DNA from: Candidatus Hadarchaeota archaeon
GTDB lineage: Archaea > Hadarchaeota > Hadarchaeia > Hadarchaeales > Hadarchaeaceae
Assembly: GCA_964514965.1 (NCBI GenBank)
Contig: CAZETV010000001.1
Coordinates: forward strand, 30,001 to 62,000
Length of the DNA stretch: 32,000 nucleotides
Direction: 5' to 3'
Part shown: positions 1-32,000 of the stretch, piece after piece
How the letters are laid out: each line of letters opens with the position of its first letter
Position numbering within the stretch: position 1 is the first letter of the stretch
Translations under genes and position numbers: made by a program
The notes under the pieces: generated by a model
Seen by the model: only the letters and a program-made list of their open reading frames with translations
Told to the model about the DNA's origin: nothing
Databases searched by the model: none

Positions 1-1011
1 TCGTGCAGCATCGGTAGCGGGCATGGGTGAGAAGCGCGTGAGGTTCACCTTGTCCGGTCTCGCTTTCTTGATTAACTCGCATGTGTGCATGAACTCTCGT
101 TCGTTCTCGCCGGGAAAACCAACGATAACATCGGTGGCGAGATAGAGGTCTCCGAAGCGCTCCCGAAAAGCGTCCACAATTTTGATAAAATCATCGACGG
201 TGTACCCCCTGCGCATCGATTCTAGCACACCATCGTCTCCACTCTGAACGGGCAAATGCAAGAATTTGTAAATTTTTTCGTTATCGTAGGCATCAAGGAG
301 TTCGGGTAAAATCGGTTTCACGTTTTGCGGGTTCATCATCCCGATGCGGATTTTAAACTTGCCCTCGAGCGATGTGATCGAATTGAGCAATTCGGGTAGG
401 TTTGCTCCAACGTCTAAGCCGTAGGCAGCTGTGTCTTGGGCTGTGAGTAAGATTTCGCGGTAGCCAACATTAATTGCAGCCTCCACCTCACTGAGAATCG
501 GTTGAGAATAGAAGCTGCGCAGTTTGCCCCGCGCGAATTTAACCGAACAGTAACTGCAATTCGAAGTGCAGCCTTCGCAGATTGCTACTATCGCGCTCAC
601 CTTGCTCGAGCGAAGCTTGGGCATGGTCGGCTTTTCGCAGGGGGCTTGTTCGAGTGTTTTAATATTTTGTTTTTCGCACGCTATTCGTTCGAAGACTTCG
701 GCCATCTCGCCAATGGACCTGCATGAAACTACGCCAGCAAAACCTCCAATCTTTTCAATCGAGGCCAAGTCAATGAGAGGTAGGCAGCCGGCCACAACTA
801 CACGCTTTCCGTTCGAGTTCTGGAGTTCCCTCAAGCGGCGCAGCATTCTTCGATAAGTTGTCCCCTTCACGGCGCATGTGTTGACAATTATTGCGTCAGC
901 TTTAGCTGGATTTTGGACCATTTCGTGCCCAGCGACAGCGAGTTGCCCCAAAATGAGTTCTGCGTCGCTCCGGTTCATCGTGCAACCGTAGGTTTCACAG
1001 TACACACGCAT
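1..1011 (-). CDS. Radical-SAM methylthiotransferase, MiaB/MtaB (archaeal CDKAL1-like) family; C-terminal end runs off the window
   Basis: It is absent from the ORF track because there is no stop inside the window. My own minus-strand translation from the ATG at 1011-1009 reads MRVYCETYGCTMNRSDAELILGQL...IIVNTCAVKG (MTTase N-domain). It continues with ...CEGCTSNCSYCSV (CxxxCxxC radical-SAM motif) and ...LHLPVQSGDDGVLESMRRGY. The frame stays open to position 1. Confidence 0.85.
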   Translation of the reverse strand, partial: MRVYCETYGCTMNRSDAELILGQLAVAGHEMVQNPAKADAIIVNTCAVKGTTYRRMLRRLRELQNSNGKRVVVAGCLPLIDLASIEKIGGFAGVVSCRSIGEMAEVFERIACEKQNIKTLEQAPCEKPTMPKLRSSKVSAIVAICEGCTSNCSYCSVKFARGKLRSFYSQPILSEVEAAINVGYREILLTAQDTAAYGLDVGANLPELLNSITSLEGKFKIRIGMMNPQNVKPILPELLDAYDNEKIYKFLHLPVQSGDDGVLESMRRGYTVDDFIKIVDAFRERFGDLYLATDVIVGFPGENEREFMHTCELIKKARPDKVNLTRFSPMPATDAAR

Positions 1012-1060
1012 AACATCAACTTTTATTTACACTTTCTTGCAATAAAATCAGAGGGTATTC

Positions 1061-1819
1061 ATGAAAAAAATCCAGCTGACGCTAGTGCAAATTGACAATT
1101 ACGGCCCGTGGACCGTTACGCCAGAGCCCCACGGAGAGGCAGAGTTGCAAACGTTACAGGCCGAGCTATTTGCGGAGCTTGAACGGCAGTTTGCTTCTCA
1201 TAAGGGTCTAGCGTTCCAGACGAGGCTCGATAACATGATAGCGATTACGAATGGAATTTCACTCGATGAACATCGCGCCATCCAAAAAGTTGTGAACGAA
1301 AAATTTCCGGTGACGGTGAGCATGAGCGTGGGTACAGCCCCCACGCCCTACGAGGCGCAGGTTCAGGCGACCATTGCCCTACAGCACGTTGGCAGCAGCA
1401 GGTCGGCAGAGCGAAGTGGAGCGCTTGTTGGCGTTTGTGTGGATTCACCCGATGAAGATTGGGTGCAACTTGCCCACATGGATGTAAACCATTCAGCGCT
1501 GTTCACAGACAGCAAGCCTATATACGATACTCACCTCTTTCTCCAAAGAACTTGCGTTTCGCTCATGTCGGCGCTGGTACATAGAAATGCATTAGTGTTT
1601 TACACAGGGGGTGATAATTTCATGGTTCCATCAAATGGCCTAAATTTAAGTGAGCTGACTTCTGTTTTCTCTGAGGTCAAGCGTGAGGTTGGAGTAGATC
1701 TCAAGGCAGGTGTAGGCGCTGCTCGAACAGCTGAACTAGCGGCGCGCTTGGCCAGCGAGGGGCTTCATGAGATCAGGAAGGGCGTGGTGAAGGAACAAAT
1801 CATTTACAAAACTGGATAA
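1061..1819 (+). CDS. gch3: GTP cyclohydrolase III (archaeal FAPy-forming enzyme, MJ0145 family)
   Basis: The 252-aa ORF has the N-terminus MKKIQLTLVQIDNYGPWTVTPEP, which matches the family signature (..QIDNYGPWT..). A GAGGGT SD lies 4 nt upstream of the ATG. Confidence 0.85.
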   Translation: MKKIQLTLVQIDNYGPWTVTPEPHGEAELQTLQAELFAELERQFASHKGLAFQTRLDNMIAITNGISLDEHRAIQKVVNEKFPVTVSMSVGTAPTPYEAQVQATIALQHVGSSRSAERSGALVGVCVDSPDEDWVQLAHMDVNHSALFTDSKPIYDTHLFLQRTCVSLMSALVHRNALVFYTGGDNFMVPSNGLNLSELTSVFSEVKREVGVDLKAGVGAARTAELAARLASEGLHEIRKGVVKEQIIYKTG

Positions 1820-1918
1820 TTTTTTCCCACACAACCAGGCCTCATCACAAAAAGTGCGTAAATAACTGACTCAAGCTCTAATTTTCTCACATTGCCAGTC
1901 GAGAAAAGAAAGCGCCGC

Positions 1919-2167
1919 CTATAAGTTCTTCGCCACGATCTTTAAGTTTTTATACGCTTCCATGAACTCAAGTCCCTTTTTCGTGATTTTAAATTCTCCC
2001 AATGAGCCTGCGGCGGGACTTATCAACCCCTCTTGAATGAGTAAATCCAAGTACTTGTTGACAACGTTGAAGTTTAAATTTGCACGATAAACGATTGAGG
2101 TTTTCTTCGCACCATTTGTGGCAAGAGAAAGAATCTCTCCAACAATTTCAAACCTGCTCCGGCGCAA
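1919..2167 (-). CDS. Small winged-helix DNA-binding protein (archaeal HTH_45-like regulator)
   Basis: The 82-aa ORF reads RFEIVGEILSLATNGAKKTSIVYRANLNFNVVNKYLDLLIQEGLI, a typical wHTH pattern. The start is TTG, preceded by GAGGGG, and a stop lies 5 codons upstream, so it is the only possible start. Confidence 0.6.
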   Translation of the reverse strand: MRRSRFEIVGEILSLATNGAKKTSIVYRANLNFNVVNKYLDLLIQEGLISPAAGSLGEFKITKKGLEFMEAYKNLKIVAKNL

Positions 2168-2334
2168 GCCCCTCGCCCCTCACATCCAGCGAATTAATAT
2201 TGGGATGTTTAAGATTATAAATTTTTACCTATCTAACACAAAAAATATTAACATGGAATTTTTATTTTTTAAACTAAAAATTAGATGAAAATATTGCAAC
2301 TGTAAATGTAAAATTTCAATTTGTGGGTAAATGT

Positions 2335-2930
2335 ATGCTAAAAGTTATTGTCGTTTATGAATCAAGCGCGATAACACTAAATTTGTAGCGGAAAAAATCA
2401 GAGGCCGAAAACCGGGTCGGGGACTGGGTCTTGAGTGTCAGAGTAACGCCCACGAACATCACGGTGGGCAACAACATAACTATGGAGGCGACGTGTCGAT
2501 AGTTTTGGACAGCAACGGTTATCCGCATATAGGTTATTGCTATGTACCCGCGGCAGACGTAACTCCATTCAGGGGAGACGCTTTGAAGTACGCCCATTTG
2601 CATGGTGACGAGTGGGTGATCCAAACAGTTGATGACGGTGGCGGTTATCCTGCAGATGTTGGGCGAGGCGCATCGATAGCTCTCGACGAGGATGGTCGTC
2701 CACATTTAAGTTATAATGACTTCGGGCGCACCAGCGTGAAATACGCCAGTTACGACGACGAAAAATGGGTAATCGAGGTAGTGGATAACATGGTTGGCTC
2801 TGGAGAGGATAATCCAACAACCATCGCATGGAGGAGCACCTCAACAGCCCTCGATAGCGATGGCAATCCCCACATAAGTTACTACAGCTGGGCCGACGGA
2901 GTTTTAAAATACGCATTTAAAAATGGTTAA
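2335..2930 (+). pseudogene. Frame-disrupted secreted/surface repeat protein (beta-propeller-like repeats); the intact part is ORF 2493..2930
   Basis: ORF 2493..2930 holds three ~45-aa repeats (LDSNGYPHIGY..LKYAH..W, LDEDGRPHLSY..VKYAS..W, LDSDGNPHISY..LKYAF). A different frame upstream (2389-2511) encodes EAENRVGDWVLSVRVT, paralogous to the convergent gene. That frame has an in-frame TAG at 2386-2388 after the ATG at 2335, and a frame change is needed near 2490-2511. Confidence 0.4.
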
Positions 2931-2986
2931 GAGTGATTGGCTCCATGAAGTCTATCCAGAGTCCACGGCTGATATTTGCCCTCCCC

Positions 2987-3764
2987 TCACGGTTTCACCT
3001 CTATGAGCAACCCAACTGTGATGTCCACTTGGCTGTTATCGGGGTTGTACACCAAATGGGAAACCTCGACCCTGTACATCCCTGAAACAGTGATCGGACC
3101 AAACACGAATTGGCGGCTCTTGGAAAGTTGTGGGTATACCTCGACTTTTGTCTGAACCGTAACTAGGCTCATTTCATCATAGAGGGTTCCATCCGGGCTT
3201 ATAATGTTGATTGTCGGCTCGAACAGGTACGGGGCAGTCACCATGTAGTTGTCGGACCCCGTGTATTTTATGGTCGTCTCCACGATTATGTTTTTGTCCA
3301 CCACGATAGTTTGAGCACTCCAAGGGGTTGTCTGTGTTTGGGCGTGGTATCTCTTGCGGTCCGGTTCAACGTAGGCCACCCTAGGATTCCCCTGTAAATC
3401 ATTTACGGCCTGCGACGGAACCGAAGCGGCAATCGCCAAAAAATTCTGGAAAGTGTATTTTATCCTGCCGCCGTGGGATATGACCTCCTCGGCAACGTTC
3501 TCAGTGTCCGAGGCCTCTGAATCCTATTATGATTGGAACCATGTTGTCAACGGTGTTGTCCTGAGGAGCGGATGTGACCCTGACGCTCAGGATCCAGTCC
3601 CCGACCCGGTTTTCGGCCTCGTATCCCGAGCTACCGGAGCACAGCGCGATGCCTGTCACGATGCCGACCCCTATGACGAGCGCAACCAAGGAACATAAAA
3701 CGATATAATTTCTTCCCAGCACGCCCTTCCCCCCCGACGCATCCACGGAGATATTTGCCCCCAT
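2987..3764 (-). pseudogene. Membrane-anchored hypothetical protein split over two frames (frameshift or sequencing error)
   Basis: The upstream frame, from the ATG at 3764, reads MGANISVDASGGKGVLGRNYIVLCSLVALVIGVGIVTGIALCSGSSGYEAENRVGDWILSVRVT..., with one TM helix, and stops at 3501. The second frame is open from 3523 to 2987 (..DSEASDTENVAEEVISHGGRIKYTF..EVKP). The two frames overlap only at 3501-3523, so a single shift there would join them. Confidence 0.45.
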
Positions 3765-3797
3765 ATATAATAATTTTTTTGCTATTATTACTGGCTT

Positions 3798-3857
3798 TGC
3801 ACATAAATTGCTAAAAATCCGATCTTGCACATAAATTATCGATTCTGCACATAAATT
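3798..3857. promoter_or_regulatory. Three direct copies of TGCACATAAATT in a divergent intergenic region (candidate operator)
   Basis: Exact 12-mers lie at 3798-3809, 3826-3837 and 3846-3857, with start-to-start spacing of 28 and 20 bp. They sit between the minus-strand membrane-protein gene (ATG 3764) and the plus-strand RHH gene (ATG 3970). Confidence 0.45.
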
Positions 3858-3923
3858 CGGAGGCGATCTCACAAAAGGGTTAATTTATGGGCAAAGCCCC
3901 TACTACAGAAACCCTTAAATACC

Positions 3924-3957
3924 AACTGGATTATAGATGGATTGTAACTGGATTATA
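3924..3957. promoter_or_regulatory. Phased TGGATT x3 (11-bp period) and AACTGGATTATA x2, just upstream of the RHH gene
   Basis: TGGATT occurs at 3927, 3938 and 3949. The 12-mer AACTGGATTATA occurs at 3924-3935 and 3946-3957. The element ends 13 nt before the ATG at 3970 and overlaps the A/T-rich promoter-like sequence and the GGGGAGG SD. Confidence 0.4.
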
Positions 3958-3969
3958 AGGGGAGGCTGA

Positions 3970-4161
3970 ATGATGGTCCAAAAAAAAGCCGAAGTTCGGG
4001 TTTTTGTGGACGGGATTTACCTCAAGGTTATAGACGACCTCATCGGCACCGGCTACGGCAGCAACCGCAGCGAGGTCGTCCGCAAGATGATCCACGATTG
4101 GGTAATGACCAATATCGGAGGATTTCAAGGTCTGATGAAATATTCGAGAGGGAAAAAGTGA
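3970..4161 (+). CDS. Ribbon-helix-helix (CopG/Arc-like) DNA-binding protein
   Basis: The 63-aa ORF shows a beta-strand VRVFVD, helix 1 YLKVIDDLIG, and NRSEVVRKMIHDWV as helix 2. This is the classical RHH layout. An AGGGGAGG SD lies upstream. Confidence 0.7.
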   Translation: MMVQKKAEVRVFVDGIYLKVIDDLIGTGYGSNRSEVVRKMIHDWVMTNIGGFQGLMKYSRGKK

Positions 4162-4243
4162 ACTCAACTCACGGTCACCCCACCTCCTCAGTCCAGCCTC
4201 CAAAGGGGTGTCAGGCGGGGCGGCCTTTCGGGGCCGCTCTCGC

Positions 4244-4888
4244 CTAACGTTCATAAAGCCTGTGGGGGATTCTCTGGAAGGCCCTCCATAGGAAAATTGA
4301 AAGGGGGAGAGTCCGTCCCGAAATCGATGTCTCTCCCCTTTTAATCTGTTCTAAGATTGAATCGACGTTTGGCTTGCAGTTTAAAGTTGTACTGGCTAGA
4401 CCTATCTCGTCGCAGTGATGGGCATCAGAGCCCGCGGTAATGGGAAATCGATTTTGTTTGGCGAATCTTCGCGCGAGAGGATTGCTGAAAAAAAGGGCGC
4501 GGGAGTTGAATGCCTCGATCGCATCAAACTTCGCCCTGTAAACTAGGTTTGGCTTCCGCCCAAGCGCAAATGGGTGGGCGGCGACGGCGATACCCCTCTG
4601 CTCTTTTATTCGTTTGACAGTTTCTTTTGCCGATAGCCCTCGCGGCACGAGTTCTCTGACTCCGAGCCCGAGGATATGGCCGTCAGCGCTCGAAATTTCC
4701 ACGCCAGGGATGATTATGAAATCGTGTTTGGAGAATTTCTTTGTTTCAACATGTCCACGGATGGTGTTGTGATCTGTGATCGCGATGCCGTTCAATCCCT
4801 TCGCTTTCGCTGCTTTCGCGGCATCTTCCACGGAGCAGGTTCCATCGGGAGAGTGCGAGGTGTGAACATGCAGATCGATGCGGAGCAA
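4244..4888 (-). CDS. PHP-domain metal-dependent phosphoesterase
   Basis: The 214-aa ORF reads MLRIDLHVHTSHSPDG...IAITDHNT...AAHPF...GSDAHH, the PHP His/Asp motifs. The TTG start directly abuts the metG stop (TAG-TTG). Confidence 0.85.
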   Translation of the reverse strand: MLRIDLHVHTSHSPDGTCSVEDAAKAAKAKGLNGIAITDHNTIRGHVETKKFSKHDFIIIPGVEISSADGHILGLGVRELVPRGLSAKETVKRIKEQRGIAVAAHPFALGRKPNLVYRAKFDAIEAFNSRALFFSNPLARRFAKQNRFPITAGSDAHHCDEIGLASTTLNCKPNVDSILEQIKRGETSISGRTLPLSIFLWRAFQRIPHRLYER

Positions 4889-6703
4889 CTATCTCACCTT
4901 GGCGCCCGGCTTGACTGGTTTGTCGGAGGTCAAGATGGAAATTTTTTCTTCATCTTCAGCGGCCAAGAGCATTCCTTCAGATTTCACGCCCATGAGCTTC
5001 ACCGGCTCGAGATTGGTGACGATCGCGACTTGCTTGCCGATTAGTTTCTCCGATGGATAGTGCTCGGCAATTCCCGCCACTATCGTGCGTCGTTCTCCAG
5101 CGAGTTCCAGCTCAAGTTTAAGGAGTTTTTTCGAGCCGGGAATTTTTTCTGCTTTTGTTATCCTACCGACTCGGATGTCGAGCTTTTCGAAATCCTTGAT
5201 CGAAACCTGTGGTTTAAGGGGTTTAGAGGGGTTGTCGGTTTGAACCTTCGTGAAGAGGATTGACGGCTTTACGATTCGGTGCTCTGGCTCGATATCGAAT
5301 TTCTTTGCCTGTTCCCAACTGCTCACCTCAACATTTAGCTGCTTGGCGAGCCTATCGCAAGTTGAGGGCATGAACGGCGAGAGAGCGACGCACAGCGCCT
5401 TTACGAGGTTTGCGCAATTGAGGATGCAGTCAGCCGCTTTCCGGGGGTCGCTCTTTATCGTCTTCCAGGGTTTATGAAGCTGGAAATATTCGTTCCCGCG
5501 CCCAGCGATAACCAGTATTTCGTCGAGCGCTTGGGTCACCTTCAATTCCTCCAACAGTTTTTCCACTTTCCCTATTCGTTCGCTAACCTCGGCTTCGAGT
5601 TTTTTGTCGATCTTTCCGGCGGGTATAGTGCCTTCGAAGCGATCTCGGGTGAATGTGAGCACGCGATGGACAAAATTTCCGAAGACATCCGCGAGTTCGT
5701 CGTTTAACCTCGTGCGCAAGCTTTCCTCAGAGAAATTACCGTCTTGACCGAATGATATCTCTCGGATCAAGAAATAGCGTATAACGTCTGCAGAATACTT
5801 CTCGATGAGGTAAGACGAATCGATGACGTTGCCGAGTGATTTGCTGATTTTTTGTCCTTCGACCGTCAAGAATCCGTGCGCGAAGATTTGTTTAGGCAAC
5901 TCGTAGCCGGCCGAAAGCAGCATCCCGGGCCATACAACGCAGTGGAAGCGTATGATGTCTTTCGCGATGATATGGGCGTCAGCTGGCCAGTAGTCGCGCG
6001 GCAGCATGTAGTTTACGAGAGCGTCAAGCCAGACCCAGATTGTTTGCTTGGGGTCGCCCGGAACTTTTATACCCCACTCCAGCTCTGGGCGGGAAACGCT
6101 GATGTCTTTGAGGCCACTTTTGAGAAAGCTGAGTACCTCATTCTTCCGCGTCTCCGGTTGGATGAATTGGGGGTTGCTTTGGATATGTTCCAGGATTTGA
6201 TTTTGGTATTTTGAAAGTTTGAAAAAGTAGTTCTCCTCTTTGAGCAACTTGGGTTTTCTTTTGTGAAGGGGGCATTTTCCATTGACGAGATCCTCCTCCG
6301 CGACGTAGGCCTCGCAACCCTCGCAGTAAAGTCCTTCATACTCTCCCTTGTAGATGTCACCGCGCTCATTAATTCGCTTGAACAACTCGCGCACGTTCCG
6401 CTTGTGGCGCTCTTGGGTGGTGCGGATGAAGTCGTCATAACTTATATCAAACAATTTCCAAGCGTCAACCCACACCTTCGCCATCGAGTCCGCGTAGGCC
6501 TGAATTTCTTTGAACCCCTGTTCTCTTGCCGCCTTAACTGTTTTTGTGGAGTTCTCGTCCAGCCCAGTTAGGAAGAAGACATCATCTCCAAAAAGACGGT
6601 GCCATCGAGCGAGCACATCCGCAACTATGTTGGTGTAGGCGTGCCCGATGTGTGGCACAGCGTTGATGTAGTATATCGGCGTGGTGATGTAGAACTTAGC
6701 CAT
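4889..6703 (-). CDS. metG: Methionyl-tRNA synthetase with a C-terminal tRNA-binding (Trbp111/EMAPII-like) domain
   Basis: The sequence reads MAKFYITTPIYYINAVPHIGHAYT (HIGH motif) and KISKSLGN (KMSKS), with zinc-knuckle cysteines CEGCEAY..CPLH. The C-terminal region is DIRVGRITKAEKIPGSKKLLKLELELAG. I moved the start to the ATG at 6703 (GGGGAAAGGT SD) rather than the track start at 6784. Confidence 0.95.
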   Translation of the reverse strand: MAKFYITTPIYYINAVPHIGHAYTNIVADVLARWHRLFGDDVFFLTGLDENSTKTVKAAREQGFKEIQAYADSMAKVWVDAWKLFDISYDDFIRTTQERHKRNVRELFKRINERGDIYKGEYEGLYCEGCEAYVAEEDLVNGKCPLHKRKPKLLKEENYFFKLSKYQNQILEHIQSNPQFIQPETRKNEVLSFLKSGLKDISVSRPELEWGIKVPGDPKQTIWVWLDALVNYMLPRDYWPADAHIIAKDIIRFHCVVWPGMLLSAGYELPKQIFAHGFLTVEGQKISKSLGNVIDSSYLIEKYSADVIRYFLIREISFGQDGNFSEESLRTRLNDELADVFGNFVHRVLTFTRDRFEGTIPAGKIDKKLEAEVSERIGKVEKLLEELKVTQALDEILVIAGRGNEYFQLHKPWKTIKSDPRKAADCILNCANLVKALCVALSPFMPSTCDRLAKQLNVEVSSWEQAKKFDIEPEHRIVKPSILFTKVQTDNPSKPLKPQVSIKDFEKLDIRVGRITKAEKIPGSKKLLKLELELAGERRTIVAGIAEHYPSEKLIGKQVAIVTNLEPVKLMGVKSEGMLLAAEDEEKISILTSDKPVKPGAKVR

Positions 6704-6809
6704 ACCTTTCCCCTCTTTCTTTGAGTGGTGATAATTTAAATGTCTTGAATAAACCTTTCCTAAATTTATTAAACCTAGATGCAATATTCATAGTAGTGGG
6801 GGTGTAATA

Positions 6810-7328
6810 TTGGGTGGAAAGCGGGTTTTGATGATAATTGCGCCTGAGAACTTTAGAGACGAGGAACTTTTGCATACAAGGGAGGAGCTTGAGAGCGCTG
6901 AGGTGAAGACAACAATCGCGAGCACGAAAATAGGTGAAGTTAAGGGCGTGCTGGGGGCGAAAGTAAATTCTGGTATCAAACTCGACCAAGTAAATGTTGA
7001 TGATTACGATGGTGTGGTTTTTGTGGGCGGTTCTGGCGCGGAAGTTTATTTCAACGATAAGCGAGCAATCTCGATAGCTGGCGAGGCATTCAGCAAGGAC
7101 AAGAAAATCTGTGCCATTTGCATCGCTCCAGTTATCCTCGCGAATGCGGGGGTGTTGGAGGGCAAGCGTGCAACAGTCTTCGACGGTGATTACGTTAGAA
7201 AAATTGAAGGCAAAGGCGCCACTTATACCGGAAAGCCAGTCGAAGTTGACGGAAACATCATAACTGCGAACGGTCCAGCGGCTGCACGCGAGTTCGGACG
7301 CACGATTGCAAATGAACTTGAGCTTTAG
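6810..7328 (+). CDS. DJ-1/PfpI family protein
   Basis: The 172-aa ORF reads RVLMIIAPENFRDEEL...VFVGGSG...ICAICIAPVILANAGVLEGKRAT, with the nucleophile-elbow Cys. The start is TTG with a GGGGGTG SD; the ATG at 6831 is an alternative. Confidence 0.85.
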   Translation: MGGKRVLMIIAPENFRDEELLHTREELESAEVKTTIASTKIGEVKGVLGAKVNSGIKLDQVNVDDYDGVVFVGGSGAEVYFNDKRAISIAGEAFSKDKKICAICIAPVILANAGVLEGKRATVFDGDYVRKIEGKGATYTGKPVEVDGNIITANGPAAAREFGRTIANELEL

Positions 7329-8649
7329 GGGCGATGGCTTGGTCGATATCTTAATCAAGGGCGGCCACATCATCACAATGGATTCTCAACGCCATGTGCT
7401 CGACCGGGGTTCTGTGGTGATTGATGGTGGCAGGATAGTTTCAGTTGGCAAGGAAGTCAAAGTGCGGGCGGACACGGTGATTGATGCTCGGGGCAAAGCC
7501 GTGCTTCCCGGGCTCATCAACGCCCACACTCACCTCTCGATGACTTTGTTGCGAGGCGTTGCCGACGACATGGAGCTAGACTCTTGGTTAAAAACTAAAA
7601 TTTGGCCAATCGAGAAACATCTTCGAGCCGAGGACTGTTACGTTGGTGCATTACTCGGTTGTCTAGAGATGATAAAATCTGGAACGACTTGCTTTGCCGA
7701 CCAATATCTTCACATGGAGGATGTCGCCCGAGCAGTTGAAAAATCTGGTATCCGTGGCGTACTCTCTTACGGCATCATAGAACAAGGCGACCCCAAGAAG
7801 CGGAAATCGGAGATTCAGGCAGGTGAAAAGTTGGTCAAAAATTATCATGGCAAGGCAAATGGTCGGATTTTAACCATGTTTGGTCCACACGCCTCGTACA
7901 CATGTTCACCTGAGTGTCTCGTGCAAGTAAAGGAGTTGGCAAAAAAGTACAAAGTTGGAGTTCATATTCATATCGCCGAGTCTAAATGGGAAGTTGGAGA
8001 AATAATCAAAAAATACGGTAAGCGCCCAGTTGAGCATTTAGATGCAATCGGCTTTCTGGGGCCCGAGGTTCTGGCGGCGCACTGTGTTCAATTGACTGGG
8101 CAGGAAATTCGGATTTTGCATGATAGAGGGGTCAAGCCAGTGCATAACCCGGTGAGTAACATGAAAATTGCATGTGGCGTGTCGCCCGTACCAGAAATGC
8201 TGGCAGCGGGTATACCCGTAGCACTCGGCACGGATGGGGCCGCTTCAAACAACGCACTGGACATGTTCAGTGAGATGAAATTTGCAGCGCTGCTCAACAA
8301 AGTTGATAAATTTAATCCTACAATCATGCCCGCTCAATCGGTGCTCGAAATGGCGACAATTAATGGCGCGAGAGCACTTGGGTTGGATGGAAGTCTCGGC
8401 TCGATTGAGGTCGGGAAGAAAGCCGATTTAATACTAGTTGATTTACGGAAGCCACACCTTACACCCATTAATAACGTCATATCTCATTTGGTCTATAGTG
8501 CAACTGGTAGCGATGTTGATACGGTTATCGTGGATGGTAAGGTCATTATGCAGGGGCGAAGGGTTCTAAAATTCGAAGAGGATAAGGTTTTGAAGGAGGC
8601 CCAGAAAGCTGCAGATGATTTACTCGCGCGGAAGGAAGTAGCAAAATGA
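7306..8649 (+). CDS. mtaD: 5'-methylthioadenosine/S-adenosylhomocysteine deaminase (MtaD/DadD-type amidohydrolase)
   Basis: The sequence reads LPGLINAHTHLSMTLLRGVADDMELDSWL..IWP.E, with HIHIAES and GTDGAASNN motifs typical of the MtaD subgroup. The start is uncertain: ATG 7306 overlaps DJ-1 by 23 nt, and TTG 7339 is an alternative. Confidence 0.85.
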   Translation: MQMNLSFRGDGLVDILIKGGHIITMDSQRHVLDRGSVVIDGGRIVSVGKEVKVRADTVIDARGKAVLPGLINAHTHLSMTLLRGVADDMELDSWLKTKIWPIEKHLRAEDCYVGALLGCLEMIKSGTTCFADQYLHMEDVARAVEKSGIRGVLSYGIIEQGDPKKRKSEIQAGEKLVKNYHGKANGRILTMFGPHASYTCSPECLVQVKELAKKYKVGVHIHIAESKWEVGEIIKKYGKRPVEHLDAIGFLGPEVLAAHCVQLTGQEIRILHDRGVKPVHNPVSNMKIACGVSPVPEMLAAGIPVALGTDGAASNNALDMFSEMKFAALLNKVDKFNPTIMPAQSVLEMATINGARALGLDGSLGSIEVGKKADLILVDLRKPHLTPINNVISHLVYSATGSDVDTVIVDGKVIMQGRRVLKFEEDKVLKEAQKAADDLLARKEVAK

Positions 8650-9905
8650 CTTACAAAGTCAAGAACATCAAGCTCGCACCCCAAGGCAAACGCATGATTG
8701 ATTGGGCCGAGCGCCACATGCCTGTGCTGGCCGAAATTCGTCGTGAACTTTCAAAGACAAAACCGCTCAGGGGTATGAGGGTCGGAGCGGCCCTGCACAC
8801 CGAGGCCAAGACGGCGGTGCTCGTCCGAACTCTCGTGGCGGCGGGAGCCAAGACGGCGATAACTAGCTGCAATCCGCTTTCAACACGTGATGAAGTTGCC
8901 GCAGCTCTAGCGAAGGAGGGCGTTGAAGTTTACGCGTGGCGGGGAGAAACCGCTCAAGAATATTACACCAACCTCAATCATGTGCTCGATATCAAGCCCG
9001 ATGTGCTAGTGGACGATGGGGCCGATCTTATCTCGCTCGTCCATTCAAAGCGTACCGCGCTTTTGAAACGCATTCTGGGTGCATCGGAGGAAACGACTAC
9101 AGGGGTTAATCGGCTGCGGGTGATGTCAGCGGATGGTGCGCTCAAGTTTCCAGTGATGGCGGTCAACGACTCCCCGGCGAAACGCTTTTTTGACAACCGC
9201 TTCGGCACAGCAGAGTCCGCATTTCAAGCAATCACGGGAATCACCAACACGCTCATTGCTGGCAAGAACGTCGTAGTTGTTGGTTACGGTTTTGTTGGCC
9301 GAGGTATCGCCTCGCGCGCGAAAGGGTTGGGGGCAATCGTAGTCGTTGTTGAAACCGACCCAATCAAGGCGCTTGAGGCGACGATGGATGGTTTCAGAGT
9401 TGCAGGGATGAAAAAGGCTGCTCGTGTGGGCGATATATTCGTAACGACGACGGGTAACCTAAAGGTTATTCGTGAGGAGCATATGTGCATGATGAAAGAT
9501 GGCGCGATTTTGTGCAACGCGGGGCACTTCAACGTTGAGATAGACATTCCAGCACTCAGAAAGCTCGCCGTGAAGAGTTGTGAGGTGTTGGAGGATGTTG
9601 AGGAGTTTCAGCTCAAGGATGGTAAGCGGCTTTACTTGCTCGCGGAGGGGCGCTTGGTAAACCTCGCTGGTAAACGTTCGCTCGGACACCCGATGGAAAT
9701 TATGGACATGAGTTTCGCTCTGCAGGCTCTAAGTGTCGAATATATCGCTAAGCACGCTGGCGAGCTTGAGCCAAAGGTGCATGAGGTACCGGCAGAGATA
9801 GATCGCAAGGTGGCTGAAATCAAGCTCAAGTCGATCGATGTGGAACTTGAAAAGCCAACTAAGGAGCAATTTGAGTATTTAAAATCTTGGCGTGTGGGCA
9901 CTTAA
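8646..9905 (+). CDS. ahcY: Adenosylhomocysteinase family protein (archaeal short form; possibly an S-inosylhomocysteine hydrolase)
   Basis: The 419-aa ORF reads YKVKNIKLAPQGKRMIDWAERHMPVL...EETTTGV...VVVGYGFVGRGIA (NAD Rossmann). Its start overlaps the mtaD stop (ATGA). Confidence 0.9.
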   Translation: MTYKVKNIKLAPQGKRMIDWAERHMPVLAEIRRELSKTKPLRGMRVGAALHTEAKTAVLVRTLVAAGAKTAITSCNPLSTRDEVAAALAKEGVEVYAWRGETAQEYYTNLNHVLDIKPDVLVDDGADLISLVHSKRTALLKRILGASEETTTGVNRLRVMSADGALKFPVMAVNDSPAKRFFDNRFGTAESAFQAITGITNTLIAGKNVVVVGYGFVGRGIASRAKGLGAIVVVVETDPIKALEATMDGFRVAGMKKAARVGDIFVTTTGNLKVIREEHMCMMKDGAILCNAGHFNVEIDIPALRKLAVKSCEVLEDVEEFQLKDGKRLYLLAEGRLVNLAGKRSLGHPMEIMDMSFALQALSVEYIAKHAGELEPKVHEVPAEIDRKVAEIKLKSIDVELEKPTKEQFEYLKSWRVGT

Positions 9906-9939
9906 AAATGTAAAATGGAAATTTATTAGAGCTATTATT

Positions 9940-10209
9940 TTATTTTTTCCGCGCTATTTTTTCGAGTAATGTGAAAGATATGGCGCCAATCACCCCAAAT
10001 ATCAGAGGAATGTACCCGCCCTCACCCATACATATGCTCATCCTGTGCCAAAAAGTAGTCTCGGGTATCCAAAAGAGTTGCTTTTGACGAATATACGCCC
10101 AGATAATCCAAGCCACGAACCCACAGAGAGTAGCGATAAAGACTAACCTAGGAATCCACCATTTGACATTCTTTGCCCGCTGAGGCCTTCTACTTTTTGT
10201 CCTGTTCAT
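9940..10209 (-). CDS. Small hypothetical membrane protein (two predicted TM helices)
   Basis: The 89-aa ORF has a basic N-terminus followed by the hydrophobic stretches WWIPRLVFIATLCGFVAWIIWAYI and GYIPLIFGVIGAISFTLL. I recognise no family. Confidence 0.45.
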   Translation of the reverse strand: MNRTKSRRPQRAKNVKWWIPRLVFIATLCGFVAWIIWAYIRQKQLFWIPETTFWHRMSICMGEGGYIPLIFGVIGAISFTLLEKIARKK

Positions 10210-10307
10210 GCCGAAACTTCCTTACTATGATTTGAAAAAGATGTTATCCCACTTTTTTATAATCTCCTTGATTAAAATTTTCGTCACGAACCTCCCTTAA
10301 CGAACCT

Positions 10308-11564
10308 TCACGCGGCAGGTCTAAATCTCAAGAGCGCTGCTAACCCTTTGAAAGCTATTAGAAGTTGTTTGCCCTCCTCGGTTTCGGTTGAGATGAACTC
10401 GGCGCCAGCACCAAACTTTTCTGCTAGCTCCAACAGCTCTTGCACGACGTCCTTGTTCCCGACTAACGACAACCTAGTTTCGCCGCAGTTCGGGCATTCT
10501 CGCACAGATAGCTGTTTTTCAAATTTTTCGACATCTTCGACGGTTTCCCGCAGTTCATGCCCGCAAGATTGACATTTTGCAGTTACTCGATTTTTCCTTA
10601 TACCCTCTGAAATTAACAATAGCTCGACAGCACCCAGCTCGAGAGAGTGCCTGATTTCCCGCTCGCCATATGTCGCTAGTCCTCTGCCAGCGACGAGTTC
10701 TTCCATGAAGCGTTGGACGAGCGATTTTTCCTTCAGAATATCTAGGTCGGCGAGTATCTCACCTGATTTGTTGACCACTTCCTTTACTCCTTGCTCATCG
10801 GTGTAGCCAGTATCGAGTACTCCAGCGATTTTCTTCTTGATCCTATCTTGCAATAATTCACTTTTCAAGAATTCTTCTTTAGTCGGCCCAGGCCCACCGA
10901 CTATAACCGCCCGCAAATCTGATATATGCGAAAATATCTCGTTGGCGGCTTCTGCAACTCTTTTCGCGTACTCATGAGCAGCGATTTCTATCAACCTTTC
11001 GAACCGTCGTGCAGACTGACCTCCCTTGCCGTGTTTTCCGGGTACTCCGGAGGTCAACCTTCTCACTATCTCTATGTTTTTGCCACGTAGGGTCGCGAGC
11101 GTCGCTTCTCGCCGGTCCATGACGAGCACTCCCACGGTCTCTTTGACTTGGGTCATATCTCGCAGCGGGTCAAGCACGAACTCTTGGTCGCAACGATACA
11201 TCTTGATAGTTATCTGCTCGGGGGGTTCGACCCAATAAAGCTTGATGTCGGCGATGTCATCGCGTCCAGCCACGTTTCCACAAAATATTGCCATCCCATT
11301 TGGAGGGGGACGCTTGTGAGTGTCGGCGTAGATGCGCAAGAACTGGATAATTCGCTCGAGAGCGCTTACCACGTTCTTTCGGGTAGTTTTCGACTTTATA
11401 TTTGCTGCCGTCCCTTGCTCATCCCTGAGTTGTTGGATAACTTTGATGAGTTCAAAATCGGGGGTAATGTAGACCGAGATTAGCTCGGTTCCTCGGCCGC
11501 GCTTGCTAGCCAAATCTTCGAGCATCCGCTTAAATTGGTAACGCGCCTTGCTATCGACAGACAT
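10308..11564 (-). CDS. prf1: Peptide chain release factor aRF1
   Basis: The 418-aa ORF has NIKS (TAANIKSK), YxCxxxF (YRCDQEF) and GGQ (KGGQSARRF) motifs. The N-terminus YQFKRMLEDLASKRGRGTELISVYI is typical of the family. Confidence 0.95.
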   Translation of the reverse strand: MSVDSKARYQFKRMLEDLASKRGRGTELISVYITPDFELIKVIQQLRDEQGTAANIKSKTTRKNVVSALERIIQFLRIYADTHKRPPPNGMAIFCGNVAGRDDIADIKLYWVEPPEQITIKMYRCDQEFVLDPLRDMTQVKETVGVLVMDRREATLATLRGKNIEIVRRLTSGVPGKHGKGGQSARRFERLIEIAAHEYAKRVAEAANEIFSHISDLRAVIVGGPGPTKEEFLKSELLQDRIKKKIAGVLDTGYTDEQGVKEVVNKSGEILADLDILKEKSLVQRFMEELVAGRGLATYGEREIRHSLELGAVELLLISEGIRKNRVTAKCQSCGHELRETVEDVEKFEKQLSVRECPNCGETRLSLVGNKDVVQELLELAEKFGAGAEFISTETEEGKQLLIAFKGLAALLRFRPAA

Positions 11565-11635
11565 TCGTATTCCCCATCATACTTCTCAACCGCGAATGTT
11601 AATAATGTGGCGCCGAATTTATTTTTGGTGATAAT

Positions 11636-12322
11636 ATGCGTGTGACATTCTGTTTCGGTGGCTCAATATTGGCGCCGGATAAGCCGGATGTGGGCTGCAT
11701 TCGAGAGGTGGCTCAGACTCTCCGTACGCTCAAGTCGCAGATGCATGAAATCCTCGTCGTCACAGGTGGAGGAGGGCCTTCGCGCAAGTACATCGAAGTT
11801 GCACGAAAGTTTAAAGCTTCAAGCACCTTCTGCGATATCATAGGGATAAATTTCACACGCCTGAATGCTCGCCTGTTGATTGCTGCCCTCGGCGATCTCG
11901 CGGAACAGGAACCCATTACAACTTTTGAAGCGGCGATTAGAGTGATGCTTAGGGATAAAGTACCTGTGATGGGCGGTACAATGTCAGGTCAAACCACCGA
12001 TGCAGTCGCCGCGATGTTGGCTAGTTCGAGTAAGTCCAAACTTTTGATTTTCTTGACAGATGTGGACGGAGTTTACACAGCCGATCCTAAAATTGACCCA
12101 AAAGCAAAGAAGTTCAAGGTGATGACTGGTGATGAACTCATGAAGCTAGTGTCGGTAAAAAAAATGAAACCGGGAATTAACATGATAATCGACCCTGTGA
12201 GTGCGAAGCTCATCCAGCGGACGGGCATCCGAACTCTTGTGTTAGGGAAGCACGAGATCAAACGCTTACCGGAGATTTTAAGGGGTGCAGAGCATAGTGG
12301 TACTACGATTGTATCCGGATGA
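11636..12322 (+). CDS. pyrH: Uridylate (UMP) kinase, archaeal type
   Basis: The 228-aa ORF reads MRVTFCFGGSILAP...VVTGGGG..R.YI...GQTTDAVAA...TDVDGVYTADP, the amino-acid-kinase fold motifs. An A/T box (AATTTATTTTT) lies 14-24 nt before the ATG, which suggests a short or absent leader. Confidence 0.9.
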   Translation: MRVTFCFGGSILAPDKPDVGCIREVAQTLRTLKSQMHEILVVTGGGGPSRKYIEVARKFKASSTFCDIIGINFTRLNARLLIAALGDLAEQEPITTFEAAIRVMLRDKVPVMGGTMSGQTTDAVAAMLASSSKSKLLIFLTDVDGVYTADPKIDPKAKKFKVMTGDELMKLVSVKKMKPGINMIIDPVSAKLIQRTGIRTLVLGKHEIKRLPEILRGAEHSGTTIVSG

Positions 12323-12326
12323 TAAA

Positions 12327-12518
12327 ATGCCAGAGAACCATCGACATTGCATTGTTTGCGGGAAGGCGATTGAGCAAGATAAATTTTTCTGCTCACCTTC
12401 ATGCGAGGATGTCTTCAAAAAACAACAAAAGCGTATGTCACGCAGTAGATTAATTATGATAGCGATTTTTGTTGCAATTTTCGTGATGATTGTAGTTTTG
12501 CAATACATTAGGTCATGA
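12327..12518 (+). CDS. DUF2116-like zinc-ribbon protein with a C-terminal TM helix
   Basis: The sequence reads MPENHRHCIVCGKAIEQDKFFCSPSCEDVFKKQQKR, followed by the hydrophobic tail LIMIAIFVAIFVMIVVL. I chose the ATG at 12327, 4 nt after the pyrH stop, rather than the track start at 12285. Confidence 0.6.
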   Translation: MPENHRHCIVCGKAIEQDKFFCSPSCEDVFKKQQKRMSRSRLIMIAIFVAIFVMIVVLQYIRS

Positions 12519-15188
12519 AGATGTAATCAGGATGGTTAACGCGGGTTCTTGGATATCGATAACTTCAACTTTGTGCCCCGCACTTGCGGTCTCTTTTATC
12601 ACCTTCACATCTTCGGGCGCGAGTTCGAATTGTTTGTCACCCGCTTGGAGCGTGAGCTTCCCTTTTGCAAGCTGTGTTGCTAGTTCCTCTGGCTTCGTCT
12701 CACGCAAAGCTTGCACGACAAGTTTTACGTCCGCGCGTAGGCTCGGCCCTAGCTTTGCTAATTTGGGTTCGACCGCAAGCACGCGCTCGGCCAGCTTCGG
12801 TCTGCCGACTTTGATTTTGAGCTTCTCCACGCGCATGGTGCCGGAGATGTCTTCATTCACCTGCTTCACATGTTCTGCGGTCTCCTCGTTAGAGGCATAA
12901 ATTTCGACCGATGAAAGTTCCTTGCTAAGCGCCATCTTGTGCGCAGACTTGAATTGTCGAAGAGCACTCACGATTAAGTTTGCTATCTCGCCGGCTCGCT
13001 CGGCTGATTCGTTAATAAACTTCTTATTTACCTCGGGCCAGCTTGAGACGTGGATGCTTGGATGTGGGCAATTCTTGGCGAAGTGAGCTTGGTAAATCTC
13101 CTCGGAGAAGTGTGGTGTGAATGGAGCGAGCAGTTTAGTGGCGGCCAATATCACATGGTAAAGCGTATATCTTGCAGCGTCGGCAGTGGGATCGCCACCA
13201 TAGAGGCGGTGTTTAATTTCTTCAATGTACATATCGCAAAACTCGTGCCAAATGAAAGTCTGGATTGCGCCTAGTGCGTGGTTAAATTGGAAGTCATCGA
13301 GCCAGTCCGTGGTTTGCTTGATAAGTCGGTTGAGGCGGCTGAGAATCCAGAGGTCAACAGGTTTAAACTTGAGCTTCTCCGGGTCGAGCTCAGCAATTTT
13401 CGCGTTCAGATGGGTTCCCGCGAAACGCGCAGCATTCCAGAACTTACGCATGAAACGATAACCGAATTCGACATCCTTCCAGTTGAAGGGGATATCGGAA
13501 CCCGTGGAGGCTCCGATAGCTGCCCACTGCCGGAGGGCATCGGTCCCATACTTGCTCCGGGCCATTGTCGTGTCGACATAGTTGCCGAGCGACTTCGACA
13601 TCTTTCGACCGTCTTCACCAAAAACCATGCCGTTGATTAGCACCGTGCGATAAGGCGCCTCGCCCAGCAGCGCTAGGTGTCGAACCATAAGGTAGTAGTC
13701 CCATGTGCGGATGATGTCTGTCCCGTTAGGTTGAAGGTCTGCTGGAAAGAGGCGTCGGTCGAGCTCTGGCCAGCCGGCATGAACGGCGATTGTTATCGAA
13801 CTGTCCATCCATGTGTCGAGCACGTCTTTTTCAGGCTCGAAGCTTTTGTTGCCACATTTCGGGCATCGTTCGACTAGTGGTTCATCTTTCACAGGGTTCA
13901 CGGGCAGCTGTTTTTCCTCAGCGACAATAGGCTCTTTACAACTCGTACAGTACCAAGCTGGAATCGGGGTCGCAAAGATGCGCTGTCTCGATATCACCCA
14001 ATCCCAATCCATCGACTCTGCCCAGTCGATTAACCTCTGTCGCATGTGGTCGGGAACCCAACGGACTTGCTTGGCGCTTTCGACCACCTTGTCCTTGAGG
14101 TCTATCACTCTCATGAACCACTGCGGTTTTGCTAGAATTTCAACCGGAGTCTTGCACCGCCAACACACTCCGACGCTTTGAGCCAGCTTCTCCTGCTTAA
14201 CTATCAGACCCGCTTTGCGGAGGTCATCGATGATTGCACGCTTGCACTCCTTGAGCGTCAGTCCAGTGTATTTTCCAGCTGCTCCGCTCATCTTCCCTCT
14301 TTCATCGATGAGTTTGACTACGGGTAACTTGTAGCGTTTCGTCCATCGTACATCGGTCTTATCGCCAAAAGTGCAGACCATCACCACGCCCGTGCCGAAC
14401 TCGGGGTCAACTTCGTGGTCCTCGATGATTTCGACGACTTGACCGAATGGTGGAACCTCGAGTTTTTTTCCAACGTGTTTTCTGTAGCGCTCGTCTCCAG
14501 GGTAAACCGCCACGACCACGCATGCGGGAAGATACTCGGGTCGAGTGGTGGCTATGGTGAGGTATTCTTCTTCATCATGAAACTTGAACTTGATGTAGCT
14601 GAATGTTGCCTCTCGATCTTCGTATTCGACTTCGGCATCGGCAATCGCGGTTTCGCATCTCGGGCACCAGTTGACAGGATGCTCGCCTCGATAGATCAAA
14701 CCACGCTTGTAGAGCTGCACGAAGGATAACTGGGTTCGCCTGTAGTAGTCCGGGTTCATCGTCCGGTATTCTGTAGACCAATCGATTGAAAAGCCGAGCG
14801 AGTTCATCTCCTCCCTCATGTGGCCGATGTTTTCCTCGGTTAGCTTGATGCAGAGTTCGCGAAATTTTCCAACAGGGAGGTCGCCTTTACGGATTCCGTA
14901 GCGCTTTTCGACTTGAACTTCAGTTGGCAACCCGTGGCAATCCCAGCCTTGCGGGAACAGTACATTGAAACCGCGCATTCTTTTGTAGCGGGCGGCGATA
15001 TCGAAGTAGGTCCAGTTAAGCGCCGTGCCGATGTGAAACTCTCCGGACGGGTAGGGAGGTGGAGTATCAATAACGTAAGTCGGCTTTTTTTTATCTTCGC
15101 GGTCAAAGCGGTGGATGTCTAACTCTCTCCATCGCTCCTGCCACTTGGGTTCGATTTTGAGCGGTTCGTAATCTTTTGATACTTCCAC
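12513..15188 (-). CDS. valS: Valyl-tRNA synthetase
   Basis: The sequence reads PPPYPSGEFHIGTALN (HIGH-like) and KMSKSLGN, with the CP1 editing-domain motif VCTFGDKTD. I prefer the GTG start at 15188 (AAAGGAGGA SD 7 nt upstream, giving MEVSKDYEPLKIEPKWQERW). The track's TTG at 15242 is the alternative. Confidence 0.95.
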   Translation of the reverse strand: MEVSKDYEPLKIEPKWQERWRELDIHRFDREDKKKPTYVIDTPPPYPSGEFHIGTALNWTYFDIAARYKRMRGFNVLFPQGWDCHGLPTEVQVEKRYGIRKGDLPVGKFRELCIKLTEENIGHMREEMNSLGFSIDWSTEYRTMNPDYYRRTQLSFVQLYKRGLIYRGEHPVNWCPRCETAIADAEVEYEDREATFSYIKFKFHDEEEYLTIATTRPEYLPACVVVAVYPGDERYRKHVGKKLEVPPFGQVVEIIEDHEVDPEFGTGVVMVCTFGDKTDVRWTKRYKLPVVKLIDERGKMSGAAGKYTGLTLKECKRAIIDDLRKAGLIVKQEKLAQSVGVCWRCKTPVEILAKPQWFMRVIDLKDKVVESAKQVRWVPDHMRQRLIDWAESMDWDWVISRQRIFATPIPAWYCTSCKEPIVAEEKQLPVNPVKDEPLVERCPKCGNKSFEPEKDVLDTWMDSSITIAVHAGWPELDRRLFPADLQPNGTDIIRTWDYYLMVRHLALLGEAPYRTVLINGMVFGEDGRKMSKSLGNYVDTTMARSKYGTDALRQWAAIGASTGSDIPFNWKDVEFGYRFMRKFWNAARFAGTHLNAKIAELDPEKLKFKPVDLWILSRLNRLIKQTTDWLDDFQFNHALGAIQTFIWHEFCDMYIEEIKHRLYGGDPTADAARYTLYHVILAATKLLAPFTPHFSEEIYQAHFAKNCPHPSIHVSSWPEVNKKFINESAERAGEIANLIVSALRQFKSAHKMALSKELSSVEIYASNEETAEHVKQVNEDISGTMRVEKLKIKVGRPKLAERVLAVEPKLAKLGPSLRADVKLVVQALRETKPEELATQLAKGKLTLQAGDKQFELAPEDVKVIKETASAGHKVEVIDIQEPALTILITSS

Positions 15189-15257
15189 TTGATATCCTCC
15201 TTTGGCTTTCTGGGCAGCCTCATCAAAATCTGAATTAAACAATATAAATCAATTCGG

Positions 15258-16109
15258 CTATTCCACCTCAACGTTGCGTTCAGGGGGTATTCGCGCAAAA
15301 GCTTCCAAACTAGGCTGCGTGGGTGGGCGCTTAAATTTCACTTCTTTGTCAAGATTAACACGTAGCCCGGCGTAACCCGGCAACGTTTCTACACCCGTTG
15401 CAGCCTTGATTCGCTTCGCCTCCTTCTCTGGTGAATGTTTCAAGAACAGCATGCCCATATGCACTATCACTGCTAGTTCTGGTTTAACTTGATTTAGGAG
15501 ATCGATGAGGTCGTCAGAGCAGAGGTGCCACGGGATTCGCATCGCCAGCGGGCGCGTGACATTTGCTATTAAGACTCGACTGCCTTTGAAGTGCTTTGCG
15601 AGTTCATCAAAGTACTGGGTATCATTGGTGTAGCCTATGATGCCCTTTTGTGAGTGAATTTTTAACCCAAAAGTCGTGGGGTCGCTATGTTTTGTTGGTG
15701 TCGCATCGAGTTTTATGTCGTCTAACTTGCAACTTTCGCCGACTTGAAGGCAAATAACTTTCTCCGGCTTTCCTTGATGAAAACGCGAGACCGCCTGATC
15801 AAATTCTCCTACGCCCTCAAGCACGCTTTTGCTTCCTATTAACATGCCTCGTCTGCGGGTCATGTGTCGAGTCATCGCCTCGATGAGCACTTCTGCGTCA
15901 CAGTAATGGTCGAGATGGCAATGAGTAGCCACGACGCAGTCAAGATCAAGCGGATTTAAATTGTGCTGATGGGTAAGCAAGAGAGCTCCGGGTCCAGGAT
16001 CGACGTGTATTTTGATTCCCGCGTGCAAGCGGAAGCCCCCAGTCTTGAAATGTTGGGCGATAACTTGAAGACGGCCTCCACCGCATCCCAGAAATACTAG
16101 TTCGACCAT
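15258..16109 (-). CDS. Metallo-beta-lactamase-fold hydrolase
   Basis: The 283-aa ORF has the HxHxDH motif (ATHCHLDHYCD) and the N-terminus VFLGCGGG. It lies directly upstream of valS on the same strand. Confidence 0.8.
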   Translation of the reverse strand: MVELVFLGCGGGRLQVIAQHFKTGGFRLHAGIKIHVDPGPGALLLTHQHNLNPLDLDCVVATHCHLDHYCDAEVLIEAMTRHMTRRRGMLIGSKSVLEGVGEFDQAVSRFHQGKPEKVICLQVGESCKLDDIKLDATPTKHSDPTTFGLKIHSQKGIIGYTNDTQYFDELAKHFKGSRVLIANVTRPLAMRIPWHLCSDDLIDLLNQVKPELAVIVHMGMLFLKHSPEKEAKRIKAATGVETLPGYAGLRVNLDKEVKFKRPPTQPSLEAFARIPPERNVEVE

Positions 16110-16391
16110 AAGACTACCGATTTTTATTTGTGGGAGGAAAAATAAACCTGCTTAACAAGCTGTGAATGGATTTCTGCAGAGTTACTACAAGCGTTCCTGA
16201 GTCTAACCCAATTATCTTTTTCAAAAAGCGTCCAGTGGTGATTTAATAGAGAATGGCTATCCCAGGTAAAAAGAACTTGACGTGGATGAGGCTTTCAGGT
16301 TTTTGGGTTGCCTCTTCCAAAATTTAGGAGTTTGTACAGTCCTAACCATTAACTGGATGAACTGCCTGCATGTTGTAGGTGGAGATCGACC

Positions 16392-16617
16392 TCACGCCAC
16401 TATCAGCGAAGTCTCCGTGTACCGTACCCCGGAGATGCTCTGAATCTTGCTGACGACGGACTCACCGAGTGCTTTAAGATCTGCCACTTCAACCCGGACG
16501 ACGATATCAAACCTTCCTGTGGTCGCGGCAGCAAATCTTACTTCTGGCAAATTTTTGATTTTATCCAGGAGTCAAGGCTTTCCCAGGTTCAGTACGGATG
16601 TATGCGATTGCCTGCAT
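16392..16617 (-). pseudogene. Stand-alone Lrp/AsnC ligand-binding (RAM) domain protein interrupted by a 1-nt frame error
   Basis: This is my own translation. The ATG at 16617 (GGAGGTGG SD) gives MQAIAYIRTEPGKALTPG, with a stop at 16561-16563. The next frame is open from 16571 and reads LLDKIKNLPEVRFAAATTGRFDIVVRVEVADLKALGESVVSKIQSISGVRYTETSLIVA, with a stop at 16392-16394. The total is 226 nt, one more than a multiple of 3. Confidence 0.55.
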
Positions 16618-16895
16618 TATCCACCTCCTGCAAGTTCTATCTCACAAATTAATTTTGAACTTACAGCTAATTAAAACCATAATCCACGTTTTGATATAAT
16701 CTGCTCGTTCAGATTTTCGAAAGTAAATTGTTGGCATTTCAAGAAAGGATTATCTCGCGTATATCCGTAGGATGAATGTTTTGGTGAATGGCGCGGCAGA
16801 CCGTCACAAATGGATGTTTGATATCGGTTCTTCGCGTTCCAAAAATATTAAGAGATGCAACGATTGGATTAAAACTGGAAGGGTGTCTCCTTACA

Positions 16896-16986
16896 GGGCC
16901 CATAGCTCAGTTGGTAGAGCGCCGCCTTCGCATGCATTTGCCGGAAAAGGCGGAGGTCGCGGGTTCGAGTCCCGCTGGGTCCACCA
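16896..16986 (+). tRNA. tRNA-Ala (anticodon CGC) with a 15-nt intron at 37/38 and encoded CCA
   Basis: I drew the cloverleaf by hand. The acceptor GGGCCCA pairs with TGGGTCC, giving the G3:U70 Ala identity pair. The D arm is GCTC/GAGC, the anticodon stem is CCGCC/GGCGG, and the loop is TTCGCA..A. The intron is 16933-16947 (TGCATTTGCCGGAAA). The T arm is GCGGG-TTCGAGT-CCCGC, followed by ACCA. Confidence 0.9.
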
Positions 16987-17314
16987 CTTTTATTCAACCA
17001 CCCATCCCCGCCGTTAGCCTCGTCACTCGTGCTCATCGTCTTCGATACTAGAACTGCTAGTATCATTGCCGCACTCCTTTATAATTAGAATTTCGTTTTT
17101 CATTTTTTTCACTTCCTTACTCGCATTTTGGTATTCATACTAGTGGTAAACAGTAGCTGCACTAATGACCATCTGAGGGCAAACCGTGCACTATTTAAGT
17201 GTCTTAGTTCAATGAAATTAAGACACAATGGGCTTTTCTCAGGAAGAGCTTTTCAAAGAAACAGTTAAGACGTTTCTTCGGGTTGTGTCTAAGAAAAAAA
17301 GGAGTGTTAATAAA

Positions 17315-17500
17315 ATGGCATATGGCGGAAGATTCGGTGGACGCAGAAGGGATTTCCCTCGCGAAATGAACAAAGCGACTTGCTCAGACTGTGGCAAGGA
17401 ATGTGAGGTTCCCTTCAAACCAACAGAAGGTCGACCGGTTTACTGCAGAGAGTGCTTTCAGAAGCACCGATCAGAGAGAAGAGGCCCATCGCGCTGGTAG
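17315..17500 (+). CDS. CxxC-x17-CxxC zinc-ribbon protein with an Arg/Gly-rich N-terminus
   Basis: The sequence reads MAYGGRFGGRRRDFPREMNKATCSDCGKECEVPFKPTEGRPVYCRECFQKHR, with exactly 17 residues between the two CxxC pairs. An AGGAGTG SD lies 8 nt upstream of the ATG at 17315. The track's longer 17228 start lacks support. Confidence 0.7.
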   Translation: MAYGGRFGGRRRDFPREMNKATCSDCGKECEVPFKPTEGRPVYCRECFQKHRSERRGPSRW

Positions 17501-17804
17501 GTGAGCAGGTTCTGGTGGCTGTTCTCTTTGGTTAGCGATAGCTATCTTTCTCAGACTAGAAAGAAGTAATGGCTAACTAAAAAGGGACAAAATAGCAGGG
17601 AAAATTACAGAAAAACCTGTAAAGTTGAGTTCTCGAAATAGGAGAATCTGTCTACGCCACCTTGCTCATGAGGGCGCTTCGACCGCGTCTGAAATCGTTT
17701 AGGCCCTAGGGGTCCTTAGCGGCAAGCAAAGTGTAATGAAAGTAAAACGAATTAGATCAGATTATCTAAGAAGAAATTTAAGTAACGTGAGCAACTGCTT
17801 AAGG

Positions 17805-17897
17805 GGGCCCGTGGCGCAGATTGGTTAGCGCGTTCGGCTGATAGCCAGTTTGGCAGAAACCGGAAGGTCGAGGGTTCGAATCCCTCCGGGCCCACCA
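17805..17897 (+). tRNA. tRNA-Ile (anticodon GAU) with a 15-nt intron at 37/38 and encoded CCA
   Basis: The acceptor is GGGCCCG/CGGGCCC and the D arm is GCGC/GCGC. The anticodon stem is TTCGG/CCGGA and the loop is CTGATA..A. The intron is 17844-17858 (GCCAGTTTGGCAGAA). The T arm is GAGGG-TTCGAAT-CCCTC, followed by ACCA. An A/T box AAATTTAAGT lies about 20-30 nt upstream. Confidence 0.9.
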
Positions 17898-17913
17898 TCA
17901 AAGGTAACGAACT

Positions 17914-18711
17914 ATGTCACTCGACGAGAAACTTAAGCATCTCAAATCGATTATCCGAGACTGCAACAGTGCGGTAATCGCTTTTTCGGGTGGGGTCGAC
18001 TCCTCGCTCGTCTGCGCGGTTGCCCACGAAGTTTTGGGTGAGCGAACCGTCGCGGTCACGGCCATTTCTCAGACTTACCCGCATGGAGAAGTTGAATGGG
18101 CCAAGAAAGCTGCCGAGCATATCGGTATCAGGCATATGACCATCATCACGAACGAACTCGAGGACCCACATTTCGCCACAAATCCGCCAGAAAGATGCTA
18201 CAACTGTAAAAGTGAATTGCTTCGAAAATTGGATTGGGTCCGCAAGGAGATGGGATTTGAGAAAATTTTTGATGGAACGAATCTCGACGATTTTTCAGAC
18301 TACAGGCCGGGTATCCGCGCCCTCCGTGAGTTTGGGGTTCTTAGCCCGCTTGCGGAAGCTGGTTTGACGAAGGAGGAAGTTCGGGAGCTGGCGGCCGGGT
18401 ACGGTTTGCCAAATGCGGGTAAACCTGCCAATCCCTGCCTCGCTTCTAGGATTCCTTTCGGCCAGGAAATAACACCCGAAAAGCTCGAGCGGATAGCGAA
18501 AGGAGAGGAGTTCATTCGTTCGTTGGGTTTTTGCGTGGTTAGGGTGAGGGATTACGGGGAGCTGGCGAGGGTCGAAGTCGGAAAAGAGGAGTTGCAACGG
18601 GTGCTTCAGTTGAGCGGGAAAATTGAATCAGCTTTGAAGAGGCTCGGATATGCCCAAGTGACGATAGATCCCCGAGGCTACCGTGAAGGCGGGGCAAACC
18701 TCACTTTTTAA
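17914..18711 (+). CDS. PP-loop ATP pyrophosphatase, LarE-like (COG1606/TIGR00268 family) sulfur transferase
   Basis: The 265-aa ORF has the PP-loop AFSGGVDSSLV. It also has NPPERCYNCK and the conserved PCLASRIPFG segment with the LarE-type Cys. Confidence 0.8.
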   Translation: MSLDEKLKHLKSIIRDCNSAVIAFSGGVDSSLVCAVAHEVLGERTVAVTAISQTYPHGEVEWAKKAAEHIGIRHMTIITNELEDPHFATNPPERCYNCKSELLRKLDWVRKEMGFEKIFDGTNLDDFSDYRPGIRALREFGVLSPLAEAGLTKEEVRELAAGYGLPNAGKPANPCLASRIPFGQEITPEKLERIAKGEEFIRSLGFCVVRVRDYGELARVEVGKEELQRVLQLSGKIESALKRLGYAQVTIDPRGYREGGANLTF

Positions 18712-18717
18712 GTCAAG

Positions 18718-19533
18718 ATGCGAGGTATTAGAAAGGGTGCGAGATTGAAGCTTGAGGACACCAAAATAACGGCTGCGATCATAGAGCGATTCATGCGAAA
18801 TTTAATGGACATAACAGAGCTTGACGTAGCGATAGCTGGAGCTGGGCCATCGGGAATAACCGCCGCTCGCTACTTGGCCAAGGCGGGTGCTAAAGCTGCG
18901 GTTTTCGAGCGGAACCTTCATGTGGGGGGAGGGATGTGGGGTGGCGGAATTCTTTTCCCACGCATTGTGATTCAGGAGGAAGCGAAGGGAATTATAGAGG
19001 AGGTCGGGGTCAAGCTCGAGGCACATGAGGCTGGCTACTACACCGCTGATTCGGTGGAAGCCGTGTCTAAATTTACTTCAGCTGCGGTCGATTCTGGAGC
19101 GCGCGTAATGGTCGGGTTAACGGTAGAGGATGTGATGATACGAGAGAGAGATCGTGTGGCTGGCGTCGTGATTAATTGGAAAGCGGTTGAACTGGCAAGC
19201 CTGCACGTTGACCCGATTGGAATAAATGCGAAAGTCGTTATCGACGCCACGGGACACGATGCGAAGATAGCCCGCATAATACAACGGAAGGTACCTGGCG
19301 CCAAGTTTCCGACGAGTACAGGCGGAGTTATAGGAGAAAAGCCAATGTGGGCAGAGGCGGGAGAGGCCGAGATCATGCGCAACACACGTGAGGTCTATCC
19401 GGGTCTGATTGTGACAGGCATGGCAGCCAACACCGTCTTTGGATCGCCTCGAATGGGGGCGGTTTTTGGTGGCATGCTGCTCTCAGGCAAAAGGGCTGCG
19501 GAGATTGCCCTAGAGTTGCTTCGCAAAAAGTGA
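18718..19533 (+). CDS. thi4: Thiamine thiazole synthase Thi4 (archaeal, His-type non-suicide form)
   Basis: The sequence reads DVAIAGAGPSGITAARYLAKAGAKAAVFERNLHVGGGMWGGG (FAD/NAD fold). IDATGHDA has His at the position of the yeast sacrificial Cys. Confidence 0.9.
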   Translation: MRGIRKGARLKLEDTKITAAIIERFMRNLMDITELDVAIAGAGPSGITAARYLAKAGAKAAVFERNLHVGGGMWGGGILFPRIVIQEEAKGIIEEVGVKLEAHEAGYYTADSVEAVSKFTSAAVDSGARVMVGLTVEDVMIRERDRVAGVVINWKAVELASLHVDPIGINAKVVIDATGHDAKIARIIQRKVPGAKFPTSTGGVIGEKPMWAEAGEAEIMRNTREVYPGLIVTGMAANTVFGSPRMGAVFGGMLLSGKRAAEIALELLRKK

Positions 19534-19590
19534 GCGTAGATTTTAAAAGTGCGAGCTTTAGTTTTTTTCAAATTTTTCCAGATGAGTTCA

Positions 19591-19869
19591 TTAAGCTTGG
19601 GTTGATTGAAGAGTCCATCGGTCTCGCCCGCTGTGGCTTTCATGCGCAGGTGCTTCGGCAGCGTGCTGCAAACAAATGTATGCTGTGTTTGCCAAGTCTA
19701 ACTCTCTCGAGATTTTCTCAAATTTAGCCACTTGTTTTTTCAATGCGTTCATAATAAGCCCAAACATCTCCTCGCTCGTGTGTGGGTAAGTGTAGAAATG
19801 AATTGGTAAAATGTTTAATTTTTTCGTTGTAAAGGCGCGCGCGGCAGAAGAGTGTTTTCCAGAAACCAA
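19591..19869 (-). CDS. Hypothetical ORF of doubtful coding status
   Basis: This 92-aa track ORF is the only one in the 400-bp gap between thi4 and tRNA-Cys. It has a TTG start and no recognisable SD or family. The segment LANTAYICLQHAAEA is vaguely HEPN-like but not convincing. Confidence 0.2.
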   Translation of the reverse strand: MVSGKHSSAARAFTTKKLNILPIHFYTYPHTSEEMFGLIMNALKKQVAKFEKISRELDLANTAYICLQHAAEAPAHESHSGRDRWTLQSTQA

Positions 19870-19937
19870 GCAAACGATTCACTCTTTTATTTAAACCACA
19901 GATTTTTTATCAATGTTGCAATAAAAAATAAGAATGT

Positions 19938-20011
19938 GCCGGGGTGGCCCAATCTGGAAAGGCGGCGGACTGCAGATCCGCTTTTTGCCGGTTCAAATCC
20001 GGCCCCCGGCT
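19938..20011 (+). tRNA. tRNA-Cys (anticodon GCA), no intron, CCA not encoded
   Basis: The acceptor is GCCGGGG/CCCCGGC with discriminator U73. The anticodon stem is GCGGA/TCCGC with loop CTGCAGA. The T arm is GCCGG-TTCAAAT-CCGGC. T-runs follow (CTCTGTTTTTATACTTTTATTTC). Confidence 0.9.
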
Positions 20012-20112
20012 CTGTTTTTATACTTTTATTTCAAAGCCGACTTAGGCGTGCCAAAAATTGAATGCGTTCATAAAAAAAAAGGTTTATAAACACTATCTCT
20101 AAATCTCTCTTC

Positions 20113-20967
20113 ATGTGCCCGCCTTCGAAACTTTTCGGATTCGCGCTTGCGGCGATTTTTGTGGTCGTTGGATTGTCTGGATTAGTGGGTGCAGTTTCCG
20201 ATCATGGGTGGACTCTCGAAACCGCAGACCAGGCCTTCCAGACTTGGATAATAACGGATATAGAAGTAGGGCAGCAGGCAACGCTCACAGTCGATAGTTC
20301 CGGAAACTTTACAGGTTTGGGCTGGGTCGGAACCGCCCCAGGTGCTGGCGACTATAACATCTATATCACGAATGGTAGGATGTCAGGTACCTCGATGACC
20401 TTTCAGGTGAGTGCTTCTTATAGCGGAGGACAAGGGACCATTTCAGGAACAGGTACTGGGACACTGAACGCATCATTCCCGAGCGCTACATCAGCATCCG
20501 GAACACATTCCGGCACCATATCGGATCCACTTGGCAGTAAGGCTTACAGCTCCTCGTGGACTGCAACGAAAATTGGGGGAGACGGCGATGGAGGAGGTCT
20601 AGTCTTCCCAGACCTCACCGTATTAATCTATCGTGTAGCACCGGGTGTATCCCTTATCGTCGCTATAGTTGCAGCTGTTGCAATCGTAGTCGCTATTCTG
20701 CCCCTTCCACGTAAGGGGGTTCGACCCACAAGAGGTAAGTTAAAAACCGGTGCGCCTGCCAGCATGGTTCAGCATCTAGATTCAATACAAAAAATCCCGC
20801 CGGGTGCACGGCCTCTGCCTCAACCTAGGTTGCATCCGGGCAAATTTGAGCCAACCGATGTCCTTCAAAAAGTCCCCTGTCCATACTGCGGTACTATCCT
20901 CATTTCCGCATTTGGAAAATGGTACTGCCCGAATCCAAAGTGCAAATGGAATAAAGGAGAAGTGTAA
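20113..20967 (+). CDS. Hypothetical bitopic membrane protein: signal/anchor, Gly/Ser/Thr-rich ectodomain, TM helix, Pro-rich linker, C-terminal zinc ribbon
   Basis: The 284-aa ORF has an N-terminal hydrophobic segment, FGFALAAIFVVVGLSGLVGAV, and a central TM helix, VAPGVSLIVAIVAAVAIVVAILPL. The C-terminus is CPYCGTILISAFGKWYCPNPKC. A GGTTTATAAAC box lies about 25-30 nt before the ATG. Confidence 0.55.
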   Translation: MCPPSKLFGFALAAIFVVVGLSGLVGAVSDHGWTLETADQAFQTWIITDIEVGQQATLTVDSSGNFTGLGWVGTAPGAGDYNIYITNGRMSGTSMTFQVSASYSGGQGTISGTGTGTLNASFPSATSASGTHSGTISDPLGSKAYSSSWTATKIGGDGDGGGLVFPDLTVLIYRVAPGVSLIVAIVAAVAIVVAILPLPRKGVRPTRGKLKTGAPASMVQHLDSIQKIPPGARPLPQPRLHPGKFEPTDVLQKVPCPYCGTILISAFGKWYCPNPKCKWNKGEV

Positions 20968-20983
20968 GTCACAGGTGATCCTT

Positions 20984-21310
20984 ATGTCTGCCCAATCGCA
21001 GGGTGCGTCATCCTATGAATTCTTGCGTAAACAGGCTGCTGGGTATAGAGTCGGTCTCTTGATACTCGCCATAGCAGCGATGTTTTTAGCTGCTGTGAAC
21101 TATCAAATGCTAGATGAGAGCTTTGTCCGTACGAATTTCCAGATGGCTATTATCATTTTAGCTTTGACAGCAGCATTTGGATTCATCTGCTTAGGGGCGA
21201 TGAAAGGATATCTTAAGGTTCGTCGTTCTGCCAGCAACGCCCTGAGGGCTGGAACGGTTACAGAGATGTCGGATGTTCCAGTAAGAGCATCCAAGAAAAA
21301 AGGGAAATAG
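20984..21310 (+). CDS. Small hypothetical membrane protein (two TM helices)
   Basis: I chose the ATG at 20984 (AGGTGAT SD 5 nt upstream), 17 nt after the preceding stop. The hydrophobic stretches are VGLLILAIAAMFLAAV and MAIIILALTAAFGFICLGAM. The track's longer ORF (start 20804) overlaps the upstream gene. Confidence 0.5.
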   Translation: MSAQSQGASSYEFLRKQAAGYRVGLLILAIAAMFLAAVNYQMLDESFVRTNFQMAIIILALTAAFGFICLGAMKGYLKVRRSASNALRAGTVTEMSDVPVRASKKKGK

Positions 21311-21401
21311 TCTATGGCCCACTAGTTATTCTCCACCCAACTGGATAGATTTATCACGGAATTTTTAAACTTCCAGAGAATACAATCTGCAGGGTTGTAT
21401 A

Positions 21402-21824
21402 ATGCCCGATGTTGGCATCCATCAAAAGGGCGAGGTTGATTTGCCGAGACTTCTTGAAAAATTGCAAAGTGAACTCGAGGGGAAGGCGGGTGCGGTAGGG
21501 TGCTTCGTGGGTGTCGTCCGTGAAACTTCGAAGGATGGAAAGAAAGTAAAGTATCTTCACTATGAGTGTGCGGAAGAATCGATTAAAGGACTTGAGCGAA
21601 TAGCAGCTGACATCGAGAGGCTACCCGGCATCCTGAAAGTGATGATTCACCATGTAATTGACGATCTTACACCGGGTGAAGATGTCATCTATATATTAGT
21701 GGCCGGAAAGCATCGAGCAGAGGTCTTTTCGGCGCTACCCAAAATCATGGACAGGGTAAAGACGGAAGTACTAATCTGGAAGAAAGAGTTCACTGAAACC
21801 GGAGAGCAATGGATTCATGAGTAG
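21402..21824 (+). CDS. moaE: Molybdopterin synthase catalytic subunit MoaE-like
   Basis: The 140-aa ORF reads GAVGCFVGVVRE...YLHYECAEE...IHHVIDDLTPGEDVIYILVAGKHRAEVFSALPKIMDRVKTEVLIWKKE, matching the MoaE pattern (..HR.G.L..GE....V.V...HR..AF.A......LK...PIWKKE). Confidence 0.8.
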   Translation: MPDVGIHQKGEVDLPRLLEKLQSELEGKAGAVGCFVGVVRETSKDGKKVKYLHYECAEESIKGLERIAADIERLPGILKVMIHHVIDDLTPGEDVIYILVAGKHRAEVFSALPKIMDRVKTEVLIWKKEFTETGEQWIHE

Positions 21825-21902
21825 CAAGCTCAATTTATATAGAATACTCTCTTCTGGTTTGGTTATCATTTTTAATTTTTTGGCCTCGCACGTTTCAACG
21901 CT

Positions 21903-22718
21903 TTAATATTCTGATGGGAGTTGTTTTAGTTTTTCATACGAAAAGACAGGTCCATCTCGGCATACATAAACACTGCCTAAATTGCACCTTCCGCATTTGC
22001 CCAATCCGCACTTCATTTTCATCTCAAGCGTCATAAAAATTTGATCGGGTTTGAATCCTAACTCCAAGAGGTTTTTCATGACAAAGTTTATCATGATTGG
22101 GGGACCGCAAGTCACGGCTATCGAATTTCCGGATGGAGGAGAAATTTTCAGCAAGTTGGCGGGTACGAAGCCTACAAATTCACCCCACCCATCCTCGGCC
22201 TTGTCGATTGATAAATGCACCTTTACTCCGTTATCCCTTAAGCCAAGGAGTTCTTTTTCTCGAATCAAATCTTTCCTACTCCTTGCTCCGTAAATTAACA
22301 TCAATTCTCTGTACTTTCCTTTATTCATTGTATAGTAAAGCAGAGGTCTCAGTGGGGGTAAACCTATGCCGCCGCCGATTAGTATTAATTTTTTTCCTTC
22401 CCACTCTTTAACTGGAAAACCGTTCCCATACGGTCCTCTTACCCAAACGGTTTCTCCCACCTCGAGTCTGTGCAGCGCCGTTGTAACTTTGCCCATCTTT
22501 TTCACGCAGATTTCTATTTTACCTTCAGCTGGTGGCGAAAAAAGAGAGACCGGAAACTCACCTTCCCCTAGCACTGATATTTCGAAGTACTGTCCCGGAA
22601 CAAAATTTAGCTTCTCTTCTCTGTCTTTTAGCTCCAGCTCAAAGCTCTTTATGTCTGGCGTTTCTTGCCTGATTTGCTTGATTACTGCGGGTTTTGGAGA
22701 GTAAATATATTCAGTCAA
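21903..22718 (-). CDS. FAD/NAD(P)-binding [2Fe-2S] oxidoreductase subunit, HydG (sulfhydrogenase gamma)/AsrB/FlxA-like
   Basis: The sequence reads PGQYFEISVLGEGEFPVS (FAD barrel) and LILIGGGIGLPPLRPL (NAD(P) fold). The C-terminus is MKCGLGKCGRCNLGSVYVCRDGPVF ([2Fe-2S]). I prefer the TTG start at 22718, which overlaps the upstream stop as TTGA and has a GGTGGGG SD. The track start at 22769 would overlap by 55 nt. Confidence 0.85.
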   Translation of the reverse strand: MTEYIYSPKPAVIKQIRQETPDIKSFELELKDREEKLNFVPGQYFEISVLGEGEFPVSLFSPPAEGKIEICVKKMGKVTTALHRLEVGETVWVRGPYGNGFPVKEWEGKKLILIGGGIGLPPLRPLLYYTMNKGKYRELMLIYGARSRKDLIREKELLGLRDNGVKVHLSIDKAEDGWGEFVGFVPANLLKISPPSGNSIAVTCGPPIMINFVMKNLLELGFKPDQIFMTLEMKMKCGLGKCGRCNLGSVYVCRDGPVFSYEKLKQLPSEY

Positions 22719-23716
22719 GATTTCCCCACCTTCGATAATATCTCGATTAAATTTATCCCTGATGGACAATTATCTAAGCATCTCCCGCAGCCGACGCAGC
22801 CGATTTCATCGATGTTTTCCAACAGGTATTGGAACTTGTGGTAGACTCTGTTTCGAATCCTCTCTCGTCGGGTTGGTCTTGGGTTATGGCCGGAGGATTG
22901 CAAGGTGAAATAAGGGAACGTGCAAGAATCCCAAGTTCTCACCCTGAAGGTTTTGCCGTCCAAGAATTCGTCAGTCAAATCAAAGCAATGACAGGTGGGG
23001 CAAAAGTAAGCGCATACCCCACAGCCAATACATATTTTGGATACTTCGTCCCAGATTTCGCTTTCGAAAGTGTGTTTTAATTTTGCGGTTACCTGCTTCA
23101 CATCTAATTCTCGTGCAATCTTTTTTTCCGCGTTCTGCTGGGTGTTTTTCCTTAACTCTATATCAGCTTTGGTTGGTTCTGAGAACAATTCTTTGCTACT
23201 CTCAACCAATTTTTCCCCGACCTTGCTCAACACTTCCACATAGTATTTCTCACCCATATCTGTGAGCAGCATATCGAGCCCATCTGTAGAAAACGGACCC
23301 AAGCCGAGAGAGCTGCAAAAACAATTTTCCCCTGGGGATGTACAGGCCAGCCCGATCATGGGGAGATTATTTTTCCTCTGTAAAAAGTAAGGGTCTTCAC
23401 GATCTTTTTCGAAAACCTTGGTCAACACCTGTATGCTTTTCGCATCGCAGGGTCTAACTCCAAATATTACTCCCAAGTTCGAAACTTTTGGTGTATAGAT
23501 CTCCTTTTTGCCCGCCATGAAAATCGTTTCCGTTTGAGGCATGAATAAAGACTTGATTGGTTTCAGGGTGTTCGTGAACTCAAAAGTTATTTCTTTCGGA
23601 TCATTTACAAGCTTAAACTCGATTTTGCCTTCCTCATCTTTAACAGGTGCATATAACTTTTCAGTGCGCAGATTTCGCAGAAACTTTTGCAAATCTCTCT
23701 TCTTGATGACTTTCAT
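22715..23716 (-). CDS. Fe-S subunit, HydB (sulfhydrogenase beta)/AsrA/FlxB-like, 4Fe-4S dicluster
   Basis: The 333-aa ORF reads GVRPCDAKSIQVLTKVF, with CTSPGENCFCSSLG. The two cluster motifs are CIGCGVCAYFCPTCHC and CVGCGRCLDNCPSG. The start overlaps the upstream stop (ATGA). Confidence 0.85.
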   Translation of the reverse strand: MKVIKKRDLQKFLRNLRTEKLYAPVKDEEGKIEFKLVNDPKEITFEFTNTLKPIKSLFMPQTETIFMAGKKEIYTPKVSNLGVIFGVRPCDAKSIQVLTKVFEKDREDPYFLQRKNNLPMIGLACTSPGENCFCSSLGLGPFSTDGLDMLLTDMGEKYYVEVLSKVGEKLVESSKELFSEPTKADIELRKNTQQNAEKKIARELDVKQVTAKLKHTFESEIWDEVSKICIGCGVCAYFCPTCHCFDLTDEFLDGKTFRVRTWDSCTFPYFTLQSSGHNPRPTRRERIRNRVYHKFQYLLENIDEIGCVGCGRCLDNCPSGINLIEILSKVGKS

Positions 23717-24684
23717 CTTATGAACTCCTCAGGATCCTCTAGTTTAAAACTCGCGAGAAGAGGTTTCTGTTCTATATTTATGCCCGCCCTGTAGTCAAAA
23801 AGATTCTTCATGTCTTTTTCCATTTTTCTAAACAGCTTTGAGAGTGGTATCCCCTCCGGGCAGCTATGTTCGCACGCAACGCAGCCAACGCACCTCCCGG
23901 CCAAGTGGAATACTCTCATCAAATGGAAAAAGGCATTTTCGGACTCAACTACTGATTTTTTAACCCATGTTGGCATCGTCTTGTCCGCGAGACATTCTTT
24001 GCAATAGCAGAGCGGACACACTTCCCTGCAGGCATAGCACCTAACACATTTACTTAGCTTTTCCTTCCAGTAATCCCATCTCTCCTCTAACTCCATTCTC
24101 TCTATCTCCTTCACGTCGTCGTAGTTCTCTTTGCCCCAGGGTTTCACTTCCTCGCCGAGCAGGATATCATAAATTACAGGGGTGGGATTTTGGCAGTGAT
24201 TGCAACTGTCGAACACGAATTCTCTTCGATCGAGTTTGATGACTCCATTTTTTGTTTCGACTTTCACTGTTCCGTTTTCGATTAGAATTCCCGTGACTGA
24301 AGAGGACTGTACATTTCTTTTACCGAGCTCTTCACGCAGTTTTTCAAGGTCTACTATACCCTGGCAAGGAATTCCTATCAGCACCACTTTCTCTCTGTCA
24401 ACAATCCCTTCCTGTATCAACTTTGTCACTGCACGGCTATCGCAACCTTTGACCACCAAGCCGATTTTTTCGCCTGCTTTGATTTCTTCTAAAGTTAAAT
24501 AGACGGCCAAATTGTGAGCACATAGAGAGGAATAGTGTAGTTTGTTAACATCATCGGTCGATTTAGCAAAGAAGGGCCTCGCGTTCAAGGGTTCGACCAT
24601 TTCGTATCCGATGATATATTTCACTTTTCCTTCGGTCAGTAGCCTGTTTGCCTCTTTTCGGAGATTTTCTACTAAGCTTACCAT
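23713..24684 (-). CDS. Second HydB/AsrA-like Fe-S subunit (FlxC-like), 4Fe-4S dicluster
   Basis: The 323-aa ORF reads GLVVKGCDSRAVTKLIQEG, the same N-domain motif as the neighbouring HydB-like protein. The cluster motifs are CVRCYACREVCPLCYC and CVGCVACEHSCPEG. The start overlaps the mvhD stop by 7 nt (ATGGTAA). Confidence 0.75.
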   Translation of the reverse strand: MVSLVENLRKEANRLLTEGKVKYIIGYEMVEPLNARPFFAKSTDDVNKLHYSSLCAHNLAVYLTLEEIKAGEKIGLVVKGCDSRAVTKLIQEGIVDREKVVLIGIPCQGIVDLEKLREELGKRNVQSSSVTGILIENGTVKVETKNGVIKLDRREFVFDSCNHCQNPTPVIYDILLGEEVKPWGKENYDDVKEIERMELEERWDYWKEKLSKCVRCYACREVCPLCYCKECLADKTMPTWVKKSVVESENAFFHLMRVFHLAGRCVGCVACEHSCPEGIPLSKLFRKMEKDMKNLFDYRAGINIEQKPLLASFKLEDPEEFIR

Positions 24685-25100
24685 TCTATCTTCCTCTTGA
24701 TTTTTTTCATTGGGCCAAGCACTCGGATTTCTTCCACCATGTCTTCCACGATTTTAGCAAACTTCTGTCCTTCCGATGCAGAAACCCACGCGGCTTGGAG
24801 CCTTTTTGGATTTATCCCAATGTATTCCAAAAGATTTCTTAGGAGCTTCAGTCTTCTTCTATTGTAATAGTTTCCTTCCCGATAATGGCATTCCCCTGGG
24901 TGACAACCACCTATGAACACGCCGTCAGCTCCTTGCTGGAAACACCTCAACACCCACAATGGATTCACCCTGCCCGAGCACATCACCCTGATGGTTCTCA
25001 AGTTAGGCGGGTAGGTCAATCTGCTAGTACCTGCCAAATCGGCTCCCGCATAAGCACACCAATTGCATAAGAAGCCTACTATACGCGGTTCCCAACTCAA
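24678..25100 (-). CDS. mvhD: MvhD/FlxD: methyl-viologen-reducing hydrogenase delta subunit family ([2Fe-2S])
   Basis: The 140-aa ORF reads PRIVGFLCNWCAYAGADLAG...IRVMCSGRV...GADGVFIGGCHPGECHY, the family signature. The TTG start overlaps the upstream stop as TTGA. Confidence 0.9.
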   Translation of the reverse strand: MSWEPRIVGFLCNWCAYAGADLAGTSRLTYPPNLRTIRVMCSGRVNPLWVLRCFQQGADGVFIGGCHPGECHYREGNYYNRRRLKLLRNLLEYIGINPKRLQAAWVSASEGQKFAKIVEDMVEEIRVLGPMKKIKRKIEW

Positions 25101-28100
25101 CTTTGCTCACCCAGTACATCGATTAAGGGCAATACTTGTTTGTCTTCAAAGTGTCGCTGTTGAATGGCTCCTGAAGGACAGGCTGCAGAGCATATGCCGC
25201 AACCTTTACATAACGCTTCATTTACCTTGGCTAATTTTGATATTGCCCCTTTCTTCTCCACCGTCTTGAGTTCTATTACATTTGTTGGACAAACCTCAGC
25301 ACAGAAACCACAACCAGTGCACAAATTCTCATCGACCGAGGCCACAATTCCTTCGGCCATCACCTTACCTTTTGTTAACAAAGAGCAAACTTCAGCTGCG
25401 CTCGCTGATGCTTGTGATACTGTGTCGGGGATGTCTTTGGGCGATTGGGCGCATCCAGCAAGGAAGATCCCGTCGCTAAAGGTATCGACAGGTCTAAGCT
25501 TTGGATGGGCCTCGAGGAAGAAGCCATCCGAGCCTTGGTTAATGTTTAGGATTTTGGCTAGCTCGGAGGCACCATGGCTAGGAACAATCGCGCTAGCTAA
25601 CACCACGAGGTCTACTTCTTCGGGCTCGTGAGGCTTTGCTTCCACAACGAGTTTGTCATTTTTTTTGCTGACCCTTATCTCGTCGTCCAGCTCCCTGCGC
25701 TTGTACTTCACTCCTTCGTCCTTGACCCGGTCGTAGAACTCCTCGTACCCTTTACCAAAAGCCCTGACATCTGTGTAGTATACAGTCACTTCAGCATCCG
25801 GAATTTTTTCCTTAATGAGGTGAGCATGCTTGGCCGTGTACATGCAGCATACGCGCGAGCAATATGAGTTCGTCTCTTTTTTCCTGCTTCCAACACAGGA
25901 GATGAATGCTACTCGCTTCGGCTCCTTACCGTTTATTTCAATTTTTCCGTTGGTCGGGCCGGAAGCCGAACTAAGCCTCTCGAACTCAAGCCCAGTTATC
26001 ACCTCTGGATATTTCCCGTAACCATACTCGGGGAGCTTGGAAGGATCGAATTGATCGAAGCCCGTGGTTACGACTATAGCGCCAACATCGAGTTCGATTG
26101 ATTCCTCTTTTTGATTATGAACAATGGCTTTGGCCTCGCATGCTTTTTCACATTCAAGACACTCAGAACACCCGCCGCACTGCAAACATCGTTTTGCTTC
26201 TTTTATCGCTTCTTCTTCGGTATAACCTAACTCGACTTCTCGAAAGTTGTTTTTCCTCTCTTCGATCGGCAGGTATCTCATCGGCACTTTTCGTTCATTT
26301 TTAACATCTTCTACTGATACCTCAGCGATTTTTGGTTTTATCCCGCGACCGTCTTTCAGGTCTTTCTCGTTGATGTATCTGTCAATGGAAATTGCAGCTT
26401 CTTTTCCGGCAGCAATTGCTTCTATAACAGTCCCAGCACCTAACACGGCATCGCCGCCGCAAAAAACGGCTTCTATATTGGTTGCTAACGATATAGGGTC
26501 AATTTTGACAGTTCCCCAAGGGGTACATTCTAAATTAATATCCTTGGTTAAGAAGCTCAAATCCACTTCCTGTCCGATAGCTAATATCAGGCTATCCGCT
26601 TCCATCATAAACTCAGAGCCAGGGATGGGTCTAACTTTTCTTCTACCAGTTTCATCAGGCTCTGTCAATTCCATCTTGATGCATTCAATTGCTTTGATAT
26701 GCTCGTTTTCACCTATAATTTTTGTTGGTGTGGTAAGATAGACTAGTTTCACGCCTTCATGCTCTGTTTCGTCAATTTCCCATTCTGGTTCTGCAGGCAT
26801 TTCTACACGAGACCTGCGATACATTATGATAACTTCCTTAGCACCTAATCTCAAAGCAGAACGTGCTGTGTCTAATGCTGCATTGCCTCCACCAACGACA
26901 ATTATCTTATCGCCTAGTTTAGGAGTCTTACCTAAATTCAGCTCTTTCAAGAATTCGGTAGCTTGGAATACACCTCCAAGTTTTTCGCCAAGTATATCCA
27001 TTTTTCTACCTTTCTGAGCCCCCACAGCTAAAAAAATCGCTTTATAACCACTGTCGAATAGGTTCTTTATAGTCAAATTTTTGCCTATCGCCGAGTTCAG
27101 ATGCACTTTAACTCCTAGCGCGAGAATGTCAGATATCTCTCTTTCAAGAATTTCTCTCGGCAGTCGAAAAGTAGGAACACCAAATCGCATCATGCCGCCA
27201 AGCACGGGCGCACTTTCATATATTGTTACAGGGTATCCTTTCATAGCAAGGTCATGAGCAGCAGTTAAGCCAGCAGGCCCTCCTCCGACTATAGCCACAG
27301 TTTCTGTTCTCTTTTTTATAGGGGAGGATTCTGTAGTAGGGCTCTTGAGCTCTAAATCTCCGACAAAACGTTTAATATGTGCTATGCTTACTGGCTCATC
27401 TATATCTTTTCTTGTGCATGCTTTTTCGCAAGGCCTGTGACAGACCCTGCCGCATATAGATGGAAACGGAAGTTTCTCTTTTATAACTTGGAGTGCCTCG
27501 TAGAATTTACCGCGACTGGTGAGCATTACGTAACCAGGTGCGCCAACACCTGCAGGGCACGCGTCTTTGCATGGTTGTAATCCCCGTTTATCGATAGTAT
27601 ATTTGGGCGGAACCGCTTGTGGGAATGGAATGTAAATTGATTTTCTGCTGCTGAGCCCAAAGTCAAACTCGTTTGGCAGTTTCACAGAGCATACTTCGGT
27701 GCATTCTCCACATCCAGTACACTTTTCCGGGTCCACGTATCTAGGCTTTTTCCTTACTTTTAACTTAAAGTTACCTACATAACCCTCGATGTTTTCAATT
27801 TCTGAATAAGTCAGGAGTTCTATATTTGGATGCCATTTTACGTCTACCATCTTGGGGGTGAGAATGCACGCAGAGCAATCCAGAGTTGGGAAAGTCTTGT
27901 CGAGTTGGGCCATCCTCCCTCCGATGGATGGTGAGCGCTCCACGAGGTATACTTTGAAACCCCTGTCCGCGATGTCGAGGGCAGCTTGCATCCCGGCTAT
28001 GCCCCCGCCTATTACGGCGGCCTGAGGTATGACGGAAATTTCGTTTCTTTCCAAGCTTTCGAGTTCTACAGCTCTGTTTACACCTGCCAAGACGAGTTCC

Positions 28101-28444
28101 AGCGCTTTTTTCGTAGCTTCTTCTTTTTCTTCATGAACCCAAGAGCATTGCTCTCTTATATTCACCATCTCGAAGCAGTAAGGATTCAGCCCCGCTTCTT
28201 CGACAGCGCTGCGAAAAGTAGGCTCATGCATCCTGGGCGAACAAGATGCTACTACTATTCTGTCTAACTTCTCCCTGCGGATATCATCTTTGATTAATTG
28301 CTGGCCGGGTTCTGAGCACATGTATTCGTAGTGTTTGGAGACCTTCACTCTTGGATGCTTTCCTATGGTATCCGCGACTTTTTCGACATCCACTGTCTTC
28401 GCAATGTTGGTTCCGCAATGACAGATATAGACGCCGATTTTCAT
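25097..28444 (-). CDS. HdrA-like flavoprotein with a GltD/NfnB-like NAD(P)H:FAD module nested in its inserted ferredoxin domain (1115 aa)
   Basis: The N-terminus and residues ~1-287 are collinear with the upstream HdrA (VYICHCG.., AAVIGGGIAGMQAAL, TLDCSACILTPKM, CTGCGECTEVC). Residues ~288-752 read CPAGV..PFPSICGRVCHRPCEKAC, VAIVGGGPAGLTAAHDL..GGMMRFGVPTFRLP and IIVVGGGNAALDTARSALRLGA..MYRR, which are GltD-type. HdrA then resumes with CLQCGGCSECLECEKAC, CVGSRKKETNSYCSRVCC and the C-terminal 2x[4Fe-4S] motifs. Confidence 0.9.
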   Translation of the reverse strand: MKIGVYICHCGTNIAKTVDVEKVADTIGKHPRVKVSKHYEYMCSEPGQQLIKDDIRREKLDRIVVASCSPRMHEPTFRSAVEEAGLNPYCFEMVNIREQCSWVHEEKEEATKKALELVLAGVNRAVELESLERNEISVIPQAAVIGGGIAGMQAALDIADRGFKVYLVERSPSIGGRMAQLDKTFPTLDCSACILTPKMVDVKWHPNIELLTYSEIENIEGYVGNFKLKVRKKPRYVDPEKCTGCGECTEVCSVKLPNEFDFGLSSRKSIYIPFPQAVPPKYTIDKRGLQPCKDACPAGVGAPGYVMLTSRGKFYEALQVIKEKLPFPSICGRVCHRPCEKACTRKDIDEPVSIAHIKRFVGDLELKSPTTESSPIKKRTETVAIVGGGPAGLTAAHDLAMKGYPVTIYESAPVLGGMMRFGVPTFRLPREILEREISDILALGVKVHLNSAIGKNLTIKNLFDSGYKAIFLAVGAQKGRKMDILGEKLGGVFQATEFLKELNLGKTPKLGDKIIVVGGGNAALDTARSALRLGAKEVIIMYRRSRVEMPAEPEWEIDETEHEGVKLVYLTTPTKIIGENEHIKAIECIKMELTEPDETGRRKVRPIPGSEFMMEADSLILAIGQEVDLSFLTKDINLECTPWGTVKIDPISLATNIEAVFCGGDAVLGAGTVIEAIAAGKEAAISIDRYINEKDLKDGRGIKPKIAEVSVEDVKNERKVPMRYLPIEERKNNFREVELGYTEEEAIKEAKRCLQCGGCSECLECEKACEAKAIVHNQKEESIELDVGAIVVTTGFDQFDPSKLPEYGYGKYPEVITGLEFERLSSASGPTNGKIEINGKEPKRVAFISCVGSRKKETNSYCSRVCCMYTAKHAHLIKEKIPDAEVTVYYTDVRAFGKGYEEFYDRVKDEGVKYKRRELDDEIRVSKKNDKLVVEAKPHEPEEVDLVVLASAIVPSHGASELAKILNINQGSDGFFLEAHPKLRPVDTFSDGIFLAGCAQSPKDIPDTVSQASASAAEVCSLLTKGKVMAEGIVASVDENLCTGCGFCAEVCPTNVIELKTVEKKGAISKLAKVNEALCKGCGICSAACPSGAIQQRHFEDKQVLPLIDVLGEQS
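25632..26029. repeat. Copy A of a 398-bp perfectly identical tract shared by the two hdrA paralogues
   Basis: Base-by-base comparison with 28952-29349 (offset 3320) found no mismatch. The identity extends to 25605 with one mismatch, at 25631 (A versus G). The flanks drop to roughly 60-70% identity. Confidence 0.95.
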
Positions 28445-30399
28445 GATATCAGACCTGCCAATTGAGCGAAGAGTTGAACGTCCGTGTAATGTTTCATAGA
28501 GATAGCCTTAGACGGACAAGCGGCTACACAAACCCCGCAACCCTTGCAAAGCACTTCGTTGAGTTTTACTGAGCGTTTTTCGCTGTTATATTCAAAGGCA
28601 TTAAACTCACAAAGGTGTTCACACACTCTGCAACCGCTACATAGATCCTCATCCACAATTGCTACTATCGGCTCTATCGCGACTTTTCCAGCTGCCAGGG
28701 GTATAGATGCTTTAGCACCTGCACCGCTTGCTTGTGCTACTGTGTCGGGGATGTCTTTGGGCGATTGGGCGCAGCCGGCAAGGAAGATCCCGTCGCTAAA
28801 GGTATCGACAGGCCTAAGCTTTGGGTGGGCCTCGAGGAAGAAGCCATCCGAACCGCGGGTAATGTTCAAAATTCTGGCGAGTTCTAAGACTCCGGAGTTT
28901 GGAACTATTGCATTCGCCAGCACAACGAGGTCTACTTCTTCGGGCTCGTGGGGCTTTGCTTCCACAACGAGTTTGTCATTTTTTTTGCTGACCCTTATCT
29001 CGTCGTCCAGCTCCCTGCGCTTGTACTTCACTCCTTCGTCCTTGACCCGGTCGTAGAACTCCTCGTACCCTTTACCAAAAGCCCTGACATCTGTGTAGTA
29101 TACAGTCACTTCAGCATCCGGAATTTTTTCCTTAATGAGGTGAGCATGCTTGGCCGTGTACATGCAGCATACGCGCGAGCAATATGAGTTCGTCTCTTTT
29201 TTCCTGCTTCCAACACAGGAGATGAATGCTACTCGCTTCGGCTCCTTACCGTTTATTTCAATTTTTCCGTTGGTCGGGCCGGAAGCCGAACTAAGCCTCT
29301 CGAACTCAAGCCCAGTTATCACCTCTGGATATTTCCCGTAACCATACTCAGGCAACTGAGATGGATCAAACAAGTCAAAGCCTGTGGCGACCACTATCGA
29401 GCCTACTTCAAGTTCAATCGAATTTTCTTGTTGTTCAAAATCGATAGCGTTGCGGGAACACGCAGCTTTGCAAGCGGGGCTTTTCCCACATACCCCTCTC
29501 GTAAGGTATAGGCAATGCTTAGGGTCTATCAAGTATTTCATAGGCACGGCCTGCGGAAATGGTATGTATGCTGCTCCTCTCTTCCCTAAACCCAAATCGA
29601 ATTCATTTGGAAGCTTCCCATTCAGTAAGCAAGCTTTGGCGCATTCTCCGCAACCGATGCACTTTTCCTCATCGACATACCTCGGTTTTTTCTTAACCTT
29701 TACCTTGAAATTTCCGATGTAGCCTTCAATTCGTTCGACCTCCGAATAACTCAAGAGTTCTATATTTGGCTGTCTGTTCACGTCCACCATCTTGGGGGTT
29801 AAAATGCACGCAGAACAATCTAAGGTTGGAAAGGTTTTGTCGAGTTGAGCCATTTTTCCTCCGATGGATGGTGAGCGCTCCACGAGGTACGTGTATATTC
29901 CATTTTCTGCTATCTCCAACGCCGCTTGAATCCCGGCAATTCCTCCTCCAATCACCAAAGCTTTCGGTATTACATCTACTTCTCTCCTCTCTAGCGGCTG
30001 AAGTTCGGTAGCTCGTGCCACAGCGCCTGCAATCAATTTCTTGGCCTTTTCAGTGGCTCTTTCTTTATCTTCATGAACCCAAGAGCACTGTTCTCTTATA
30101 TTTGCCATCTCGAAGCAGTAGGGGTTGAGGTTCTTGTGTTCTACGACCTTTCTAAAAGTGGGTTCGTGCATTCTTGGAGAACAGCTCGCCACGACTACAC
30201 GATCAAGTCCGGCTTCGTCTATATCCTTCTTGATTAATTCTTGTCCTGGGTCAGAGCACATGTACTTATAGTCCCTAGCAATCACCACGTTTGGCAAAGA
30301 CTTGGCATATTTCACCACTTCTTCAACATCAACGGTAGCCGCTATATTTAAGCCGCAATGGCAAATGTACACGCCCGTTTTCACTTCCTTATCCCCCAT
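28441..30399 (-). CDS. hdrA: Heterodisulfide reductase subunit A (HdrA), canonical length
   Basis: The 652-aa ORF reads VYICHCGLNIA (N-domain) and ALVIGGGIAGIQAAL (FAD). The inserted ferredoxin is CIGCGECAKAC..CLYLTRGVCGKSPACKAAC. The HdrA signature CVGSRKKETNSYCSRVCC is present. The C-terminal ferredoxin is CSGCRVCEHLC / CKGCGVCVAACP. An ATGA overlap joins it to the next gene. Confidence 0.92.
   Translation of the reverse strand: MGDKEVKTGVYICHCGLNIAATVDVEEVVKYAKSLPNVVIARDYKYMCSDPGQELIKKDIDEAGLDRVVVASCSPRMHEPTFRKVVEHKNLNPYCFEMANIREQCSWVHEDKERATEKAKKLIAGAVARATELQPLERREVDVIPKALVIGGGIAGIQAALEIAENGIYTYLVERSPSIGGKMAQLDKTFPTLDCSACILTPKMVDVNRQPNIELLSYSEVERIEGYIGNFKVKVKKKPRYVDEEKCIGCGECAKACLLNGKLPNEFDLGLGKRGAAYIPFPQAVPMKYLIDPKHCLYLTRGVCGKSPACKAACSRNAIDFEQQENSIELEVGSIVVATGFDLFDPSQLPEYGYGKYPEVITGLEFERLSSASGPTNGKIEINGKEPKRVAFISCVGSRKKETNSYCSRVCCMYTAKHAHLIKEKIPDAEVTVYYTDVRAFGKGYEEFYDRVKDEGVKYKRRELDDEIRVSKKNDKLVVEAKPHEPEEVDLVVLANAIVPNSGVLELARILNITRGSDGFFLEAHPKLRPVDTFSDGIFLAGCAQSPKDIPDTVAQASGAGAKASIPLAAGKVAIEPIVAIVDEDLCSGCRVCEHLCEFNAFEYNSEKRSVKLNEVLCKGCGVCVAACPSKAISMKHYTDVQLFAQLAGLIS
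28952..29349. repeat. Copy B of the 398-bp identical tract
   Basis: This tract is identical to 25632-26029. The track's antisense ORFs 25830..26021 and 29150..29341 translate identically, which confirms the match independently. Confidence 0.95.
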
Positions 30400-30430
30400 G
30401 AAATCACGCCAGCAGTGAATTTGGCCTAGG

Positions 30431-30467
30431 TTTAATCTTTTTATCTATTACCATCATGGTTTAAAAG
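30431..30467. promoter_or_regulatory. Two A/T boxes in the 98-bp divergent hdrA / hydrogenase intergenic region (candidate back-to-back TATA elements)
   Basis: TTTAATCTTTTTATC lies at 30431-30445 and TTTAAAAG at 30460-30467. They sit between the hdrA ATG (30399, minus) and the small-subunit start (30498, plus). Assigning each box to a strand is a guess. Confidence 0.3.
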
Positions 30468-30497
30468 TCGTCCTGACTAAAAGGTTGAGGTGGCCGG

Positions 30498-31490
30498 TTG
30501 AGAAAAATGAAGAGTGAAGAACCAAAAAAGTTGAAATTTGCTTTCTACTGGGCTGGCAGTTGTGGGGGCTGTGAGATTGCTGTTCTAGATATAAACGAGA
30601 AGATTCTGGATGTGGTTGCCATTGCTGAGGTAATCTTTTGGCCTGTCGCCATGGATATCAAGTATAAAGACGTAGACGCGATGCCGGACAAGAGCATAGA
30701 CGTCTGTTTCTTTAATGGTTCGGTCAGGACAGAGGAGCAAGAACACATGGCCAAACTTCTGAGGCGGAAGTCAAAGTTTTTGATAGCATTTGGCACCTGT
30801 GCTCAGCTAGGTGGCATTCCAGGTCTTGCGAACATTTCGAATAAAAAAGAGATTTTCGAGAAGGTATACGTTCAAACTCCATCGACAAAAAATTCTAAAG
30901 CTGCGATACCTAAAACTGCTGTTAAAGTCGAATGCGGGGAACTAACTCTGCCAGAGTTTTATGATACTGTGAAGACACTAGATCAAACCGTGGAAGTGGA
31001 CTACTATATCCCAGGTTGTCCTCCGCACCCAAACTTGATATTGAAAGCCGTGGAAGCCATAGCCAAAAATGAGTTACCCGCTAAAGGTTCGGTATTGGCC
31101 CCCGAGAAGTCGGTTTGCGATGAATGTCAGAGGGAAAAGAAAGAAAAGGTTATCTCCAGATTATACAGGATGCACGAAATCAAACCAGATCCGGAGAAAT
31201 GTTTTTTGGAGCAGGGGGTGGTGTGCATTGGGCCCGCAACCCGTGGTGGATGCGAGGCGCGGTGTATCAATGCGAATATGCCTTGTACGGGGTGCGGTGG
31301 TCCATGCCCCAATGAAATCGAGCAAGGGGCGTCCATGATAAGTGCCATTTCTTCGATTCTCGGGTTGGATGAGGAAAAAGGAGAAACATATGACGCTGAA
31401 AAATTAATCAACCAAATAAAAGACCCCTTGGGGACTTTTTACCGGTACTCCCTGCCAGCTGCTCTCATCCGAAGGAGGGTTCAGAAATGA
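30498..31490 (+). CDS. mvhG: [NiFe]-hydrogenase small subunit, group 3 (MvhG-like)
   Basis: The 330-aa ORF reads KLKFAFYWAGSCGGCEIAVLDINEKILD (proximal cluster) and FGTCAQLGGIPG, with YIPGCPP. The distal cysteines are CDECQ..CFLEQGVVCIGPATRGGCEARCINANMPCTGCGGP. A TTG at 30498 lies 4 nt after a GAGGTGG SD; the ATG at 30507 is an alternative. Confidence 0.85.
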   Translation: MRKMKSEEPKKLKFAFYWAGSCGGCEIAVLDINEKILDVVAIAEVIFWPVAMDIKYKDVDAMPDKSIDVCFFNGSVRTEEQEHMAKLLRRKSKFLIAFGTCAQLGGIPGLANISNKKEIFEKVYVQTPSTKNSKAAIPKTAVKVECGELTLPEFYDTVKTLDQTVEVDYYIPGCPPHPNLILKAVEAIAKNELPAKGSVLAPEKSVCDECQREKKEKVISRLYRMHEIKPDPEKCFLEQGVVCIGPATRGGCEARCINANMPCTGCGGPCPNEIEQGASMISAISSILGLDEEKGETYDAEKLINQIKDPLGTFYRYSLPAALIRRRVQK

Positions 31491-32000
31491 GCGAATTTAA
31501 GGAGATAAGCATAGAGCCCGTCACGAGGCTTGAGGGTCACGCAAAGATAGTGATATTTCAAGATGAGAAAGGGGAAGTGAAAAACGCCTATTTACAACTC
31601 CCTGAACTCAGGGGCTTTGAGAGATTCTGTGAGGGGAGAAAAGCTGAAGACCTCCCACAGCTGCTCTCGAGAATTTGCGGAGTATGTCCCGTTGCCCATC
31701 ATCTCGCTTCCACGAAAGCTTTGGATGCGGCGTTTCGTGTGGACCCCCCTTCAGCTGCGAAAAAACTTCGGGAACTCATGTACAGCGGCTATTTCATGTA
31801 CGATCACATTCTTAATTTTTATTTCCTAGCTGCGCCGGACTTCGTCGTGGGGCCTGATGCTCCACCTCAAGAAAGAAACATTTTCGGCGTGATCAAGAAG
31901 GTCGGCTTAGACGTGGCCAAGGAAGTAATCAAGCATCGGGCTTACGGCCAAAAAATTACCGAGATAATAGGTGGAAAGGCAACCCATCCGGTTTGTGGAC
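31487..32000 (+). CDS. mvhA: [NiFe]-hydrogenase large subunit, Mvh-like (group 3c-like); N-terminal 171 codons, continues past the window
   Basis: It is absent from the track because there is no stop in the window. My own translation from the ATG at 31487 (ATGA overlap with the small subunit, GGAGGG SD) reads MSEFKEISIEPVTRLEGHAKIVIFQDEKGEVKNAYLQLPELRGFERFCEGRKAEDLPQLLSRICGVCPVAHHLASTKALDAAF. It contains the RxCGxCxxxH Ni-binding motif and closely follows the MvhA N-terminal pattern. Confidence 0.88.
   Translation, partial: MSEFKEISIEPVTRLEGHAKIVIFQDEKGEVKNAYLQLPELRGFERFCEGRKAEDLPQLLSRICGVCPVAHHLASTKALDAAFRVDPPSAAKKLRELMYSGYFMYDHILNFYFLAAPDFVVGPDAPPQERNIFGVIKKVGLDVAKEVIKHRAYGQKITEIIGGKATHPVCG

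Follow-up and report, generated by a model that had tools for sequence, protein, structure and literature searches.

The locus analysed here raises the question of what an Mvh-type [NiFe] hydrogenase, two HdrA paralogues and a Flx-like NAD(P)H module might do together when hdrBC are not encoded with them. It lies in a window of 32,000 nucleotides from an uncultured archaeon of the subsurface (Hadesarchaea, Hadarchaeota) and comprises a minus-strand operon of six genes (hdrA, hereafter hdrA1, followed by hdrL, mvhD, flxC, flxB and flxA) and the divergent pair mvhG-mvhA (Table 1).

Gene organization

An ORF check of the window recovered all eight open reading frames listed in an earlier sequence-only reading, at the same coordinates, and Pfam, NCBIfam and PDB sequence searches upheld its domain assignments save for one of the two HydB-like genes. 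That reading had also described a 98 bp divergent gap and an overlap at every operon junction, and both are there. On the minus strand the overlaps read ATGA for hdrA1/hdrL (28441-28444), TTGA for hdrL/mvhD (25097-25100), ATGGTAA for mvhD/flxC (24678-24684), ATGA for flxC/flxB (23713-23716) and TTGA for flxB/flxA (22715-22718). Four of the five junctions lie behind a clear Shine-Dalgarno-like element (GGTG or GAGG); at hdrA1/hdrL the element is weak. mvhG and mvhA likewise overlap by ATGA, behind GGAGG. The intergenic region probably holds archaeal promoters common to both operons.

Table 1. Features of the locus, in window coordinates.
Feature	Description	Coordinates	Strand	Basis
flxA	HydG/AsrB/PyrK-like; FAD, NAD(P)H and [2Fe-2S] sites	21903..22769 (or 22718)	-	Pfam, PDB
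flxB	333 aa, HydB/AsrA-like polyferredoxin	22715..23716	-	Pfam, NCBIfam, PDB
flxC	323 aa, FdhB/ElpB-like iron-sulfur subunit	23713..24684	-	Pfam, PDB
mvhD/flxD	140 aa, [2Fe-2S] adaptor, donor arms to HdrA	24678..25100	-	Pfam, PDB
hdrL	type III HdrA, 1115 aa	25097..28444	-	NCBIfam, PDB sequence search, AF2/Foldseek
hdrL tract	gene-conversion tract, hdrL copy	25632..26029	-	blastn, codon-register comparison
HdrL insert	NfnB/GltD-like, about aa 287-750 of HdrL	26195..27586	-	residue-level PDB alignments
hdrA1	type I HdrA, 652 aa	28441..30399	-	NCBIfam, PDB sequence match
hdrA1 tract	gene-conversion tract, hdrA1 copy, 398 nt	28952..29349	-	blastn, codon-register comparison
Intergenic region	divergent, 98 bp; A+T-rich boxes TTTAATCTTTTTATC, GGTTTAAAAG	30400..30497	.	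direct sequence reading
mvhG	330 aa, [NiFe]-hydrogenase small subunit, Mvh/Vhu type	30498..31490	+	Pfam, NCBIfam
mvhA	[NiFe] large subunit, N-terminal 171 aa; window end cuts gene	31487..32000	+	Pfam, NCBIfam

Hydrogenase

The hydrogenase is of the Mvh/Vhu type (group 3c-like), as had been proposed. MvhG possesses an Oxidored_q6 domain (Pfam) and scores 225 bits against VhuG versus 89 against ShyD (NCBIfam). The MvhA fragment contains NiFeSe_Hases and scores 203 bits against VhuA versus 90 against ShyA. The full-length MvhA orthologue of a relative (L086, 495 aa) gives 439 bits to VhuA versus 203 to ShyA; its scores for 5ODC_F and SHI alpha are 398 and 105 bits. By these comparisons the enzyme is not of the sulfhydrogenase type. 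The large subunit scores equally high against MvhA and 7T2R_D, which we take to belong to the NiFe-HydABCSL enzyme of A. mobile.

HdrA paralogues

NCBIfam models, PDB matches and Foldseek bear out the presence of two HdrA paralogues, one with a GltD-like insert. HdrA1 is canonical, with an N-terminal domain, a FAD-binding thioredoxin-reductase-like core, and inserted and C-terminal ferredoxin domains. It aligns end to end (E about 1e-237) with 5ODC_A and 8RVU_a, from the solved Mvh-Hdr and Elp-Hdr complexes, its cysteine motifs visibly kept in alignment to the solved HdrA chains. The NCBIfam HdrA2 and HdrA models score 869 and 665 bits, and methanogen HdrA is ~60% identical over the full length. 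Among the conserved motifs is CVGSR...YCSRVCCMY, presumably the cluster that passes electrons to HdrC in the solved structures; since it is kept, a partner at the HdrC-facing site of HdrA1 is still expected. The motif lies within a gene-conversion tract, hdrA1 and hdrL being 100% identical over its 398 nt. By blastn and codon-register comparison the two genes share 91.5% identity over 705 nt versus 69% in their N-terminal halves; in L001, L086 and L002 the equivalent segment is 82-84% identical and the N-terminal halves 73-76%.

In HdrL an NfnB/GltD-like module sits inside the inserted ferredoxin domain and interrupts it. NCBIfam HdrA models split on the protein (residues 2-298 and 750-1109), which matches PDB HdrA chains with E values down to 1e-225, while residues 290-768 match NfnA, StnA, NfnB and GltD. 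The AF2 model of HdrL (mean pLDDT 70, pTM 0.46) is too weak to place the insert; in Foldseek it matched 5ODH_A (TM 0.65 on target) and 4YLF_B (TM 0.81, rmsd 2.6 A). The insert contains two [4Fe-4S] motifs, a FAD site (VAIVGGGPAGL) and a nucleotide site of the NADPH type (VVGGGNAALD...IIMYRRSRVEMPA). The motif GGGN(T/A)A(M/L)D...YRR(T/S)xxEMPA is common to the insert, 9BOV_A (subunit A of C. saccharolyticus NfnABC), 9N5U_A, 8OH5_C (StnA), 4YLF_B (T. maritima NfnB) and 5JCA_L. GltD inserts in the loci retrieved carry YRR in 47 cases and CLE[STQK] in 11. By sequence and by Foldseek, the nearest solved relatives of the insert are the NADPH-handling subunits of bifurcating transhydrogenases.

MvhD and the Flx module

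A FlxDCBA-type module is present, in agreement with the Flx-like NAD(P)H module first suggested. MvhD possesses a FlpD domain (Pfam, E 1.7e-56) and matches 8RVU_F and 5ODC_D (E about 1e-53). The designation of two HydB-like genes stands for flxB and fails for flxC. FlxB contains Fer4_22 (Pfam, E 7e-32), scores 230 bits to ShyB (NCBIfam) and is homologous to 9NEZ_B, the beta subunit of P. furiosus sulfhydrogenase I (E 3.5e-53). FlxC shares only 26% identity with it, over the ferredoxin part, and resembles F420-type FdhB/ElpB: it has an FrhB_FdhB_C domain (PF04432, E 3.8e-12), and its C-terminal part, which bears 4Fe-4S cysteine motifs, aligns to that of FdhB. In the PDB it matches the FdhB/Elp subunits of Hdr complexes (9T1S_M, 1e-27; 8RVU_E; 7BKB_E).

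FlxA would be 288 aa from the first TTG and 271 aa from the TTG at 22718, which is likely the true start, overlapping the flxB stop behind GGTGGGG. It carries FAD_binding_6, NAD_binding_1 and DHODB_Fe-S_bind domains (Pfam) and matches 9NEZ_C, the gamma subunit of sulfhydrogenase I (E 3e-63), with 217 bits versus 56 bits to NfnA. Both nucleotide sites, in FlxA and in the HdrL insert, may prefer NADPH.

These matches bear on a non-bifurcating NAD(P)-reducing hydrogenase, in which electrons would run from MvhAG through MvhD and FlxCBA to NAD(P)+, as in group 3b sulfhydrogenase, HdrA being accessory. Sulfhydrogenase I beta and gamma are indeed the best solved relatives of FlxB and FlxA, the order mvhGA-(hycI)-mvhD-flxCBA is found in L085 and L002, and a hydBGDA-like order adjoins hdrCB-hdrL in L007, L009 and L010. 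We nevertheless consider this highly improbable: the hydrogenase subunits are not of the 3b type, flxCBA in the window is translationally coupled to mvhD and the two HdrA genes and not to mvhGA, and neither of the two large FAD proteins, whose cluster sets are complete, is likely to be a passenger.

HdrBC and distribution in other genomes

The six-gene operon encodes no HdrBC, as the sequence-only reading had it. No HdrB, HdrC, HdrD or CCG-domain genes were found in window positions 1-21900 (~21 kb on the flxA side) or within ~8 kb beyond mvhA in four syntenic Hadesarchaea contigs (L001, L086-L088) from relatives 88-96% identical. In these, hycI occupies the place directly downstream of mvhA, where hdrBC had been considered; it is followed by sufC-sufBD-flpD in convergent orientation and then by a hypothetical gene, one for a membrane protein, and asd. 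A second mvhD is present beyond hycI in Hadesarchaea relatives. No mvhB polyferredoxin was seen at the locus.

The linkage of mvhGA, mvhD-flxCBA and hdrL recurs in the Hadesarchaea set, in Promethearchaeota (L085) and in L002/L003; the mvhGA-flxCBA-hdrL genes of Hadarchaeota, Promethearchaeota and the L002 lineage are often co-linear on one strand. In L038 (Thermoplasmata) mvhGA, flxCBA and hdrA genes are linked, and no GltD insert was detected in its hdrA genes. In L002/L003 and L085 hdrCB adjoin the homologous genes, L002 and L085 being relatives at 58-70% identity.

HdrB/HdrC (or HdrD) might be encoded elsewhere in the genome, which would restore a conventional heterodisulfide-type complex: MvhADG-HdrABC and FlxABCD-HdrABC with a (hetero)disulfide or a DsrC-like thiol protein as high-potential acceptor. 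In a survey of Flx-containing loci, hdrB, C or D were present at 40 of 54. HdrA1 is closely homologous, along its whole length, to the HdrA that binds HdrBC, and Asgard clusters have been so annotated, with 'an unidentified heterodisulfide' (PMC7015854, PMC11291895). We judge this unlikely, if still a serious competitor, in view of the Hadesarchaea flanks described above, of Chloroflexi copies of the six-gene operon without hdrBC, and of the far more frequent absence of hdrBCD from hdrL-type loci: hdrB, C or D accompany plain hdrA in 34/39 loci and hdrL in 6/15, although five of the nine hdrL loci without them represent one Hadesarchaea lineage and the flanks of some are short. Suggestive only is the listing of HdrABC for CoM-CoB regeneration in the alkane-oxidising Cerberiarchaeaceae, in a paper silent on HdrABC absence in other Hadarchaeota (PMC10811742).

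The Chloroflexi copies have the order hdrA-hdrL-mvhD-flxCBA and occur in Dehalococcoidia (L011) and Anaerolineales (L019, with hdrA and the start of hdrL split into fragments). Their flanking genes are unrelated, and neither hydrogenase nor hdrBC was present in the fetched DNA of L019 or of L011, which starts at a contig end. Since the six genes occur without a hydrogenase at these two loci, they may on their own form an HdrA-based NAD(P)H:ferredoxin or Nfn-like module. Taken further, the operon would encode a hydrogenase-independent NAD(P)H:ferredoxin oxidoreductase or Nfn-like transhydrogenase, with mvhGA a separate enzyme that merely has the regulatory region in common or uses another MvhD and HdrA. 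The second mvhD of the relatives, the affinity of the insert to the NADPH subunits of NfnABC, Stn and NfnAB, and the membership of FlxA in the PyrK/NfnA superfamily are in keeping with this. We find it quite unlikely, however, given the recurrent linkage of mvhGA to flxCBA and hdrL and the preference of FlxA for sulfhydrogenase gamma over NfnA; moreover, if both sites prefer NADPH, nothing is left to transhydrogenate.

Proposed complex

We tentatively favour, at somewhat less than even probability, one modular cytoplasmic complex centred on HdrA, performing flavin-based bifurcation (or confurcation) with H2, NAD(P)H and ferredoxin. By analogy with the solved Mvh-Hdr, Fdh-Hdr and Elp-Hdr complexes, we infer its make-up, an HdrA1-HdrL heterodimer as its core, and the direction and branches of electron flow. 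MvhD-mediated arms on Hdr dimers (Mvh, FdhAB, ElpAB) are interchangeable (PMC12350162), and one dimer can bind two different arms simultaneously (PMC13518236). MvhD would dock two kinds of arm on the core, MvhAG for H2 and FlxABC for NAD(P)H, the latter through the FdhB-like FlxC, from which the chain would pass via FlxB to the FAD/NAD(P)H subunit FlxA. Ferredoxin would be exchanged at the intact inserted ferredoxin domain of HdrA1 and NADP(H) at the NfnB-like insert of HdrL; the transhydrogenase-like function first suggested for the two nucleotide sites is conjectural.

Since there is no heterodisulfide site, NAD(P)+ would stand in its place as the more positive partner, giving the reversible net reaction 2 H2 + Fd(ox) + NAD(P)+ <-> Fd(red) + NAD(P)H. 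Hadarchaeota of subseafloor sediment have been characterised as fermenting heterotrophs (PMC9979476), and in a fermentative Hadesarchaeon the probable direction would be H2 evolution from NAD(P)H and reduced ferredoxin. Against this reading, NAD(P)+ as sole positive acceptor would leave little driving force for the reduction of ferredoxin by H2.

Comparison with known systems

To call the complex new, as was first done, is too strong: HdrL, Flx-Hdr, HdrA heterodimers and type III hdrA-mvhADG have all been discussed from genomes. HdrL was named in 2009 for HdrA/glutamate-synthase fusions (PMC2702500), an NfnB insertion in HdrA was described, and heterodimers of HdrA paralogues suggested, for ANME-1 in 2022 (PMC9012536), 'type III HdrA' beside mvhADG was published in 2025 with an NADH/H2 hypothesis (PMC12054007), and the Hdr/Flox cluster of Syntrophobacter has two hdrA genes (PMC5947623). 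Its components have been seen in other genomes, and the eight-gene combination without adjacent HdrBC is known from genes alone.

MvhADG-HdrABC, the H2:CoM-S-S-CoB, ferredoxin oxidoreductase of methanogens (5ODC), shares the Mvh-type subunits, MvhD and a ~60% identical HdrA, and probably a similar docking logic of MvhD. The present locus differs in having no hdrB or hdrC, in its NfnB-insert HdrA and Flx NAD(P)H arm, and in a Hadesarchaea host not described as a methanogen. FlxABCD-HdrABC, the Hdr/Flox NADH dehydrogenase/heterodisulfide reductase of sulfate reducers and other anaerobes, likewise has mvhD(flxD)-flxC-flxB-flxA after hdrA, and many bacterial hdrCB-hdrA-flxDCBA loci have this block order. 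In 34 of the 39 plain hdrA loci hdrCB or hdrD precedes hdrA; here these are missing, and an HdrL-type hdrA and a hydrogenase are attached.

The HdrL, type III HdrA and HdrA-NfnB proteins of Desulfobacterium autotrophicum, ANME-1 and Bathyarchaeota (PMC2702500, PMC9012536, PMC12054007), described in those papers from sequence, have the same ~460-500 aa GltD/NfnB module in the inserted ferredoxin domain and are followed by mvhD; in Bathyarchaeota the gene adjoins mvhADG. The published hypothesis retains CoM-S-S-CoB as substrate. The type III HdrA paper gives a GXGXXG (NAD) motif, whereas the Hadesarchaea insert has GXGXXA and YRR (NADPH-type), and its hdrL occurs together with a type I hdrA and the genes of a Flx arm. 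In the Elp-Hdr and Fdh-Hdr complexes (8RVU, 7BKB, 9T1S) an FdhB/ElpB-like subunit and an MvhD-like adaptor, homologues of FlxC and MvhD, form an alternative donor arm on HdrA; there the arm takes electrons from F420H2 or formate and works for HdrABC, whereas here it extends into FlxB and FlxA, with NAD(P)H at its end. Lastly, the HdrL insert is 38-45% identical to the NADPH subunits of NfnAB, NfnABC (Bfu-type) and StnABC, and the net reaction proposed here, with H2, NAD(P)+ and ferredoxin, is that of HydABC and NiFe-HydABCSL; unlike in these enzymes, the bifurcating flavin would be the FAD of HdrA and not a NuoF-type FMN or a free-standing NfnB.

Gene arrangement

Gene assignments were made with Pfam, NCBIfam and sequence searches of the PDB. 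The ORF table gave coordinates identical to those claimed by the sequence-only reading for six minus-strand genes and a divergent mvhG-mvhA pair, and the five proposed junction overlaps (ATGA, TTGA, ATGGTAA, ATGA and TTGA, in operon order) are read as such on the minus strand. The operon and mvhG lie 98 bp apart, and the mvhG/mvhA junction has an overlap of the kind seen in the operon. A clear Shine-Dalgarno-like element precedes four of the five operon junctions, the hdrA1/hdrL junction having only a weak one. For flxA the TTG start, which lies behind GGTGGGG, is the more likely.

Genes of the hdr-flx operon and of the divergent hydrogenase pair, from the ORF table
Gene	Position	Strand	Remarks
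hdrA1	28441-30399	minus	652 aa
hdrL	25097-28444	minus	1115 aa
mvhD	24678-25100	minus	140 aa
flxC	23713-24684	minus	323 aa
flxB	22715-23716	minus	333 aa
flxA	21903-22769	minus	likelier start TTG at 22718
mvhG	30498-31490	plus
mvhA	from 31487	plus	first 171 codons inside the window

Judged by sequence, these genes, which are either translationally coupled or divergently linked, encode all the cofactor-binding modules for H2, ferredoxin-type clusters and, at two sites, NAD(P)H.

HdrA1 and HdrL

HdrA1 matches the HdrA subunits of the Mvh-Hdr (5ODC_A) and Elp-Hdr (8RVU_a) complexes from end to end (E ~1e-237); its residues 5-650 align with residues 3-649 of 5ODC_A and the cysteine motifs are visibly kept. 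HdrL shares a 90% cluster with a protein from Hadesarchaea archaeon DG-33. It is covered by HdrA models over residues 2-298 and 750-1109 and by GltD/NfnB models over 285-790. The insert interrupts the inserted ferredoxin domain at a point that lies after PQAVPPKYTIDK and before the second CxxCxxCxxxC motif. The best solved relatives of the insert are 9BOV_A (NfnABC), 9N5U_A, 8OH5_C (StnA) and the NfnB subunits 4YLF_B and 5JCA_L, all of them NADPH-handling subunits of bifurcating transhydrogenases. With 4YLF_B (E 6e-104) it has the motif GGGNxAxD...YRRxxxEMPA in common. Since the nucleotide site (VVGGGNAALD...IIMYRRSRVEMPA) carries a motif identical to that of NfnB, StnA and GltD, we predict that the nucleotide bound is NADPH; the arginines within the motif presumably point the same way. 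An AF2 model of HdrL, built from a 12-sequence alignment, had a mean pLDDT of 70 and a pTM of 0.46, and Foldseek matched it to HdrA (5ODH_A) and to NfnB (4YLF_B, TM 0.81). The model confirms the domain folds, but its placement of the insert against the HdrA core is not trustworthy.

Among the HdrL-type GltD inserts of all fetched comparison loci, the NADPH-like motif GGGNxAxD...YRR was seen in 47, including that of the window, and an NADH-like motif, GGGNVAxD...CLE[STQK], in 11 (e.g. L017, L025, L034 and L095). Both classes are GXGXXA, whereas the type III HdrA proteins were reported as GXGXXG (PMC12054007).

A stretch of 398 nt is 100% identical between hdrA1 (28952-29349) and hdrL (25632-26029, both minus strand), compared with 69% for the N-terminal halves of the two genes. 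It has the look of a recent gene-conversion tract, the alternative being an assembly artefact. The homologous segment in two Hadesarchaea relatives (L001, L086) and in the more distant L002 is 82-84% identical between the paralogs, against 73-76% in the N-terminal halves, and because the excess recurs in relatives it suggests recurrent homogenisation of the part with the CVGSR...YCSRVCCMY cysteine motif.

MvhD, Flx subunits and hydrogenase

MvhD is canonical (Pfam FlpD, E 1.7e-56; 5ODC_D and 8RVU_F, E ~1e-53). FlxA possesses three Pfam domains for FAD, NAD(P)H and [2Fe-2S] binding. The best solved relatives of FlxB and FlxA are the beta (9NEZ_B) and gamma (9NEZ_C; E 3e-63 for FlxA) subunits of sulfhydrogenase I, and, from a comparison of its motif IYGARSRKDL with INTARYGKDL of sulfhydrogenase gamma, FlxA may use either NADH or NADPH. 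As a candidate for the dedicated NfnA (PyrK-like, NADH) partner of the NfnB module, FlxA belongs to the right superfamily, but it scores 217 bits to sulfhydrogenase gamma versus 56 to NfnA (4YLF_A); three genes, moreover, lie between flxA and the insert. Of the two genes initially read as HydB-like, flxB retains that assignment; FlxC has an FrhB_FdhB_C domain and a C-terminal part matched by FdhB/ElpB from Fdh-Hdr and Elp-Hdr, and it is only 26% identical to FlxB, over the ferredoxin part.

The hydrogenase is of the Mvh type, as originally proposed: the small subunit scores 225 bits to VhuG versus 89 to ShyD, and the 171-aa fragment of the large subunit scores 203 bits to VhuA. The large-subunit ortholog in L086 gives 398 bits to 5ODC_F versus 105 to sulfhydrogenase I alpha, and 439 to VhuA versus 203 to ShyA. 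A group 3b sulfhydrogenase identity for these subunits was rejected on the higher Mvh/Vhu-type scores.

Absence of hdrBC from the neighbourhood

No CCG, HdrB, HdrC or HdrD homolog was found anywhere in the window (1-32000), in agreement with the claim that hdrBC are missing from the operon. The sequence beyond mvhA was inferred by synteny from four Hadesarchaea relatives (L001, L086-L088; 88-96% protein identity to the window genes). There, the same families are absent for about 8 kb past mvhA; mvhA is instead followed by hycI and then by convergent sufC-sufBD, a second mvhD, a hypothetical gene, a membrane protein gene and asd. Placed directly downstream of mvhA, hdrBC would have refuted the hypothesis of the sequence-only reading; by synteny they are not there. 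The main rival explanation is that HdrBC is encoded elsewhere in the genome. Identity among the HdrB paralogs which we compared is only about 30%. In the papers and PDB entries consulted, all HdrA complexes whose reaction has been defined, by biochemistry or by structure, use HdrBC and a disulfide acceptor.

Transcribed convergently with mvhA, the second mvhD/flpD paralog (147-165 aa; L086 2442-4865, L001 1911-4327) comes just past hycI and immediately follows sufC and a SufB/SmsB-like gene. Its product may serve the complex as another adaptor or be related to Fe-S assembly.

Elsewhere the window carries housekeeping genes of an archaeon, for GTP cyclohydrolase III, MetRS, aRF1, a class I tRNA synthetase, Thi4 and MoaE; no CCG domain occurs among their products. 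Three tRNA genes were located at 16896-16986, 17805-17897 and 19938-20012, two of which measure 88-93 nt, as would fit archaeal introns; ARAGORN reported the first as 'tcgc' with no anticodon assigned, and the others as Ile-GAT and Cys-GCA. ORFs of 284, 168, 150, 123 and 107 aa without a Pfam match occupy 20113-21310 and 2355-4254, and homologs of the 284- and 168-aa ORFs are kept beside moaE in L086 (17423-18644).

Comparative survey

The ORFs of 168 fetched loci were labelled by BLASTP against the window proteins and HdrB, C and D references. A metagenome scan with HdrL, which returned mainly distant bacterial loci instead of close relatives, served this survey only. The arrangement hdrCB-hdrA-flxDCBA or hdrD-hdrA-flxDCBA is common in bacteria, and the D-C-B-A flx order after hdrA was seen at dozens of loci. 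A second arrangement is hdrCB-hdrL-mvhD-mvhGA. A third, mvhGA-(hycI)-mvhD-flxCBA-(hdrA)-hdrL, occurs in one Promethearchaeota genome (L085), where hdrCB is divergent upstream, and in L002 and L003, where it lies between hdrCB pairs. The arrangement of the window, hdrA-hdrL-mvhD-flxCBA without hdrBC, is found in the Hadesarchaea set and in two Chloroflexi, a member of the Dehalococcoidia (L011) and one of the Anaerolineales (L019). These two operons stand among unrelated genes, with no hydrogenase in the fetched DNA around them (that of L011 begins at a contig end), and in L019 hdrA and the start of hdrL are broken into fragments.

Genes for HdrB, C or D were present in 34 of the 39 plain-hdrA Flx loci versus only 6 of the 15 hdrL Flx loci. 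These figures fit the idea that an NfnB-bearing HdrA can stand in for HdrBC, although the sample (n=54) is a small one in which lineages recur and contig ends cut some loci short.

Other pairings were also seen. In L002 (13710-19120) and L003 (9852-15262), which belong to a 65%-identical lineage, the genes after hdrL-mvhD encode, in order, a GlcD-like FAD oxidase, an HdrD-like CCG protein, a lipoate-protein-ligase-like protein, HdrC and HdrB, and a 1581-aa double HdrL; the ligase gene, amid Hdr genes, recalls the sHdr-LbpA systems of sulfur oxidisers. In L007, L009 and L010 (Eubacteriales and Aminicenantes) flxB/hydB-like, flxA/hydG-like, small- and large-subunit genes directly precede hdrC-hdrB-hdrL, a sulfhydrogenase-like order which suggests another hydrogenase-HdrL pairing.

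Proposed reaction

To our knowledge only four flavin-based electron-bifurcating scaffolds are known, HdrA among them. In the complex that we envisage, HdrA1 and HdrL would form a core carrying an MvhAG arm and an FlxABC arm, each attached through MvhD. HdrA1 would exchange electrons with ferredoxin through its inserted ferredoxin domain, which is intact, and HdrL with NADP(H) through its insert, NAD(P)+ replacing the disulfide as positive acceptor. Parts of this scheme have precedents. Hdr takes interchangeable MvhD-mediated arms, namely Mvh, FdhAB and ElpAB (PMC12350162), and one Hdr dimer can hold two different arms (PMC13518236); in ANME-1 the NfnB insertion has been described and asymmetric dimers of HdrA paralogs proposed (PMC9012536). 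Hadarchaeota are regarded as fermenters (PMC9979476), and in such a host the reaction, which would be reversible and near equilibrium, would probably run toward H2.

More generally, Hadesarchaea, probably some Chloroflexi and other archaea may possess an HdrBC-independent class of HdrA, in which a canonical HdrA and an NfnB-bearing HdrA pair as a heterodimer and, with interchangeable MvhD-docked Mvh hydrogenase and Flx NAD(P)H dehydrogenase arms, link H2 and NAD(P)H to ferredoxin, no disulfide being used; we offer this tentatively and consider it rather doubtful at present. Such a class might have its origin in methanogenic Mvh-Hdr machinery of which a part was kept and repurposed. Were it real, with NAD(P)+ replacing the disulfide, the HdrA flavin could bifurcate between ferredoxin and pyridine nucleotides. 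This would explain the many hdrA/hdrL/flx clusters of non-methanogenic subsurface archaea and bacteria annotated with an "unknown heterodisulfide", and would clarify how H2 is produced or taken up by fermenters that abound in sediments, Hadarchaeota and Asgard archaea among them. Compact and well-delimited, the locus in Hadesarchaea is a good target for expression and structural work.

Comparison with known systems

The observation behind the sequence-only reading is confirmed and its interpretation partly supported: the locus is an uncharacterised variant of the HdrA/Flx/Mvh systems rather than a new kind of system. Our literature search found no biochemical characterisation of an HdrL-containing or HdrBC-less Mvh/Flx/HdrA complex. 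The HdrA fusion was named HdrL in 2009 (PMC2702500) and HdrL was found together with HdrABC in Syntrophobacter proteomes (PMC5947623). The type III HdrA class followed in 2025, with mvhADG adjoining it in Bathyarchaeota and NADH proposed as mid-potential donor (PMC12054007), and Asgard clusters have been annotated as MvhADG-HdrABC and FlxABCD-HdrABC with an unknown heterodisulfide (PMC7015854, PMC11291895).

With MvhADG-HdrABC, for which CoM-S-S-CoB is the substrate, the window shares the MvhD [2Fe-2S] adaptor, an HdrA with FAD and full cluster motifs and, by bit score, the group 3c (Mvh/Vhu-type) large and small subunits; it differs in that HdrB, with its two CCG domains, and HdrC are encoded with or near hdrA in that system and not at this locus. 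As in FlxABCD-HdrABC, FlxA has FAD, NAD(P)H and [2Fe-2S] sites, and FlxB, FlxC and the MvhD-like FlxD form one block beside hdrA, but the hdrB and hdrC (or hdrD) of that cluster are absent. The group 3b sulfhydrogenases have beta and gamma subunits with counterparts in FlxB and FlxA; they encode these with 3b-type alpha and delta subunits, whereas the Mvh/Vhu-type hydrogenase here lies on the opposite strand. HdrL agrees with type III HdrA both in that a GltD/NfnB-like module interrupts the inserted ferredoxin domain while the HdrA is complete in all else and in having mvhD directly downstream, its start overlapping the hdrL stop (TTGA). The NfnB-like subunit of NfnAB-type transhydrogenases, with its NADPH site, FAD and two [4Fe-4S] clusters, is represented only as a domain of HdrL. 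If an HdrBC-independent class does exist, it would parallel, with HdrA as its basis, both Nfn and the HydABC bifurcating hydrogenases.

Follow-up and report, generated by a model that had tools for sequence, protein, structure and literature searches.

Large HdrA proteins fused to a glutamate synthase-like domain have already been described. The architecture was named HdrL in 2009 and is known from Desulfobacterium autotrophicum and Syntrophobacter fumaroxidans (PMC2702500, PMC5947623), in which a large HdrA/glutamate synthase fusion carries an NAD(P)H-binding domain and is followed by mvhD. An NfnB-like insertion was reported in the HdrA9-11 proteins of ANME-1 archaea (PLoS Biol 2022; PMC9012536), and 'type III HdrA' (classes A9 and A10) was introduced as a third name (Microbiol Spectr 2025; PMC12054007). 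In these archaeal proteins, a GltD/NfnB-like domain of ~470-500 amino acids interrupts the inserted ferredoxin domain of HdrA, and the equivalents of K409 and E356 are kept; class A10 members descend from a complete type I HdrA and cluster with mvhADG. From a solved complex, the inserted ferredoxin domain is known to be the ferredoxin exit, via the N-terminal cluster of the partner (PMC9012536). In the literature searched, we found no biochemical or structural characterisation of any HdrL or type III HdrA.

All of these architectural features are shared by a 1115-amino-acid HdrA encoded in the window that we analysed, a 32-kb stretch of DNA from a member of the Hadarchaeota, to which named eRF1 relatives at 65-76% identity also point. 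This protein is a new archaeal example of the HdrL/type III HdrA class and not a new kind of enzyme. Since three publications have already described the architecture, each under its own name, it matters little as architecture, and the novelty that an earlier note had considered for the nested arrangement fails. The type III HdrA and HdrA9-11 papers deal only with methane- or alkane-metabolising archaea (nine sequences; ANME-1, Bathyarchaeota), whereas the present case comes from the Hadarchaeota. The relevant features of the two hdrA genes in the window are as follows.

25097-28444, minus strand: type III HdrA/HdrL-like gene, a single ORF of 1115 aa (Pfam, PDB matches to HdrA and NfnB, AlphaFold, Foldseek)
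28441-30399, minus strand: upstream paralogue, a plain (type I) HdrA of 652 aa (ORF, BLASTP, Pfam)
27584-28444, minus strand: HdrA part 1, aa 1-287, 61% identical to the small HdrA and matching 5odc_A residues 5-291
26138-26170, minus strand: second inserted-ferredoxin motif, C759, C762, C765 and C769, aligned to HdrA 8rvv_A 288-328 and invariant
25100-26176, minus strand: HdrA part 2, aa 757-1115 (phmmer match to 5odc_A 293-646)
25632-26029: 398-nt tract with a perfect copy at 28952-29349 in the upstream hdrA gene (base-by-base comparison, offset 3320)

The two hdrA genes overlap by 4 nt. When their products are compared by BLASTP, only two flanking blocks align (large-protein numbering), one spanning aa 1-286 with 61% identity and the other aa 749-1105 with 76% identity, and no BLASTP alignment to the 652-aa protein is obtained for the stretch between aa 286 and 749. 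This bears out the proposal of the earlier note that the tandem proteins are collinear except for one insert. The size gap that it had derived, 1380 nt or 460 codons, is likewise confirmed by the spacing of the direct repeats between the genes, which is 1940 nt on the 5′ side of the insert and 3320 nt on the 3′ side. The coordinates given for the insert, 26189-27583, correspond exactly to aa 288-752. Although this 460-codon difference stands, the lengths between the two anchors (..KY to E(E/N)SIEL) are 35 and 497 residues rather than the ~28 and ~465 first estimated.

Within the 398-nt tract, identity of the two genes at third codon positions is 1.0, compared with about 0.3 elsewhere, and the tract is probably a product of gene conversion, judging from this pattern. 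Repeats of about this length are able to mislead short-read assemblers. The perfect repeat lies only 160 nt downstream of the 3′ junction of the insert, and it could be suspected that the gene is an HdrA-NfnB chimera, or that two hdrA genes were collapsed across the repeat. We regard the chance of such an artefact as negligible. A jump between repeats can swap only the 3′ ends of the two hdrA genes and cannot create the insert, and each junction lies within a conserved cluster motif. The gene order recurs on an independent contig from JGI (L001), where the 1115-aa protein is 92% identical and the syntenic hydrogenase genes (PF01058 and PF00374) are present. Moreover, the insert is present in all 120 best homologue clusters, each with the seam motif RC[LM]xC..CxxCxxCxxxC, and in 64 of the 85 loci retrieved, mostly from GTDB genome contigs; the other 21 encode plain HdrA. 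Wherever the N-terminal HdrA part of a homologue is complete, the insert starts at residue 288. The gene is real, which settles the concern about mis-assembly that the earlier note had raised.

The family extends to Dehalococcoidia, Desulfobacteraceae, Aminicenantes, Asgard archaea and others, and the seam motif is also found at loci from Desulfosarcina, Desulfatitalea and Desulfatibacillum. Bacterial HdrL-type proteins are about 45-49% identical to the 1115-aa HdrA, and some contain selenocysteine or extra domains. A protein from a Desulfobacteraceae metagenome-assembled genome aligns in a single BLASTP alignment of 1139 columns and is collinear over all 1115 residues, including both junctions, at 49% identity. 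The link to HdrL suggested in the earlier note thus holds, where the likeness is judged from the published descriptions and from this homologue. D. autotrophicum also has one locus with tandem hdrL and hdrA genes, as seen here. A different insert in the same HdrA scaffold is carried by a close relative.

Outside of the insert, the 1115-aa ORF encodes a complete and, by its sequence, cofactor-competent HdrA. PDB sequence searches identify the flanks as HdrA (8rvu, 5odc; E about 1e-222 or lower), and the scaffold of the AlphaFold model superposes on HdrA 5odc_A with a TM-score of 0.87 (Foldseek). Part 1 contains the N-terminal cluster domain (C8, C10, C43, C68), the start of the FAD domain (GGGIAG, C190/C193) and the first motif of the inserted ferredoxin domain (C242/C245/C248/C252), and its cysteines are invariant in 32 homologues. 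Part 2 contains the rest of the FAD domain, with cluster cysteines C850/C862/C866/C867, and the C-terminal 2x[4Fe-4S] ferredoxin domain. The FAD-contact residues are kept, as evident by the alignment of E822 with E356 and K872 with K409 of 5odc_A, the latter of which contacts FAD in HdrA (PMC6405883).

The insert interrupts the inserted ferredoxin domain, separating C242-C252 from C759-C769, which agrees with the nested placement originally described for the second HdrA. Its components are listed below.

26177-27577, minus strand: NfnB/NfnL-like NADPH-FAD-2x[4Fe-4S] module, aa 290-756, circularly permuted (phmmer versus 4ylf_B, 9bov_A, 8oh5_C)
27344-27577, minus strand: cluster-binding helical domain, aa 290-367 (Fer4_20 profile positions 30-110, Pfam 4e-23)
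26405-27301, minus strand: two Rossmann folds, aa 382-680 (Pyr_redox_2, 8.5e-43)
26297-26362, minus strand: linker, aa 695-716, joining the C- and N-termini of canonical NfnB (between two non-collinear NfnB blocks)
26177-26296, minus strand: permuted segment, aa 717-756, ERKVPMRYLPIEERKNNFREVELGYTEEEAIKEAKRCLQC, with C753 and C756, equivalent to the N-terminus of NfnB/GltD

The GltD/NfnB-like character proposed for this region is confirmed by Pfam, by fold and by PDB sequence searches, which retrieve NfnB 4ylf_B (6e-104), NfnL 5jca_L (1e-95) and GltD 6s6s_G (4e-68). The motif strings quoted for it are all present. The AlphaFold model of the whole protein has a pLDDT of 82.7 overall and is most confident in the insert (85-95), which superposes on 4ylf_B with a TM-score of 0.82 and an rmsd of 2.0 Å. 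For NfnB and NfnL (4ylf_B, 5jca_L) together, the TM-score is about 0.8, the rmsd is 2.0-2.2 Å and identity is 42%, and the features predicted to be shared include FAD, an NADPH site and two [4Fe-4S] clusters, along with the first cysteine of CGRVC and an arginine that aligns with the N5 arginine of NfnB. In the helical domain, C292, C296, C335, C339, E340 and C343 are invariant among the 32 homologues, and C331 is nearly so; the Desulfobacteraceae homologue lacks an equivalent of C331 (VLGRVC). The first Rossmann fold bears GGGPAG at aa 387-392, aligned with the FAD-binding fold of NfnB, and R427 at the FAD site is invariant among homologues. The second, nicotinamide-binding fold bears GGGNAA (GxGxxA) followed by YRRSR at aa 542-546.

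The related StnC and NfnA proteins are known to contain dead-end clusters and remnant domains, and one could imagine that the insert has decayed to a purely structural element that has no redox role. Nothing specific to the present protein points to decay. Its cysteine ligands, both nucleotide motifs and R427 are invariant or nearly invariant in homologues that are only 40-60% identical overall, and model confidence peaks within the insert. We consider this explanation very improbable.

Although the family assignment in the earlier note was right, it overlooked that the module does not follow the order of NfnB or GltD. In the canonical order, an N-terminal helix and a CxxC motif precede CxxxCP, and the module departs from this order. 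The phmmer alignment to 4ylf_B is non-collinear, with aa 290-691 matching NfnB 45-459 and aa 717-756 matching NfnB 3-42. The permuted segment aligns to 4ylf_B 3-44, 5jca_L 8-57 and 6s6s_G 17-53 and to Fer4_20 profile positions 1-54, and the linker that precedes it is modelled as coil (pLDDT about 75-86). By these alignments, the nested module is a circular permutant of NfnB. Because the module is circularly permuted, one cluster motif closes the insert from both ends. The string CLQCGGCSECLECEKAC, which had been taken as the point of return to HdrA, is a composite: C753 and C756 belong to the NfnB module, and C759, C762, C765 and C769 form the second ferredoxin motif of HdrA itself, which begins two residues after C756, the last cysteine of the NfnB module. 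At the seam, every cluster cysteine is invariant in the 32 homologues. We found no description of this permutation in the literature searched, including PMC12054007 and PMC9012536, and it could be published elsewhere.

The same permuted order is found in the closest solved relatives, the NfnL-like domains of Bfu-type NfnA and StnC (9bov_A, 9n5u_A, 8oh5_C), which are the best matches to the module (E 1e-129 to 1e-112). By phmmer, 9bov_A 102-575 and 8oh5_C 102-574 align collinearly, and the match to 9n5u_A is split into two blocks (104-503, 541-602) that keep the same order. These domains and the present module also end alike (..ERKNNFxE..EAxRCLxC). The hosts differ, however, in that the Bfu NfnA and StnC modules follow a ~100-aa [2Fe-2S] domain in a NuoG/Fdh-like protein, whereas the present host is HdrA, and the 32-kb window contains neither a Bfu B nor a Bfu C gene. 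The permuted module is also seen free-standing and in other hosts. It may be a general plug-in cassette whose two termini meet at the split cluster motif and which is reused on its own and in hosts such as HdrA, NuoG-like proteins and others. In contrast, NfnB and NfnL have the canonical order, an NfnA partner and an exposed ferredoxin-facing end; the present module appears to lack a dedicated NfnA, and that end is fused to HdrA.

Experiments with Bfu NfnA and StnC indicate that their permuted module is a non-bifurcating NADPH entry port that feeds a cluster chain leading to a separate bifurcation site (PMC10482914, PMC12018979). We favor a reading in which one branch of an electron-bifurcating HdrA complex would use NADP(H) in place of free ferredoxin, and we assign this a probability of roughly 70%. 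Hydride would be exchanged between NADP(H) and the FAD of the module, in either direction, and single electrons would travel via its proximal and then its distal [4Fe-4S] cluster. The distal cluster is predicted to be held from both ends of the insert, by C292 on the entry side and by C753 and C756 on the exit side. Electrons would then pass to the two inserted-ferredoxin clusters of HdrA, whose first ligand, C759, is close at hand, and on to the bifurcating HdrA FAD (K872, E822). This last transfer would probably take place across a dimer, for which the neighboring plain HdrA is the likely partner. Such a path from NADP(H) through the module to the inserted-ferredoxin clusters would make NADP(H) the partner on that branch instead of a diffusible ferredoxin, to which this domain delivers electrons in the enzymes of methanogens. 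The published structure prediction for type III HdrA likewise reads the ferredoxin site as blocked (PMC12054007).

The identity of the pyridine nucleotide is where we diverge from the published view. NADH has been proposed for type III HdrA, because a GXGXXG motif was argued to signify NAD+ (PMC12054007), and GGGPAG is indeed present here. This motif lies in the first Rossmann fold, which matches the FAD-binding fold of NfnB. It is the second fold whose motifs bear on the nicotinamide, and GxGxxAxD with YRR is found in 116 of the 120 best homologue clusters and is common to the NADPH-binding NfnB, NfnL, StnC, Bfu NfnA and GltD. The YRR arginines would contact the 2′-phosphate of NADPH, as in this family generally. 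Given these motifs, and given that the close solved relatives NfnB, NfnL, StnC and Bfu NfnA all bind NADP(H), the sequence favors NADPH over NADH, and we view a NADH-specific module as quite unlikely.

The remaining branches of the proposed complex may be represented by neighboring genes.

24678-25100, minus strand: MvhD/FlpD-family [2Fe-2S] electron-transfer protein, 140 aa (PF02662, 1.7e-56)
23713-24684, minus strand: FdhB/FrhB C-terminal-half iron-sulfur protein (FlxC-like), 323 aa (PF04432; matches 9t1s_M, 8rvu_E)
22715-23716, minus strand: sulfhydrogenase-beta-like (FlxB-like) iron-sulfur protein, 333 aa (PF17179; 9nez_B, 3.5e-53)
21903-22769, minus strand: sulfhydrogenase-gamma-like (FlxA/PyrK/NfnA-fold) FAD, NAD(P)H and [2Fe-2S] protein, 288 aa (PF00970, PF00175, PF10418)
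30498-32000, plus strand: [NiFe]-hydrogenase small subunit and start of the large subunit, divergent (PF01058; RICGVCPVAHH in an open frame)

The mvhD gene overlaps the stop codon of the large hdrA gene, and MvhD is adjacent in 45 of the 64 type III HdrA loci. The hydrogenase small subunit occupies 30498-31490, and the large subunit begins at 31487 and is cut by the end of the window. As in FlxABCD-HdrABC, FlxA-, FlxB-, FlxC- and FlxD(MvhD)-like genes lie beside hdrA, as judged by domain content and PDB relatives, and as in MvhADG-HdrABC, a [NiFe]-hydrogenase gene pair is present, here divergently upstream. The locus differs from both systems in having two HdrA paralogues, one with its ferredoxin site taken by the NADPH module, and in that Pfam and an ORF scan of the 32-kb window reveal no CCG-domain or HdrC-like ORF that would represent HdrB or HdrC. 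HdrB/HdrC genes adjoin the homologous cluster in a Promethearchaeota contig. The other branches would lead via MvhD to the neighboring [NiFe]-hydrogenase, to the NAD(P)H dehydrogenase subunits of Flx-like type, or to both, and also to a disulfide-reducing HdrBC-type unit encoded elsewhere.

Two more specific assignments were considered for the Flx-like genes. A complete NfnAB pair in the operon is unsupported, as evident by the fact that the 288-aa protein resembles sulfhydrogenase gamma (9nez_C, 3e-63) far more closely than NfnA (4ylf_A, 2e-14) and adjoins a beta-like partner. A role for the Flx-like set as the specific partner of type III HdrA was also rejected: all three genes occur together in 7 of the 64 type III loci, and each of the three occurs in at least 10 of the 21 plain-HdrA loci.

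Thermodynamics would also allow readings other than a simple NADPH port, because the branch that it would feed is low-potential in methanogen HdrA and the NfnB clusters are the low-potential path in NfnAB. Double bifurcation, as suggested for the ANME-1 HdrA9-11 proteins (PMC9012536), should be weighed. Here the NfnB-like FAD would also bifurcate, and two bifurcating flavins would be connected tail-to-tail via low-potential [4Fe-4S] chains. The fused clusters would serve as a built-in ferredoxin, and the subunit with the sulfhydrogenase-gamma/NfnA fold, or another [2Fe-2S] centre, would accept the high-potential electron. Such a PyrK/NfnA-fold FAD-[2Fe-2S] protein is indeed encoded in the operon, although its nearer kinship is with sulfhydrogenase gamma and the Flx-like set to which it belongs also accompanies plain HdrA, in 10 of 21 loci. 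R427 aligns with the N5-contacting arginine of NfnB (Arg187 in Thermotoga maritima, Arg201 in Pyrococcus furiosus), yet the same arginine is found in Bfu NfnA and in the non-bifurcating StnC (R239), where geometry, and not residue identity, is decisive. Retention of C331 and E340 as in bifurcating NfnB speaks for double bifurcation, and that of C331 also against the port reading, since this cysteine is lost in StnC and Bfu NfnA; StnC has Lys170 at the position of R333. Nevertheless, the nearest solved relatives with the same permuted topology are non-bifurcating entry modules, and we judge double bifurcation to be unlikely, with an NADPH port on one branch remaining our preferred reading.

Type III HdrA is an uncharacterised class of enzymes, widespread in anaerobic archaea and bacteria, that bears a pyridine-nucleotide module in place of the ferredoxin site. 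Purification and modelling of these proteins could make use of three points that emerge from our analysis, namely that a split cluster motif closes the circularly permuted module, that the cassette occurs in unrelated hosts, and that the motifs favor NADPH as opposed to the published NADH proposal. If double bifurcation were true, NADPH, NAD(P)H or H2, and a disulfide would be coupled without a diffusible low-potential carrier. The real reaction, once known, would shed light on how NADPH, NADH, H2 and the thiol/disulfide balance are managed in non-methanogens such as Hadarchaeota, Asgard archaea, Dehalococcoidia and sulfate reducers.

Six co-oriented genes occupy the minus strand between 21.9 and 30.4 kb of the window, with each start overlapping the preceding gene by 4 to 55 nucleotides, and a pair of [NiFe]-hydrogenase genes diverges in transcription from this cluster.

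Genes of the hdrA cluster, in order of transcription, and the divergent hydrogenase genes (basis of each assignment in brackets)
28441-30399, minus strand: HdrA, 652 aa, here called the small or plain HdrA (ORF, Pfam)
25097-28444, minus strand: HdrA-like protein, 1115 aa, here called the large HdrA (ORF, Pfam)
24678-25100, minus strand: MvhD/FlpD protein (Pfam)
23713-24684, minus strand: FrhB/FdhB-C-terminal iron-sulfur protein, 323 aa (Pfam)
22715-23716, minus strand: Fer4_22 protein, 333 aa (Pfam)
21903-22769, minus strand: FAD_binding_6, NAD_binding_1 and DHODB_Fe-S protein, 288 aa (Pfam)
30498-32000, plus strand: [NiFe]-hydrogenase small subunit, then the start of the large subunit via an ATGA overlap (RICGVCPVAHH in the large subunit; gene cut by the window end)

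Among PDB relatives, the 288-aa protein resembles the gamma subunit of sulfhydrogenase I (3e-63) and the 333-aa protein its beta subunit (3.5e-53), while the FdhB subunits seen docked on HdrA in solved supercomplexes match the 323-aa protein in their C-terminal half. No HdrBC-type genes were found in the 32-kb window; on a Promethearchaeota contig, HdrB and HdrC genes adjoin the homologous cluster. At two loci, L083 (Promethearchaeota, GCA_048938655.1) and L084 (Theionarchaea-type), genes for FlpD, FlxC-like, beta-like and gamma-like proteins precede a type III HdrA (a published name for HdrA proteins with an insert such as the one described here), and genes for a NuoF-like protein (Complex1_51K), Fer2_4 and a second FlpD follow it. 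HdrB/HdrC, HycI and two [NiFe]-hydrogenase gene pairs also lie nearby in L083.

The earlier note had described a GltD/NfnB-like module nested within the large HdrA at 26189-27583, which corresponds to aa 288-752, and the analysis confirms it. BLASTP aligns the two HdrA proteins in two collinear blocks, with aa 1-286 of the large protein matching aa 6-291 of the small one (61% identity) and aa 749-1105 matching aa 292-644 (76% identity). Because the direct repeats formed by the two genes are spaced 1940 nucleotides apart upstream of the gap and 3320 downstream, the previously noted difference of 1380 nucleotides, or 460 codons, is exact. Pfam assigns aa 290-367 to Fer4_20 and aa 382-680 to Pyr_redox_2. 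In PDB sequence searches, the flanks of the insert return HdrA (8rvu, 5odc; E about 1e-222 or lower), and the insert returns NfnB (4ylf_B, 6e-104), NfnL (5jca_L, 1e-95), GltD (4e-68) and also dihydropyrimidine dehydrogenase. An AlphaFold2 model of the large HdrA built with 32 homologues (mean pLDDT 82.7, pTM 0.71; insert mostly pLDDT 85-95) agrees with the domain search that the middle region is NfnB/GltD-like: Foldseek superimposes the scaffold on HdrA 5odc_A with a target TM of 0.87, spanning the insert as an alignment gap, and the insert on 4ylf_B (TM 0.82, rmsd 2.0 Å) and 5jca_L (TM 0.80, rmsd 2.2 Å).

An assembly artefact as the source of the nested gene is ruled out by two independent contigs and by the homologues. 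A JGI metagenome contig (L001) encodes a 1115-aa protein 92% identical to the large HdrA, and shares the neighbors of the window in the order divergent hydrogenase small and large subunits, then HdrA, large HdrA, FlpD, the FrhB_C protein and the next gene; an NCBI MAG contig (L002) has the same order. Beyond the hydrogenase large subunit, L001 also carries HycI and a second FlpD gene. In a search of 5.8 billion proteins, the insert is present in all of the best 120 clusters at 90% identity and starts at residue 288 wherever the HdrA N-terminal part of the homologue is complete. The seam motif RC[LM]xC..CxxCxxCxxxC is likewise found in 120 of these 120 clusters.

As judged by alignment, the module is a circular permutant of NfnB. 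The insert ends in 40 residues (aa 717-756, ERKVPMRYLPIEERKNNFREVELGYTEEEAIKEAKRCLQC) that correspond by alignment to the N-terminus of the canonical proteins (T. maritima NfnB 3-44, P. furiosus NfnL 8-57, GltD 17-53), and the start of the insert (aa 290 onward, QPCKDACPAG..) aligns with NfnB from residue 45. Pfam recovers the same permuted order, with positions 30-110 of the Fer4_20 profile at aa 290-367 and positions 1-54 at about aa 729-782. The order of the chain is therefore HdrA(1-287), NfnB(45-459), a 22-residue linker (aa 695-716), NfnB(3-42), and HdrA from its second ferredoxin motif onward. The cut falls within the four-residue loop of the first NfnB cluster motif, CxxC|xxxxCxxxCP, such that C292 and C296 lie at the module entry and C753 and C756 at its exit. 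The motif belonging to HdrA itself, C759-x2-C762-x2-C765-x3-C769, which aligns with the second motif of the inserted ferredoxin domain in solved HdrA, begins only two residues past C756. For this reason, the string CLQCGGCSECLECEKAC, through which the chain was originally read as returning to HdrA, is half NfnB and half HdrA. The seam cysteines of both the module and the HdrA motif are invariant in an alignment of 32 sequences that are 55-92% identical to the large HdrA.

From the pattern of dihydropyrimidine dehydrogenase, we take the ligands of the cluster distal to the FAD to be C753, C756, C292 and C343, and those of the proximal cluster to be C296, C335, C339 and either C331 or E340. Two residues set the module apart from the Bfu-type domains: C331 (ICGRVC), kept as in NfnB but replaced by Ile or Leu in StnC and Bfu NfnA, and R333, whose position is taken in StnC by the cluster ligand Lys170. 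A literature search found no mention of circular permutation together with NfnB, and the papers on Stn, Nfn-Bfu and type III HdrA do not use the term; the permutation point may perhaps be new to the literature.

Among solved structures, the insert is closest not to NfnB but to the NfnL-like domains of Bfu-type transhydrogenase subunits: 9bov_A (9e-129), 9n5u_A (4e-124) and StnC 8oh5_C (7e-112). Both 9bov_A and 8oh5_C align with the insert as a single collinear block (chain residues 102-575) and thus share its permuted order, while the alignment with 9n5u_A is split into two blocks (104-503 and 541-602) that keep this order. An exhaustive HMMER search with the insert was run against 1.84 billion representatives at 50% identity, and the permuted C-terminal segment is collinear in 144 of the best 150 matches. 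Among these 144, HdrA flanks occur on both sides in 20 and on one side in 21, the module is preceded by about 100 aa and followed by 500-700 aa, as in Bfu NfnA/StnC, in 30, and other hosts, such as a polyferredoxin-like protein and a protein with a terminal MvhD-like domain, account for 67. The module is apparently free-standing in six, which are 489-566 aa long. Fragments may be present among all these metagenomic proteins. Four apparently free-standing proteins (P0261, P0304, P0281 and P0384; 489-546 aa) start with ..PCxxxCP and end with ..RCLxC; P0304 starts with MYISPCQNACPAG and ends with ..EAKRCLRC plus 20 residues. The permuted module appears to be a widespread cassette. The permutation would bring its two chain ends to the distal cluster, and this is probably what allows insertion into a loop of a host protein.

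Larger relatives elaborate the same plan. In P0002 and about 30 other clusters of 1212 aa (locus L085, 9001-12639), the FAD and NADPH folds of the insert are separated by an additional 2x[4Fe-4S] ferredoxin domain (aa 513-574 in P0002), which brings the nesting to three levels. Still longer forms (1500-1700 aa) consist of two fused HdrAs and carry the NfnB-like insert too; one of them is also fused to MvhD.

Two patterns point to sequence exchange. A tract of 398 nucleotides is perfectly identical between the tandem hdrA genes (25632-26029 and 28952-29349), surrounded by near-identical flanks (25409-25545, about 94%) and a diverged patch (25547-25596, 60%); the remainder of the genes is 56-70% identical, with third-codon-position identity near 0.3. 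In L001, the paralogues are 82% identical in the region of this tract versus 73% elsewhere. Recurrent gene conversion is the probable cause, although assembly collapse may instead account for the 398-nucleotide identity. The second pattern concerns P0047 (L002 527-3868, GCA_964345105.1), whose scaffold is 82-87% identical to the large HdrA in amino acid sequence and whose insert is only 41% identical, its nearest relative in the homologue set (57%) coming from a different scaffold lineage. Compared with the window gene at the nucleotide level, identity starts at about 90% (aa 1-225), falls to about 50% (aa 300-760) and recovers to about 80% from aa 790 onward, with the low-identity stretch spanning aa 230-790. 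This profile suggests that the ferredoxin-plus-module cassette was replaced as a whole by recombination.

The cofactor sites of both parts of the protein are retained. In the HdrA scaffold, C8, C10, C43 and C68 of the N-terminal domain, the LDCSAC cysteines C190 and C193 (which include the Cys197 equivalent), the FAD-domain cluster residues C850, C862, C866 and C867, and the cysteines of both ferredoxin domains are present and conserved. The flavin contacts E822 (E356) and K872 (K409) are also conserved; Lys409 touches the flavin N5 in 5ODC (PMC6405883). In the module, the FAD fold carries GGGPAG (aa 387-392), and R427 falls at the alignment position of Arg187 in T. maritima NfnB, Arg201 in P. 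furiosus NfnL and Arg239 in StnC. Its second Rossmann fold carries GGGNAA (GxGxxA) followed by YRRSR (aa 518-546); the GxGxxAxD and YRR signatures, present in 116 of the 120 homologue clusters, are common to the NADPH-binding NfnB, NfnL, StnC, Bfu NfnA and GltD. The published argument that type III HdrA uses NADH rests on a GXGXXG motif (PMC12054007). In the large HdrA this motif is the glycine loop of the FAD fold, and the nicotinamide fold has the GxGxxA form; the motifs therefore favor NADPH rather than NADH.

In the solved HdrA complex, electrons exit towards HdrBC and also towards free ferredoxin, the latter route leading first through the N-terminal-domain cluster, to which the partner protomer contributes Cys197, and from there into the inserted ferredoxin domain (summarized in PMC9012536). 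In the large HdrA, the ferredoxin-facing end of the inserted domain is covalently continuous with that of the NfnB-type module. On the simplest reading, NADP(H) serves this branch as redox partner in place of ferredoxin. The electron path would lead from the module FAD through the proximal and distal clusters to the two clusters of the HdrA inserted ferredoxin domain, and then via the N-terminal cluster of the partner to the HdrA FAD. There is an experimental precedent in StnC and Bfu NfnA, whose permuted module oxidizes NADPH at an FAD that does not bifurcate and passes the electrons along a chain of clusters to a bifurcation site of its own (PMC10482914, PMC12018979). The other branches would probably involve MvhD and the Flx-like proteins, the divergently transcribed [NiFe]-hydrogenase and an HdrBC-type unit encoded outside the window. 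Because the plain HdrA gene precedes the large one in the window, in L001 and at the locus of a 1212-aa homologue, a heterodimer is plausible, in which one end would be ferredoxin-accessible and the other NADPH-linked. One possible direction is NADP+ reduction driven by H2 or NADH and pulled by disulfide reduction; a 2025 paper proposes NAD(P)H as a mid-potential donor (PMC12054007).

The main alternative is that the module flavin bifurcates as well, as Chadwick et al. suggested for ANME-1. The module does retain C331, E340 and R427, and the operon encodes a PyrK/NfnA-fold subunit. However, the closest solved relatives of the module are non-bifurcating, and the gamma-like subunit pairs with its own beta-like partner. 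Moreover, the Flx-like set is equally common beside plain HdrA: 7 of 64 type III loci have the complete trio, and each member is present in at least 10 of 21 plain-HdrA loci.

The remainder of the window carries housekeeping genes for eRF1 (10308-11564, minus strand; 65-76% identical to named Hadarchaeota/Hadarchaeales proteins), MetRS, a second class I tRNA synthetase (Ile/Leu/Val family), GTP cyclohydrolase III, SAH hydrolase, Thi4 and MoaE. This gene content marks the source as archaeal, and the eRF1 matches make a relationship to Hadarchaeota probable. Besides a normal tRNA-Cys (19938-20012), two plus-strand tRNA genes of 91 and 93 nucleotides (16896-16986 and 17805-17897) exceed the usual length and are probably intron-containing archaeal tRNAs; ARAGORN named no anticodon for the first. 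A 284-aa ORF (20113-20967, plus strand) without a Pfam match is hydrophobic at its N-terminus, contains Gly/Ser/Thr-rich repeats and a transmembrane-like segment, and has a CxxC..CxxC pair in its C-terminal part.

The earlier note was right in its observation and interpretation, but the possible novelty of the architecture is lost, because the nested arrangement has already been published under three names. HdrL was described with an NADH-binding site and a following mvhD, in one locus in tandem with hdrA (Strittmatter et al., PMC2702500), and S. fumaroxidans produces HdrABC/HdrL under sulfate-reducing conditions (PMC5947623). In ANME-1 HdrA, the inserted ferredoxin domain is interrupted by a segment with 45% identity to T. 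maritima NfnB, an arrangement suggested to provide two bifurcation sites and the use of NADPH (Chadwick et al., PMC9012536). A study of type III HdrA assigned class A9 to ANME-1 and derived class A10, found in Bathyarchaeota beside mvhADG, from type I A1; from structure predictions it argued that the ferredoxin site is blocked, and it proposed NADH (PMC12054007). The suspected link to HdrL holds, as a Desulfobacteraceae protein aligns with the large HdrA in one block of 1115 residues at 49% identity.

Across GTDB species genomes, a scan recovered collinear matches over the full length (about 3.3 kb) in many groups, including Dehalococcoidia, Desulfobacteraceae, Desulfatitalea, Desulfosarcina, Desulfatibacillum, Aminicenantes, WOR-3, Gemmatimonadota, Vicinamibacteria and Anaerolineae, and a longer match of roughly 4.4 kb in Thorarchaeota. 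The seam motif is kept in the full-length ORFs parsed from these matches, and named protein matches also come from Theionarchaea, Methanofastidiosia, Promethearchaeota, Thermoplasmatota and Edwardsbacteria. The distribution of type III HdrA is much wider than the HdrL and HdrA papers state. The locus is a new member of this class, from a phylum, Hadarchaeota, that the two HdrA surveys do not cover. What the analysis adds to the published class is modest: a permuted plug-in module, motifs that favor NADPH, and signs of cassette exchange.
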